In this document: in pieces, positions 1-64,000 of the stretch
Layout: each line of letters opens with the position of its first letter
How positions within the stretch are numbered: position 1 is the stretch's first letter
DNA from: Asterias rubens
Lineage: Eukaryota
Assembly (NCBI RefSeq): GCF_902459465.1
Contig: NC_047070.1
Location: forward strand, 20,088,001 to 20,152,000
DNA length: 64,000 nt
Direction of reading: 5' to 3'
The notes under the pieces: generated by a model
The model's input: only the letters and a program-made list of their open reading frames with translations
Told to the model about the DNA's origin: nothing
Database searches by the model: none
Made by a program: the position numbers and the translations under genes

Positions 1-837
1 ATTTCCGCTGCTTTATAAAAGTTACATAAAACATATAAGTTTAGAACTACACAGTCAACTCCCGTAACAAGAGCACTGAGACTGAACAGGAGCAACGTTA
101 TAAGAGATAAACAAAACAAAGAAACGCAAAGCAAAAATAAGATTCGGGACTTCAAAATGTACTTTTTATAAGCGGAACGTCTTTATAACAGGAATGTTGT
201 TTTAAGAGGACAGCAAAACAAAGAAACGCAAAGTAGAAAATGAGATTCATGACTAAGCTTTAAATAACCCTTTTCTCCTCAGAATTCGTGGAAATTCTTG
301 TTTGTTCAGAGTGTTTGTTTTCTTCTTTGACATGGAGCTCTTATTTTTGTTGATTCATTGTGGGACCAAATCGTGTGACCCTGTTTGTTTTTTCCAGAAA
401 TAGATCAACAAAATACGACCAAACTAAAGCTAGAAGAGCAGAATAATTGTCTGACGTACGCACGGCTACTTTTTGGCTACAAAACCAAACCTAAACGATT
501 AAATTACCTTTGAGATGGGCTTTTCTATGGTCTAAAACTTGTGAAAATCCAACAATTTTTAGGGGGATTTGACCGTTCTTGTTTCTATGTCTTTTTGACA
601 GCTCCGTGAACAAAAAACCCGTTTGAGCAACCCTGAGTTTCCCGATTTTGCCGATCATTTCAAAAGCAACTTGGCGGGGAGGGGGGGGGGGGGGGGGGAT
701 CTCCTGCCACACCGTTAGTGCAAGGTATGACATGGCACTTCGGAATAAAACATAACGACTGCTTTTAAAGTGTCATTCATGGTTTAAGCATCCTAACGTC
801 TTCTTTATCTTTAGAATAAGGTGTACTTGGATTTTAC

Positions 838-2028
838 TCACCCATTTGTTTTGCAAATAGCAGGGGTCTTAAGCTGGTCAACAGCAGTCATTGACGCCAC
901 AGGGCGCCACCTTCCGACATGTCCGTGTCCATGAGCTTCCATGTTGAACTTCTGGAACAGGTCACCAACGCAAAGGAGCAGTTTCTGGTTGATTTCACGT
1001 GACACTGGATGCTTCCAATCCACACCTGAATCTCCAAGTAAACTACCAAGGCTCTCAATGTCTAGTAGGCTGGAATAGGCATCGGTGCTGCTGTTACTTG
1101 CTTGTTGGACAGCGGGAAGAGAGTGGGGTTCACCCCAGACGAGTGAAGAGGTGTGATCCATCTTTTGGGTGCCGGTTGAAAGTCCGTGTCCATCATCATG
1201 CTTCAAAGAAACGTGTGAATGGCCATTTCTTTCATCATTTTTGGGGTCGAGTACTGCACCAGGAAGGCCTATGTATGGTGTGTTAGGGTCTTTAGCCAAC
1301 ACTTCGTCTTCATGATCTCGAGAGAGCGCCCCCTGGAAGTGACCAACCCAATGGTAGGCTCTGGACTCGCGACGTTTCTTGTCGTGTCGCGTCGCTGCAC
1401 CGCTGTCTGTGCTGTGGATTGCATCATCACTTCCAGTATTTGGAAAACTCTTTGATCTTTTTTGTTTCATTGGCACACCATCATCAGCTGGAATTCCATT
1501 TCCCATCTCCGAAGCCTCACCATTGGACCTCCCCTGATTCTGAGTATGTTCCGCAAGGATCGGTTTTATGCCTTTTTGATGATGGCGTCTCTCATTCCGC
1601 TTCTCATCCGTGTCATGTATCCAGGCCAACCATTCCCTCCACCTGTCCTCACGGTGTCTCCCTTCAGCCAGTTCGAGGTACCACGTCTTGCCAGTAGACA
1701 GACGGAGCCGTAGAACATGTTCCCCTCGGTGTTCCTGGTGTCTCCTCGTCGACAGCTTGGTGCCCTGCAACGGGAAGAGATGAGCTAGATGAAGGTACTC
1801 TACATTAGATGCTGAATCTTTCGAAACTACAGGCGTCTTCAGGCATTCCTTATCTGAATCCACCCACTCCTCAGCTATTAGCACAACGGTTTCGGTCAAT
1901 CCTGCATGTACCATACACAAACATTCGCCGTGTTTTTTCTCCAGTACGAAACGCCCCTCCACCAGAACTACTTCATCGCGAAATTCACAATACTCTTGAC
2001 ACCATAACAGTTTCTGAAGAGTTGCCAT
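838..2028 (-). CDS. GARIN/FAM71-family (Golgi-associated RAB2 interactor-like, DUF3699-type) protein, 396 aa, single large coding exon
   Basis: Intact 396-codon ORF. The N-terminus MATLQKLLWCQEYCEFR..VEGRFVLEKKHGE..LHLAHLFPLQGTKLS..LRLRLSTGKTWYLEL aligns motif by motif with mammalian FAM71A as I recall it (MGKLQRQLYKGEYDIFK..FESDFIQITKRGE..LELTRLLPLRFVRIS..LRLKFATGRSCYLQL). A splice acceptor (ttttttag, AG at 2036-2035) lies 6 nt upstream of the ATG. The C-terminal half is low complexity. Confidence 0.8.
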   Translation of the reverse strand: MATLQKLLWCQEYCEFRDEVVLVEGRFVLEKKHGECLCMVHAGLTETVVLIAEEWVDSDKECLKTPVVSKDSASNVEYLHLAHLFPLQGTKLSTRRHQEHRGEHVLRLRLSTGKTWYLELAEGRHREDRWREWLAWIHDTDEKRNERRHHQKGIKPILAEHTQNQGRSNGEASEMGNGIPADDGVPMKQKRSKSFPNTGSDDAIHSTDSGAATRHDKKRRESRAYHWVGHFQGALSRDHEDEVLAKDPNTPYIGLPGAVLDPKNDERNGHSHVSLKHDDGHGLSTGTQKMDHTSSLVWGEPHSLPAVQQASNSSTDAYSSLLDIESLGSLLGDSGVDWKHPVSREINQKLLLCVGDLFQKFNMEAHGHGHVGRWRPVASMTAVDQLKTPAICKTNG

Positions 2029-2560
2029 TATAATCTAAAAAAAGGCATTTCCAGATTCGATTGTATTCATTGGAGTTTTGTGATTGAAAAGATACGTCCA
2101 TCCACCACAAACAATATCAAAATAATAACGAATCTTGAATAGAAACTGTATGTAACGATCGATGTAATGAGGTCAAGAAAAGTAAACACACGTTTCCAAC
2201 GTGCATTATATGACGAAGGTAAAGCGAACGCTCGCGTTCAACGCACGTAACAAAGCAACATGACCCTTGCATGACGTCACAATCTAAAAAAAAATACTCA
2301 GACCTATCTGAGGTTATAAAGACCTATCATTGGCTGAGAGTTGAGCTTGTGACGTGTACACGCGTGCTATTTTCCATTGTAGACCAAGCGAGGCCACACA
2401 ATGGAAACGCGCACATGTGCACATGCGTCATGCACAAAACTACAAGCCAAAATATTTTCCTTTGATCGCAGCGAGGCGCTGTTTGAGCTCTGCGGTGTAT
2501 GATCAGAGGTACAGTAGTGTCTCTGTGGGTCAATGATGAGCTTCATTCTTACTCTCTCAC

Positions 2561-2803
2561 CGATGAGGACGCGCGCCTTAGAAGAAAGTCAAGATTTTTA
2601 TATGAGGGTGTGAGGGGAGATTCTGCTGTCCCCCGGAGACCCTTTCGTCCCCATACCTGACACTTCTGACAACGCCCTCTTTTGAAACATTCTCCTTTAG
2701 CCGCCCACATTAAATTCCCATTGGGGAGGGGGGATGGGTAGCCTGTACATCTGGCAGCACATTTCGAGGCTTCATTTTGCCAGAGAGTGGTCTCACCTTT
2801 CAC
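2561..2803 (-). CDS. Candidate upstream exon of the GARIN-like gene (phase 0-0, 81 codons), coding or 5'UTR
   Basis: Stop-free frame bounded by tttag|GTG at 2803 and a TCG|gtgaga donor at 2560. It joins in frame to the acceptor at 2034 (..RRASSS|IIMATLQK). The acceptor has a weak pyrimidine tract and I recognise no homology. Confidence 0.3.
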
Positions 2804-3763
2804 CTAAATTCGTTTGCAGGCGACCGAAAGTGCAGCTGCCATACGTCACCTCGGACCAACCAAAACACAGCTTTCGTCATACTATTGGACCAATCTGCCT
2901 GATTAATAATATTGTTTCATTAATGAATGAGTCACGGCAACTGGGTTGGAAGAACTAGCTTGCTGCAATTCTTCCTAGCAGAACAAAGAAAACGTATTTT
3001 TTTCTCTCAATATTGAGCTCTACAAAAGTTAACCAAAACTGTTGGGTGTCGGTTTTTATGGCAACTCTTTGTCCCTTTTCAGACTTGTTGGGGTTGTGAA
3101 GTTAAGACATGGTATTTGACCTTTACAAAACCAATTGTCATCTGATCAAGTAAAATGGCCAACTTATGAACTGTAGGTTTAGGCTTCATTTACGGTAGTC
3201 TTACTCATCTTCTGGGGACAATTAGCTGTAGCCAGAGTAAAAACAAAGAAGTTTAAAAACAACTGCTAGTTGTTTAGTTATTTTACCGTCTAATTTCATG
3301 ATTTCCCTGATTTTGCTCTTATTTTTGCAGCATTCAGCTCTCTATTCCCACTTTTTATTACCCGTTTAATTTTGATTGAATACTTGCGTGTATTTTACAA
3401 TAATTGAATAAGATTGATTTGTTAATGTTTGTTTTGTATTACTACTTATTCTAGGCGCAATGGGAACCAGGTCCATATGTAGTTGCAATTAACTGGGCAA
3501 ACCGTGTGTAAAATGACCAACACCAACAAAATGAACAACAAAATCTTTTAAGTATATTGTGTATAGTAGTTTAATGACAAGTATTTTTCACTTTGTAATA
3601 ATTTATACAAAATCACATACGTTTGATACATCCATATTACTATACAATATCAAGTTAATAACATATTATTATACCAATCTATAAACCAACATTAACAAAT
3701 TGAGTTAAACACTTTCGGCAATGGGTTTACTCACAGAGGTTCAGATCAGGGTATAAATGTAAC

Positions 3764-3878
3764 CCCAATGGGATACACTTATCCCAAATGGCATTCACTG
3801 ATTGTTGGGTATCATCGATCTGATACCCTTATTGGGGAAAGACGGTACCCAATAGGGTATAAGTGTATCCCAAATGGG
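3764..3878. repeat. Imperfect inverted repeat, probably an old MITE, downstream of the ATP6V0E stop
   Basis: CCCAATGGGATACACTTATCCC pairs with GGGTATAAGTGTATCCCAAATGGG. Confidence 0.55.
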
Positions 3879-4802
3879 ACATGATGACATTCTAGGAAGA
3901 TTAGCAGGAACACTTTTCCCTGATTACAGTAAAGATATGCTAAATACACTCTATACATTTATGAGCCAATACAAGATTAACCAGTCAACAAAACAGTACA
4001 ATTAATGAGATAAATGAGATAGACATATCCTAACATTAAGAAAACCAACACATGCAATTGATAATGTTTAATACCGCATCATTAAAAACTTAATGAGATA
4101 CAAATCCTGTGTCATGTGACAGATTTCAAGTTTACTTACGCTTAGCGATGCTTGATAAGCAATATTTTTCAATGTTAAATTAGGCCCTTCTCCTTTGCAT
4201 TTGAATAACTTGTACTTCAATAATTATACAGAATTGGAAAGGAATAGTTTGAAAGATTACTAATAATGACCTATTTTCTCCTGCCCCACAATACGGATTA
4301 AGCCCAAATTCTGACAGGTTTGTTATTTCATGTTTATGGTTGATCACACAAACATGAAGACTGTATGCGACTATTTTGTAATCTCTACTAATCCTGTATA
4401 ATACATGTACCTTGACATGACACAAGTCTTGCATGAAGGAGACAGAGTAATAGAATGTAATATATAGATCCCTTGCATAATGTCAAACGCTACAGTGACA
4501 CTGGGCTCCTAGAACAGCTATCGTCCAATCATTTGCCTCCTTTGATTTGCCTCCTTTGACCCAAGTGAGGGCGCTTTAGACCCCAGTGAGGGGGCTTCTT
4601 GAGCATGTGACATAACATACAAGGGGTCTATTCAATCACTAACGTATCATGAAGAACTGCTTTCTGACTCCTGTGGGGGAACAAACCCCCATGCACCGGC
4701 ATAGTAATGGTCCTTTGCAAGTGAAGAGAAATAACCCGCATTTTGCAGACTGGGGGGGGGGAGGGGGGGTTGGGAAGAGATGACTGGCTGAAGTTAAGGT
4801 TT

Positions 4803-7557
4803 TTAATTCTCCGGATCTTCAGGAATTTCTGCATTCTGCATAAAGAAAACAAAAACTAATTAAAACAAAACCAGGATCATATTTTGGTTTCTTTGAAAAG
4901 TTTCAAAATGGATCAAGTAATAAAACATCTTGAAATGATGTCTAAGCTCTCTTTTGTTTTATATTGCATACCGGTCTATTGCATGGCAACATATTAATTC
5001 TAAACTCTGCGGTTGGGTGAAAAACAGATTTACATTTTGTGCACGGTCAGTGCCAAATTTTGAAGTAGAGCAAAGTTCCCTGTGTCTTCTAACACAAGAG
5101 GGCAGTCTACCCAACAGCTTTTCACCATGGTGTCGGCCATGGGGGGTGCACTGCATCTTTGGAATGGTTTGGGGTTTGGGTTGGCTCTGTGGTAGGCCTA
5201 TATTGCCTTGCCTTTCACATAAGTAGACCCCAGTTTGAAGCCCCCATCTTTTATTTTTGATACATGTTATACTGATATACCTGATATTTTCCCAATCTGT
5301 CTTCTCTACACAATTATTTTCAGGCCTACTCACTTCTGAGGTTATCTTGGTATCATTACCAGAACGATTGAACAATCAACAATAATATTGGCACCCATTT
5401 TACTTATGTGTGAAATCTTAGGTGGCAAAACAGAAGGTGTTGCAAACTGCTCACAAACCCAAATTACCTTCATATATTGTAGGGTATAAATGATGTATGT
5501 ATAGTCAACTCAATGGCCTGACATTTTAATGGCAGTAGAGGTTTTCTCAAAGGCCAAATGATAACACAGCACAAACTAAGGGTAATATAAATTGAAAGTC
5601 ATCAATTTGAATTTCCCATTCTTTTTATAGAGTAAATTTAAAAACCCTTATCAAACTGCGGCTAAAGCCCTGTTTTTATGAACTATTTTGCATATCACCA
5701 GAATGCAGACTGCTACAACGTACTATACACTGTCAGAACATCATACATGTACGTTTGTATCTTTTAAAAATATGAAATGAACCGTAACTTACATCCCATT
5801 CATAAAAAAGTGCTTTAATGACTTTGGAGCTCAGTTGTGGTCCAAAAAGGGGGTTGAGTTGCATCAGGAATGCACATAACCAACTGCAAAACAAACAAAT
5901 AAACACATCAATAAATATGGCAAGATTGATATGATATGGTAAAGGACACCTCTATGAGGAAAATCTCAATTTGTTTTGGAAGGCAAATGATGAGGGTGAC
6001 CATGGTTTAATTCAAGGCCAGCATTTGCACACTCTGTTATGACTGTGAACCAGCTCCTTATTCTTGTTATATTCACGTACGCTTGGTTCACACACTCCCT
6101 TTCAAGGTCCAAAGTACTGCAAATTCACAACCAATCTTGAAAAGCCTTTTTCTTAAGTTCTGGCTACCACCCTGATCGGATGAACAATAAAACAATCCAG
6201 TTTCCTATGAGCCATCTGTCTATATACAACTATGATGATACAACAGGAAGCGCAGGAAGCTGACCTCCACTGATTCATTCACTCGTTGTAGTGTTTCCTC
6301 TGATTCAAAACAAAACCAAATCCCAAACCAAATATTTTATTATATTACAATTCCACACATTACTATTCGCCAAATTGCCATTGGCCTTATCATACTAAAC
6401 CATCTTGTATCTTGGTCATTCTCCCAGGTTGCCTTTGCAACTAATTTAATAAAAAGAGAGAGGTCTGACTGTTATGTCCTTAAGCCTTAAGTTGGTAAGC
6501 CAATGTAAAAAATGTGTTGCTTAGCACCCTTCCATTTCAATTTACGCGGGTCAGGAGGTAAATTTTCCCCCATCCCCAAATTTGTAGTCAAGACAGTTAA
6601 ATGTCTGACTATCAATCAATCCCTTTTGCATTGTAGCACCTAAAACACCAGTCAACCGATTTTACGAAACGCTAGGATTAATCCTATCTCGAGTTAGGAC
6701 AAGTTACCTGTCCTAACTTAGGATGGGTTCAATGCGTCCTGACATCTAAATAAATATGGAACTTAATTCGGCCTAAGTCCCAAGATAAATCCCAAGTTAG
6801 GAAGAGTTTGGTGAAATTGACAGCTGGTTAGGGTAGGGTTAATGTTGGTCCATGTACTTACAATAAATAGCAGCATACTGCAGTTAGAGTTAACATGAGT
6901 TGAATAATTCTGCAAATAAAATGAAACATATATGGATAGAGATAATTAAAGATTAAAACAAAAAAATGCCAAGACATGAACATGTTGATGATCATTGTAT
7001 TGATATGAATGCTAAATATTTAGTTGTGCTCATCATAACCCTCCATCCTCCGGTAAACCAAAAGTTATGATTGCCACACCTTTCGGGGGAGCCTTATAGT
7101 TTCTAGAAGTACTGCTTCAGTATGAGGTTCGTTACGCTATTGACTCGTAAGCAGTGTGTATACCATTGAACTGTTTATCATCATGATCATGACAAGAAAA
7201 TAAGAAGTAGAACCAGCGTTGCATGCATCAGACTACCAGCATACGGCTTACAATGTCAGACTCAGAGAGACCAAACTATATAATCTAGTTTATTGCAACC
7301 CTAGTCCGATTACTTAAATTGAAACATTTAATGAACAAACAATAATTAATAAACAACAGAGCCTAATTCGGTGAAAATGTGTCATCCCATTGCAAAATGG
7401 ATTCGGGAATGGAGGATCGGAAAATCGAATGGATTGGATCGTTGTCAAAAACTTACCCTCTATCTGCTCGTTTCCTCGGTACAACAAATGGAAGAACAAT
7501 ACCAACAAATGCCCATACTCCCGTCACAATAGCCGCAGTAACCCAGGCGGCCACCAT
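4803..7557 (-). CDS. ATP6V0E: V-type proton ATPase subunit e, 90 aa, 4 coding exons: 7557-7457, 6909-6862, 5883-5793, 4835-4803
   Basis: Spliced product is MVAAWVTAAIVTGVWAFVGIVLPFVVPRKRADRG/IIQLMLTLTAVCCYLF/WLCAFLMQLNPLFGPQLSSKVIKALFYEWD/NAEIPEDPEN*. It has the diagnostic CCYLFWL..L.QLNPLFGPQL motif. All introns are GT-AG with gtaagt donors, phases are 2,2,0, and exon 2 is 48 nt as in vertebrates. The last exon is the least certain. Confidence 0.95.
6651..6824 (-). mobile_element. Short interspersed MITE-like family (further copies at about 17027-17175 and 30450-30585)
   Basis: Three copies share ACTTAGGATTAATCTTAGG..GCATTGAACCCATCCTAA..ATAGGATTAATCCTAGC, with imperfect termini AATTTCACCAAAC / GTTTCGTAAAATC. 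Confidence 0.7.
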
Positions 7558-7559
7558 CC

Positions 7560-8460
7560 TTACAATTTTAGATATTCACGACAAATAACAAGCCGAAATG
7601 TTAAGGAAAATATCCACCTTCAACAGCGTACGATCGCTGATGATTTCTGACTGAGCTAAAGCTAGCTCACACCTCGATCCTGACCTCCCTTATCGCGGAA
7701 ATGACGATATTCAATGGTGAAAAAAGTACATGGGATCGAGCAAAATTGGAAACACTCGAATATAGTGGGTACAAGGAAAGCAAGTCATGTGATTTTAGTC
7801 TGCCTCTCAAACAAAACAGCGATGACCGCACAGAATCGCTATGTACACGTCTGGGAAATGTACATAATTAAACTTGTATAATTTTTACTAATAAATTACA
7901 GGTTAGAAAATTACTTTCTCTCCAATGCACAGCATATTTGGAAGGAAACTTTCTTGAAACTGGGTTGGAATATTTTTTCCCATTTCATAAAAACACATTC
8001 TAATCTCAATCACCGTCATTCCAAATGTATCACTTACAAAAGACATATTGAAATAATGAAGAGACTTAATTTTAAGTTTATTAAAACTCAAAACAAGCCT
8101 AGTTTTCGAGAATCATTGTGAATTATTGCAAATACACCATAATTATTTTGTTTTATACCAACTTTGTTTTATTAAATATTAAAAGTGGTTAATATTTATT
8201 TAATATAAATCAAATGAAGAAAAGTTTATAAAGGCTACCAAATGGGTTGTATAACTATTCGAAGTGTTGAAAGAGGTGAATGACAAATATCCAAAATGGC
8301 TGGCGCGTAAACACAATACTAAAAACATCGAGAAAGCCAAAGGAATGTCACTTAAAAAACACCTTTACAATTATCAACCGGTGTTTTTACAATAGTGGTT
8401 TGGTCGTGTGTGTAGAAGAAGGACCTGTGTATATCTGATAGAGCTAAACCAAGATGCAGT
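7560..8460. promoter_or_regulatory. Probable bidirectional promoter region between ATP6V0E and SFI1
   Basis: Head-to-head gene arrangement, a CpG-containing patch with GCGGAAATGACG near 7696, and CCAAGATG near 8450. The TSS positions are inferred only. Confidence 0.4.
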
Positions 8461-8724
8461 CATCGACTTCACCTTGGAAGAGCAGTCTGCAGAAAGCGGA
8501 CGGTTTCTCCGCAAGGAATGACACCGGCTTGCGGGCGAGAGCCAAGCAGGCTGTGTTGCAGGAACTTCATGTTACGTTACAAATCAAGGCAGACAAGATG
8601 AAACTCGTTGCACAAAGAGACGTTACAAGTAGTAGAAGGGAAGTGCCAAGTGAAGGAGTGGTTGGGGGCGGCATGCCCGAGAGGAACTACGAAAAAATCA
8701 AAATGCAAGTGAAGACTGAAGTAG

Positions 8725-9594
8725 GGGTTGTTCTAAAACCCCCTCGACCACCACGACCCACGACCCCTCGACGTCCGCCCCATGTTCGAAGAATGTCCCA
8801 ATTCCAAATTCATAAAATGTCGCTTTACGGCCGAGTAAGCATTAAGTCCCCGATTTAGAATTCACAGTGTGTGATCCGGGACGCAACTTCCTTCCACGAC
8901 TAGACAAGTCTGAGACTGCAGTTATATTTATCTGCATCATTCACACAGAAGTGGGAGTATTTACTCTCCGCTTCCGCACGACGTGCACACCGATTGGGGA
9001 CCCCAAACACGTCCGTATGGCCATTTGGTCGATCGGGTCTACAACCTTGAGGCTAGTACGTAGTACCATGGAGGAAAAGTGCACAGGGCTCAATTTCATA
9101 GAGCTGCTTAAGCACAAAGTTTTGCTTAAGCAAAAAAATCCTCGCTTAGTAAAATCAGATTACCTTAAGCAGCTCTATGAAATTGGCCCCAGGACGGGAG
9201 CGATCGGCCGGAAATGGGTCGGCCTGATCATCACGTAATGAGTTGGCCGTAATCGTACTCGGACGGTACACGCAGGTTTCCAGTTGGATAATAATCTCGG
9301 ATCGGCAAAGAGATACACGTGGAAATACCGCGTTTTTTTATTTGTACATCACAATTGCCACAGGCCCGATATCAGCAGCCAATCACGCGAAGTTTGCTTC
9401 GTGCATACTATGTGTGTATGGTATGTCTCGTACGCTGTGTTGTTGTGATGTGCGAGGCATGGTAGTCGACCGTGCATACAAAATTGTGTGCGTGATTGGC
9501 TGAGGTTGTGAACTGTGGCAATTTCGGTGTCCAGAAAAAAAAGATCGCACAAAAGTCGATGGTCGAGGGGGTCGAGGGGGTTTTAGAACAACCC
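8725..9594. mobile_element. Non-autonomous DNA transposon (about 870 bp), Mutator- or hAT-like
   Basis: Perfect 25-bp TIR GGGTTGTTCTAAAACCCCCTCGACC / GGTCGAGGGGGTTTTAGAACAACCC. Flanking TGAAGTAG is duplicated (8717-8724, 9596-9603), or 9 bp with one mismatch. No transposase ORF. Confidence 0.85.
9087..9189. mobile_element. Harbinger/PIF-like MITE nested inside the 8725-9594 element
   Basis: TIR GG(C/G)(T/C)CAATTTCATAGAGCTGCTTAAG with a CAG target duplication. Confidence 0.8.
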
Positions 9595-9676
9595 GTGAAG
9601 TAGTCCTATTTTTCATTATAGGCCCTATTTAAGTTTATATAAGGTATATAACTTCATGATTTATAAGTATTTGGAA

Positions 9677-9797
9677 AAGTTTCCGTATGGCACCACCACT
9701 TTTTCATTCGATATGAAATAATATAGTATCTAATTTACCTCAATGAGATATCCCTTTTTGTAAAAATGCGTGAAATGGTGGCGCCATACGGAAAGTT
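9677..9797. mobile_element. Small MITE
   Basis: About 22-bp inverted termini AAGTTTCCGTATGGCACCACCA / TGGTGGCGCCATACGGAAAGTT. Confidence 0.7.
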
Positions 9798-9886
9798 ATC
9801 CCGTCGGTGCAGTGGCACTGACTGACGTCCTACCAGGGCTATCTTCCTCCATGCTCCATACTCCATGGGTCAACTAACTAACTTAA

Positions 9887-10045
9887 GCCCCACCACTGAA
9901 CCCGCCCCACCACTGCACCCGCCCCACCACTGCACCCGCCCCACCACTAAACCCGCCCCACCACTGGACCCGCCCCACCACTGAACTCGCCCCACCACTG
10001 GACCCGCCCCACCACTGGACCCGCCCCACCACTGGACCCGCCCCA
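9887..10045 (+). repeat. GC-rich minisatellite, 17-bp unit, about 9 copies
   Basis: Unit CCGCCCCACCACTG(G/C/A)AC repeated in tandem; each unit carries the GC box CCGCCC. Confidence 0.9.
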
Positions 10046-10482
10046 GTCAGTGTGGCCAAGTTGTAAACTCATGGCTTGGCCACACCAGCTGGACATGGTG
10101 AACAACGCAACGGGGTGAACGCCACGGTCATTATGGCCAAGTTTCATGTAAATTCATGGTTATTGTTTTGAGACTAGTTTGTAATGCTAACATGGGATGA
10201 GGGTCATTTAGCTTGTCTTTAAAAGAAAGTGTCTCTCTTTGTTGAATTCCAAGTGCTTTGAGTTTGAGCACCATTTTTAATGTAAAGTACACTGCAGCTG
10301 GTAGGGTCTCCACCTATAAATTATCAGTATTTTATATAGTAAACTGGTTTTAAAAGACAAACTTTTTATCAAAGCTTAATTAAAATTTGAAATGTTGATT
10401 GTTTCATATAAATCAAGTTCTTTCCAATCACAGTATTATTATTTGGCATATTATTTTCCTGAACAGGTTGAAGCCTTTAGGC

Positions 10483-13400
10483 ATGTCAAATGCATCTCGA
10501 ATTCCAGTCCCGTCGTCTCAAGTCAAAGTAAAAGCATCTCCCCAAAGACACCTTCATCCGCCGACCAACCCCCAGAGAAGGACCCAGTCTGCGTCACCTC
10601 TGGTTACATCCAAACGAAAAAATGTACATTGTGTAAGCAAACCAAGAGCAAGACCAGGCTACACATGGAATATGGGAGGTCGTCTGAAGGAATTAAGAAT
10701 TAGGTAAGAGTGTAACTCAGGAACATTTAGTGGCTTTGCTGGAAAGATGGATTGGGGAGGGTACACACCTATGTTTTGCTGCCCCTTTGTTCTGACACCC
10801 CTGATGTATTTTCCTAATCTTTACTTTCACCTAGTAATTAAAACCAAACTGTAAACGCTTTCCCCAGCGTGAAACTCACAAAGGATTTTGTTGATTAATA
10901 CTCTCTGCTTAATTAGCTCTAGAAAGTTGGGTCCTGGTCTCGGCACAGTTGCTCCATCAGAAATTTCCAATGAACTTGAAGATTTTTCAGTGGAAAGAGT
11001 GTTCTTTGCAAAATGAAAATCGCCTCTGAATACATGAAAAAGTTCCTGCCCTTATTGCGGTACTATAATTCATATTGCACAAATAATAATGGTCTATGTA
11101 GAATTAACAGTGACATCCTTTTTCCATTTGCAGACATCTTGCAAGAAAATACCTGCATCTATGGATTGCTACTGCATTTGGCCGCATTCGTCTATCGGTT
11201 GTAAGGTACTAAATTCAATTGTTATTATTGTGTCACAGGATTGCTCCAGTCCCCGTTTTTTGGCACTTCGGACTGCAAGGTTCCTGACAAAAAACTGATC
11301 TCTGATTAAATTTTTGGGGAAATACACTGATGTCTTTTTCCGAAAAAAGAAATGATTCTCAAAATGCTTTATTGTATCGAAAGCTGACTGTACGTTTAAC
11401 CAAGTAAGTTTTGATTGCCATTAAGTTTAGGAGTGATTACCAAATGTATACATTAACCTTCCCTCTAAGGACACTACAGTGTTGTAGTACCCGTACTTAG
11501 TACTCTGTACTCGGTACTCGGTACTCGTACTTAAGTACTAAGGGAGTACTGTTTTGTGGTACTTATACTTGTTTTGTACTCGGGTAACAAAATACTTGCA
11601 CTTGAGGTTCGTACCCAATACTCGTCTGAACAATAAGGTGTACTCAAAGTCACAATACAGAATTAATAACAAATTCTCTACTTCACCATCTTCTACCATC
11701 AGTGTTCTCTTTTGACCAGATATTTATCCAGTCTTCAAACACTGTTTCATCCTATTTTATGCTCAGACAACATTACAGGAAGAGGTTACTTACTTCAGCT
11801 TTCAAGGAGTGGGCAGATTTGTGGTGGACGGGTCGAAAGGAGTGGAAGCTAACTATCAGAGCTGACTACCACAGACGGTAAAGTTTGGTTTTTATTTATC
11901 AATATTAAAGCCTTGAACCTTACCTAGATTCTCTATCGCAACTACTCGCAGGAATTTTAGAAGTACCTTATTTATACCACACAATGAAGCACTGGAAGAG
12001 TGCACTGAGTCCTAAATGCAATGAGATCTACCAGCTGAGAAAGTTTGGTCTGTACAAGGACCAATTTCATGGCTCTGCTAACCGTAAGCAAAGAATCAGC
12101 GCTTACGCAAGGAGGGATTCTGCACTGACTTCAAGTGTATTTACTGGGTTAGCAGGGAGTTTATGCATTGAAAAGGAAATGAGGGGTTGATTGATCCTTA
12201 CTCGTTATGTCGATTAAAAATAATAATGATTATATATTAATTCTGTACAGATATTGTATCTGCCAAAAAGTTTGGAGTGCATGGAAGGAATATGTGATCT
12301 TGGAAAAAATCAAAGCAGCTAAGGAGTCTGTAGCTATAGTACATGGTAAGTATTTGATTTAAACTGGGGTCACTCATTGAGGCGCCTTGTCAAAACCTCC
12401 AAGCCATTCAAGGCTGTGGTCTTTCCGCAGAATTCCGCGGACTGATTTGGCAACCAGTAGCCAACTTTCTTGTATTAAGTTTGGCATGTTATCATGAAAT
12501 AAAAACAGGTATTGATAAAGCTGATAAAGTTGTCCAGATTGTATTATGACCTACCGTCTTTATCTTTTTTAAACAGCCAATGGGATACTTCAATCTAAAG
12601 TATTAGAATCTTGGAGAATCTACGTCTACGGTCGCAGAATGAAAGCTTCTCTCAGACGGAAAGCAGACGATCACATGACAAGGAGGTACCTGGTGAAGTC
12701 TTGGAGACTATGGAAAGCACAGAGACGAGAAACACATGACAGACAGGAAGTAGAAGGCTATGCTATTCAGTATTGGGCTCATAATCTCACTTTAAAGGTA
12801 GGATACAATGCTATAGATTTGTTTGAAGACTTTTCTATGATATTCCATGGCTGCCATGAATGCTTTCAAACGCGTGAACAACAATAATAATAATAGTATA
12901 CAGCTCTTAAAGTCGTTTATCGCACCAATGGGTTGTCTTAAAGCACCCAGTGTTTTTTCCCGTAGAGTATGTGGAGCTAAGTTTTGAGTGTGAAACCCTT
13001 TTCCTTTAGAAACATGTAGCACTATTTAATTGTGCTGTGGTGCAGTATAGGAACCCTGCTCTTGTTGATACATGCACCAGGTTAATTTGTTTTAGTGTAA
13101 GCCCCAGCTACATTGGAGTATTATTATATAGCGCACGCATCCACCAATTAGCAGTAACTTGGGGAAAGTTCATTATTCCATGTCTAGCCACATGCTTGCC
13201 TGGATCAGGATGACACAGCTCTTAAGTTTTTATTTGAAGTCCTCCATTTTCAGAATGGACAAAATCATTTAAGACCTTCTCACTATAATAATTTCCAGAT
13301 GTGGCATAGATGGAAGGATGCAATGCGTGAACATAGTGAGGAGCATTACAAGGAGCAGCTGAGTGTACAAGTATATGAGAAGACACTGATGTCAAGATGC

Positions 13401-16400
13401 TTCTATCAGGGTCTTATACCTTACGTCTTGCACTGTAGGGACCGGAGACAGGATAAAGGTTAGTCAGAGACTTAAAGGATTATGTAACCTTTAGGTTGGG
13501 CATGAAGGCTGTAATTAAAAGTGTTTGTTATGAAATGAATATGGTTGGAAAGATGTATAAGCAGAAAGAAATGATCCACACCATTATACCTCAAATGTTG
13601 TTTTATACATGGTACCAAGTAAGTGAGACCCTCTCAGTGTGCGAGATTATTTGTTTTGTTTATTTTTGGATATGAACTATTTGACAGACCAAGCCTCACA
13701 GCATTACATAGACAGTCTGATGCATCATAGCTGGTACCATTGGCATACTCGTTGGTTTACACACAAGCTGATGACAGAACAACGAGATAGAATCAACGCT
13801 ATGGCTGATCGTAGTAGACTAAGACGAATCTACATCAGGTGGAGATTATGTATCCTTTATACCCTCTGCGGACTGACCCACCTCCTTGCCCAAGCTGACC
13901 TGATTGTGCCAGTTTTCACTCATTCACTAGATGTTAGTTTGTGGGTTTGAATCTCACCCGAGTGATTTTGCCTGTTGATATTTTTCCACAGAACTCGGGA
14001 AGGAACTGAGTATACATTGCTTAATAGTTAGTATAGGGAACAATTCTTGTGTCTTATCTACCCATCTACCATCTAGAAACACCATACCAAGATTGAATTG
14101 CCAGGCTTGGTTCTCTCCCTCCTCTGTGAGTAATTATAGATGCCGACGATGAAGGGTAACGTTTTGGTAGTACATGTTTTGAATACATTATTTTAGGCAT
14201 TTTGACTTGCAAGAGAAAATGGCTTTGGTATATGAGTTTTTAGTTGCCGTTCCAGTATGTCAGTTCTTTGCTGTTCTTTAAGAATGAATATCCTTAATTC
14301 TAACAAATACTGAAGACATTGAAATGAAGTCTGAGATGAAGCTGAAGATGCATCTTGCTGAGCAGCATCATAGACGTCAACTTATGGTAATCATCAAAAC
14401 CACACGCTCGCTTTTCATTTTCAATAAGTCTTTCAGTGGCAAAGTTGTACATGTACAATCTGTTTTATGTATTTAGAAAGTGCCGAAATGTACAATTTTG
14501 TTCATGTACTAAAAGGTGATCAATTGAACATGTACGGGGTACAATATGCAAGTTATCAGAAGAAGACATTATCACTCAAGAAATGCTCTTGACTATGGGA
14601 TGAACCAAGGCAACACAAATCAGCAAAATACTATTTTTGGGAGAAATTCTTCTTGACTATGGGATGAACCAAGGCAACACAAATCAGCAAAATACTATTT
14701 TTGGGAGAAATTCTTCTCGGATAGAGTGAGTGTTACCAGAGAGGGAGCAATTTTATACAGCTGTTAAGCACAGAGATCTACTGAACTCTTTCCTTTACAC
14801 ATTTAGTGACTTATAGCTGACAAAAAGAAGAAGATAATATAATTTTGTTGATGAACTTGTTTTCTCATTGACTAGATACTTGGTGTTGGTGCTCTACAGT
14901 TGGCTGTGGTTCAGCAGAGGCTACAGGGCAGGAGAAAGGTCAAAGCTGACAACTTCAGGATCCACTCTGTAAGTCAAGCCGCCATTTTACCATAATTAGG
15001 ATTTCTTGTAATGAACAGTAAGGACTTTCTCTAGATATTGACTAGCATGCTTACAGTTTGCTTTATGTCGTTACTACTGCTGTTCAACAAGGCATGTTCT
15101 GTCTGTTGAACATGGTGTGTTACTGGGTTCAATAAGTTTGTCCAACCAATTAAGTTGACTAACAAATGCAAAAGTCTCCTTCAGACAGTTTGCCGAAAAT
15201 GCAAACATTTCAAATGCCTTTTGTGCCCAACACCTTCTAATTTAAGAAAGATTCAACAAAGGTTTGCATTGTTCCCTAGACATGAAAGCTTCCCACGGTT
15301 TATAGATATTATATTTGATTCTTGTGAGTCATGAATCTGTTTCCGTTGTTACTTTAGTTGCAGTGCCATGCCCTTCAGAGATGGATCCAAAGATGTGAAG
15401 AGAAGGAAGAGCTCAGTCTCTTCTCTTTGTCTCGTCACGCTAGAAACATCTTCAGGTAGGTAACATTTAAAGCTAGCATTTATGACTACTGAGAGTCAAG
15501 CCAAGTCTGTCTGGAGCCAATATGGCTTACCAGGCGGGTGTTTATACCCGGTTTCCTTGGCATTAAATGACTGAGAATATTTCTATTTCCCTTGGACAGG
15601 ATGCAAGTCCATTGCAGCTTACTCCCCAACTCTCGCCAGTACCCATTTGTACTACTGTTTGGAGAGAAGCAATTGTGCCTTGATGTAGGACACAAATGGC
15701 GTGAATTAACAGGCCCAAGATTTGAGCCAACATAGTGTAAATTACAATCGGATAACAATCTTGAAACATATGTTTGTTGTGACACTATAATGATGAAACG
15801 CATTCCAATGAAGACCATCAGAGCATACTGATCGAAACGTTAAGTTATTCAACAAGTACCTTTTAAATCCTCTCCAGCTTTAGAGAGGTTATCACATTTA
15901 TTTCAACACTATTATCAATTACTTACTTTCATTGAATGATGACCATCGTGTATGCAGTGCTTTCCAAGTCCTGTGGCAAAAACATCTGCAGTCACCTCGG
16001 ATGGGATTCGAACCCCCAACCTTCCTCATTATATTGGGAAGAAACCAAATGATATTGTTCTTCCTCACTGATGCAAAGATTACATCAGCTAAACACAAAG
16101 GTTGTTGTTGAGACAGTAAATCTTATTTGTGCAAACAGAACCCGAGTTCTGAAGAAAGCTGTGCAAGACTGGAAGAACTACACTCTATGGCGTCGAAGAA
16201 GACAGGTAGCAGTTATTATTTGTCATATTGAGTATATGTACATGTGTTAGAATTTGTTTGATGATTATGCACAGCAAATATCCCCCAACAGTGCTAACAG
16301 AGGGGAAAGAAACCACTCAACCAACCTGATCCCTAAGTCATTTCGGGACAGCTCCATAAAAGAACTTACGAGTTTGGTCACCAAAACTCTGAAACTATGC

Positions 16401-19400
16401 ATCCTTTTGAGTGAGCAAGTGTGTTTACATTGTCATTACTTGGGTCATTGAACATAATGGATAAGCAGGGGCAGTTAGCAGCACTACTATACTAGTTCAG
16501 GATGGAATTAATAGATTCTGCTTATTGGAAAACTAGAGGCTACGGATGAGGATTCTTCTTATACCAATAATAAACCACGCCCTCAAAGACTATTTGAATC
16601 ACAATAATTAAAACTCCATTCTTTGACAAAGTGTCTGAATTGAATTGTTTCTCTAGGCACAGTATGCAATTGCAGAGGCCCACTATCAATCCCGTCTTCT
16701 GCCGAGGTGTCTTCATAGCTTGAAAGTCTACACCCAAAGACAACAAGGTCAAAGGTCAAATATCATCATGGCCGTCAGCTTCCAAAGGTACTGACACAAA
16801 TCTTCTTTGATTGTTTATAGAAAATACACTTTTGCTTATGCACATTTTTCTATTGATGTAAGCACAGAAATGCAGTCACTCTGGTATCTAAGCTGTCTAC
16901 AATCCCAGCCCCCGTGGCCCCTTAAAGCTTTGCTTCTCATTGTTGCATGGTCTTCTGCGTTCCAATCGACATTAAGCGGTGGACGGGGACTAGAGAGAGA
17001 ATGTTTATTGTCAGAGAAGTGGACAGACGTTGATTTCACCAAACTCTTCCTCAGTTAGGATTAATCTTAGGACTTAGGACGAGTTAAATTCCGTATCCAA
17101 AGGCCCATGACGCATTGAACCCATCCTAAGTTAAGATGGACTCGTCCTTACTCGAGATAGGATTAATCCTAGCCAAAGTATTGGTGGCCCAAGTATCTTA
17201 AAGGGGCCACGGGGCTGGGATTTGTAGAGTGTCATGGCCGAGTGGTTAAGAGCATCAAATTCAAGTTCTGGTGCGTTTTCACCGGAGTGTGGGTTCGAAT
17301 CCCGGTCGTGACACTTGTGTCCTTGAGCAAGATACTTTACTATAATTGCTTCTCTTCACCCAGGGGAATAAATGGGTACCTGCGAGGGTAGAGGTTGATA
17401 TTGTGAATGAAAAAGCCTTTTGAGCGATATAAACTGTTGCCCAGGTTGTATACTCCCAAGGGAGCTGAGAAACATTAAAAAGGGATGTTATTGGCCCTAT
17501 GACCAGGGCACTAATGTAAAGCGCTTAGAGAATTAAGTGTTAGTTATTAGGCGCTATATAAATCGAAAAATTATTGTTATTATTATTATTGTAGCCCAAA
17601 TGTTGGTGGTCTCCTTATTTTGTCAATTATGCTTGTTCAGGGGAGCTGATCAGAAGCACCCAAGCCTTGTACCAACACTGGTCAGCATTATGGTTGGATA
17701 GCTCAGAGGTGGAACACTGGCACATTTATCCGGAGGTCGCACCTACTAATCTTGCTCTAGCCAATGTCTCCTTGTTTAAACCAAAAATGCATAAACTTGG
17801 TTCATCCTTGTTTTTATGGGTTTTTTTTAACAGGGAGTGTGTGCTTGGTTACTTTTTTGTGAGATGGTGTCACGTCTTCCAGATGCATCAAGATGAAACT
17901 ATGATGCAGAGAATGGTAAGTGAGTAGAGAGGAGAAGTTCTTGTGTGCTTTGTCTTGTTAAATGATTCTACATTTTGAGTTTCTGTTGTGATTCACTGGA
18001 ATTGGGCCGGGACAAAGGCATGTAACTAAAAGAGTGCATACTTCTGTTCGTCTATGAAACATTACTAACGGAACAGTATGTATGTATGCAAAGCCCTGAT
18101 CATGGGTTAACATTTTTGTTGGTAAATCTTATGAGCAACAGTTTGAAAACCACTAATGGAGGAGCTTTCTAAATGTTATTTATAAACTGCTCACAAGAAG
18201 TTGGGAAACCTTTTTCAATCAAGTATATTTGTATTATTTATTACTCTCTTTGTATTAAGAGATTGACATGTTGCTGGACTTAGCCACATGAGTGAGAAAG
18301 AGACAGAAGTCACAGAACAAATGTACAAAAATTAGCAATTTTGTGTTAAAGGCAAATGACTGATCTTAATCCACTTTATATTGAGACAAGAAGTTCAGAA
18401 ACAAGTCTTGCAAATACCCAAACAAGGTGTTTTTCATGAGATGGGGGGTAATTGTGTGTAGTGTTCTCACTAGTGCAAATCTTTGTGTAAACCATTCATG
18501 GTTCTGAAGCTTGACCGGTTTGATTATTGATCATTACCTATTGACTGTTTAGTAAAGATAACAGTAATTTTGGCACATTTGATTTGTAACTTTGCCTCAT
18601 TGTCATTCATGTAGCCAATTTCAGCAACATGTCTTTGTTGCAAATGTGGTATCATTTTAAAGAGGAACATGTTATTCTTAATGTTAACAATGATGTTAAT
18701 AAACGTTTCTTATATATTTGAACAGGCTGTCTTGCACTATGAGAACACCATGGGAACAAGGATGCTTCAAACATGGCGTCAACGGACAAGAATCAAACAG
18801 CTGATGGAGGAAAAAGAGGTGATTTGTTTTGCTGATTAATGGAAAAGGAATTGGTCTGGTGCCATTATAAGTAATGAAAACCATTATTCATGTTTGTCAT
18901 TTGTACACATGGAGTGTGATATGATATAGACCTGGGCCTAATTTCATTGCTCTGCTTACCACAAATTTGTGCAAATACGATCACCATTCTCCGTTTACTG
19001 TGCTTACTGAGCAAGCGAAGAAATTGTGCTGAATGCTAAAATTCCCTGCTAGCCTGTGCAATATGCATGATGTAAGCGCAGAATTCCCTGCTAGCCTGTG
19101 CAATATGCATGATGTAAGCGCAGAATTCCCTGCTAGCCTGTGCAATATGCATGATGTAAGCGCAGAATTCCCTGCTAGCCTGTGCAATATGCATGATGTA
19201 AGCGCAGAATTCCCTGCTAGCCTGTGCAATATGCATGATGTAAGCGCAGAATTCCCTGCTTCCGCAAGCGCCGATTCTTTGCTTAAGCATGTTAAGCACA
19301 GTCATGAAATTGGTCCCTGTAAGTTTCTTTGGATTTGTTTAATAAAGACAACAATGCAGAATGTAAAATGGGTTCTCGGAATCTTAGATTGGACTGACAA

Positions 19401-22400
19401 ATTCTTGATTTGATTTTGATTTTGAAGGCGATGGCTATGGAGCATTATGATGGACAACTGTGTATGTTAGCATTGTCACACTGGAAGGAGTTTACTACGG
19501 GGTGCCACACTAGGTGAGTTTATGCTATCATCTGGGAGAACTTTTGTAAGCTTCAAGAATTCATAAAACAAATGTTTGTACACAACCTGTTTTGTCATAT
19601 CTTGCTTTTTACAATGATCCAATGGGAAACAGGTGGCAGCATATATATATTAGAACAATTTTCATTGTTAAGGTAGCTCTAAGAATGCGCAGAAGTGTCA
19701 AAATACTTTAATTTTGACACTCCAAAGTTGGCAACAAGCATGACAAGAGTGGTTGCAGAGCAGTACTTATTGGTAGCCAAGCAGTGTTGTGTTTGAGTGC
19801 TTCTCTTCCAGTGGTTAATGATAATAGGTATGGATACACTGCATGGTAGCCAGGCTGTGCTAAAGATTACTTGTTGTCCTTTCTTTCCATTGTCTCATTG
19901 ATATAGGCGTATTCAGAATCAGCGAGCATTGAGTCACAACTACAATACACGCATTCACAAGATATGGACAGCATGGACAAAGGTATTTATTTAACTCTAT
20001 TGTTTGTTGGATTATGGTTATTTTTGTCTTTCGAATTTTGACCTAACGACTTTGAGTCAGTCTTTAGACGCCCTATTTGGATTATGCAGTTGGACAACAA
20101 GAACTTATTAGTTTACAAGAACTTATTAGTTTACAATCATTTCTGATGTTCAACCATTACTTTTTGTAAGGTTTCAGTTGTGGCCAAGCATTCTAGCGAA
20201 ACTAACTGTCAGGCTTGTTTCAAATGTTGTGCTCAAGCGATGGGGTCTTGCGAGGCTAGCGACTGTTGCACCCATTGGTTGCCGATGCTGCATACTCATA
20301 GTGAGTTGAGATGGTTTTAGAAATGCTTAGGGTCTATTGAAAAGGGCTCATAATATTCTATCGCACTTTAAGAGGCCTAATTCGGCTAAAACTAGTTTAA
20401 ACTGTCTTTGATTGCAGTATGTTTCCCAGTGTCGCAGGAAGGCAGAGAAGACAAAGAAGGCACTCAATCACAGACATAAACACTTGCTTGAGAAAGGTCT
20501 TAGAGCCTTCAAGGTTAGTATATGGATCCTTAGCTGCTTAGCTCATACAGTATTATTTGCTTCAGAAAGGTCTTAGAGCCTTCAAGGTTAGTATATGGAT
20601 CCTTAGCTGCTGAGCTCAAAGACATAAACACTTGCTTCAGAAAGGTCTTAGAGCCTTCAAGGTTAGTATATGGATCCTTAGCTGCTTAGCTCATACAGTT
20701 TTATTTGGTCACCCTGCTTCTATCATTTACATGTAAACAGTGTTAGACCAATGTAGTGTAGGATAATGCCTGAGGTGCGTGTCATTGGTGGCTAGGAATG
20801 GCACGAAGCCATTCGGATTCCAAGAATGGTGAGTACACCAAGGTCATTATGTGACTTAATCTCCATCTGTACTGCCACAAGCACTCCTTTATGTCGCACA
20901 AATGGCATAATATTGTTTAATATGTGGTTTGGTGGTGTTTCTTTTCAATTTCAGATGTATCATCAACATATGCAGAAGATTGAGAGAGAAGTGGCGCTGA
21001 GAAAGCATTGTAAAGACCAAGAAAGACTCAGGTATGTCTTCATTCTGGACGATTTTATTTATTGCTCCATTTTCATGAAGAAGTATGTAAAAAAAGTCTT
21101 GACTGTTTAACTTGTTCCGTTCAACTCGACATAGCTGATACTTGTCCAGACCCCCACCCCCCAAAAAATAATAGTAAACGTGCGGACACAACCTTGCATT
21201 AAATCTCTTATGTAGGAGTGGTTTTGACAATTCGAAATGTATACTCTGCTCGTCTTTTTTTTGCCCTAAAAACGAGCAGAGTAAACTGTTAACACCTCAA
21301 GACCACACCAGCTCTTTTCAGAGCCAACGCTCCAAAAAAAGAGATTCAGTACTTGGTTGTACCCACAAGTTGACTATTTATAAAATTATACTTAAATCTT
21401 ACTTTTCACACCATGCAAAGCTTCAAACACAACTTATGGCAACTATTGTTTCAGATTGGCCTTGACCGAGTGGCAGTGGAATGCATTAGACCAGGCAAGA
21501 CTGAGACATCTTGAAGAGGAAGCTGACTCTTACTTGATGAGGTCTTTAAAGACTAAGGTAAGATTAGGTTTCACTTGATAGATAATAATCCGATATAGCA
21601 ACTATTCTCAGAGTAAACTTAAATGGAGTGTCGTTGCTGAGTGACCATGGTACTTTTGGCTTAATTTGACGCATTACAAAATGCATCATTGTTCTTATTA
21701 GATATCAACCACAGGAAACTGAGTGGGTAAATTAAACAATTTGTTCCTAGTCAGTTTTTTTTGTGGTTTACTATTTGATATCTGAAATAAGTCGGTTGGA
21801 TCGTAAAATTAGTTGTGATCCCTGGCTACACAGCAGTTAATGGGTGTATGGCTTCTGACTATCAACCAGAACAAAGATACAGAGACAAATCGAGAGATTT
21901 GGGCTTATATAGGGCTAAATAGCTGAGTTGGTAGAGCGTCGGCACAATATCCCGAGGTTATTGGTTCAAATCTCACTCTAGTAAAATTTTTGTTTTTTCA
22001 ATCTAAAATTTTGATTATTAATACATTTTTTTTGTAAAGCCTGTGACTGTTTTATGGGTTTTCTGTAGATAGATATCTCTTATGTTGTTGTCACCACTAA
22101 TCTGGGCCAATAGTAATGCTCTGCTTACTGCCTAATTCTGCACATGAGATCACCTTTCTTAGCTGGGCAAGTGCCAAATTTCTGTGTTAGCTGTGCAGGC
22201 GACGAATGCCTTGTAACATGGCCGCGACTTACATGCTTGCCCACAAGCAAAACATCCTTGCTAAGCTGTAAAATACGCTTGATGTAAGCGTGGCTGGTAT
22301 TCCCTGTTTAAGCACAGCTATGTAATTGAGTCCCAATGATTTCAATGACTATTAATCTCATTTTGTTAAACTGCTAAACTGTGAAATACGCTTGATGTAA

Positions 22401-25400
22401 GTAGCTGGTATTCCCTGTTTAAGCACAGCTATGTAATTGAGTCCCAATGATTTCAATGACTATTAATCTCATTTTGTTAAACTGCTAAACTGTGAAATAC
22501 GCTTGATGTAAGCATGGCTGGTATTCCCTGTTTAAGCACAGCTATGTAATTGATCCCCAATGATTTCAATGACTATTAATCTCATTTTGTTTTTGTGTTG
22601 TAGGTCTTACTATCATGGCGTCAGTACAGTGTCATTCATTCATATTCAAGGAGGAATAAAACTCAAGAGCTATGTAGGATACAAGACAAACTAAACGCAG
22701 GTATGATCAAGGATCCATACAATCGACTTTAACTGTCTTCCCATCCATTTGTTACTTCATTGTCCATTTACTCCGAAATTACTCACAAAATGTACTACCA
22801 TAAAAAAGAGCACTGGGGCTGACGATTATATAAAACATTGTTAGAAATGACACCCTTTGAAGTAATGTAGTTTTAGAGAGAAAGTTTGAACATTGAAAAG
22901 GGCTTCAGGCAAGATGTTTTCCGCAGGTTGCTGAAAACACAATTTTGTGCAACAAGGTTTTTTTTTCTCTTTCATTATTTTCTTGCAGCTTCGATGACCG
23001 ATTCCGCTCTAAATAATTGTCTTTAACATTTACCAAAAGTTTACTCTGCCTTTAACATGAACAATCTTATGTCAAACATTCTTGACTAGGTTAGCTGTGA
23101 TATTGGTTGAGCTTTGTTCAAATCACTACAGCGCTACACCTTTCAAACTCTCTCGTTTCCTGATCTTGTTACCTTCCCAGGTAAATTGAGACGCCTGCTC
23201 ACCGTCTGGCAATCATCTTATGCTAACTCAGTGACAGAGAGTGTGAAACTAGACCGTGCCATCAAGCATCATCAGAGGACTCTACTGAAGAAATCTATCC
23301 TGAGCTGGTGTTCCTTTAAAAAACAGCAGATTCATCAACAGGTAAAGTAATAGTCTTTCAAATAGGTTTGATTTCACAGGTTCAGGGATCCATTCTATAA
23401 AGCACTTTGGCCCTTTTCGCATCCACGGCTTTGGTTTTGGATTCGGCTTCATGCTCCGTTCTGACGTCTGAAGCCCTGAGCGTATACGCAAAGCACATGC
23501 GATTTTCAAAACAACCGAGGGGCCAATCGAGCCTGAGCCAAATCTGGAGCCGAAGCCGTGGTTTCAAAAAAAGGGCCTAAGATTCATCTTGAGATGGGTT
23601 GTAAATGTTGCCATAATGATTTATATTGTGACATCACACTTTGCTTAGCAATTCAGATTGATTCACAGTTAAGATTAATCTTATTTTAGCTCTTTGTGAA
23701 ATCAGGACCAGTTTTTCCTAGTTGTGTATTTTCATTTTATGTCAAGCCTTATGATATTTTTTTTAATTTTATGATTACAGTTGATGAAGAGACAAAGCAT
23801 GTGGCTTCATAACACCAGATTGTCAGCCAAGTTTTTCCTTCTATGGAGGGCACAGGTAACTTAGTTTATGCTATAGTTTGTTTTCCTCTTTAAATTTAGT
23901 TTGTATTTCCAATAGCTTTAAGTTGGGAAGGTAGTGCATTCTGCACTCCTAGTGGATGATACCCAAGCCTACATCCTTAGGGACTATGAAGGGGGTAACC
24001 CTGTTTCAGCCCAAGGAGTAGCGGGCTCCTAGTGGATGATACCCAAGCCTACATCCTTACAGACTATGAAGGGGGTAACCCTGTTTCAGCCCTAGGAGTA
24101 GGTGGCTCCTAGTGGATGATACCCAAACCTACATCCTTACAGACTATGAAGGGGGTAACCCTGTTTCAGCCCAGGAGTAGGTGGCTTCTAGTGGATGATA
24201 CCCAAGCCTATATCCTTATAGATGTGAAGGGGGTAACCCTGTTTCAGCCCCAGGAGTAGGTGGTTCCTAGTGATTGCTACCCAAACCTACATCCTTACAG
24301 ACTATGAAGGGGGTAACCCTGTTTCAGCCCAAGGAGTAGGTGCATGGTGCCCCTAGTGGCAGTTGATTTTGGTCGATAGCTCAAATCACTTTTAGTGTAG
24401 ACCTCACCTTGAAGTGGCCGTCCATCTTGTGATGGTAGGAGATCTCTCATAGTTGTTTTTGTTTTAAGCACAACAAACACATTATCTTCACTTGTAAGCT
24501 TTAAATTCACCGCGTTTGTGTATTCTTACCTAGTTCCATAAATCCAAGGAGGACCAGACTAAGACCATCATGGCACTGTGGCAATGGAGTGTGGTCCTAC
24601 AGAGAAGGGTACTAGACGCATGGGTGTTGTACGCAGCAGATAGACAGCGCAAGAAGCGACGCATCGCTGCTGCGCTGGAGCAGCGAAGGCAGTACATGCT
24701 GCAGGAAGGTGTGAGCCAATGGACTAGAGTTGGGAGCTACTTGGCTGAACAGAGGTCAAGAGTTGCTGCTGAACACCAGGCGCAGGTAGATAGAGTTATC
24801 AAAAAGATCTAAATTAAAATGAAGAAACTGAGAGAGAGAAACAGTGATTAGGTGTCTCCTACTTTGGATGAACTGGTTTATAAGTTAGGATGAGGTAGCG
24901 CCATGTGTAAATCTCTTTTAAGTACCGTTGGTTTTAAAGAGAGTCAGTGGTTGACAGCTCAACGTATCGATCAGTATGCGCTGACCAGCCTTCTGAAGAT
25001 GATCAGAGCATACTGATTGAAACATCTCGTTGTCAACCACGGCTCTCTCTCTCAGAGCAAACACTACTCAAATTAGATTAGCACATGGTGCCACTGCAAA
25101 CCTTAACTGATTATACTCCCACCATGCAAACATTACATTCTTACTTGTTAAAAGTTGTTCCAGATCACACGCAGTTCTTTACAAAACTCTGGACTTAACC
25201 TCATTATTGAATAGAAGTACATTGATTGTGTCAGATTATTTGATGAAGTTAACTTTGCTTGTGGCTGACATGTAATCTTTTCTCTGATTTTCTTAAGAAC
25301 CTTTGAGGGAGACCTTGTGCAGAAGCTTTATGAAAAGGAGCCCACAGGGCTAGTAAACTGTTTTACTTGCCTCCAGGAAGTTTTAGTAGCCCAAATGTTA

Positions 25401-28400
25401 AACGTGTAGTGTCATAAATGTATCTGCTTGGAAACAATTACAAACACTATAATTGTTAGAAGAAGTTACATTCACATTTTAAAATAAATTAAAACAGTTT
25501 AACATTTATTGTCCACTTCTGAAAAGAAAGAAATATTGGCATGTAAAACAAGTAAGTTGTGCTGTTTTAAATAGCCAAAAGAGCAAGTTGAGAAGTGGTG
25601 TTTTCTAGCCCGTTGTGTTTTTTACAAGATAATGTATGCCAGGCTATGGTTAAGAGTGAGCCCAACTTTAGAAGCATTACAGATGAAGATCTAACCATTT
25701 GACATTGTGCTTTCTCTTACAGAGTGCATACAAGGTCTTCCATGTTGTTAGACGTTGTGCAACTCACTGGCGTGACTTGACGCAAAGGCATCGACTCCAA
25801 GGCAAAAAACCACCACGCTCACCACAAGGTCCTGAACCCTACCCGTCTCAAACGCTACTCTCAACACACATGTCTGGAGCAGGGGACTCACACGCCCAAG
25901 ACTCTATGACAAAGAAGGCTAGCCTGAAGGACAGAGGTATTAACAAGGTGCCGTTATCTTCAAGCACATTACCCATCATTGCCTTAAGGTCAAACCCACA
26001 GCTCAGGGATGGATTCCAGGCTATTGACAGGTGAGTTTTGTTAATATCAAACAAAGGCCAAGAGAATTATCACTTTTAGCTTGGGTAACTGCTGATGGCT
26101 TTCAATGCGAAAACCCAAATAGTTTTGGAAATCCTGCAAAGGTTGGCCTAGTTGGTAATATCAGAATTTGTTATTGACTCAGCCACAAAGGGCCAAGGTG
26201 TATCTGTCTGATTACTTTGCTGCTTGCTTTTATAGCGACTCTTCGTTAATGACGTTTTGGTCACAATAAAGGGAAGGTCCATTACAGTATTTCCCAAAAA
26301 ACTTTGAAAGCATACATCCTTTTCTCTGAGTGGGTGTGTTTATTGAATTAATTGCTTTAGATGTACGGCGCTACAGAAGTTCTATTTATTATTAGGCTTG
26401 AAGAAGCTTCAACTAAGGTCAGGTTGGTGTAGTGGTGTCTTGCCTCGCCTTCCACCTCTGGGACCCTGGTTCCAATCCCACCAGGGCACTACATGGACCT
26501 CTGGGACCCTGATTCCAATCCCACCAGGGCACTACATGGACCTCTAGGACCCTGGTTCCAATCCCACCAGGGCACTACATGGACCTCTGGGCCCCTGGTT
26601 CCAATCCCACCAGGGCACTACATGGACCTCTGGGACCCTGGTTCCAATCCCACCAGGGCACTACATGGACCTCTGGGACCCTGGTTCCAATCCCACCAGG
26701 GCACTACATGGACCTCTAGGACCCTGGTTCCAATCCCACCAGGGCACTACATGGACCTCTGGGACCCTAGTTCCAATCCCACCAGGGCACTACATGGACC
26801 TCTGGGACCCTGGTTCCAATCCCACCAGGGCACTACATGGACCTCTGGGACCCTGGTTCCAATCCCACCAGGGCACTACATGGACCTCTGGGACCCTGGT
26901 TCCAATCCCACCAGGGCACTACATGGATTGGGTTTTCAGTCCCTGCCTGTATGCATGGGTTTTACGTGGAATAATTCTCTGAGGATTTCCTCCCACATCT
27001 AAAACTGAAATTTCATCATTATCTTCTTTCTTCTAGTTTGGCTCTTATTAGAGCGTTGAGAATATTTATCCAGAACTTCATCAAGTGAGTGATAGGAGTT
27101 ATGCAAAATGAAACACTTATTGATAGAATTATTGTTGATCATTCCAGGGCCAGACTTGAAGGTGAACCCACAGCAAGAATGCGTCCCCAACCAAGACGTC
27201 CTGATTTCCTCATGGAGTCCCTACAGAAAGAAGGACTCTGGTCTCCAGATGCTCATCAACATGGCCCAAGGTACTGTAAACAAAATCTTTAAGATATCAT
27301 CATTAAAGGGAAAGTATACTATTGGTGTTTGGAAACTGTTTGATTGTTTTAATCCTGTATAAATATATATTTAATAAAACTAACCTAAAATTTTACTTAA
27401 AATGTTGGTTGCAATTTGAGATATTTTTGAAACTTTTGAGCAGTTGTGTCTTTAGACCCACGGAGGGGTCTTGTAAACGGAGGATGAATAATCCAAGTTG
27501 GATTACAAAATCTTAAATACATTACTGTCAGTAATGCTTCTCAGATTGATTATTTGGGGATAAAAACTTAAAATATATTTTTCCATCAAAATGTTCAATA
27601 CTATCAAAAGATAGTGTAGGGTTCTTACAAAGTAATCTTTACTTGCTAAGTTTTAAGAGTGATTACAAATAAATACCTACCCTTAAAGAAGAAACACTTG
27701 TGTACACCCACATCTTGCCTCTAAAGTGTCGTGTAAATTCTACCAAAACTCAAAGTTAACACTATTTTGATCTGATGTTTCAGTGGCGGTCCTTATGAAC
27801 CAGAGCAAGAGCTTTTCTTGAAGCAACAGCAAGATATTCCAGGAGTAACCAGGAGTAATAAGAAATATAACAGAGACCTACCTACTCCCGCTGGTCTTCC
27901 AGTTGCACCCAAACCTCAAGTAGCACATCTTCCTGTGTCAACACAACCAAACGGACAAGTCCAGAAAATAACGCCTAAGGAAAGCTTGATCCCTGACCCA
28001 GATGCCTTGCCTAGACTCACAGTACCTCCTCCCCAGCCCTTTGTTCCTAAACACCTTGATGGGTTTGAAAGCCCAGGACTTAGGGTAGCTGGTGATGTGC
28101 AGCTGCAAGTCACAGCAGACTTTGGGGGACAGTCTTCACAGGCGATGGATACAATACATGGCTCTGCAAGTCACAATGATTCATCTGTGGAAGGTCCTGG
28201 AGAAGGCTCATCAACTGACTTGAAGCATCCGTCAAGAGAAGATCTGGGTTTGATGCAGGGAGACGGAGAAACCAAAGGCCTTGAGATGTCTCCCCCACCA
28301 ACACCCCAGAAACATGTTCTCCTCCCACCCTCTGCTTTCATGATACCCAAACCCAACTCAACAATCATTCAAACTTCTCAACTTCATGGAGGAAGCTTAG

Positions 28401-30756
28401 CCATTTCCCCACCATACAATGTCTCACAAACCAAACTGTTACCAGGCAAAGCTAGAGAACAAGACCACAGGTCCCCTCTGTTGCCTAAGAAACAGCAGTC
28501 ACCTTCAACAAACAGGAAGAGGTGGGACCAAGACAGTGAAGTCAAAACTTGTAAGGATGAAAAAGCAGACATTTATAAAGAGGTTCAGGAGATTCATGAG
28601 GAGTTAAAGGGCTACCAAACATCCAAAGAGAAACTCAGGTGAGGCAATGTAAAAAACTACTGCTTCAATAGCCCTCAAAATAACCCGATAAACATCTGAA
28701 GATACTCGGCAATAAAAAGTGTTGACTGTTGTTCAGTAACCGCACTAATACAAAAACGTCTATTTCATTGCAAGAAAATTCATCGTGGTGTAAACTTATT
28801 TTGTTTGTACATCTTGGCAGTTTAGAAAAGACACAATGTTTTAACAATTTGTAATTTGCATGTTATGTACTTGCTGCTTAGGAGTTGTCTACAAGCCACG
28901 GCTTAACTAACAGCCTCATGCTCTCGCTCCTTTATTGCACATAGTTAATTCCTAGTTATTAATTTATTATTTGCTTTTAGTTTATATTGTTTTTCTGTAT
29001 AATTTAATATACTTTAGATTTGTTAAATTTCTATGTACTGTTTAATTCTCACAATTGTTTTTTTTTCAACAAGAGTATGGAATAAACGTTTAGTGAATTG
29101 AATTGAATTGAGTAGTTACACATTGTGGCTCTGACATGGTGGAATAGGAATTTACAAAATCAAAGTTTACAGCACTGAGACAATGGATTGTGATTTGGAA
29201 AGAGGGGTAAATAGCTATTGATCAATATTTTGATAGTCATCATGTATATTCTGATTACTTGTGTGAATTATTTAATAGCAATCTTTTGGTAATTCTTCTG
29301 CACAGGACACTGAAGGATCAGAAGTCCCAGCTGGTAACCTGGTTGACAGAGTACCAACCAGTTCAGAATCAGAACGTAGAGATGAAAGATCCAGTTGTCT
29401 TAGAAGTACAGAAAGAATTAGAACAGGTGAGTTTGTTTTCAAGCTATTCATCTTAAAGCATGTCATGTAAAAAGTGAAATTTTCTTTTCCCATGTTATAT
29501 TCAGTACTTGATATTTTCTCCATCTTTACTTCCCTGAGACATTCATCATTCTTGCCAGGCCATGTGATCCTATGCTATACATCTCTCCAACAATCCAGGG
29601 GCCAGTTCAACAATGTTGCGACCTTCTGGTCACTGGTTCTGGCAAGAATGTATTACAGTGTTGTTCTTTATATCTTGTTTTGGGAGCAGGAGTGGGATCA
29701 GTTCAAAGAGCAACTGTCTGGTCTTGCAGTGCTACAATCCTTGCCAAAATGCTTGGGCCATCCATTGCATTGTTACAACAAACATTCCCTGTCCACTTCC
29801 CCCATGACAATAAACACTCTTTCCCTCTTCCCCTGTCCCCCTGCTCAATGTTGATGGGAGCACTGAAGACAGCGCAAGGAGAGCCAACATTGAAAGGGGG
29901 GCACGGGGGCCCAACAAGATATGACCCGAATTGTAGCTCATATATAATTTTATTATGATGTCCAAGTCCACATTGTATTTTACCTTTGCTTATATTTTGT
30001 ATTGGTGTTTGATGATGTTTCTTTGTAAACTTACATATGCTTTGAGACGTATTATTATATTTTCTTTATTGGTGGTTTTACATTTTGAAACGTGTGTATT
30101 GCGTTGAGACCTATGTTGGTGTTTTTTTCATAGATGGCTTGATATTTTGAGACATATTTAATGTGACCTATTATTGGATTTTATTGATTGGTGTTTTTTA
30201 TGTTGAAATGGTATGTGCATTGAAACCACTGTATTTTTATTCATTGATGGCTCAACATTTTGAAACATATAAATATATATATTTATGCATTGAGACCTAT
30301 TTTTGTATTTTGTTAAGATGGCTTGATATGTTGAAACATTATTATTATTATGAGATGTCAGTTATCTTGTAGGTTATTTAGAATATAATATACCCCTCGC
30401 ATATGAGGTAATTAACTTAATCCCCTTTTCTGTCCTCTGCCTTTAATTACACCCAACTTTTCCTAACTTAGGATTAATCTTAGGCCTAGTTAAGTTCCAT
30501 AACCATATACATAAGGATGCATTGAACCCATCCTAAATTTACAACGAGTTATCCGTAATAACTCAATATAGGATTTATCCTAGCATTTGATTGGTCATGT
30601 TTGTGTTATTCTGAAATAATAATCAATGAATATTTTTGCTTTATATAGATTCAAGATGAGATACATGAGCTGTCCATTAAGTTGAAGGAGAGCAAGCCTG
30701 TGATTGGTCATCTAGTTTCTAGAGTTGCAACACTTATGGTTGAGATTGAAGTTTAG
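10483..30756 (+). CDS. SFI1: SFI1 centrin-binding centriolar protein, about 1404 aa, 28 coding exons
   Basis: Exons: 10483-10703, 11134-11205, 11767-11877, 12251-12345, 12577-12797, 13299-13458, 13688-13849, 14316-14386, 14876-14968, 15358-15455, 16139-16205, 16657-16787, 17834-17915, 18726-18818, 19428-19513, 19907-19982, 20418-20513, 20955-21031, 21455-21557, 22604-22700, 23181-23341, 23781-23855, 24534-24785, 25723-26030, 27148-27270, 27784-28638, 29306-29426, 30649-30756. Total 4215 nt and every phase matches. Colinear similarity to human SFI1: GRLKELRIRHLARKYLHLW, EWKLTIRADYHRR, ALWQWSVVLQRRVLDAWV, VVRRCATHWR, QPRRPDFLMESL, with periodic Trp centrin-binding repeats. The start codon is uncertain because an acceptor at 10466 shows an earlier exon exists. 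Confidence 0.95.
11478..11660. mobile_element. GTACT-rich degenerate element, possibly hAT-derived
   Basis: Dense GTACT(C) motifs between CAGTGTTGT and ACAATACAG (imperfect TIR). No TSD found. Confidence 0.35.
13850..14315 (+). other. U12-type (minor spliceosome) GT-AG intron in SFI1
   Basis: The 5' end GTATCCTTT matches the U12 consensus. Branch-site-like TCCTTAAT is at 14291-14298, under 20 nt from the AG, and there is no polypyrimidine tract. This junction keeps the frame (WRL-Y-IEMKSEM); the nearby ag|gtggag donor would give a stop. Confidence 0.85.
14587..14714 (+). repeat. Tandem duplication, 64 bp x2
   Basis: TCTTGACTATGGGATGAACC...GGGAGAAATTCT occurs twice in direct succession. Confidence 0.9.
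15500..15720 (-). mobile_element. SINE fragment resembling the Nin/Deu-type central domain
   Basis: The reverse complement has CTTCTCTCCA..AAATGGGTAC..GGACTTGCATCCTGTCCAAGGGAAATAGAAATATTCTCAGTC..AAACCGGGTATAAAC, matching the widespread SINE core as I recall it. Confidence 0.55.
17228..17590 (+). mobile_element. Near full-length tRNA-derived SINE
   Basis: A box TGGCCGAGTGG, B box GGTTCGAATCCC, core GTGTCCTTGAGCAAG..CTTCTCTTCACCCAGG..AAATGGGTACC, a LINE-like 3' end AAGCGCTT..GCGCTATATAAAT and a (TTA)n tail. Confidence 0.85.
18935..19316. mobile_element. Harbinger-like MITE with an internal minisatellite; same family at about 22104-22335, 37486-37645, 42852-43037, 45354-45536 and 62602-62790
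   Basis: TIR GGCCTAATTTCAT / ATGAAATTGGTCC with a CTG duplication; the 45354-45536 copy has a CAG duplication. Confidence 0.8.
19041..19260 (+). repeat. 42-bp minisatellite, 5 full copies plus a partial
   Basis: Identical copies of ATTCCCTGCTAGCCTGTGCAATATGCATGATGTAAGCGCAGA; this explains the repetitive ORFs in the track. Confidence 0.95.
20491..20700 (+). repeat. Triplication (73-75 bp period) of an SFI1 exon end plus its splice donor
   Basis: AGAAAGGTCTTAGAGCCTTCAAG|GTTAGTATATGGATCCTTAGCTGC occurs at 20491, 20564 and 20639. Confidence 0.9.
22270..22590 (+). repeat. About 112-bp tandem repeat x3, made of a MITE end plus flank
   Basis: AAATACGCTTGATGTAAG..TTAAGCACAGCTATGTAATTGA..GACTATTAATCTCATTTTGTT occurs three times, ending just before the acceptor at 22603. 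Confidence 0.9.
23409..23577. mobile_element. Palindromic Harbinger-like MITE; a structurally similar element lies at about 44710-44838
   Basis: Ends GGCCCTTTTCG..CCACGGCTT and AAGCCGTGG..AAAAAAGGGCC. The second element has CGACTTTGGCTAC / GTAGCCGAAGTCG arms. Confidence 0.6.
23946..24342 (+). repeat. About 80-bp minisatellite, 5 copies
   Basis: Units CTCCTAGTGGATGATACCCAAGCCTACATCCTTA..GACTATGAAGGGGGTAACCCTGTTTCAGCCC.AGGAGTAGGTGG start at 23946, 24026, 24106, 24185 and 24264. Confidence 0.9.
24947..25040. mobile_element. Palindromic remnant resembling a Penelope-like retroelement terminal repeat; one arm recurs at about 15809-15845
   Basis: Inverted arms GTGGTTGAC..ATCGATCAGTATGCGCTGA / TCAGAGCATACTGATTGAAAC..GTCAACCAC. 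Confidence 0.5.
26417..27040 (+). mobile_element. tRNA-derived SINE whose B-box/T-arm segment is amplified 11 times
   Basis: Head GGTCAGGTTGGTGTAGTGGT (A box), then the array, then a body with TGGGTTTT..TTTCCTCCCACATC resembling the V/Meta-type SINE core. Confidence 0.8.
26455..26927 (+). repeat. 43-bp minisatellite, 11 copies
   Basis: Unit CCTCTGGGACCCTGGTTCCAATCCCACCAGGGCACTACATGGA; 473 bp = 11 x 43. Confidence 0.95.
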
Positions 30757-31050
30757 GCATCGGGATGTGGGTTCGAACCCCTGTCATGATATTTGTGTCA
30801 TGAGCAGGACACTCAACCATAAGCTTCTTGTGTGTAGAGTTGTGACACTTATGATTGAGATTGAAGTTTAGGCATCGGGATGTGGGTTTGAATCCCTGTC
30901 GTGACATTTTGTCTTATTGAGCAGGACACAAGCTTCTCTCCACCCGTTGGTAGAATGGGTACCCATGAGGGCAGAGATGGTTAATGTGAATGCTTGGAGC
31001 ACGGTAACTGGCAGCACCGGCTGTATACTCTCTAGGGAGCTGAGATGGAT
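30720..31050 (+). mobile_element. SINE fragment abutting the SFI1 stop codon, with a 115-bp tandem duplication
   Basis: TAGAGTTG..ACACTTATG.TTGAGATTGAAGTTTAGGCATCGGGATGTGGGTT(C/T)GAA occurs at 30720 and 30835, followed by SINE core CTTCTCTCCACCC..AATGGGTACC. Confidence 0.7.
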
Positions 31051-32620
31051 TGGGGGTTATTAGCTGGCTGTTGTTAATGTACTGAGCCAATAAATACAGT
31101 TAACTATAACAAGGACAAAAAGCATCAGAATTTACAACTTGCTCTGCTGAAATATTTTTTAGAATTGAGCTATAAAATTAACTGCATAACTTACTGTGCT
31201 GAAATTGTACACAAAAATGCTTTGCAAAGGGGCCATTATTCGCGAGTTCTCATAACATGTTAATAAACACACCCACGTGACTTCTTTGAGGTAAATACTC
31301 GTGCAATTAACTTCTGATTCTGTGTCATTTCTAAACAATATTTCATAGTCTGATGCAAAATAAGTTTGTTAACCGACTTATAAAGTGCTATATGTTTTCA
31401 TCTGGTTTAATAAAACAAATCAAAAATGATGGAATTCTTACCAACAAAAATACGTGACTCTGTTCTGTTGATGCTCTTTGCTGGCGTGGGTTGGCTTAAA
31501 ACGTCAACATTAGATTAGATTGGTTTCATAGCCAATGAATGAAGCAATCACAGGAATTTGAAGAAATTGTCTCACATCATAAAAAAAACAAAAACAATTA
31601 TTGGTTCAAACATAATCGCATCCGTCATGCCTTGCCCATTTTTTCGTGATGGGATTTTGTTGACAAGATGGAAATAAGCTGAGCTTGGCTTTCATTATTT
31701 CTTTTACCAGTCCCAATATATCATTTCCATCAAAAGTTTTGATACAATGAGGAACTTTCTTAAATTCATTGACCATTAATTGAATTCGTAATTGAGCGTT
31801 TTACTCATTTTTTTTTTATATAATCGGTGTGATGCAAAATGTATTCTAAATCGGATTTTCACTATTTTCTTTCTCGTGAGCCAGATGGCCGATTGATCTC
31901 AAACTTCTACATGTTTGTCAAGTGATGTATATGGTGGATTACATAAAGTGCTTACACTGCCAGCAACTGTTTTGTTAGCAAAAACAAATTCTATAAGGTC
32001 CCTTAAAAGAGTGATTGTTGTACAATACTGGGGACCAATGGTTAAAAACATACCATGCACGCGGCAGTCACATCACACAACCTGCATGCGCGTGTGACGC
32101 ACTCAAGAAGATTACATCCCCGCGTCACAAAGACGACCGCGCGTTTCAATGACGGAACAATGCTTGCATAAGCGAGCGTTTCCATAGCTTTGTAAAATAG
32201 GGGGGATATGACAGTGTCATGATCCAAAAACAAATCAGCTGAAATTATTAAGTTATAAGTCGTCTGCAGATAGACGGGTGGCTCGGCGTGGTGTTTTTTG
32301 TGTGGTGAATAACTTTTGGAGGCGTTAGTATATTCTTGCCTTTTGGCTCCTTAAGAGAAACGTTAGTAATGGAGAGTCCGTTTACTCTCTTTGTCATTAT
32401 CATCATATTATAAATGATAGAAACGAATTCATTTCTAGGCTTGCATATGCCTAACAAATACTTAAACAAAACGTGAATTTTCATTTTTTTTTACTAAACA
32501 AATTAATCTGCTATTTAGCACATAACTTTAAATGCTACCAAAATGATAACAAAGCCAATACCAAACAATGTTGAATTCCTTCATGGTATTACAGTTGAAT
32601 CGACCCAGTTAACGTAGACC

Positions 32621-35465
32621 ATGGCGTTAAGGGGTCCGAAGAGAAGGGGTTCGCCATCCTCCAAGCGTCCCGGCGTAGTTGCCTCCAAATTACGTGGGGG
32701 CAGATCGAGGTACATAAGGCAAGCTACGATTGGAAAACGAAGAAGCAGTAGGTAAGCCCTACTGATACTTCAAGGAATAAATGATGTGGAGGGGTCATTA
32801 ATTAATATTGGTGTTTCCTTGTAATTGTCAAAGACCTGTCTTCCCATTTGGTGTATCCCAACATAAAATAACAAACCTGTGAAAATTTGAACTCAATTGG
32901 TTTTCGAAGTTACGAGAGAATAATTGACGAAAAAAACACTCTTGTCGCACAAGTTGTGTGCTTTCAGATGTTTGAATTCGAGACCTCGGGTGAGGTCTCG
33001 AATTAGATTAAAATATTTTACTGAGAAATTATCTCTTTCCCCAAAACTTCGTTACTTCAGAGGGAGCCGTTTCTCACAATGTTTTGTATTATCAACAGCT
33101 CCCCATTACTCGTTCCCAAGTAAGGTTTTATGCTAACAATTCATTTGAGTATAATTCATAAATGCAAAATAGAAGCAAATAAACAAATGAAGGGAAAATC
33201 AAAATTTGCCTTTTCTATGTTCTTGCAAATCGATACCAAATATTGACTTTCGTAATCGATAGTGATATTTTACTATCGCTTGACCAGGAACCTTCGTCAT
33301 CGTGAGGTCAAGACTTCCGGATCCGGGGTCAACACTTCTGGGATGTCATTAAGGGTAAAGGGTCAGAAGAAGGTACGTGAGATTCTAATTTAATATCAAA
33401 TCATGATGAAGTGTTAGTAAAGCTGTAAGCAGGTATTTGATTTCTGCTTATTATAAAGACGGCCATTGACACATTGTCCAACCCTGTTGTTTTGCCAAAA
33501 GGCCGGTCGTGGCACTTGTGTGTTCTTTAGCCAGCTATGACTGAATGGAGTATGATGGTACCTCGCCGTTCACATAAACGAACCCGGAACACTTGTCTTT
33601 GAGTAGGATTGTTTCTGGTTCACACGCAAATACAAGCCCTTGTAAGCAGGTTTCCTCTAGCTTGTGATACCAGAGAGTAATAACTATGAGTAATAATTAC
33701 TAATTGAGTAAAGACTAGGCCAAGACGTCATATTTATAGTGTTAACGTCGTTTCTCTGATTTACAGATCGACATCTCCGAGAGAGCTGCTCATCGAAATT
33801 CCATCCGTCGAATAAAAGCCACGACTAGGCTTCCCTGGCGTTCTACCATCACCGCCTCAACCACGCCACGCTCCAAATCACTCCACGCCTCAACCACGCC
33901 ACGCTCCAAATCACTCCACGCCTCCACCACACCAAGTTCAAAGTCACTTCATTGGTACAACCTTCGAAGCTACACTTCACTTCACAAAAGTTCAAATGCC
34001 AGTAGGGTCAGTGTGGGTAATCCTGCCCGGTCTTCACCAAGTTTGAAAACCAAATCAATAAGTAAGAAGCGTACCCGGGTAGGCAAAGGGCGATTTGGAC
34101 CTAGGAATGTTCAACGAAGAGGGCTTCGTGCCGATATTATGAAGGTACGAACTAATCTGCATTGTTTCAATCATTAGTTCTTCAATCATTTTAGGAAGTT
34201 ACTCAAGAGGTACATAGACCCTAAAGAAGACTTGCCGTGTATAAAATTTGATAAATGGACTGCGACATTTTCCATGGACTCCACATACAAACAAAAAATG
34301 ACGAACACAGATTATTTCAAGAGATCACACTTTCATTTGGCTAAGTTTGGACCCCTAGTATGCAAGAGCAAACCTATGTTGGTCTGATTCATGTGAATTT
34401 GCTTAAGGGCAGTTTCCTGGCAGTAATTTTGCTTCTTTCTGTGTCCTTTTTTTATATATTCAGGATCTGATGTCTCGTCTTATACTAGTCCATTCTGCTG
34501 CTACGTCATCACACCTCCTACAGAAAGATAAACCAATTACCGCAAAGCTTCGTCCCCGTGGAGTATTCAACAACCAATCACAATCGATCATGACTGTGGT
34601 TAGAAAACTCAAAAGGTGCTTAGCAGCGACGGCTCGAATCTGCTGCTTTATGTGTCTACGCAACGGTAAAATGAAATGTGCTGAGTTCACAAATTCATGG
34701 CCAGGAGAGCGAGTGCACTGTTTTAGAAGTTGAAATATTTAATGAGAAAAAAACCCCGATATTTTTTAATCCATTTGACTTCATGAGAAGGACTTTAACT
34801 AACGGAATATTTCAGTAAAAGTTTTCTACTGCCAAATATTATTATTTTATCCAAAATAAGAAACGTTACTTGACATTTTGGCTTCATCGTTTGGGGAAAC
34901 CTCCCCAACTAACTATAGTTATTTTGCCATAATTTAATCTTTGCAAAGTAAGCTCTAAAGACCATTAACTTGGTTTGTTCAAAACAATGATGAAAGCTTT
35001 TATAAGGAATGAAAATCAAGTTTGAACGTAAAGTTGTAAGATCGTAATAAGTTCTCGTATTTGGAATGTGATCACTTTGTTACAGTTAAGAAAGTATGGA
35101 TGAATAAACACTCGTCAATAAAACAATAAAATTACCATAACGTGTGTATTTGTCTGCATCAGCTAACTAAGGAGTGTCATTGGTAATCCCGTGCCTTGCA
35201 TAGCAGTAACTGGTCCGGCCGGATAGAAGGAAAGATTACTGGATTTGTTTTTGTTTACCCGTCAAGTTTTGTCCGAGAGATTTCTTCTTGCACGGCGATA
35301 ATAACTATATAGCGCCCTCTGCTGACCTCTCTTTTCATGGCCAAACCTTTAGGTTTATTTCCGATTCAGCCTTAGGTAATTCATTAAGGCGGTCTTCTTT
35401 GATCTTACACGACAGGTGATACCCATGACCAGGAACAGAACAAAATAACACTTTCCATAGACTAG
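32621..35465 (+). CDS. Uncharacterised highly basic Arg/Lys/Ser-rich protein, 281 aa, 5 exons: 32621-32751, 33288-33372, 33767-34144, 34464-34665, 35416-35465
   Basis: ATG in GACCATGG context. Canonical GT-AG sites (gtaagc, gtacgt, gtacga, gtaaaa) with pyrimidine-rich acceptors and consistent phases 2,0,0,1. Total 846 nt with no internal stop, including a 126-codon exon. AATAAA follows near 35780. Exon 5 is the least certain because exon 4 could instead read through to a stop at 34733. Confidence 0.7.
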
Positions 35466-36449
35466 TGAGATCTTCACATATCCAGATCTATAATAACTGG
35501 TTGGTCTTTTGTTCTCCGTGTTGCAGCGGGCTTTGAACTGCCGCGTATTGTTTCACAGCGTAGTGATGAGTTTTGTGCTGTAACACTGCCAGTTTATATC
35601 ATGAGGTGTTATTACATTGCAACGTCACTGGTTGGTCATGATAGCTGCTCACCAAAATGGCGCTCTGTATCGCAATGGTGATGGACACATTCATCCTGTG
35701 GCGTTAATTAATAATGATCGGGCTTTCATTCCCCCCCCCTTTGAAGTAATCCTCTGATGGGAAGGTGTGCATAACGGCGATAAATACATTGAATTATTGT
35801 CCTTTTTGAAATAATGCTGAAATAGGGAAAGGGAAGCGTGCATAACGGCGTTGTTAACAACGAAGTCTCCTTCATAGGCGCTTTACATAAAACTGAAATT
35901 AACCAATAAACAAAAATAAAAAAATGCAAGAAATTCAAATACAGGAGCAGCAAAATATAAAATACTAAAAACAACCAAAATTCTGGACCAACCAATAGAG
36001 GAGACATTGGAAAAGAATTTAACAAGAAAGTGAAAACAGGTCTACATTAATAATAATATTAAACAATCAGTAAACAAATCAATTATTAACAAACTAATTA
36101 ATAATTCATCAATCAATGCATCAGCCAAACTAATCAATCATCTAATGAAGCAAAAAAAAAAAAAAAACACACACAAAAACAAACATTCAATCAACAATTT
36201 AATTAGTGATGAAATGTCATCCAGTACAATAATTAAATCAATCAAAAACCATTTTAAAAAAGGAAGTGATGACAGGACTTCGTAAAGAAATCCTGCACGA
36301 ATTAACTTGCGGACAGTTCAAAACAAATATGCAAACCACAAACCAACTACTGTACAATTATGAATAATCAGGACAATGTTATCTATTCTGATTGGTGGAA
36401 CACGTAGAGCCATGTTTTATGCGATATGAACGAGATGAGAAGTGTATAA

Positions 36450-36775
36450 AGGCACTGGACACTAGTGGTAACTTCTCAAGACATATATTAGCATAGAAAC
36501 TTACTTGGTAACGAGCAATGGAGAGTCGTTGTAAGAAACGATGTTTTTTCAGAAAGAGGTAATTTCTAACTAAAATTTTTGAACCTGAGAAAGACTTCAG
36601 GGCTGTAGCCTTTCTCAATCATCTGAGAGCACAAACATTTTGTGCAATTTATTTCTTGCGACTTCGATGACCACTAGCACTAAGCCCAAATTTTCACAGA
36701 TTTTTTAATGCAAATGTTGGGATACACCAAGTGAGAATACTGGTCTTGGAAATTACCAAAGGTATACCCCTGCCT
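36450..36775. mobile_element. Kolobok-like non-autonomous element (TTAA target); partial copies at about 32821-33155, 39150-39340, 47320-47466 and 54669-54930
   Basis: Termini AGGCACTGGACAC..GGTAA / TTACC..CCCCTGCCT|TTAA. Copies share GAGGGAGCCGTTTCTCACAATGTTTT and the same internal sequence. Confidence 0.8.
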
Positions 36776-39700
36776 TTAAAGTTAGTTTTATTCTCCCATT
36801 ACCAAACGTGGTCAGTGTCTTTAAACATTAACCGTTGCACACCAAGCTATATACGTATAGGCTCTAATTTACGAGTAACGCAATTAATACATACTGGTAA
36901 AATCTATTTAGTATGCACGCGTAGCACAATCATTGAGCGTAACGGAGCCAAGGACGTGACAGGAATTAAGAACTTATAGAAAAGCACTTTACAGTTTTTT
37001 CCAATAATTACTTCGCTTTGGAACAAAAAAGGGAATTATTTATGAGTATAGTGAGGAAAGTGGAGTATAGTGACTAGCCTAATAGTGATTCAGGGTTAAA
37101 CGTTTGTTTTAAACCTTGCAGGGTCTTAGCCAAGTGATAAAGGACCTCTCATTATTTGGCTCATTCCTTTATCGCACGACCACGACCCTGTTTAAGACCT
37201 TGCCCCCCAAAAAAACTCAATCCAATAGAACCTTACATTGTGTTCACAGCTTAAATTCCATTAACCCTAAAACCCAGATTTTACTAAATGAAGTCAAGGT
37301 GGCTTATTGCACGTCAAAGTCAAGAGATTAATTAAACACAAAACGTTTTACCAAAGAGCTAAAATGAGGGAGGCCAACGAAGAGGAAGCCATTTATTGTT
37401 CGCGGAGCAAATGGTCAGTATGTCTTTTTTTTGCGCGCTATTTTTCCTAATTAGGGGCGACTTTCTCATTTGTTGCTACGCTGTGGGCCCAATTTCATAG
37501 CTACTGATGCCAAAAATAGAGCCCGGCAAAAATGAACAGGATGCCAGTCACAAATAATCCATGTGACCGTAGTTTGGCTGGTATAAAACTTGCTCTGTCA
37601 AGCATTCTTTTGTGCGTTGGGCAGCTCTACAAAATTGGGTCAATTAAGGCTTGTGCAGGAATAAGATCTATTTGTGACAGAAGTAAATTCACGTCCATTT
37701 TGCATGCAATAAATGTTATAAACCGAACTTAATTCACATCATTGTAGATTTTGTTTTGGTTTTTAATTGACAACGTTTTGATTTTTGTTCTAGTTTCACT
37801 AAAAATTTTGTTCTCCCTAATGGATTGTGACAGCAATTATGATGGAAGCCATTGTCAGATTGTTTGATATACATGTTTGCTTAAACGTTTATATAAACTG
37901 ACAATCGTAATGATTGAATGAACGTAGATCGAACCGCCCACACTGTATTGTCACTGGTGGCATCCTGGTGACACATAATAATAACCACTGTTTACAGAGC
38001 CCCCTCCGGTAATGACAATTATGCCGTGCTGAAAGTCTTCAAATAACAATTCCAACAACCCAGCAGCAGCGAAAAAAAAAAAAAAAAAACGCACTCGATA
38101 ATAATTTTTATTTCCACTGCTCTCAAAACATCAATTTTATAACTCGCGAGATATTTGATTGGAACGTTTCCAACCATGATCATCTTTATACCATAAAGTT
38201 CATGTTAAAATTTGTGAACATTAAACCAAAGTTGTGCACACTCTAATGAGATGGTTTCCATGTACAATGTTTCTCGCGAATGGAAAACAAAACCACTCCC
38301 TTTTTGTATACCGAGACTCAACTTTCCAATAAAAAATTATGCGCGAGACTTCCTTGAAACGCAGCAGTTTGGATACAATATTATCAAGGCAACGATAGAT
38401 GTCTCGCGTGTATTCAGATTGGTGAGCTTCTTTAAGCTTCTTTGAGACAAATGGCCTGAACACAATTACCTTGATCATTTCTAGCTCCAGACCAGGGAAA
38501 ACGTTTGGGATTGAATTATTATAATGTATTGTCCAAACCACACCTGCCTATCCATGTCCTTTCCCCCCAGGAAGTTATGCATCCCCTCTAAAAACAAAGT
38601 GGTGTCCCATATCGTCGTTGCAAATTAGATCCCTACTTAAATCACTGGTTCCCCGAGTCTTACTCCAGGATATTCGGTCGTCAGTTACTTCGATTATCCA
38701 ACTATAGATAATGCTCCCTTTAGGTCTTTTATTTCCCAGGCCTGTAGTTGCCTACGCATTTAATTAGTGTAACTGTGTGTTCCTCGTGGTCAAACTTCTA
38801 ATTTGGCTTGAGGGCGTGCTTTGTATCCCGAAAACGGAAACCACGAAAACGCAACTTTTACTTTGAAGAGACTGTTCATTAATATAAAGTTGTTAATGGA
38901 TGCCAAAGGCTTTGTTTGTGGTTGCCTAAAGACATCAATGATTTACTGTAGTGTTAATAGTAATAATAATGTAATGTCAATGCTAGAGTGAAGTGGTCAT
39001 CATTTCACGTCATCCCGCACGCAGGATTCTGAGCATTTCGGGTAGTAAGTACAATCTTTCTTTTAAGTCATTAATAATGCTTCAAGTAAACGGCTCCCAC
39101 TGAAGTTACACAGTTTTAGAGAAAGAGGTAACATATCACTCAAATTTCAAAAGACTTTAGGTCTAAGCCTTTTTTTTAAGGCAACTGAATGCACACAAAT
39201 TTTGCGTCCTTTTTCGTTCATTATTCTCTTGCAACTCTGATGACCAATTGAGTCCATATTTTCACAGATGTTTTAATACATATGTTGAGATTCACCAAGT
39301 GAGAATACTGGTCATTGACAATTACCAAAGGTGTCCAGTGAACTTTTTATACACGCGAAGAAACACTCCTAGTGCTATCTCCCAACACTCTCAACAACCA
39401 ATCTTGTGGAGTGTGGAGAGTTCTCATTTATATGTGAGACTTTTCACGTGTATTTGCAACACATTCTAACTCGTACAATATGTACACGATGATACCATCC
39501 ACACCTTTCGTTATAGGTGACTCTCATATCAAAACTGCACGGCAAATATTTGACAGCCCCCGGTCAGTGGGCACTTCACCGATAATAAGCTTCATGAATT
39601 GATTAGAATGAAAATTACTGGCAATGACCGCCTATCGTGTCTTCCTTTGAACAAACATGAATACTGGTCAATTATATTAAGGTAAATTAGCGACTGGGGA

Positions 39701-42700
39701 AGAGGTTTCATTTTCAATGAACCCATTTCCTAGAGGGGTTATCGATTCAAGCACACCAGCCAAGTTATAGACTCTAAATAACACATTCCCAGTAACTGGG
39801 TAAGACTTTCTTAGCGAATCTCAAATTAAGCCTGAAGATTCTTACAACATTAAAAGAAAGTTACATCGATTGGCTTTTGGAAGAGTTTAATAACTATTTT
39901 GTTCGTACCCTATCTAGTTTTAAATACAAATCTTCCACAACCTGACACATAAATGAATCGGGTCTCCTAGGACCTAGCGAGCTTTCAAATTGAAACTTTG
40001 TCACCCATACACTTACCCGGATCCTTGACCCGACCCATTCCTGTGTCAATTTGACCCGGAATCTGTGTTATAAAAAATGGCCCCGAAATTGGGTCGGCCT
40101 TACCCCAAAATGGGTCCGCTTGACCAATAAATGAATCGAGTCTCCTAGGACCTAGAATCAGGGTCAATTCTAACCGGTGACTGAGTTTTTAAAGAGACAT
40201 TGTCAATCATTAAACCAATCATTGTTTAAACTGTTAATTTACGCCTATGCCCTTTGAATACCCATGTGAATGTTTTGAATGACTGCAGGGCTCAGGCCTT
40301 TGGAAATCAATATCGCAACTTATAAATAATCCATTGACAGAAATGAATACGATATAACCAAAGAAGCGATCTTTGTTGGATGGGAATAGAGACCCCTAAC
40401 CCTTGTTGTCTGTCAGGCAGGCACTTTGTAAATCGTTCTCGTCCAAGAAGTTTACCGCTTTATTCACAATGTTGTGGACGCGGTGTCCGTCATGCAAACA
40501 ATTCCGAGTTGTCTTGTATTATTGTAAAATGGGCCCAGTTGTCCCTAAACATGGTATCATTTTTTTGACAACAAAGTTCACCTCTATTTAAAAAAAAACC
40601 GGTCGCAAATAGGTAAAAAAGGAACAAAGACGCCACCAAAACAGTAAAACAAAACACAGCATCAACAGTTACGACGACGGTGATCAAAAAACCTAAGACA
40701 AACAAGCAGAACCAAGAAGAGGTTCATTTAATCTTATACTTGTGTTTTTAGTTAAATAAGTTTGTAGTCTACGTTTAGTATTGCCAGAAGTTTGATATAC
40801 ACTTTTAAGTGTTAAAACAGAACACAATCATACGTAAACTTTTGAAATTTAGTTTAATTCCTGCCGTTGGCAGCGCCCTTCCAAAGCCTCCCTTTTTACG
40901 ACGCGATGTTGTGTGTGACGTCATCAAAAGAAATTGCTTAATATTCCAGATGTCTTTAAGGTTGTATGGTGACTGTTATTATCATCGGTGACCAAGGAAG
41001 GAAATTATTACACATCCTTCGTTTTTATCTTTCTGTGATGGCAACATAGTTTTTAATGAATAATTTGTCCCCCAAGTTTCAGAATTTGCATAATTACTGC
41101 CAATTTATTGCCGAAAGATTAATATCAAGAAAGACAACAAAACTAAACAACAACAACAATAACAACAACAACTGAAATACGGCCAAGGCAATCATGTACT
41201 TCGTATGCTTTGTGATGGAAACATAATTGATATTATGAACAAGGTGTCTCCAAAGTCAAAAGACTTTTTGTAGTTATTCACAAAGAAATAAAAAGAAAGA
41301 CACAAACCCAAACAACAACTAAAATACAACCTCCTCATCTAGAAGTCAACCACGTACTTCCTCTACTATGGTATTCAGTCCGTCAGCAGAGCAAGGTCAT
41401 CATAATGTTAAACTTGCAATCATTTCGGTCTGGTTGCTGGGATACCTCGAGTCGCTGATGGCCGGGACCGCAAAAAAGAATACCATCTTCCCAATCCGAT
41501 GAAATGCCATTGAATTGCCGGAGGGCTTGTCATTGTCCACTCAGCATCCATCGCTGGTACCTCTACCGATTGAGTTCCGTTATGTCAGTCTCCCTCCGTT
41601 GTCTCTATGTATATTATAACAAAAAGGTAAAAAACAAGCCTCTGGCGATCGCCATGCAGTGCTTAAAACGAATCAACTCCATAAGAGTATGCCGACTTAC
41701 GAAGTCTTTATAGCGGCTCTAGCCCGTTGAGACTAAGGGGAGAAAAATGAAGAAAGTTCGGCGATGAATCTAACGAGATGAGACGAGATCGTGTGTGTTC
41801 AATTTGACCATTTAGATCTGTATCTTTGGATTTAGGGGAGCCTAAACGGATTGGAGGGGACAGACGCTCGTCAAGAGCTCTTGTTCTTATAAATTGTGCG
41901 TTGATAAATCATGGAATAGAAATAAATTGATTTGGTATACTAGAGGGGCTGTCTTTTGAATTTGAAATTGAGGGGAGATAAATAGAGAAACAAAGAAAAC
42001 AGTTTGAATTCCTGAGAGATTATGATGCACTCGGAATATTTGGACATTCATAAAGTCAAGTTGTGGTCTGTGCAGGGCAACTAAGGGTAACTTTCTTATT
42101 GAAGTTTAATTTGAAAGGAAATGATCGAGTCTTATAACTTGCGGGAAATGCCATCATACCGGCTAGATTAAAATATCAAGTTCACTTCAACAGCAAAAAC
42201 ATTTTCAAAAGTAAACCTAAACTGAACCATGGTTACCCTTACACGTGTATATGTGACTTTGATGTCACCTTATGCATTCAAGAGGTATACTGACGTTTTG
42301 TGAACTCTCAAACAACTTAATTTGGGCAAATTTGCGTCCTTTGTTCAAACTCCTTTTCCCCCAGCTCCAACAGTTTCAAAAATCGTGCACATGTAATTTA
42401 AAGGCGATTTTAGGATTCGCCATATGTTGCAGGCCTGTCGAGTAGCGTGCTGAAAATGCATCCAGTCCTGGACTGAAATTTGTCTTCTTGGTCATGCCTT
42501 TTTCATGTAATCTGAATGATGTACTAATTGTAATGGTAAACTTGTCGATACTTTCTAATATTCGCCATCTTGAAACCAAGCCTAGCCGAACCAACCACTC
42601 GGTCCCCTTCCTACATGGTTAAAGTTAGAGTGATCGGAAGCTATATCATTGTAGCACAACCGAAGACTTCCCAATGATCGTGGATGCTCCAACATGTTTT

Positions 42701-44894
42701 ATGGTCAGGTCGCCAAAAACGCCCCAACCTCCGCCGACACTTTGGGTCTGTTTGGCCCGGAGTCCAATATCCACTGACCTAGATGTCCGTACACATCTCT
42801 GTCTAAACTATAAAAAAATTAAACAAGAACAACCAGGCACTACACATGGCACTATTTCATAGAGCTGCTCGAGCACTAAAGGTAGCTAAGCACATCAAAG
42901 GTATACGATTACCTGAATAAGGTTTCCAGCCAAACTCCCATGTCACATGAACAATTTGTGACTGTCATCCTCCTTATTTCTGCATGGCAGATAATATTGT
43001 TTTTCACTAAAGAAGCTCCATCAAATTGGGCCCAGGTCTTTTGATCCTCTTCCCAACTTCACTAAACCTCACAGAATAATCTTTAGATGTGTAACAATCA
43101 TTGCTAAGCAAAGTGTGACGTCACAAAAAAAATCACGATGGAAATTTTATTGACAACTCGTCTTAAGATGAATTTGCGTGTTTGTGAAAGCGAGCACTGG
43201 TTCCCAATAAATTACCTTTAACCCAGATGTTTCGTTTTGTAAATTGCACTAAAATGATGTTATTTACTCGAAATCAACCCATTTTAGAGTTCCATGAGAC
43301 GTCATCGAGGGCTTATGACGGGGATACTTAAGCATTATAATGCTGACCCAACTTAGATCGTGTAAACGTTAACTGAAATTTATTGATGTGGAAGTTAATT
43401 TTAGCGGATTGCGGGTAAGGATAATAGGCCTAAGTAGTGATTTATGGTCATGGACAATAGTGATATTAAATCATTATATAGTAGTGCTTCATGCGCGTAT
43501 ATAGGGTGCTCCAGTTTTCAAGACGGCTTGCATATATACTTTTTATAATACGTGATGTACAATGCCAGCCGTTAGCATTAAATCAAATTTCCGTTAAAAC
43601 ATTGCGTGCATTAGTACAGATTGAAACATAGTGATTGTAAAAAACAAAACTCAAAATATTATTATGTTTTGTTGCTTTGGGTGAGGGTAAATGGTTCACT
43701 CATAAGTATCCCGCTTGTATAAGATGCACATTGAAGTAGGTCGTATAATAATGTAATTAGTTATTTAAAATCTAAAAGGAACCGCTTTCGGCCGAATAGT
43801 GCATTGCTAAGCGTATCATATCTGTATAATACGTTAATAAATAGGTCACGGTATGGTCACAGTCTAACTGTGCTATCTAGCCCTGCCCCAGACCGGCTTG
43901 TGCTGGAATCAAACAGACCCTGGTATATTAGCAGACCCGATGTGTATAAATCTTCTTCATTTTTTAGGTTAAATGGTTGGTTAGTAGAGAAAGGAGAAGG
44001 TTAATATTTAGACTAGATTACCGGACGTACATAATGCCTTGTCTGTAGTTGTTTTCTAAATGATGAATGGGGAATGGGACTGAGTTGTAATCAATTTAGG
44101 AGGGACAAACTGAGAAGTGAACCGAAGTGCTTGACCAACATAAGACGTAACTGATTTGAAGATCACTGGACATTATGTCTTTAAAGGAGACTTTACCTTG
44201 GATCGGTAGAGTTGGTCTTTGAAAATCGTTGAAACTGTTTGTTATGAAAAAAAGCATATGGTTAGATAGATAATTTGAAAGTGGAATATGATGATCCACA
44301 CAAACGTGCCTCGAAATAGCACGGTTTTCCTTCAACGTCGCGAAGAAACACGGTCGGCCATCGACGAGAAACATCACGTCGAGATGTTGTCTCACAGCAT
44401 GCACAAATTGTGTGTACCAATAAAGAAATATTTAAAATTAGGCAATTATTCCCTTGATTTGCGTCGTTCCTAGAACTGGTTTCTTTGTAACTAAGTTACC
44501 ATGTCAACGTGTTTGTTTTGCTACAGGATGTAAAATATTGACATTGAGCATGTCTCCTGGCCTAGGATGCTTTGTCAATACGTTTAAGAGAACCAAATGA
44601 CTGATTGCACTTTACTATCAATGGTCTGTCATCAGTGATTACAAGTCAATAGAATGGTATAATGCAACTACAGTAACATTGGGTCAATATCTCTGATGAG
44701 GCAGCTAAGCCGTGTCTGACACAGCGACTTTGGCTACAGCTATGGCTTAGATAATGCGCGTCTGCTCCTTCTTCAACACTGGTACACGCACTGAGCCATA
44801 GCTGTATGTAGCCGAAGTCGTCGTTTCGGAGACGGCCTCATGTTATTGTTTTAAGTATTTAGTTGTGTATGTATTCTCACTGCACTTTCTCGAG

Positions 44895-45025
44895 TTGTGT
44901 GAACATTTGGTACTACTGTTCGGGTGGGATTCGAACCCATGACCCTTGCAATTTTACAGCAGTGTCTTACTAACTAGACTACCGAAATTGCCCGGTAGCT
45001 AGAGGCAGTTCGAACAAAATATAGT
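44895..45025 (-). mobile_element. tRNA-derived SINE head fragment; similar heads at about 15980-16025 (-), 21903-21990 (+) and 62560-62600 (+)
   Basis: A- and B-box-like motifs (GGTAGTCTAGTTAG..GGGTTCGAATCCC) without an intact cloverleaf. Confidence 0.6.
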
Positions 45026-46506
45026 CCACGACAATGCCCCGGGCAAACTGATTGCGATGCAACTGAAATTTCTTGCTGCCATTTTAAGAACAGTTGTACA
45101 CTGGAGAGGCAAGCGGAATGGATGTGTTCAAGTGATGAGTGTTGAGCCTTCTGCCCGGCAATGTGAATATTTTGCTGTTCATGGTCAGAGCTAAGTTAAA
45201 TTGATGGAACTTGTATTTTGGTGTAAGTGCTTGTCGGTACTACCCCTGCCATAGTACAATACGACCCTCTCAATATGTCAAGAGAAGATGCACAAGAATT
45301 GGACTTCTTAGGAGATCGTATTGTGCCTGCAGTGCTGTGCCCGTAAAACCCAGGGCCCAATTTTATAGAGCTGCTTAAGCACGAAAAGTAGCTAAGTTGT
45401 GCTTATACCAGAATAAGGCCACCGACCAAAGTAACATATCACATGTTCAGTTTGTGACTGGTAACCTGCTTATTTTTGCTTAGCAGAAATGTTTTAAGCA
45501 TACTATTCTCTACTTCAGCAGCTCTGAAATTGGTCCCAGAGCTCTTGTCCAGCACGTGACGTTGGTAATCTTTCGTGACCACTGTATATGCACCGATGAG
45601 CACAAGATCCGAACATAATTGCTTCTCTCCAACCGGCAATACAACAAGAGAGTTTGTGCAAGATGAAATCAGTATCCTGAATACGGACCTCTTCTTCAGT
45701 ACGATTTATTTTCTTCAAAATTTATCTAAAATTTATCTTGGATCCTTCTGTAAGAATGACTCAAGCGAAGAAATCACAATAAAAATGATCGTAGATATAA
45801 CGAACCAAGCTTTCTAATTATGAACTCAAGCAACAAGACTGCATTTAAATCGATTTCTAAAATAAAACCCACCTTCAAGAAGGCTTTCATGTTTGAGGAA
45901 GATTTTTGGAGTTCACGTCAAAATGGGAAAAATAATTGCTATCCTATAATAATCGCACGTTTCACGCTACATTCCATAAAGCAAATGACTGGAAAAGTGT
46001 CGATGAGCAAACACTAACATATAGACATCAATCTTTGTCTACTTTAAATAAAATAGTCGACGAAAAAAAGTGCAATGGGCCTGGTTTTCTGACAGCTCTG
46101 TGCAGTTCTTGTATGCGTTCATGATTCATTACAAGGCATCGTGTAGTGCGTAATAAGCTCACATCAGGCAATTTCAGGGCCTCTGTTAATCGCTCCTAAG
46201 CCAATTTAACCGTCAATGTAATTTATACATCGTATGTAGCGCAAGCAAAATACAAATGCTTAGAGGAAACGTGTAATGGGTCGCGTGTTAAGAGATGATT
46301 TAAAGGCTGGTTGTAGAACAGGTATCCACGTTCATTATATGAGATAATAGAGTGGTGATCTCGACAGAGGAAACATTAGCCAACTTCTCTCGATCAGTGG
46401 AAATATATCTTAAAGGTGTAACTTTTGGAAGCGATTACTCAACATCCCCAAAACAAAACTGATAGGAATTCAATATCATATTGGGAATCAATGTTCTTAT
46501 ATAATA

Positions 46507-46692
46507 CCCTCATCACATCGAACTCGTTTCAACCAAGTTCTTAGTCTTAGACTTGTTACAAGACGTTATTCACACTATCACTCAACTATCGCGATCCCCT
46601 GCTCGCTCCCTCCTCGCCGCGCACACTAACTATCGCCTTGCAACAAGACTACATTTTCAGAAGTAGTTGGAACGAGTTCGGTGTGATGAGGG
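46507..46692. mobile_element. MITE with a TA target duplication (Tc1/mariner-like)
   Basis: About 27-bp TIR CCCTCATCACATCGAACTCGTTTCAAC / GTTGGAACGAGTTCGGTGTGATGAGGG, flanked by TA on both sides. Confidence 0.8.
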
Positions 46693-48228
46693 TATCATTA
46701 ATTTAGAACAGTAATTCCAAATATGACATGGGATCCCTACCAGTTTTGTGATTTCTCGTAATGTTTTTTTGCCAGTACTCGACTTAAATTCAGAAGATGA
46801 CACTCTACGGTATTAAGTATCATGGATTGTCACCGTGTTGTACTTTTCTAGAGGAATGAGAAACGTATGTCTAATGTGGCAAATGACTATCTCCATTAAT
46901 GCTTCGGGGTTTTGATTTCCTTAAAGTTATATCTCATGTACTTACTTCCTTGCACATAACGACGGATGACTTTCGGTTCATCTTATTTCGAAGTTTGCCG
47001 ACATTCGTAAAGTATTAATGCATCTCACTGCCATGTGTTGGACATTGGCCTATTTATTACTGATATACTTCTTATGGTGTTTAATGGTTGTTCATAATGT
47101 CGGACAGCCAAACTAAATATTAGGGTATTGCAGACTCTTCTAGTATCGGTAACTGTTAACAATCAGTATTCTCACTTGGTGTATGCACAATCAAAAATCT
47201 TTGAAAACTCAGTGGTCATTAAAATGCAAGTGAATAGTAATAAGAAAAACCCCACCATTGTTGCACATATTGTGTGCTTTAAAATGCCGTTAAAAAGGCT
47301 GCAGGTCTTGAGTCTATTATTATTTGAGTGAAAGATCACCCCTTTCTCAAAACTAGGATCTACATTTACTTCAGAGGGAGCCATTTCTCACAAGGTGTTA
47401 TATCGTTACCAAGTAAGCGTTTATGTAACACTTATTTTGAGTAATTACCAATAGTGTCCAGTGCCTTTAATAGATGTAAACCTGTGGTACGCTGCACCAA
47501 GTGTGGAAGAACTCTTTGAAAGCTGACGCCTTACTAGATTGACTCAGAACTGCCCGTCTGTTAAGTAAGTTATACTATTAAAAGGTAAGCGGTTGTGGCA
47601 TCCGTTCTCGATATGCCAATAAAATCCGACCTTGGTTCGGGATATGCTCCGATTAAAATAATCATGCAGGATTTGCAAAGGGCTTTAGGGCCAGCTCAAA
47701 ACGAAAACTTGGTTACCGTCTGCATTGTTTCCTCCCTAACCCCTATCCTCCCCTCCACCTAAGTGTGGAATTGGAACAAAAACAGAATGTTATACAAACT
47801 AATTAAGATTTTCACTTGGCCTGGGTTATGATTGGTTTGTCATCTTGCGAGCTTACAGGAGCGAATCATTGATGATGCCACTTAAGCCACGTAATGCCTC
47901 TACATCTTGCAAGGTCAAGGCGATATGGACTAACATTGAGTTGAAGTTACTATCTGGCACTAGTTTGCAAGCCAGCTCCCAAAGAAGCCACTCACCTACG
48001 TGTTAAGCTTATTTTATTTATTTGCATCCCCATAAGACAATAAATAAACACAGCGTGATTTAGACCTGATTTTCACCGAGTCATTTGTGAACTTTTGTTG
48101 GTCTGGTAACTTGTTTTCAAAAACACTGATTGGACGATCACTTCATTTCTAGATTTACATCTGGATAATAAATAAACAACCCCTTTAAATTCATGCATGA
48201 CTTCATCAATATTTTTAGTATCAGTTAA

Positions 48229-48830
48229 AGGCACTGGACACCTTTGGTAATTGTCAAGACCAGTTTTCTTACTTGGTGTATCCCAATATTATTGGTCAAC
48301 GAAGTTGCAAGGCAATAATGAAAGTAAAACACCCTTAAAGGCAGTGGACACTATTGGTTATTGTCAAAGACTAGCCTTCACAGTTTGTGTATCTCAAAAT
48401 ATGCATAAAATAAAAAAGCTGTGAAATTTGAGCTCAATCGGTCATCGAAGTTGCGAGATAGTAATGAAAGAAAAATAACCCTTGTCACACGAAGTTGTGT
48501 GTGTTTAGATGGTTGATTTCGAGACCTCAAGTTCTAAACTCGAGGTCTCGAAATCAAATTCGTGGAAAATTACTTCTTTCTCGAAAACTAGGTCACTTCA
48601 GAGGGAGCCGTTTCTCACAATGTTTTATACCATCAACCTCTCCCCATTACTTGTAATCAAGAAAGGTTTTATGATAATAATTATTTTCAGAAATTACCAA
48701 TAGTGTCCACTGCCTTTAAGAGGGGGCCGTTTCTCACAATGTTTTATACTGTCAACAGCTCACCATTGCCAAGTCAGTTGTTATGCTCACAATTATTGTT
48801 ATTAATAAATAACCAATAGTGTTAGTGCCT
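48229..48830. mobile_element. Nested pair of Kolobok-like elements; the inner copy is 48339-48715
   Basis: The inner copy has a near-perfect TIR AGGCAGTGGACACTATTGGT and TTAA on both sides. It interrupts an older copy that begins TTAA|AGGCACTGGACACC and ends TAGTGCCT|TTGA. Confidence 0.85.
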
Positions 48831-51800
48831 TTGACAATTAACAACAACATGAAATGACCTTTGATGAGAATGTACTTCTGGCTTGTTGCGGATTGTCTCG
48901 TTCATTCAATGCCTGTTTCTCTGAGGGGGGTTTAGCCTATATTGATGCTGACATCACTTCGGTGTTCTTTTCCCTACTAGTCCGTAAGGCAAGGCAGCTC
49001 ACTAACGTTGATTACATCGCTTGACTGTTACACCTTCAGATGGACGTCCCTAACCATTAATGATCCCTTCTTCAAGTATCTAAAATATTACATGGGAATG
49101 CTACAAAAACAGTCGCCATGGCAACCGACGTGTTTCTGTCACATAATCTGTAATCGTAAAAGATTTCTTCTGCGATTCGGAATGACTAGCCAGATTAGGT
49201 GTAGCTTTGTTTCGGGGTATGAATGAGTGTGTTTATCAGAAGTTGTTTACAAATTGGAATGAATCCCCATCTTTCTCACGTCTCGCCCTTGGTGATGATT
49301 AAACTTCTGTTTGCTTACATTGTCTAGGTTGAAGTGAACACAGTGTCTTATTATTAGTATGTGGTATACAATGAGTGTTACAAGGTCTGACAACCCCTAC
49401 AAGCCAAGCAAACGAACGAGGGAGATTTACAAATGCCCTTTCTACCCACGTTTTGTGGTATTTTGCTGCTGTATTCTAAGTCATAACAAATAAATCCTCG
49501 CACGGATACTATTCAATTTAAATGCTTGTGATTAAATAACAGATAATATGAAATGACACGCAGAATTTTAATAAATTCAAAACTTGCTGGTATACTCCAA
49601 CATGTAATGCAGAGGATACTTCAATGGGATATAGCCTGATCAATTATTCCCCGCGACTGCAATGCGAATCGTGACGTCATCGTGTGGATTTGCGCGAGAG
49701 ACACTTTGCGGAAAACTGGAGCACAGGGCAACTCGCGGCGTCCTTTTGCTGCGAGCTTATGACGTCAAATTCGTTTCGAATTTGCATTTGCTTTGAATAA
49801 TAAGAACTCCTTTTCTTGGTATGGAAATGATGCTTGTCATGCACTTCCGTAAGTCATTTGATTAAGCAGTTCCAATTACCTTAAAACTATATTGATCACA
49901 GCTATAGACTGCAGTAATAGGGAAGCTGTATGCATCTAGAAGAAGGGAGAAAATAACAGCCGGAAATAACAGCCGAAAATAACAGCCGGAAAACCAAGTG
50001 CCTTGTTTGATACATAAGCTATGAGCAGACAATTCAATCTGACAACACTTTCTAAATTATTTTAAAGGCAACTTAGTCACAAATGGCGTTATTTCTTCCC
50101 ATTTTAGCTGGTTTTGCTAAACATGATTGCTCCATAAAAATAAAAATAAATCGGTGAAATTGTGCCCATCCGCAAGATATTGCGGTAAGCACACCTGTAA
50201 TGTTCTGGACATCGAAATGAGCGAACTTGTGCACGTGACAGTAAGGGGCTATCACTTTCATGAGTAATTTATTATAAATTATGCAGTACGCATGCTCAAA
50301 GCTCCGCTTACTTTAATCATTACCATAATGTAGGAATACTTTACAATGCCCAACTCTGAGCAGGCTTGAAGGGTGAGTTTAGATTTAATATTGATCGCTG
50401 AGAGGGTCCTGGGTTCGACTTCCTCCGTAGGTAGCTCCTATCTATTGTGTGCAACAGCCGGAGAGCAAACGAAATTGTATAAAAAGCATCAATCATTCTC
50501 CACTTGATCGGTTGTTTGTATATTGTCTCCTCCGTAGTTCGCCTCTCATGGTTCGATTTTTTATGTACAGTTCTGTAAACATTAACGAAAAATGATGCGA
50601 CTTATATTTTGTCATTATGTAAAGATGACTAAGGGGATAACAGAACATGTGTCATCAATATACGATTCACGACTTTGATCTTTTATCTGGACAGAGGGAC
50701 AGCTTCGTTGCGAACCATGATCTATTAATGTGATTTAGTTGATTGAGTCCAAATTAAAGGTGATCTGAGTTGGCATTTCAGCTAAGGTAGCCAATTACAT
50801 TAAAAGGGATTTGGTCATGCTACATATCCGTATTTGAAAACTGCGAACATCGTGTGCTCTCTTAATCTAAAACGTTGAAAACTTCAATCTGTTGTCCAAG
50901 TGGTGGCATTTTCGCTCTTTTGAGAGGAAATTCAATCTGTACAACTATTTCTGATTGAAATTGGAGCGAACTTCACTCTAAATCGAGTTGAAAGTACTCG
51001 TCTTTCACTGTTAAAAGAATCTTCCACCATATGGCTCTTTGCAAGAGTGGTATGGTGGACAAAACGAGTGGTTTTTCACTCTAAAGCTGGCTACCCACTT
51101 CCTTCAACGGCAATATTAATTTTGACGTCACAAGAGTTGTGTGAAACATTTGCTGCTAAAACAGCAATAAGACGTCAATATTCGCTTCACATTCGCATTC
51201 ACCGAATGAACCTGTCTTAATCAGAATCCAGACACTCAGAAGCCGTCATCACATGATCAATATGCAAATTAGGTCCCTGCCCACCTTTTCTCACCGCATT
51301 GCTGTCATCTTTGATGGAAATTATTTAAATATTAAGGCTCTCCTAAACACAGGGCATAGCTTCAACCCTCAACGGTCAAGGTTTTATACACGAGTGCCAT
51401 TCAAAGCTAGTCAATATCAAGTGGTGAATTCAATTTATTGTTGACCTCCAAAATAAAATAGCCACCGTGTCAAACTGGAATCAACCATTATTTATTACAA
51501 ATAGAAATCAACGCCAGTATATTCTTAATGACTCTTTAATAATATTATATAGAAAATGTACACTGTTGGAAGGTATCTCGCATACAACTTCCACACAAAA
51601 TGAGGAGAGCAAGTTATACTACATTTTTATAATAGCGGCAGCACAAGTTACACACCGTTTGTGTTGTTTTAAGTTCAGTTATCCTACTTTAGGCCTGCTT
51701 CCATAAGTTCTATACGCACAAGTTTATCCAACAGAGTTACGTTTTTAACAGTATATACACAGACTCGAATACACTGATTTACTTAGTTTATACAAAAAAT

Positions 51801-54800
51801 CTTTTCCAGATAAAATTATTCTATATTTTGTGCTGCCGGCGTATAGAGAAGAATAGCACATCGTAGACATGGTTGATTAGCAACTTGAGAGTCACTGCAT
51901 GTTTATTTATGTTCCGAACTATAAATATTTGGACACGAGCAAAGAGTCAATTCATTTACTTCACAAGACGTGTCCATGTCTTGCCTGCACATAAATTGGA
52001 TCCAGAAAGAGCAGATTTTTCTTAATAAAATAACCTGGGAACTTCGAGAAGTCCATTGCAGGTCGAGACAGCTCATTTCTCACCCCCTCATCAGTTCACA
52101 TCAACGAATCAATTTATTCAATAATTGAGTCGAGCCTACTTTTAGCCCCCTTTTTCTCATCCTGCAACGGACGGGTATATCATTATTACCAGGGGTCCAG
52201 ATTCATGTACCTTAAAGGGTTTCGATACCTTTTGTAAATCAAGTTTTTGGTCATGACATGAATCCCAACTCACTGTATCTTTCAACTTCATTAGTCGTCA
52301 AGTTGTTGAGAACAAAGTAAAGACCACAGAGTACTGTTCTCAATAGAGTCGCATCAATCAATAATTTCGTCTCACTGACTCACAAATTATTGTTGCTTTA
52401 CTATTTCTGAAAAACTACAGCACCCCAGAAAGTAATATGATAAGGGAAGCTTGCTACAATCATCATCTTTAAACCGTGTAAGTTTAAAATAAATCTGTGG
52501 TCGTTTGAGTTTTGTGTCGTACAAAAAGTACCTAAACCATGAAAAGAGATTATAGGCTACACTAAACAAAGTTTTGTTTGGAAACAGTTGTAATAAACAA
52601 TTTCCAATCAATCATTGAAGTTGGCACAAATATTAGTTTACATTGTTACTGCTACATTTGTCTATACTGAAATTTAATATTATTTACATTTTTACAGATT
52701 ATCTTAACTTTATCTAGAAGTGTGGAGCTTTTAGTATTTTACATAGTGCTAATAACAACGCTGTGGGTGATCTCTAAATACTCCTATTAATATTACACAT
52801 AACTTAAACAATATATGAATATACATTTCATTGCCTTTATAGCGTAACCAGACACAAACACATGAGTTTACCAAGCTCGAATAAGATGCCATTCTACTTT
52901 GGTAATATTATACAAAGTGAAGCAAATGTACAATTTTGTTGAAAGGAAATATCAATTATATTAATTATTGTTTTCATATTTACAACCATTATGAATTATA
53001 CAAGCACACATAACCCCTAATTTACGATAATGCAAACCTTCATTAGTTTTGACTTTAATATGACATGAAGTAAAAGCGAAATTGCTGAAAATGCACCTCG
53101 CAATTTTGAGTTAGACTCGATGTGAACAGTGGAAATAATTGCCGTTATGTTCAAGGCTATAAGATTAGATGTCCATGAAGAAACATACGTATGATTTGTC
53201 ACAGATTTCAAATTTCATACCAAACTGCTTACAAACATATTGTTGCTTTTCGTAAAATGTCACAATAACTCATTTCTTGTTTACGAGTTGTTCGTGCGGG
53301 TGACTCGGTTGTGCAAGTTAAGTGAATAATGTTCAACCTTCATCTATGCGGTTGCTTTTGGTGCTAAACATAACTGTTGTGACAAACTGTATATCTTTTC
53401 TCTGATCCTTAATAAGTTTGATTAGTAGTTTGTTTTGATCACCAAATGTCATGGTCATCTTGAAAGGACAAGTATACCAAGGCAAGTGTGCTGTGTAGCT
53501 GTTGGGTATCACAAAACAAAATGGCGAACGAAATACGGTCACTTGGTACTACTATTGGGGCTACAACAAAACCGACGTAGAGCTTTAAACCAGAGAGTCC
53601 ACGCATGAAATCACACAACATTTGACGTCACTTGAATAAAATGTAATGCGTATACAATTTGATAGTGAAATATCAACAAACTATGACATTTAGGCTAGAA
53701 TTGTCACTTTAAAACGAACATTACTCGTGGCGAGTAGCAGGTCCTAGAAAACAGTATATACAATTTACATAATGTTGAATTTATTTGATTGGGAATCCGT
53801 AAAAATGGGCAACCTGAGTGAGTCCCTACGTCATGCACCACGTGACTGGATTATAGCCGCAAACTATTACGTCTATGAACAGCATTGCGCAGGTCTGTTG
53901 ACGTCACGATGGTCCCATTTCGGTATTGGATGAACGACCATGGTAGAACGTACACCTAGTCTGCATGCATGGGAGAAAGGAAAAAACCAATGGTGTTCCG
54001 ATGGTAAAACAAAATGGCAGGCAAATGGAGTGACAAAACTAAATAAATAAAACAAAAGTGAGAGGGTTGAGAAAGGGAGGTTGTGATCTAAAGCTAGGTG
54101 GGTTGGTTTTGGGGGAAATAAAATTATTCGTGGAAATAATGTTTGGTAGCATTGGATGTCATGGATGTGTCCATAACTCATCACACATCATACCGTACTA
54201 AAAAGCATTCATCCAACACCCACACACATAATGTTGAATATAATGAAATCTTATCACCACTATAGGATCATACATACAATCCAACTATGATTAGGGCCTT
54301 CGCCCACACACACATCATAAACAAAAATGCAAACAAACTCAACAAGTCTGGTTCAGTAATTCTTTTAAGTGCATTTTGTGAAGGCGATATTTTTGTGATG
54401 GTTTGCCGAAAGTAAATTTGGTGAATTCTCGTATACATACTTCTTCGCTCTATATCTCTTATAACATACATAATATAATATTCACACATCGTAACCCACG
54501 CATTGATCTTCTCTACACACAGCAACGACGTTTGGATTGCTACACCGTGGCTCATTGCAACCTCATGCAATGCGAATGCACGCACCTCTCCAATAAAGCC
54601 TATTTCCAGAGCTCGTTACCCCTCATAATGGTGCTCGATATGTAGGCAGAGTGCTCTACACTTTTTAAAGGCACTGGATACCTTTGGTTATTGTCAAAGA
54701 CCAGTATTCTCACTTGATGTAACTTCACATAATATGCATAAATTAACAAACTTGTGAAAATTGGGACTCAATTTGTCATCGAAGTTGCAAGAGAATATTG

Positions 54801-57694
54801 GTCCCGGAGTCATTTAATATTTGAGTGAGAAATTATTTCTTTTTCAAAGACTACGTTACTTTCGAGGGAGCCATTTCTCACAATGTTTTACCTCTATTGC
54901 TCGTTCAAAGTAAGTTTGTATGCTAAAAATTGGGGGATGGGGGTTTCCTTCTGTTCTGTATAAGAGGGGAGGAGATGAACGGGGTGGCTCTCAATCTAAC
55001 ACATATCGGCCACGATTCTCTATACGCATTGGGGATAGTCAGATGTATGCCAAACTCATCGTACCATAATCTTTTGTACGACTCTACTTATCAAGCAACA
55101 CCGGCAATGAAAAAAATGTCATAGATAAAGGAAAACAATGCAAATTAATGGGGGAACAAATGAATAAAGCACAACAATGATGCGATGGACACAGACATGA
55201 GGTGGTGTACTGTGTGTGTGCTTGTGATAAAAGGGTATGGGCGAGAACGGCAACTTAATAAAAGACGTATTTGACTGTGAAGTTGTCAATGAAAATGATA
55301 ATCAAAGCTTGTAAAGAAAGTAATATTTTATTTTTCAAACTGGACACGAGTCATTTAGTGAGCATGACGTTTGCACTGTCAGTTTAAACCCATTCCCATT
55401 CTACATAAAGCGAGATTTTTTACATTATGATACTTGCAAAGGTTTTTTGCACTAAATCTAAATATAAAAAAAAAAAAAAAAAATTCTAACTTTTTATTTA
55501 TTTAGATGATTTAGGATTAAGCTAAACATGTGTACGTTATCATCTCTAGCAATGACAGAGTGATACATGAACTATTATTTATTATAGACAGTTTTAAATA
55601 TTTTTTCTTTACTAATTCCTATAACTCACTGCTGACTTCGTGGGGAAATTTAGCAAAATAATTGATATTGATTGCGAAATTACTTCTTGTTGATAAAAGA
55701 TTTTTAATAAAACAGAAAGTTCTTAGGAAGTGTAGTATTTTGAGCGAGGAACAAGTAACGATGTTACGGACTGTTTCATGTGTTTCCCAAGTTAGACGTC
55801 AGATAATCAGGCTATTGCTAAGTGATATCCAGAGTATGCCAGTCTTTCCATGAACAGTGACTTGATCGAGGCCTATCTGTGAAGTGTTCCAAGCCTAGGC
55901 ATAAACCTTATATGGCCGAATTTTTGAAAGAAGTTCAGGGCCGACGGCTGACATGTTGCGTCCTACCCATTTTATTGACTCGACTAGAAATTTGAGTGGT
56001 CTGCGTACGTAGATCTTATTTTATGCACGTGACACAGATCTGGGTTTAGGAATCATAGTCACGGAACAACCAATAATCTGTACAGGAAAACATGCCCCGA
56101 TAGCTAATCCGGGTAATCCTGGTTCGGATTTGACACCGGCCCATCTGACCATGAAATAATCATCTTGGTCAATCATGAGACAGGATTCAAGACTAAGCAT
56201 TTTTAAAGAGGTCATACTCTTTGTTGTTAAGAAGGGAAATAACCCCCATTCCCGAGTTCTTTGTACTTTCCCCAGTTTGACGCGATAATTTGATTGATGA
56301 CTCTACGATCCCTGTTAATGACAACTGATTAAAGATCAACTGAAGAGCCCACGTTATGCCTAGGGTACTAATAAACGCAATACTTAAGACTTCCTCATAT
56401 CAATATTTGAAGACGTGCGACTCGCCAGCCGAACCGCACGGGGGATTGTACTGACTTTCATCTCTTAATTATACAAACAATAATTGCAGTTAAAACCCAT
56501 ACAGAGGATTCGGCTTTGGGCGTGTTCAAACAATGTTTGTGCAACCAAACCAACTGTCTCTAATAGCTTTTGGTTGAATATATTTTGAGGTATCGATAAG
56601 TGTGACCCTCTCTAAACCCATGAAGATATAATTTGGCTATTCACGTTTGGTAATGACCCCCAAATAGATGGTAAAACAAACTGTGTAAGAAGTACAGCAT
56701 CTTTGGATAGTATAATGCACTTTGATATTCGAAGCACTGAAGTTAAGTTAAAAGATATCACTTTCAATCCCAACCAACATATTTGAATCTGAGAAACGTT
56801 ACTGACATTAACGTTTCTCAGATTGTATAATCCAAATGTAATTATTCTTTCTGCGTGGACATCCGCTCCAGATTTTTTGCAATAAAAATGCGACTACCTT
56901 TTAAAATGAACATTTCACAGGTTAGTTTTATGGTGTGTATGGTTAGTTTTTAGGGTGTGTATATCTACAACCAAAGAGCACTAGAACAAACAGTCGGTTC
57001 TAAATATCAAACGTATCCATTCCATTTAAACAGACCCAATTCTGTCATAATGGAACTATTGAAAGTAACTTCTTACTAGTGTTATTGCCAAGTGTCTTTA
57101 AAACAAACCCAGATGACTTAGTCAATGAACATGCTGAATCGAAGTACGCGACTAATGATGTGGCTTTATCATTAATGAGTTTCTGCCGCTCAAGGTGGGA
57201 CTTAGTCGCTGAATAATACATCCATCAGGTATAAAGTTTCACTCAAACGAGTTTCATTGCTAGCCCCTTGGAAAATATTGTCTGTAAACGACCATTCAGT
57301 GGCGATTACAGAGTATCAAATGATTCAAGCTGGTATGACTAACGAATAAACTTTCCCGGCGGTAAATAAGTTTTGGGAAAAGCGATATACTGATATAGAG
57401 CTGATTACCAGAGATAGTTAATAATTGTCTCTGGCCATAAGACGATTTTACGGTAACTTAAGTCAACAATTGAACCACTCCCTGGCTGAATATCTAGATA
57501 TCTTTTTGAGATCAGTTGTTTTGTGAATGCTTTGTAGATATTTCTGTTCTTTATTTTGCTTAGAGAATTTGATTGAGGAATTCGGTGGTTTTGTTTTATG
57601 ATAAATCCATATGCATGTTTTTCACTGAACATTTTTTGAGACCAAACTGTTTTCTGGGCATAAACAAGTTTCTGACAATAGTATGGCGGAGTTG

Positions 57695-58728
57695 TTACCC
57701 ATGATAATCTGTGGTACGACTATGAATTCTCAAACTAGACGTAGAAGTGAAGGAACGAGTAGAAATGGACCTTTTGCTCCTGGCGCGTCTTGCGTTCTCA
57801 CACCGTATGACTGACCGGAACGCAACCCGGAACTTGCTTGAGATCAGGTTGTACAAGATTGGATTGATGGCTGAGTTGATGTACACCAGGATCCGGAATA
57901 TGGCGATCATGACCTGGAACGTATGCATGTTCGCCCCCAGCCAGGCTCGGATCGACTCCTTGGGCGCAAAGATCTGCCATAGGATAACGGTACGCATTGG
58001 GAACCAACACAGAAAGAACACAGCGACCACGCTGGCCATCATGAGAACAACACGGCGGTGTGCCTGTCTGGTGGCTGCATTGGCTAGATTCTGACATGTG
58101 TTGTTTGAAGAGGACTGATTGGAGGGCCTCATAGCAGCCTCGTGATTGGCCTCGTTTTCAATGAACGCAACCGTTGGCTCGTGCTCCTCATTGGTTGAGT
58201 TACTGGTCACGTGATTCTTCAACGGGACGTAGTTATTTTCCACCATGGAATCGCCGCTGTTCTTTCTCGGCATGGTGGCTAGTTCGACAAGTCGACCTTC
58301 CCGGTATACCGGTGTTCCCGAAGCCGGTCCTAAAGACTCTTTGTTCCGGATTGAAGCCATGTAGTTATCGTGTTTACGGAGCGTGTTGGCGATGACGCAG
58401 TATATGATAGCCATGAACGCGCATGGGAGGAGGAAAAATCCGACGGCTATGCCCCCAACGTAGGCTTCTTTCAAGGTGGTATTGGCGAAGCTGCCACAGA
58501 CACAGCCCGCTTCTGTGTTGCTATATACAACAGTAAGGGCTAGTGGAACACTACTTATAAAAGCAATGAGCCAGACCAGGCAGCAAATAATGAGTGTCCG
58601 TTTGGACGTGCACGTATAGTTAGCTTTGAACGGCATACAGATGACGTAATAACGCTCCACTGCTATGGCGAGTAGCGTCAATATAGAGGCATGGGCTGTA
58701 GCACTATCCAGGATTGTGACCAAATAAC
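57695..58728 (-). CDS. Terminal exon (TM3-TM7 and C-tail) of a class A peptide GPCR, ecdysis-triggering hormone receptor / GHSR-like family
   Basis: Motifs AHASILTLLAIAVERYYVICMPFKANYTCT (TM3/ERY), CWFP (TM6) and YINSAINPILYNLISSKFR (TM7) closely match the ETHR pattern as I recall it (AHASVLTILAISFERYYAICEPLKAGYVCT; YLNSAINPILYNLMSTKFR). Acceptor ttctcttttcag at 58730-58729, phase 1. I did not find the TM1-TM2 exon, which is probably beyond 64000. Confidence 0.9.
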
Positions 58729-59136
58729 CTGAAAAGAGAAATGGTAGAAACACAGTTTAGTTTATGTCAATCTTAATTGCAATCTTCTTCCATGGCAGAC
58801 ACTCTTAAGGAGGCCCACACCAAACTGCCAAAGAGAAGATTTAAGAAATGCCTGAAAGTATAAGAACGTGAATTGTGCTGGATGTGTAAAGTATAAGAAC
58901 GTGAATTGTGCTGGATGTGTAAGCTATCATAGGGCAGTTTCCTTTTGTACTCAGAAGTCAAACGGTTGCCCCAAAAGCAATCCAACTCACTTCTAAGAAT
59001 ATTTAAACAAACCTTGCCATTCTTAACTAGATCTTGATTCACGTAGACAAACTAAGTGCACCTATCGGAAGGAGAAATATTGAAGCGTCTCGAGCGTCGG
59101 ATATGAGCGCCTTATAAAAAAAACACTCATTTAAAA

Positions 59137-59200
59137 AACAAACAAACAAACAAACAAACAAACAAACAAACAAACAAACAAACAAACAAACAAACAAACA
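59137..59200 (+). repeat. (CAAA)n microsatellite following a LINE/SINE-like tail
   Basis: About 15 CAAA units, preceded by AAGCGTCTCGAGC..GAGCGCCTTATAAAA near 59082-59120. Confidence 0.9.
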
Positions 59201-62200
59201 ATTGAACTACTCGTAAGCTCCTCACTTTGCATGAAATTTGTGTAACATTTCCGTGTCCGCTCGAAACTCCGTCCGAAGTGCAGGTGGATTTATTTATCAC
59301 ACATTTGAACTCATTGGAGTTTTTACGTATCGGTATTAGGACGAATCTTGATCAGACGTCAGGGTTCATTTACAAATCATTCTTACTTATTTTTTAAGTA
59401 AGAGTTAGTGTTGGTCTCAAAGTGAAGTTCCAACTTCATATATACTGATTTCATAATGTTACAAAGCAGCAGAGAGACAACGGTGTAACCTCCTTCCCAT
59501 AGACCATCCTCCTTCCCGTAGACCATGCTCACCTGATCCCAGACTCATTGTAACACTCGAGAAACTCTATCAAATCAAAATACCGCAAGACTTTCTCTTT
59601 TTCAATATTTACAGCCAGCCTACATATCTGTAGTCGGTATATTTACTCGCGTCAAAGAATCTACACGTGGCCCACTTTATTATCCACTGAATTCCCGCCA
59701 AAAACTAATCTGTGAAGGGATTTTCCCGCGTGCGGGAACAGTCTACTCAAGGTATAGCCGTGTTTCTGTTGAGAGATTTCCCATGGGAATCACAGCGGCC
59801 AATCTGTCAACAAGACACCTTCCCAAAGGTTTTATCCCTCCACGTATCCATTTCAGTATGGAGTCATTTTATTTGTGATGAAGATGCAACACATTGCTTT
59901 CAGTGGCCGGCTAAGCTTGATGGCATGCTGTTGGTTAGAACTGGATCCATCCAATATTAAAGTGTACAGTAGACCTTGACTGGTAAGGCCTACCTGTAAT
60001 ATTTATTACTAAATGCTAAGAATGGCGTTTAAAACCTTTACTGTATTGACTACAATTTATGCAGTACCTTTGTTGAGGTAATTGAAACTACATCTCGTGT
60101 TTCAAGCGTCATGTTTAAACAATGCGTTATGCCACGTGCACAAACGGTCGTGGGTTCGAATCACGTCTAGTGTTTCAGTGAATGTTTACCCTGCGGGCAG
60201 GACTTCGTTAAGACTAGACTCGAGTCAATCTCGTCAGATCCCTTTTACTTTTAAAGATCCCTTTTACTTTTAGTCCCATCGCCTAACATCAGAAAACTCC
60301 ACCAACCTGTCCGTTTCTCGGAACCACAATAGGAACATTTTGATGGCGGATAAGCTCAGGGACCTCTCGCACTCGAGAGTTGGACTTGAATCAAGTCTAG
60401 ACTTCGTTAGACTCCGAGATTGAGTCGCTTCATCATTGTTCCGGAGGTCAGTTTGCGAGGATTCCGGGTTTACAAACTGTCTGGGTTTCGAATGAGCAGC
60501 CATGGAAAACCAGAGCCATGTTTTGGACCGGTTATAACAATATTCCACATAATTAGAAACCGATCCAATTCACAAAGGTGACATTGAAGTGTTGTTAGGA
60601 TATGGGTGCCATTTTCACCACTTGTGTTCGAACCTTCAAGACCGCTCGACCGGTATATGACCTTTACAAACTTGACCTTTTATAATTATTTGAGATTGAA
60701 AAGTGAGGAAATTATCTTGGCAATATTGATCCTGGAAAGCCTGTGTCTCATTCGAACGTTATTAGTCAGCCCACCGCAACACATACATGCATGACCAAAT
60801 GCAATCTGAGTCTCGTCTTCATAGAAACAAGGCAGGAAAGTATCGGATTTTTCTCACACTTTTCAATCTAACGAGAAAAAAACCAAGTGATGTTAGCTCA
60901 AGCATGGCCAGCTCCGAAGGCCATGCCTGAGGGTTGGGAGTACCCTTAACTACCCGTCTGCTTTCCTTCCTTCTCCTCGATCTGAAGATACCGTTTCAAA
61001 GGGGGCTATAGTCAGCAGTTTATACGAAAGGGACTCTACTATTACCGTAATCAATAACCAATGGAACTTGTAGACCTAATAAATGCAGAAACGTAAGCCG
61101 AGTATGGGAGATCCAGCTAATGCCGAACGGAGTTGCGCTTGCTGGGGTCACCAAGGCTTGGGTTGGCCCACTGGCTTTACCTCCACAAGTAGTCCGATCA
61201 ATTAGACGGTGTAGTGAGACGGTACTGAAGTGGTTTACCGTAGATCGTGTCAAATTGACCCAAGCTATCGACATGCGCAGCTGCTGAAAGAGGTTTCCGC
61301 ATGTTAATGGATAAATTAACTCATTTGTGTAACGATTGACATATCAGTATCAGTGTATGTTTTTACTTGGAGACGCGATATTGAGTGTTTTCGCTCTACA
61401 TTGAGTTCAGGTAAATCCACGACCACTCGTTTGTCCTCACTGTTTAAAGTACACTTAGAGGGCGCGCTATACTCTGCGAATGTCAAAGGTTACCAAATTC
61501 TCATCAGTGACGTAAGCATTTTCATCTTTGGTTAGTTCCCAACTTTGAAACGTGACGTCATCGTAGGCAACATGAAACCGTTACGTCATCAGACCACAAT
61601 TCCTCACACATCAATGAGATGGTGAAATAAATATCAACCCTTTTTGCTGAATGAAAACCCTGACGCCGATGCAAAATGTTCTTTTATAAAAAAAAACATT
61701 ACTCCTTTTAACAAGAGATTTATCTATTGGCATTTCGCAACAGCCTTTGAAGATTTTCTCAAGTTGTCACGTTGGTGCGTTTATTACGTGACTCGTCTTT
61801 ACACACACACGCTGTTGACCGTACATCTGAAAGAGTTTTCCTATGTTTCCATCATTGTTTTAATTTTTTTGCATACTAAAAGTGCCTTGAGCTATTCCTT
61901 CATCGTCTTAAAACCAACCTCGAAAGATTACTGTTACCGAAAGTAGTCTATACATTGTGGCACCCAAGACAGCTGTAACCCGTAGAACCCATTGGCTAGA
62001 GGAATCAAGTTGCTATGCAATAACTATACGGAAACCGCTCAGAGCATCTGACAAACACACTCACACACTGGGCAGCGTTACAAACTTACGTGTGGAGATA
62101 TATCTTTACTCATCATAGCTTCGTGTTTGTTATAGCTCGATATACGTATTTACTGCACACACTAAACTCAATGTCAGATTTAAAGACACATGCATGGGAA

Positions 62201-64000
62201 TGCGACTAAACCAAGTATTTGTATTTTGTTCGGAAAAACAACGAATCGGTGTATAAGTGTTTTGGTTTAAAATCTGGCTGATTCCAATATCAATTTCTTA
62301 TACCAGACAAACTAAGTGCCGCGAGCGACAAGACAAAGTACCACTCATTAACCAATCATCTCTTGTTTAAAGTAATACACAGATCTGAAAGTGTTGATGT
62401 CCCTTTTCCGGGTTTACCTAGAGAACATGGCAGTATTATTGATAGCCTTAATTGGGTTCTATTCCTAAGGCTGGAAGATGAAGGTACTCATAGTTATCTC
62501 AGCTGATGTGACTAACTTTAAACGATTCTTACCAAATAGCGTTTTAATTATAAAGTTGAATGTCGTGGCCGAGCGTTCAAGAGCACACGACTCAAGGCAA
62601 GGGCCCAATTTCATAGAGCTGCTTAAACACACAAACTAGCTAAGCACAACAAAATGACGCTTACCAGGGTTAGGTTAACAGCCAAACTATCATGTCGCAT
62701 TCACAATTTGTGACTGGCGTCCTGCTCATTGTTGAGAAAATTGTTAAGGAAATTGTTAAGCAATATTTCTGCTTTTAAGCAGAAAATTTTCAAATAGAAA
62801 AATTGCAAATTTGCTTAAAGCAACTCTTTGAAATGGATACATCCAAAAATAAAGTACGTCCGTAATATCTCGACAAATAACTGGCTATTCTGTCCTTATT
62901 GCACGATTCACAACTCATTCTCCGTCTCCTTATACAGCGCCTAATCAAACCCACAGGCGTCTCATTTTTCAAAACACTCAACCATGTTTGAATGATGAGA
63001 CTCATTAATTTTAATACGAATTTGAAGAAGAGTTTACAAGGTGGTATGTTGCAATCTATAGCCTCCCATCAGATTCATCCACGAGTTTTCCCGGATGGCC
63101 TGTTGAATATAATTTTTTCCATTTCAAGCCCCGGGTGCCGCCTGGCTTGGCCCAATCTTCAAACTAACAATTGCTAGACAAAAAAACATAGAATTTGAAA
63201 AGATTTTCGGGATATTGTGTTTATTGTATCTGGTTCATTTCCGTGATATGTCTCTATGATGAGGAGATAGTGAAACTATGTTTATTCATCTGTTTGGATT
63301 TCCTGGACTCAATGGAATGAATTTGTTTATAAGAATGCTGTCTAAATATTGCGAGGCGCGGATGTCATGCTTTAAGGGTACTTACAGTACTGATATAAAA
63401 TAGGAGTGCCATAATATTGCTACTTAAGGTACATTGATTGAGATTACGTGTTTTACCACCAGCAAAGGCTGGATAGTAAGTCTATGGATGAAGTATGCCT
63501 CCATGGTAGGTCAGAGTTAAAGACAAGTAACATTCCTGCAAGGCAAGAAGTAATGGCTTTATTTCCCCCACAAATCATACCAAAATGTCAGTAAAGCAAC
63601 ATTGTATTGTGGATATAGGCCAATGTGTGTTTGTCGATAGGAACCCCAGGCCCCCCAGAACACCTGTTGAGGGGTCCATACGTTAAGTGGATGAGCTTTA
63701 TTCTAAAACCAGCTTGCCAATAAAACAGTACGGCACTTGAAAAAGCAAGATTTGCTTCTGTCAACACGATAAAAGCTAACCTGAAAATCGCTCCCCGGAT
63801 AATAGAAAAAAGAGAGCAGAGAATTCGTGAAGTATGACAAGTGTATTGATTATCGTGCATCTTGGTGCCCAGTTCACTTAGAATGTTGTGACGAACTTCC
63901 TTTGGGAGCAAAGAGTATAATGTGCAAATGGATTGGAGTCGATACCCGGCGAAGGCGACGTAGTGCCGAACTAATCGATACTGCTATTTATCATGGTATT

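What the first reader, a model, noticed from the sequence alone, without database searches (positions are those of the whole stretch)
32621..35465. Hidden 5-exon gene for an unrecognised, extremely basic protein: candidate sperm nuclear basic or protamine-like protein
Seen: five exons with canonical sites and matching phases give MALRGPKRRGSPSSKRPGVVASKLRGGRSRYIRQATIGKRRSSR-NLRHREVKTSG..KGQKK-IDISERAAHRNSIRRIKATTRLPWRSTITASTTPRSKSLHASTTPRSKSLHASTTPSSKSLH..KSISKKRTRVGKGRFGPRNVQRRGLRADIMK-DLMSRL..KLKRCLAATARICCFMCLRN-GDTHDQEQNKITLSID. My manual count is about 51 K/R against 4 D/E in the first 198 aa. It has an 11-aa repeat (33 nt x3), several SP/TP motifs and a Cys-rich C-terminal patch. Only exon 4 appears in the ORF track. 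Established: invertebrate sperm nuclear basic proteins and echinoderm sperm histones use R/K/S-rich tails with SP-basic motifs and evolve fast. Inference: a lineage-restricted nucleic-acid-condensing protein, possibly Cys-crosslinked or membrane-anchored.
Basis: partly seen in the sequence, partly recalled or inferred. Interest (0 to 1): 0.8.

Follow-up and report, generated by a model that had tools for sequence, protein, structure and literature searches.

The report
Annotated fast-evolving basic starfish orphan gene
This is a real, spliced gene of the common starfish for a very basic, floppy protein found so far only in the genus Asterias, but public annotation already lists it, it has four exons rather than five, and nothing yet links it to sperm.

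Summary
RNA-type contigs from two studies join 32751>33288, 33372>33767 and 34144>34464. Exon 5 is not supported. The same contigs run straight through the proposed donor at 34665/34666 to a poly(A) signal near 35103-35118, so the ORF ends at the stop at 34731-34733. The resulting 287-aa protein is letter-for-letter RefSeq XP_033632978.1, "uncharacterized protein LOC117294601", of Asterias rubens. The gene is therefore neither hidden nor unrecognised.

The only homolog found is the syntenic A. amurensis ortholog (275 aa, 84-88% identical). Between the two species the CDS diverges as fast as the introns (7.0% each) and dN/dS is about 0.55. The 864-nt frame still has only two indels, both in frame, where 5.5-7 frameshifts are expected. 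Net charge is kept (+59 versus +61), and the last 90 coding bases carry one synonymous change.

There is no Pfam, PDB or Atlas relative, and AlphaFold gives pLDDT 40. K+R is only 23%, and there is no H1 or histone domain, no SPKK motif and no membrane segment.

Verdict: a genus-restricted, disordered, polycationic protein-coding gene, probably nuclear and nucleic-acid-binding. The sperm-chromatin role is untested and unlikely a priori.

The parts
32536..32620 (+). 5' leader as seen in RNA contigs, with a possible transcription start near 32536. It holds three upstream ATGs (32543, 32568, 32584). The main ATG lies in an ACCATGG context.
   Evidence: the spliced 417-nt contig starts at 32536 in X1 and X8, and depth steps up there (9.5>20.7 and 31.7>43.4); this stretch is 2.6% diverged from A. 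amurensis against 10.5% further upstream. The start site itself is inferred, not shown.
32621..32751 (+). Exon 1 coding part (codons 1-43 plus 2 nt), donor TAG|GTAAGC.
   Evidence: It forms part of XP_033632978.1.
32752..33287 (+). Intron 1. It carries a very high-copy interspersed repeat at about 32860-33260.
   Evidence: word depth 1e5-1e6 and many repeat joints; inverted partner at 36714-36768.
33288..33372 (+). Exon 2 (85 nt).
   Evidence: the 417-nt contig has exactly 85 letters between its exon 1 and exon 3 pieces. Depth in bin 33264-33460 equals contig depth x 85/197 in both X1 and X8.
33767..34144 (+). Exon 3 (126 codons), Ser/Thr/Arg/Lys-rich.
33853..33948 (+). In-frame 33-nt tandem repeat (STTPRSKSLHA x 3), polymorphic in copy number.
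   Evidence: another A. rubens individual, L001, has two copies. A. amurensis has two copies.
34464..34733 (+). Coding part of terminal exon 4 (89 codons plus the stop at 34731-34733). It includes the conserved Cys/His tail CFMCLRNGKMKCAEFTNSWPGERVHCFRS.
   Evidence: (junction 34144>34464 and read-through of the 34665 donor), and (one synonymous change in the last 90 nt against A. amurensis).
34734..35118 (+). 3' UTR. AATAAA signals lie at 35103-35108 and 35117-35122, and the RNA contig ends at 35118.
   Evidence: the signal is conserved in A. amurensis.
35416..35465 (+). It is not part of the transcript seen. It lies in a moderately conserved non-coding block (35142-35463).
   Evidence: no cover in X1 and no joint 34665>35416; 1-nt deletion at 35441 in L001; the whole block, not just the 'exon', is 2.2% diverged.

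Best explanation
The locus is the already annotated Asterias rubens gene LOC117294601.

Shown: it is a four-exon transcription unit, spliced and polyadenylated near 35118. Its 287-aa ORF (32 kDa, pI about 12, net charge +59) is kept open in the sister species A. amurensis.

Inferred from evolution: selection keeps the frame, the charge and the C-terminal Cys/His tail, but hardly constrains individual residues in the N-terminal two thirds. This is the pattern expected for an intrinsically disordered polycation whose activity depends on composition rather than fold.

Inferred from composition only: the protein most likely acts in the nucleus or nucleolus by binding nucleic acid or other polyanions through its Arg/Lys/Ser-rich disordered region. 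That region carries basophilic-kinase-type RRxS sites. The short conserved C-x2-C-x7-C-x12-HC tail, preceded by a weakly predicted helix, may serve as an interaction, metal-binding or disulfide module.

It is a taxonomically restricted ('orphan') gene known so far only from the genus Asterias.
For: Gene model and annotation:
- Junctions and 3' end come from RNA-type contigs of two studies whose introns have zero depth.
- The model is identical to XP_033632978.1.

Ortholog and coding constraint:
- The ortholog P0010 in A. amurensis is syntenic.
- The ORF far exceeds shuffled controls.
- The 864-nt CDS has only two indels, of 33 and 3 nt. From flanking non-coding DNA, 5.5-7.1 frameshifting indels are expected, giving P(0) of 0.0008-0.004.
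- There are 34 amino-acid changes against 40.3 +/- 3.3 expected from random substitutions (p = 0.04), and no stop codons (p = 0.11).
- dN/dS is 0.55. Net charge is +59 versus +61.
- The last 90 coding nt carry one synonymous change where about 6 changes are expected.

Protein character and expression:
- AlphaFold pLDDT is 40 and the ESM model 0.43.
- The nearest language-model neighbours are viral and sperm DNA-condensing polycations, but at chance-level scores of 0.44-0.58.
- Exon 4 is held by transcriptome-sized A. rubens runs from at least five studies.
Against: - Substitutions show almost no codon-position bias (18/17/23), and the CDS diverges as fast as the introns (7.0% each). Evidence for purifying selection on residues is therefore weak.
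- The leader seen in the contigs has three upstream ATGs.
- Colinear RNA contigs run from the upstream gene's 3' UTR (below 30900) up to exon 1. Some transcripts may be read-through and not translatable.
- There is no protein-level evidence such as proteomics or Ribo-seq.
- The function is inferred from composition alone.
- No homolog was found outside the genus, but other starfish genomes could not be searched at the DNA level.
Confidence: 0.7

Rival explanations
1. The ORF is transcribed but not functional as a protein. On this reading it is a young, possibly de novo ORF on a spliced RNA, partly produced by read-through from the upstream 1493-aa gene, and two closely related species simply have not had time to break it.
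For: - CDS divergence equals intron divergence (7.0%).
- Codon-position counts are 18/17/23, and dN/dS in the first 72 codons is 0.93.
- There are no homologs beyond the genus and no predicted fold.
- The leader has upstream ATGs, and RNA cover is continuous from 30900 to 32565.
- Basic, disordered products are typical of translated random sequence (general knowledge).
Against: - No frameshifting indel occurs where 5.5-7.1 are expected (P 0.0008-0.004).
- The only two indels are multiples of 3.
- The ORF is 287 codons against a shuffle maximum of 207.
- The C-terminal 90 nt are nearly invariant.
- Charge is conserved, and the ACCATGG start context is conserved.
Confidence: 0.2
2. One reading: a sperm nuclear basic or protamine-like protein that condenses sperm DNA, possibly Cys-crosslinked.
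For: - Strong net positive charge, Ser-rich with [ST]P motifs, fast evolution, a copy-number-variable repeat and C-terminal cysteines. These traits are shared with many reproductive chromatin proteins.
- Its mass of 32 kDa lies within the 6-40 kDa range quoted for PL proteins (PMC11607694).
- Protamine P1 and adenovirus core proteins appear among the weak Atlas neighbours.
Against: - K+R is only 23% and Arg 14%. The high pI comes from a lack of acidic residues, not from protamine-like density.
- There is no H1 winged-helix, histone-fold or protamine Pfam match, and no [ST]P[KR][KR] motif.
- Echinoderms, starfish included, are described as H type, with sperm-specific histones and no PL or P proteins (PMC11607694, PMC10858212).
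- The mRNA is present in transcriptome-like runs from at least five studies, which does not look like a narrowly testis-limited transcript. Tissues are unknown, however.
Confidence: 0.05
3. The reader's 5-exon form exists as a minor alternative isoform (donor 34665, acceptor 35416) in tissues not sampled here.
For: Both splice sites and the 50-nt 'exon' are identical in A. amurensis. The sites are canonical and the phase fits.
Against: - No joint 34665>35416 appears in any of four runs, and X1 has zero depth there.
- Conservation covers a 320-nt block, mostly 'intron' under that model.
- The donor lies in a coding stretch that is conserved anyway.
- A natural A. rubens allele has a 1-nt deletion in the 'exon'.
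- RefSeq lists no such isoform in the protein's cluster.
Confidence: 0.08

Closest known systems
RefSeq XP_033632978.1, uncharacterized protein LOC117294601 (Asterias rubens), and its A. amurensis ortholog (GCA_032118995.1, 275 aa)
   Same: The A. rubens entry is identical over all 287 residues to the 4-exon model in the window. The A. amurensis protein is syntenic, has the same exon structure and is 84-88% identical.
   Different: Nothing differs: this is the same gene.
Protamine-like (PL) sperm nuclear basic proteins of invertebrates
   Same: Basic, Ser-rich, largely disordered and fast-evolving, with a mass inside the 6-40 kDa range (PMC11607694).
   Different: No H1-type winged-helix domain. 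K+R is 23%, well below typical PL values (own knowledge: about 35-50%). Sperm expression is unknown, and the host clade is classed as H type.
Echinoderm sperm-specific histones (Sp H1, Sp H2B) with SPKK tails
   Same: The same phylum, with basic Ser/Pro-containing repeats.
   Different: No histone fold or linker-histone domain. The motif here is [ST]Pxx-K (TPRSK, SPSSK), not SP[KR][KR].
Taxonomically restricted (orphan or de novo-like) genes encoding basic disordered proteins
   Same: No homolog outside one genus, no predicted fold, near-neutral amino-acid evolution with a maintained ORF, and an internal variable repeat.
   Different: It has three introns, a long ORF and a conserved C-terminal Cys/His tail. 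Its origin (de novo or diverged beyond recognition) was not tested.

Membership tests
RefSeq gene LOC117294601 / XP_033632978.1 | Identical protein sequence and genomic position in A. rubens chromosome LR699100.1 | tested here: met
   P0002 equals the 4-exon translation; the gene spans 2113 nt, which equals window 32621-34733.
Protamine (P type) | Small (3-10 kDa) and highly arginine-rich (PMC11607694); Pfam Protamine_P1 | tested here: not met
   32 kDa and Arg 14.3%. No Pfam match.
Protamine-like (PL type) | Descent from histone H1 (winged-helix globular domain or H1-like tail) | tested here: not met
   Pfam scan up to E = 10 gives no Linker_histone match. PDB phmmer finds nothing.
Protamine-like (PL type) | Very high Lys+Arg content | tested here: not met
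   K+R is 23.3% overall and 25.8% in the first 198 aa. The threshold of about 35-50% is from my own knowledge.
Any SNBP | Made in spermatids and present in sperm nuclei | not testable with these tools
   Run identities and tissues are coded, and the single read-laying run was used on the junctions.
Echinoderm sperm histones (SpH1/SpH2B) | Histone or linker-histone domain plus SP[KR][KR] repeats | tested here: not met
   No histone Pfam match. Zero [ST]P[KR][KR] motifs.
Protein-coding gene (as opposed to lncRNA) | ORF kept open across species beyond the neutral expectation | tested here: met
   0 frameshifts against 5.5-7.1 expected (P 0.0008-0.004), no stops, dN/dS 0.55. This rests on only one species pair.
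Protein-coding gene (as opposed to lncRNA) | Protein product detected | not testable with these tools
   No paper mentions the accession. No proteomic resource was available.
Taxonomically restricted gene | No detectable homolog outside a narrow clade | tested here: inconclusive
   Only A. amurensis was found among 5.8 billion protein clusters. The exon 3 HMMER scan of 1.84 billion representatives gave only low-complexity hits. JGI metagenomes gave none. Unannotated starfish genomes could not be searched.
Membrane-anchored protein | Hydrophobic segment of about 19+ residues or a signal peptide | tested here: not met
   The maximum Kyte-Doolittle 19-residue mean is 0.87, in CLAATARICCFMCLRNGKM. 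The N-terminus is polybasic.

The most novel reading that the evidence does not exclude
The protein is a genus-specific spermatid or sperm chromatin protein (transition-protein-like or PL-like). It would have arisen recently in a clade thought to package sperm DNA with histones only, and would be evolving under reproductive conflict. On this reading the deeply divergent exon 1 alleles would be a signature of that selection.
Probability: 0.06. Interest if true: 0.6.

Novelty: already known. Interest (0 to 1): 0.22.

Why it matters
As it stands this is a routine result.

What remains of interest is modest. It is a clean example of a genus-restricted, disordered polycation. Its frame, charge and short Cys/His tail are maintained while most residues drift at the neutral rate. 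It also has an in-frame variable repeat and two strongly divergent exon 1 alleles.

If testis-specific expression were shown, it would challenge the view that asteroid sperm chromatin is purely histone-based. No evidence obtained here points that way.

Tried and rejected
- Exon 3 and exon 4 peptides against the 5.8-billion-cluster protein set. Only the window's own 87-aa ORF was found, which led to the RefSeq entry.
- HMMER scan of 1.84 billion representatives with exon 3. Only unrelated low-complexity repeat proteins came back. The gene's own cluster is probably represented by the 87-aa fragment, so this scan was blind to orthologs.
- Pfam, PDB sequences and the ESM Atlas, on the whole protein and the C-terminal part. 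Only chance-level neighbours appeared.
- AlphaFold2 on the two-sequence alignment gave pLDDT 40, so no fold search was attempted.
- JGI metagenome scan with the alignment found nothing.
- Look-up of the partial product expected from the RNA contigs found nothing on record.
- Rfam on 30000-38000 found nothing, and there is no tRNA in the duplicated element at 30711-30909.
- No paralog exists in the window.
- A literature search for the accession or locus name found nothing.
- Tissue of expression could not be obtained. Run ids are coded, library fields are empty, and only one read-laying run was allowed.

Full report
**Anatomy.** Exons 1-4 have canonical sites: TAG|GTAAGC, AAG|GTACGT and AAG|GTACGA donors, and polypyrimidine-AG acceptors. 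Their phases are compatible. The 33-nt tandem repeat lies at 33853-33948 (2.9 copies, 90% matches).

**RNA evidence.** The earlier notes of this scan say the genome is a sea star.
- Runs X1 and X8 belong to the same species label but to different studies. They behave as RNA, with zero depth in introns 2 and 3 and, in X1, beyond 35234.
- In both runs a 417-nt contig covers 32536-32749, then 85 further letters, then 33765-33882.
- Those 85 letters equal the length of exon 2. The depth in the exon 2 bin equals contig depth x 85/197 in both runs.
- A second contig (905 nt in X1, 850 nt in X8) joins 33895-34142 to 34462 and continues unbroken to 35118 (X1) or 35063 (X8).
- The boundary offsets are the same 2-nt ambiguities that my own blastn of the model mRNA shows.

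Three junctions are therefore supported. The fourth is not: the transcript reads through the proposed donor at 34665/34666 and ends about 10 nt after AATAAA (35103-35108). The ORF then continues to the stop at 34731-34733, giving 287 aa.

**Identity.** The exon 4 ORF retrieved an 87-aa protein whose 90% cluster contains XP_033632978.1, "uncharacterized protein LOC117294601 [Asterias rubens]". That protein is identical to the 4-exon translation. Its gene occupies 2113 nt on chromosome LR699100.1 of GCA_902459465.3, which matches 32621-34733. The gene is therefore annotated already, with four coding exons.

**Relatives.** A full-length search found one protein, an "uncharacterized protein" of Asterias amurensis. 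It is 275 aa long, 84% identical by BLASTP and 88% over aligned columns. Its locus (L003) is syntenic, lying downstream of the orthologous ~1500-aa gene. Nothing else was found by any of these routes:
- the exon-piece searches;
- the HMMER scan of representatives, which gave only low-complexity hits;
- Pfam;
- PDB sequences;
- the ESM Atlas, where scores of 0.44-0.58 are at chance level;
- JGI metagenomes.

Other starfish genomes could not be searched at the DNA level. "Genus-restricted" therefore means "as far as these tools can see".

**Is it coding?** The ORF of 287 codons compares with 14 and 16 in the other sense frames of the 1334-nt mature RNA. None of 5000 dinucleotide shuffles reaches it (maximum 207). 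A global alignment of 31400-36500 with the A. amurensis locus shows the following:

| Region | Result |
|---|---|
| CDS | 58 substitutions in 828 aligned nt (7.0%) |
| Introns | 7.0% diverged |
| 3' UTR | 5.5% diverged |
| Upstream | 10.5% diverged |

- Substitutions fall 18/17/23 on the three codon positions.
- By the Nei-Gojobori method, dN is 0.062 and dS 0.113, so dN/dS is 0.55. By part it is 0.93 for codons 1-72, 0.33 for exon 3 and 0.58 for exon 4.
- Amino-acid change is thus close to neutral: 34 changes observed against 40.3 +/- 3.3 simulated (p = 0.04).
- The frame, in contrast, is protected. The CDS has two indels, of 33 and 3 nt.
- Non-coding DNA of the same locus has 0.9-1.1 indel events per 100 nt, about three quarters of them not multiples of 3. 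That predicts 5.5-7.1 frameshifts, so P(0) is 0.004-0.0008.
- No stop arose (p = 0.11), and net charge is +59 against +61.
- The last 90 coding nt, which encode CFMCLRNGKMKCAEFTNSWPGERVHCFRS, carry one synonymous change where about six changes are expected.

I conclude that selection maintains the ORF, its charge and its C-terminal tail, but not most individual residues.

**Caveats on translation.**
- Colinear RNA contigs also cover 30900-32565 at comparable depth. This stretch is the 3' UTR of the upstream 1493-aa gene, whose stop is near 30755, plus the intergenic DNA.
- A unitig break and a step up in depth at 32536 in both runs suggest an own start site. This is inferred, not shown.
- A leader starting at 32536 holds three upstream ATGs, although the main ATG sits in a conserved ACCATGG context.

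**Protein properties.**
- Mass is 32 kDa and pI about 12. The composition is R 14.3%, K 9.1%, S 15%, with only 8 D+E.
- AlphaFold2 gives mean pLDDT 40, with three low-confidence helices at 77-91, 194-212 and 238-264. The ESM model gives pLDDT 0.43.
- There is no hydrophobic segment: the maximum 19-residue hydropathy is 0.87.
- Five [ST]P motifs are present, all followed by K at +4. None fits SP[KR][KR] or [ST]Px[KR].
- Two RRxS sites and one K[KR]x[KR] site are present.
- The Cys/His residues conserved between the two species are C250, C259, C262, C270, H283 and C284.

**The sperm hypothesis.**
- Echinoderms are described as H-type, with sperm-specific histones rather than PL or P proteins. 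PL proteins are 6-40 kDa and related to H1, and protamines are 3-10 kDa and highly Arg-rich (PMC11607694). Starfish are listed as H type in PMC10858212.
- This protein has no H1 or histone domain.
- Its K+R content of 23% is far from protamine-like density. Its extreme pI reflects missing acidic residues.
- Exon 4 is held by transcriptome-sized A. rubens runs from at least five studies and is absent from two others. Tissues are not disclosed, so testis specificity cannot be judged.
- I rate the hypothesis at about 5%.

- The 50 nt and both splice sites are identical in A. amurensis. However, they sit in a 320-nt block (35142-35463) that is conserved as a whole, at 2.2% against about 5.5% further downstream.
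- No RNA joint uses the proposed sites.
- An A. rubens individual recovered from a marine metagenome (L001) has a 1-nt deletion at 35441.
- A rare alternative isoform cannot be excluded, but it is unsupported.

**Within-species variation.**
- L001 differs from the window by loss of one 33-nt repeat unit, by S151N and by two synonymous changes.
- A second fragment, P0003, carries R256L.
- The contig of run X4 (organism label C) differs from the window at 9 positions within 32641-32731. Eight of these are non-synonymous, and seven are shared with A. amurensis.
- The rest of the locus in that run differs at about 0.3%. This clustered allelic divergence in exon 1 is unexplained.

**Verdict.** The gene is a known but uncharacterised, Asterias-restricted, fast-evolving gene for a disordered polycation. 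A nuclear, nucleic-acid-binding role is the most likely mechanism by composition. A sperm-chromatin role is untested and improbable.

Noticed in passing
window 32641-32731 (exon 1): Run X4 (organism label C) carries a second exon 1 allele with 9 differences in 91 nt. Eight are non-synonymous and seven are shared with A. amurensis, while the rest of the locus in that run differs by only about 0.3%. This could reflect balancing or positive selection, gene conversion, introgression or a paralog in that sample.
   Followed up: partly
window 33853-33948: The in-frame 33-nt repeat is copy-number polymorphic. The window has three units; another A. rubens individual (L001) and A. amurensis have two.
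   Followed up: yes
window 35142-35463: This non-coding block downstream of the poly(A) site is 2.2% diverged from A. amurensis, against about 5.5% further downstream. It is not covered in the A. rubens RNA runs, and a 33-nt insertion in A. amurensis abuts it at 35464. It may be a regulatory element. There is no Rfam match.
   Followed up: partly
window 32860-33260 and 36416-36800: A very high-copy interspersed repeat lies in intron 1 (summed contig depth 1e5-1e6), with an inverted partial copy downstream (arms 32810-32864 and 36714-36768). It causes many false 'opposite strand' joints.
   Followed up: no
window 30650-30909: The last coding exon of the upstream 1493-aa gene ends near 30755. 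An 84-nt segment spanning its stop (30711-30794) is duplicated at 30826-30909 (88% identical). It contains a tRNA-like GGTTCGAACCC box, but ARAGORN finds no tRNA. It may be SINE-derived.
   Followed up: partly
window 30900-32565: RNA contigs cover this intergenic or 3' UTR stretch continuously, at depths similar to the gene itself. This suggests a very long 3' UTR or read-through from the upstream gene into LOC117294601.
   Followed up: partly
window 57695-58753 (-): An intronless 352-aa ORF is a rhodopsin-family GPCR (Pfam 7tm_1, E = 6e-39).
   Followed up: partly
window 19033-19413 and 26493-27002 (+): These long ORFs consist of tandem peptide repeats (FPASLCNMHDVSAE x 5, and a ~43-aa unit x 4). 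They are probably minisatellites rather than genes.
   Followed up: no
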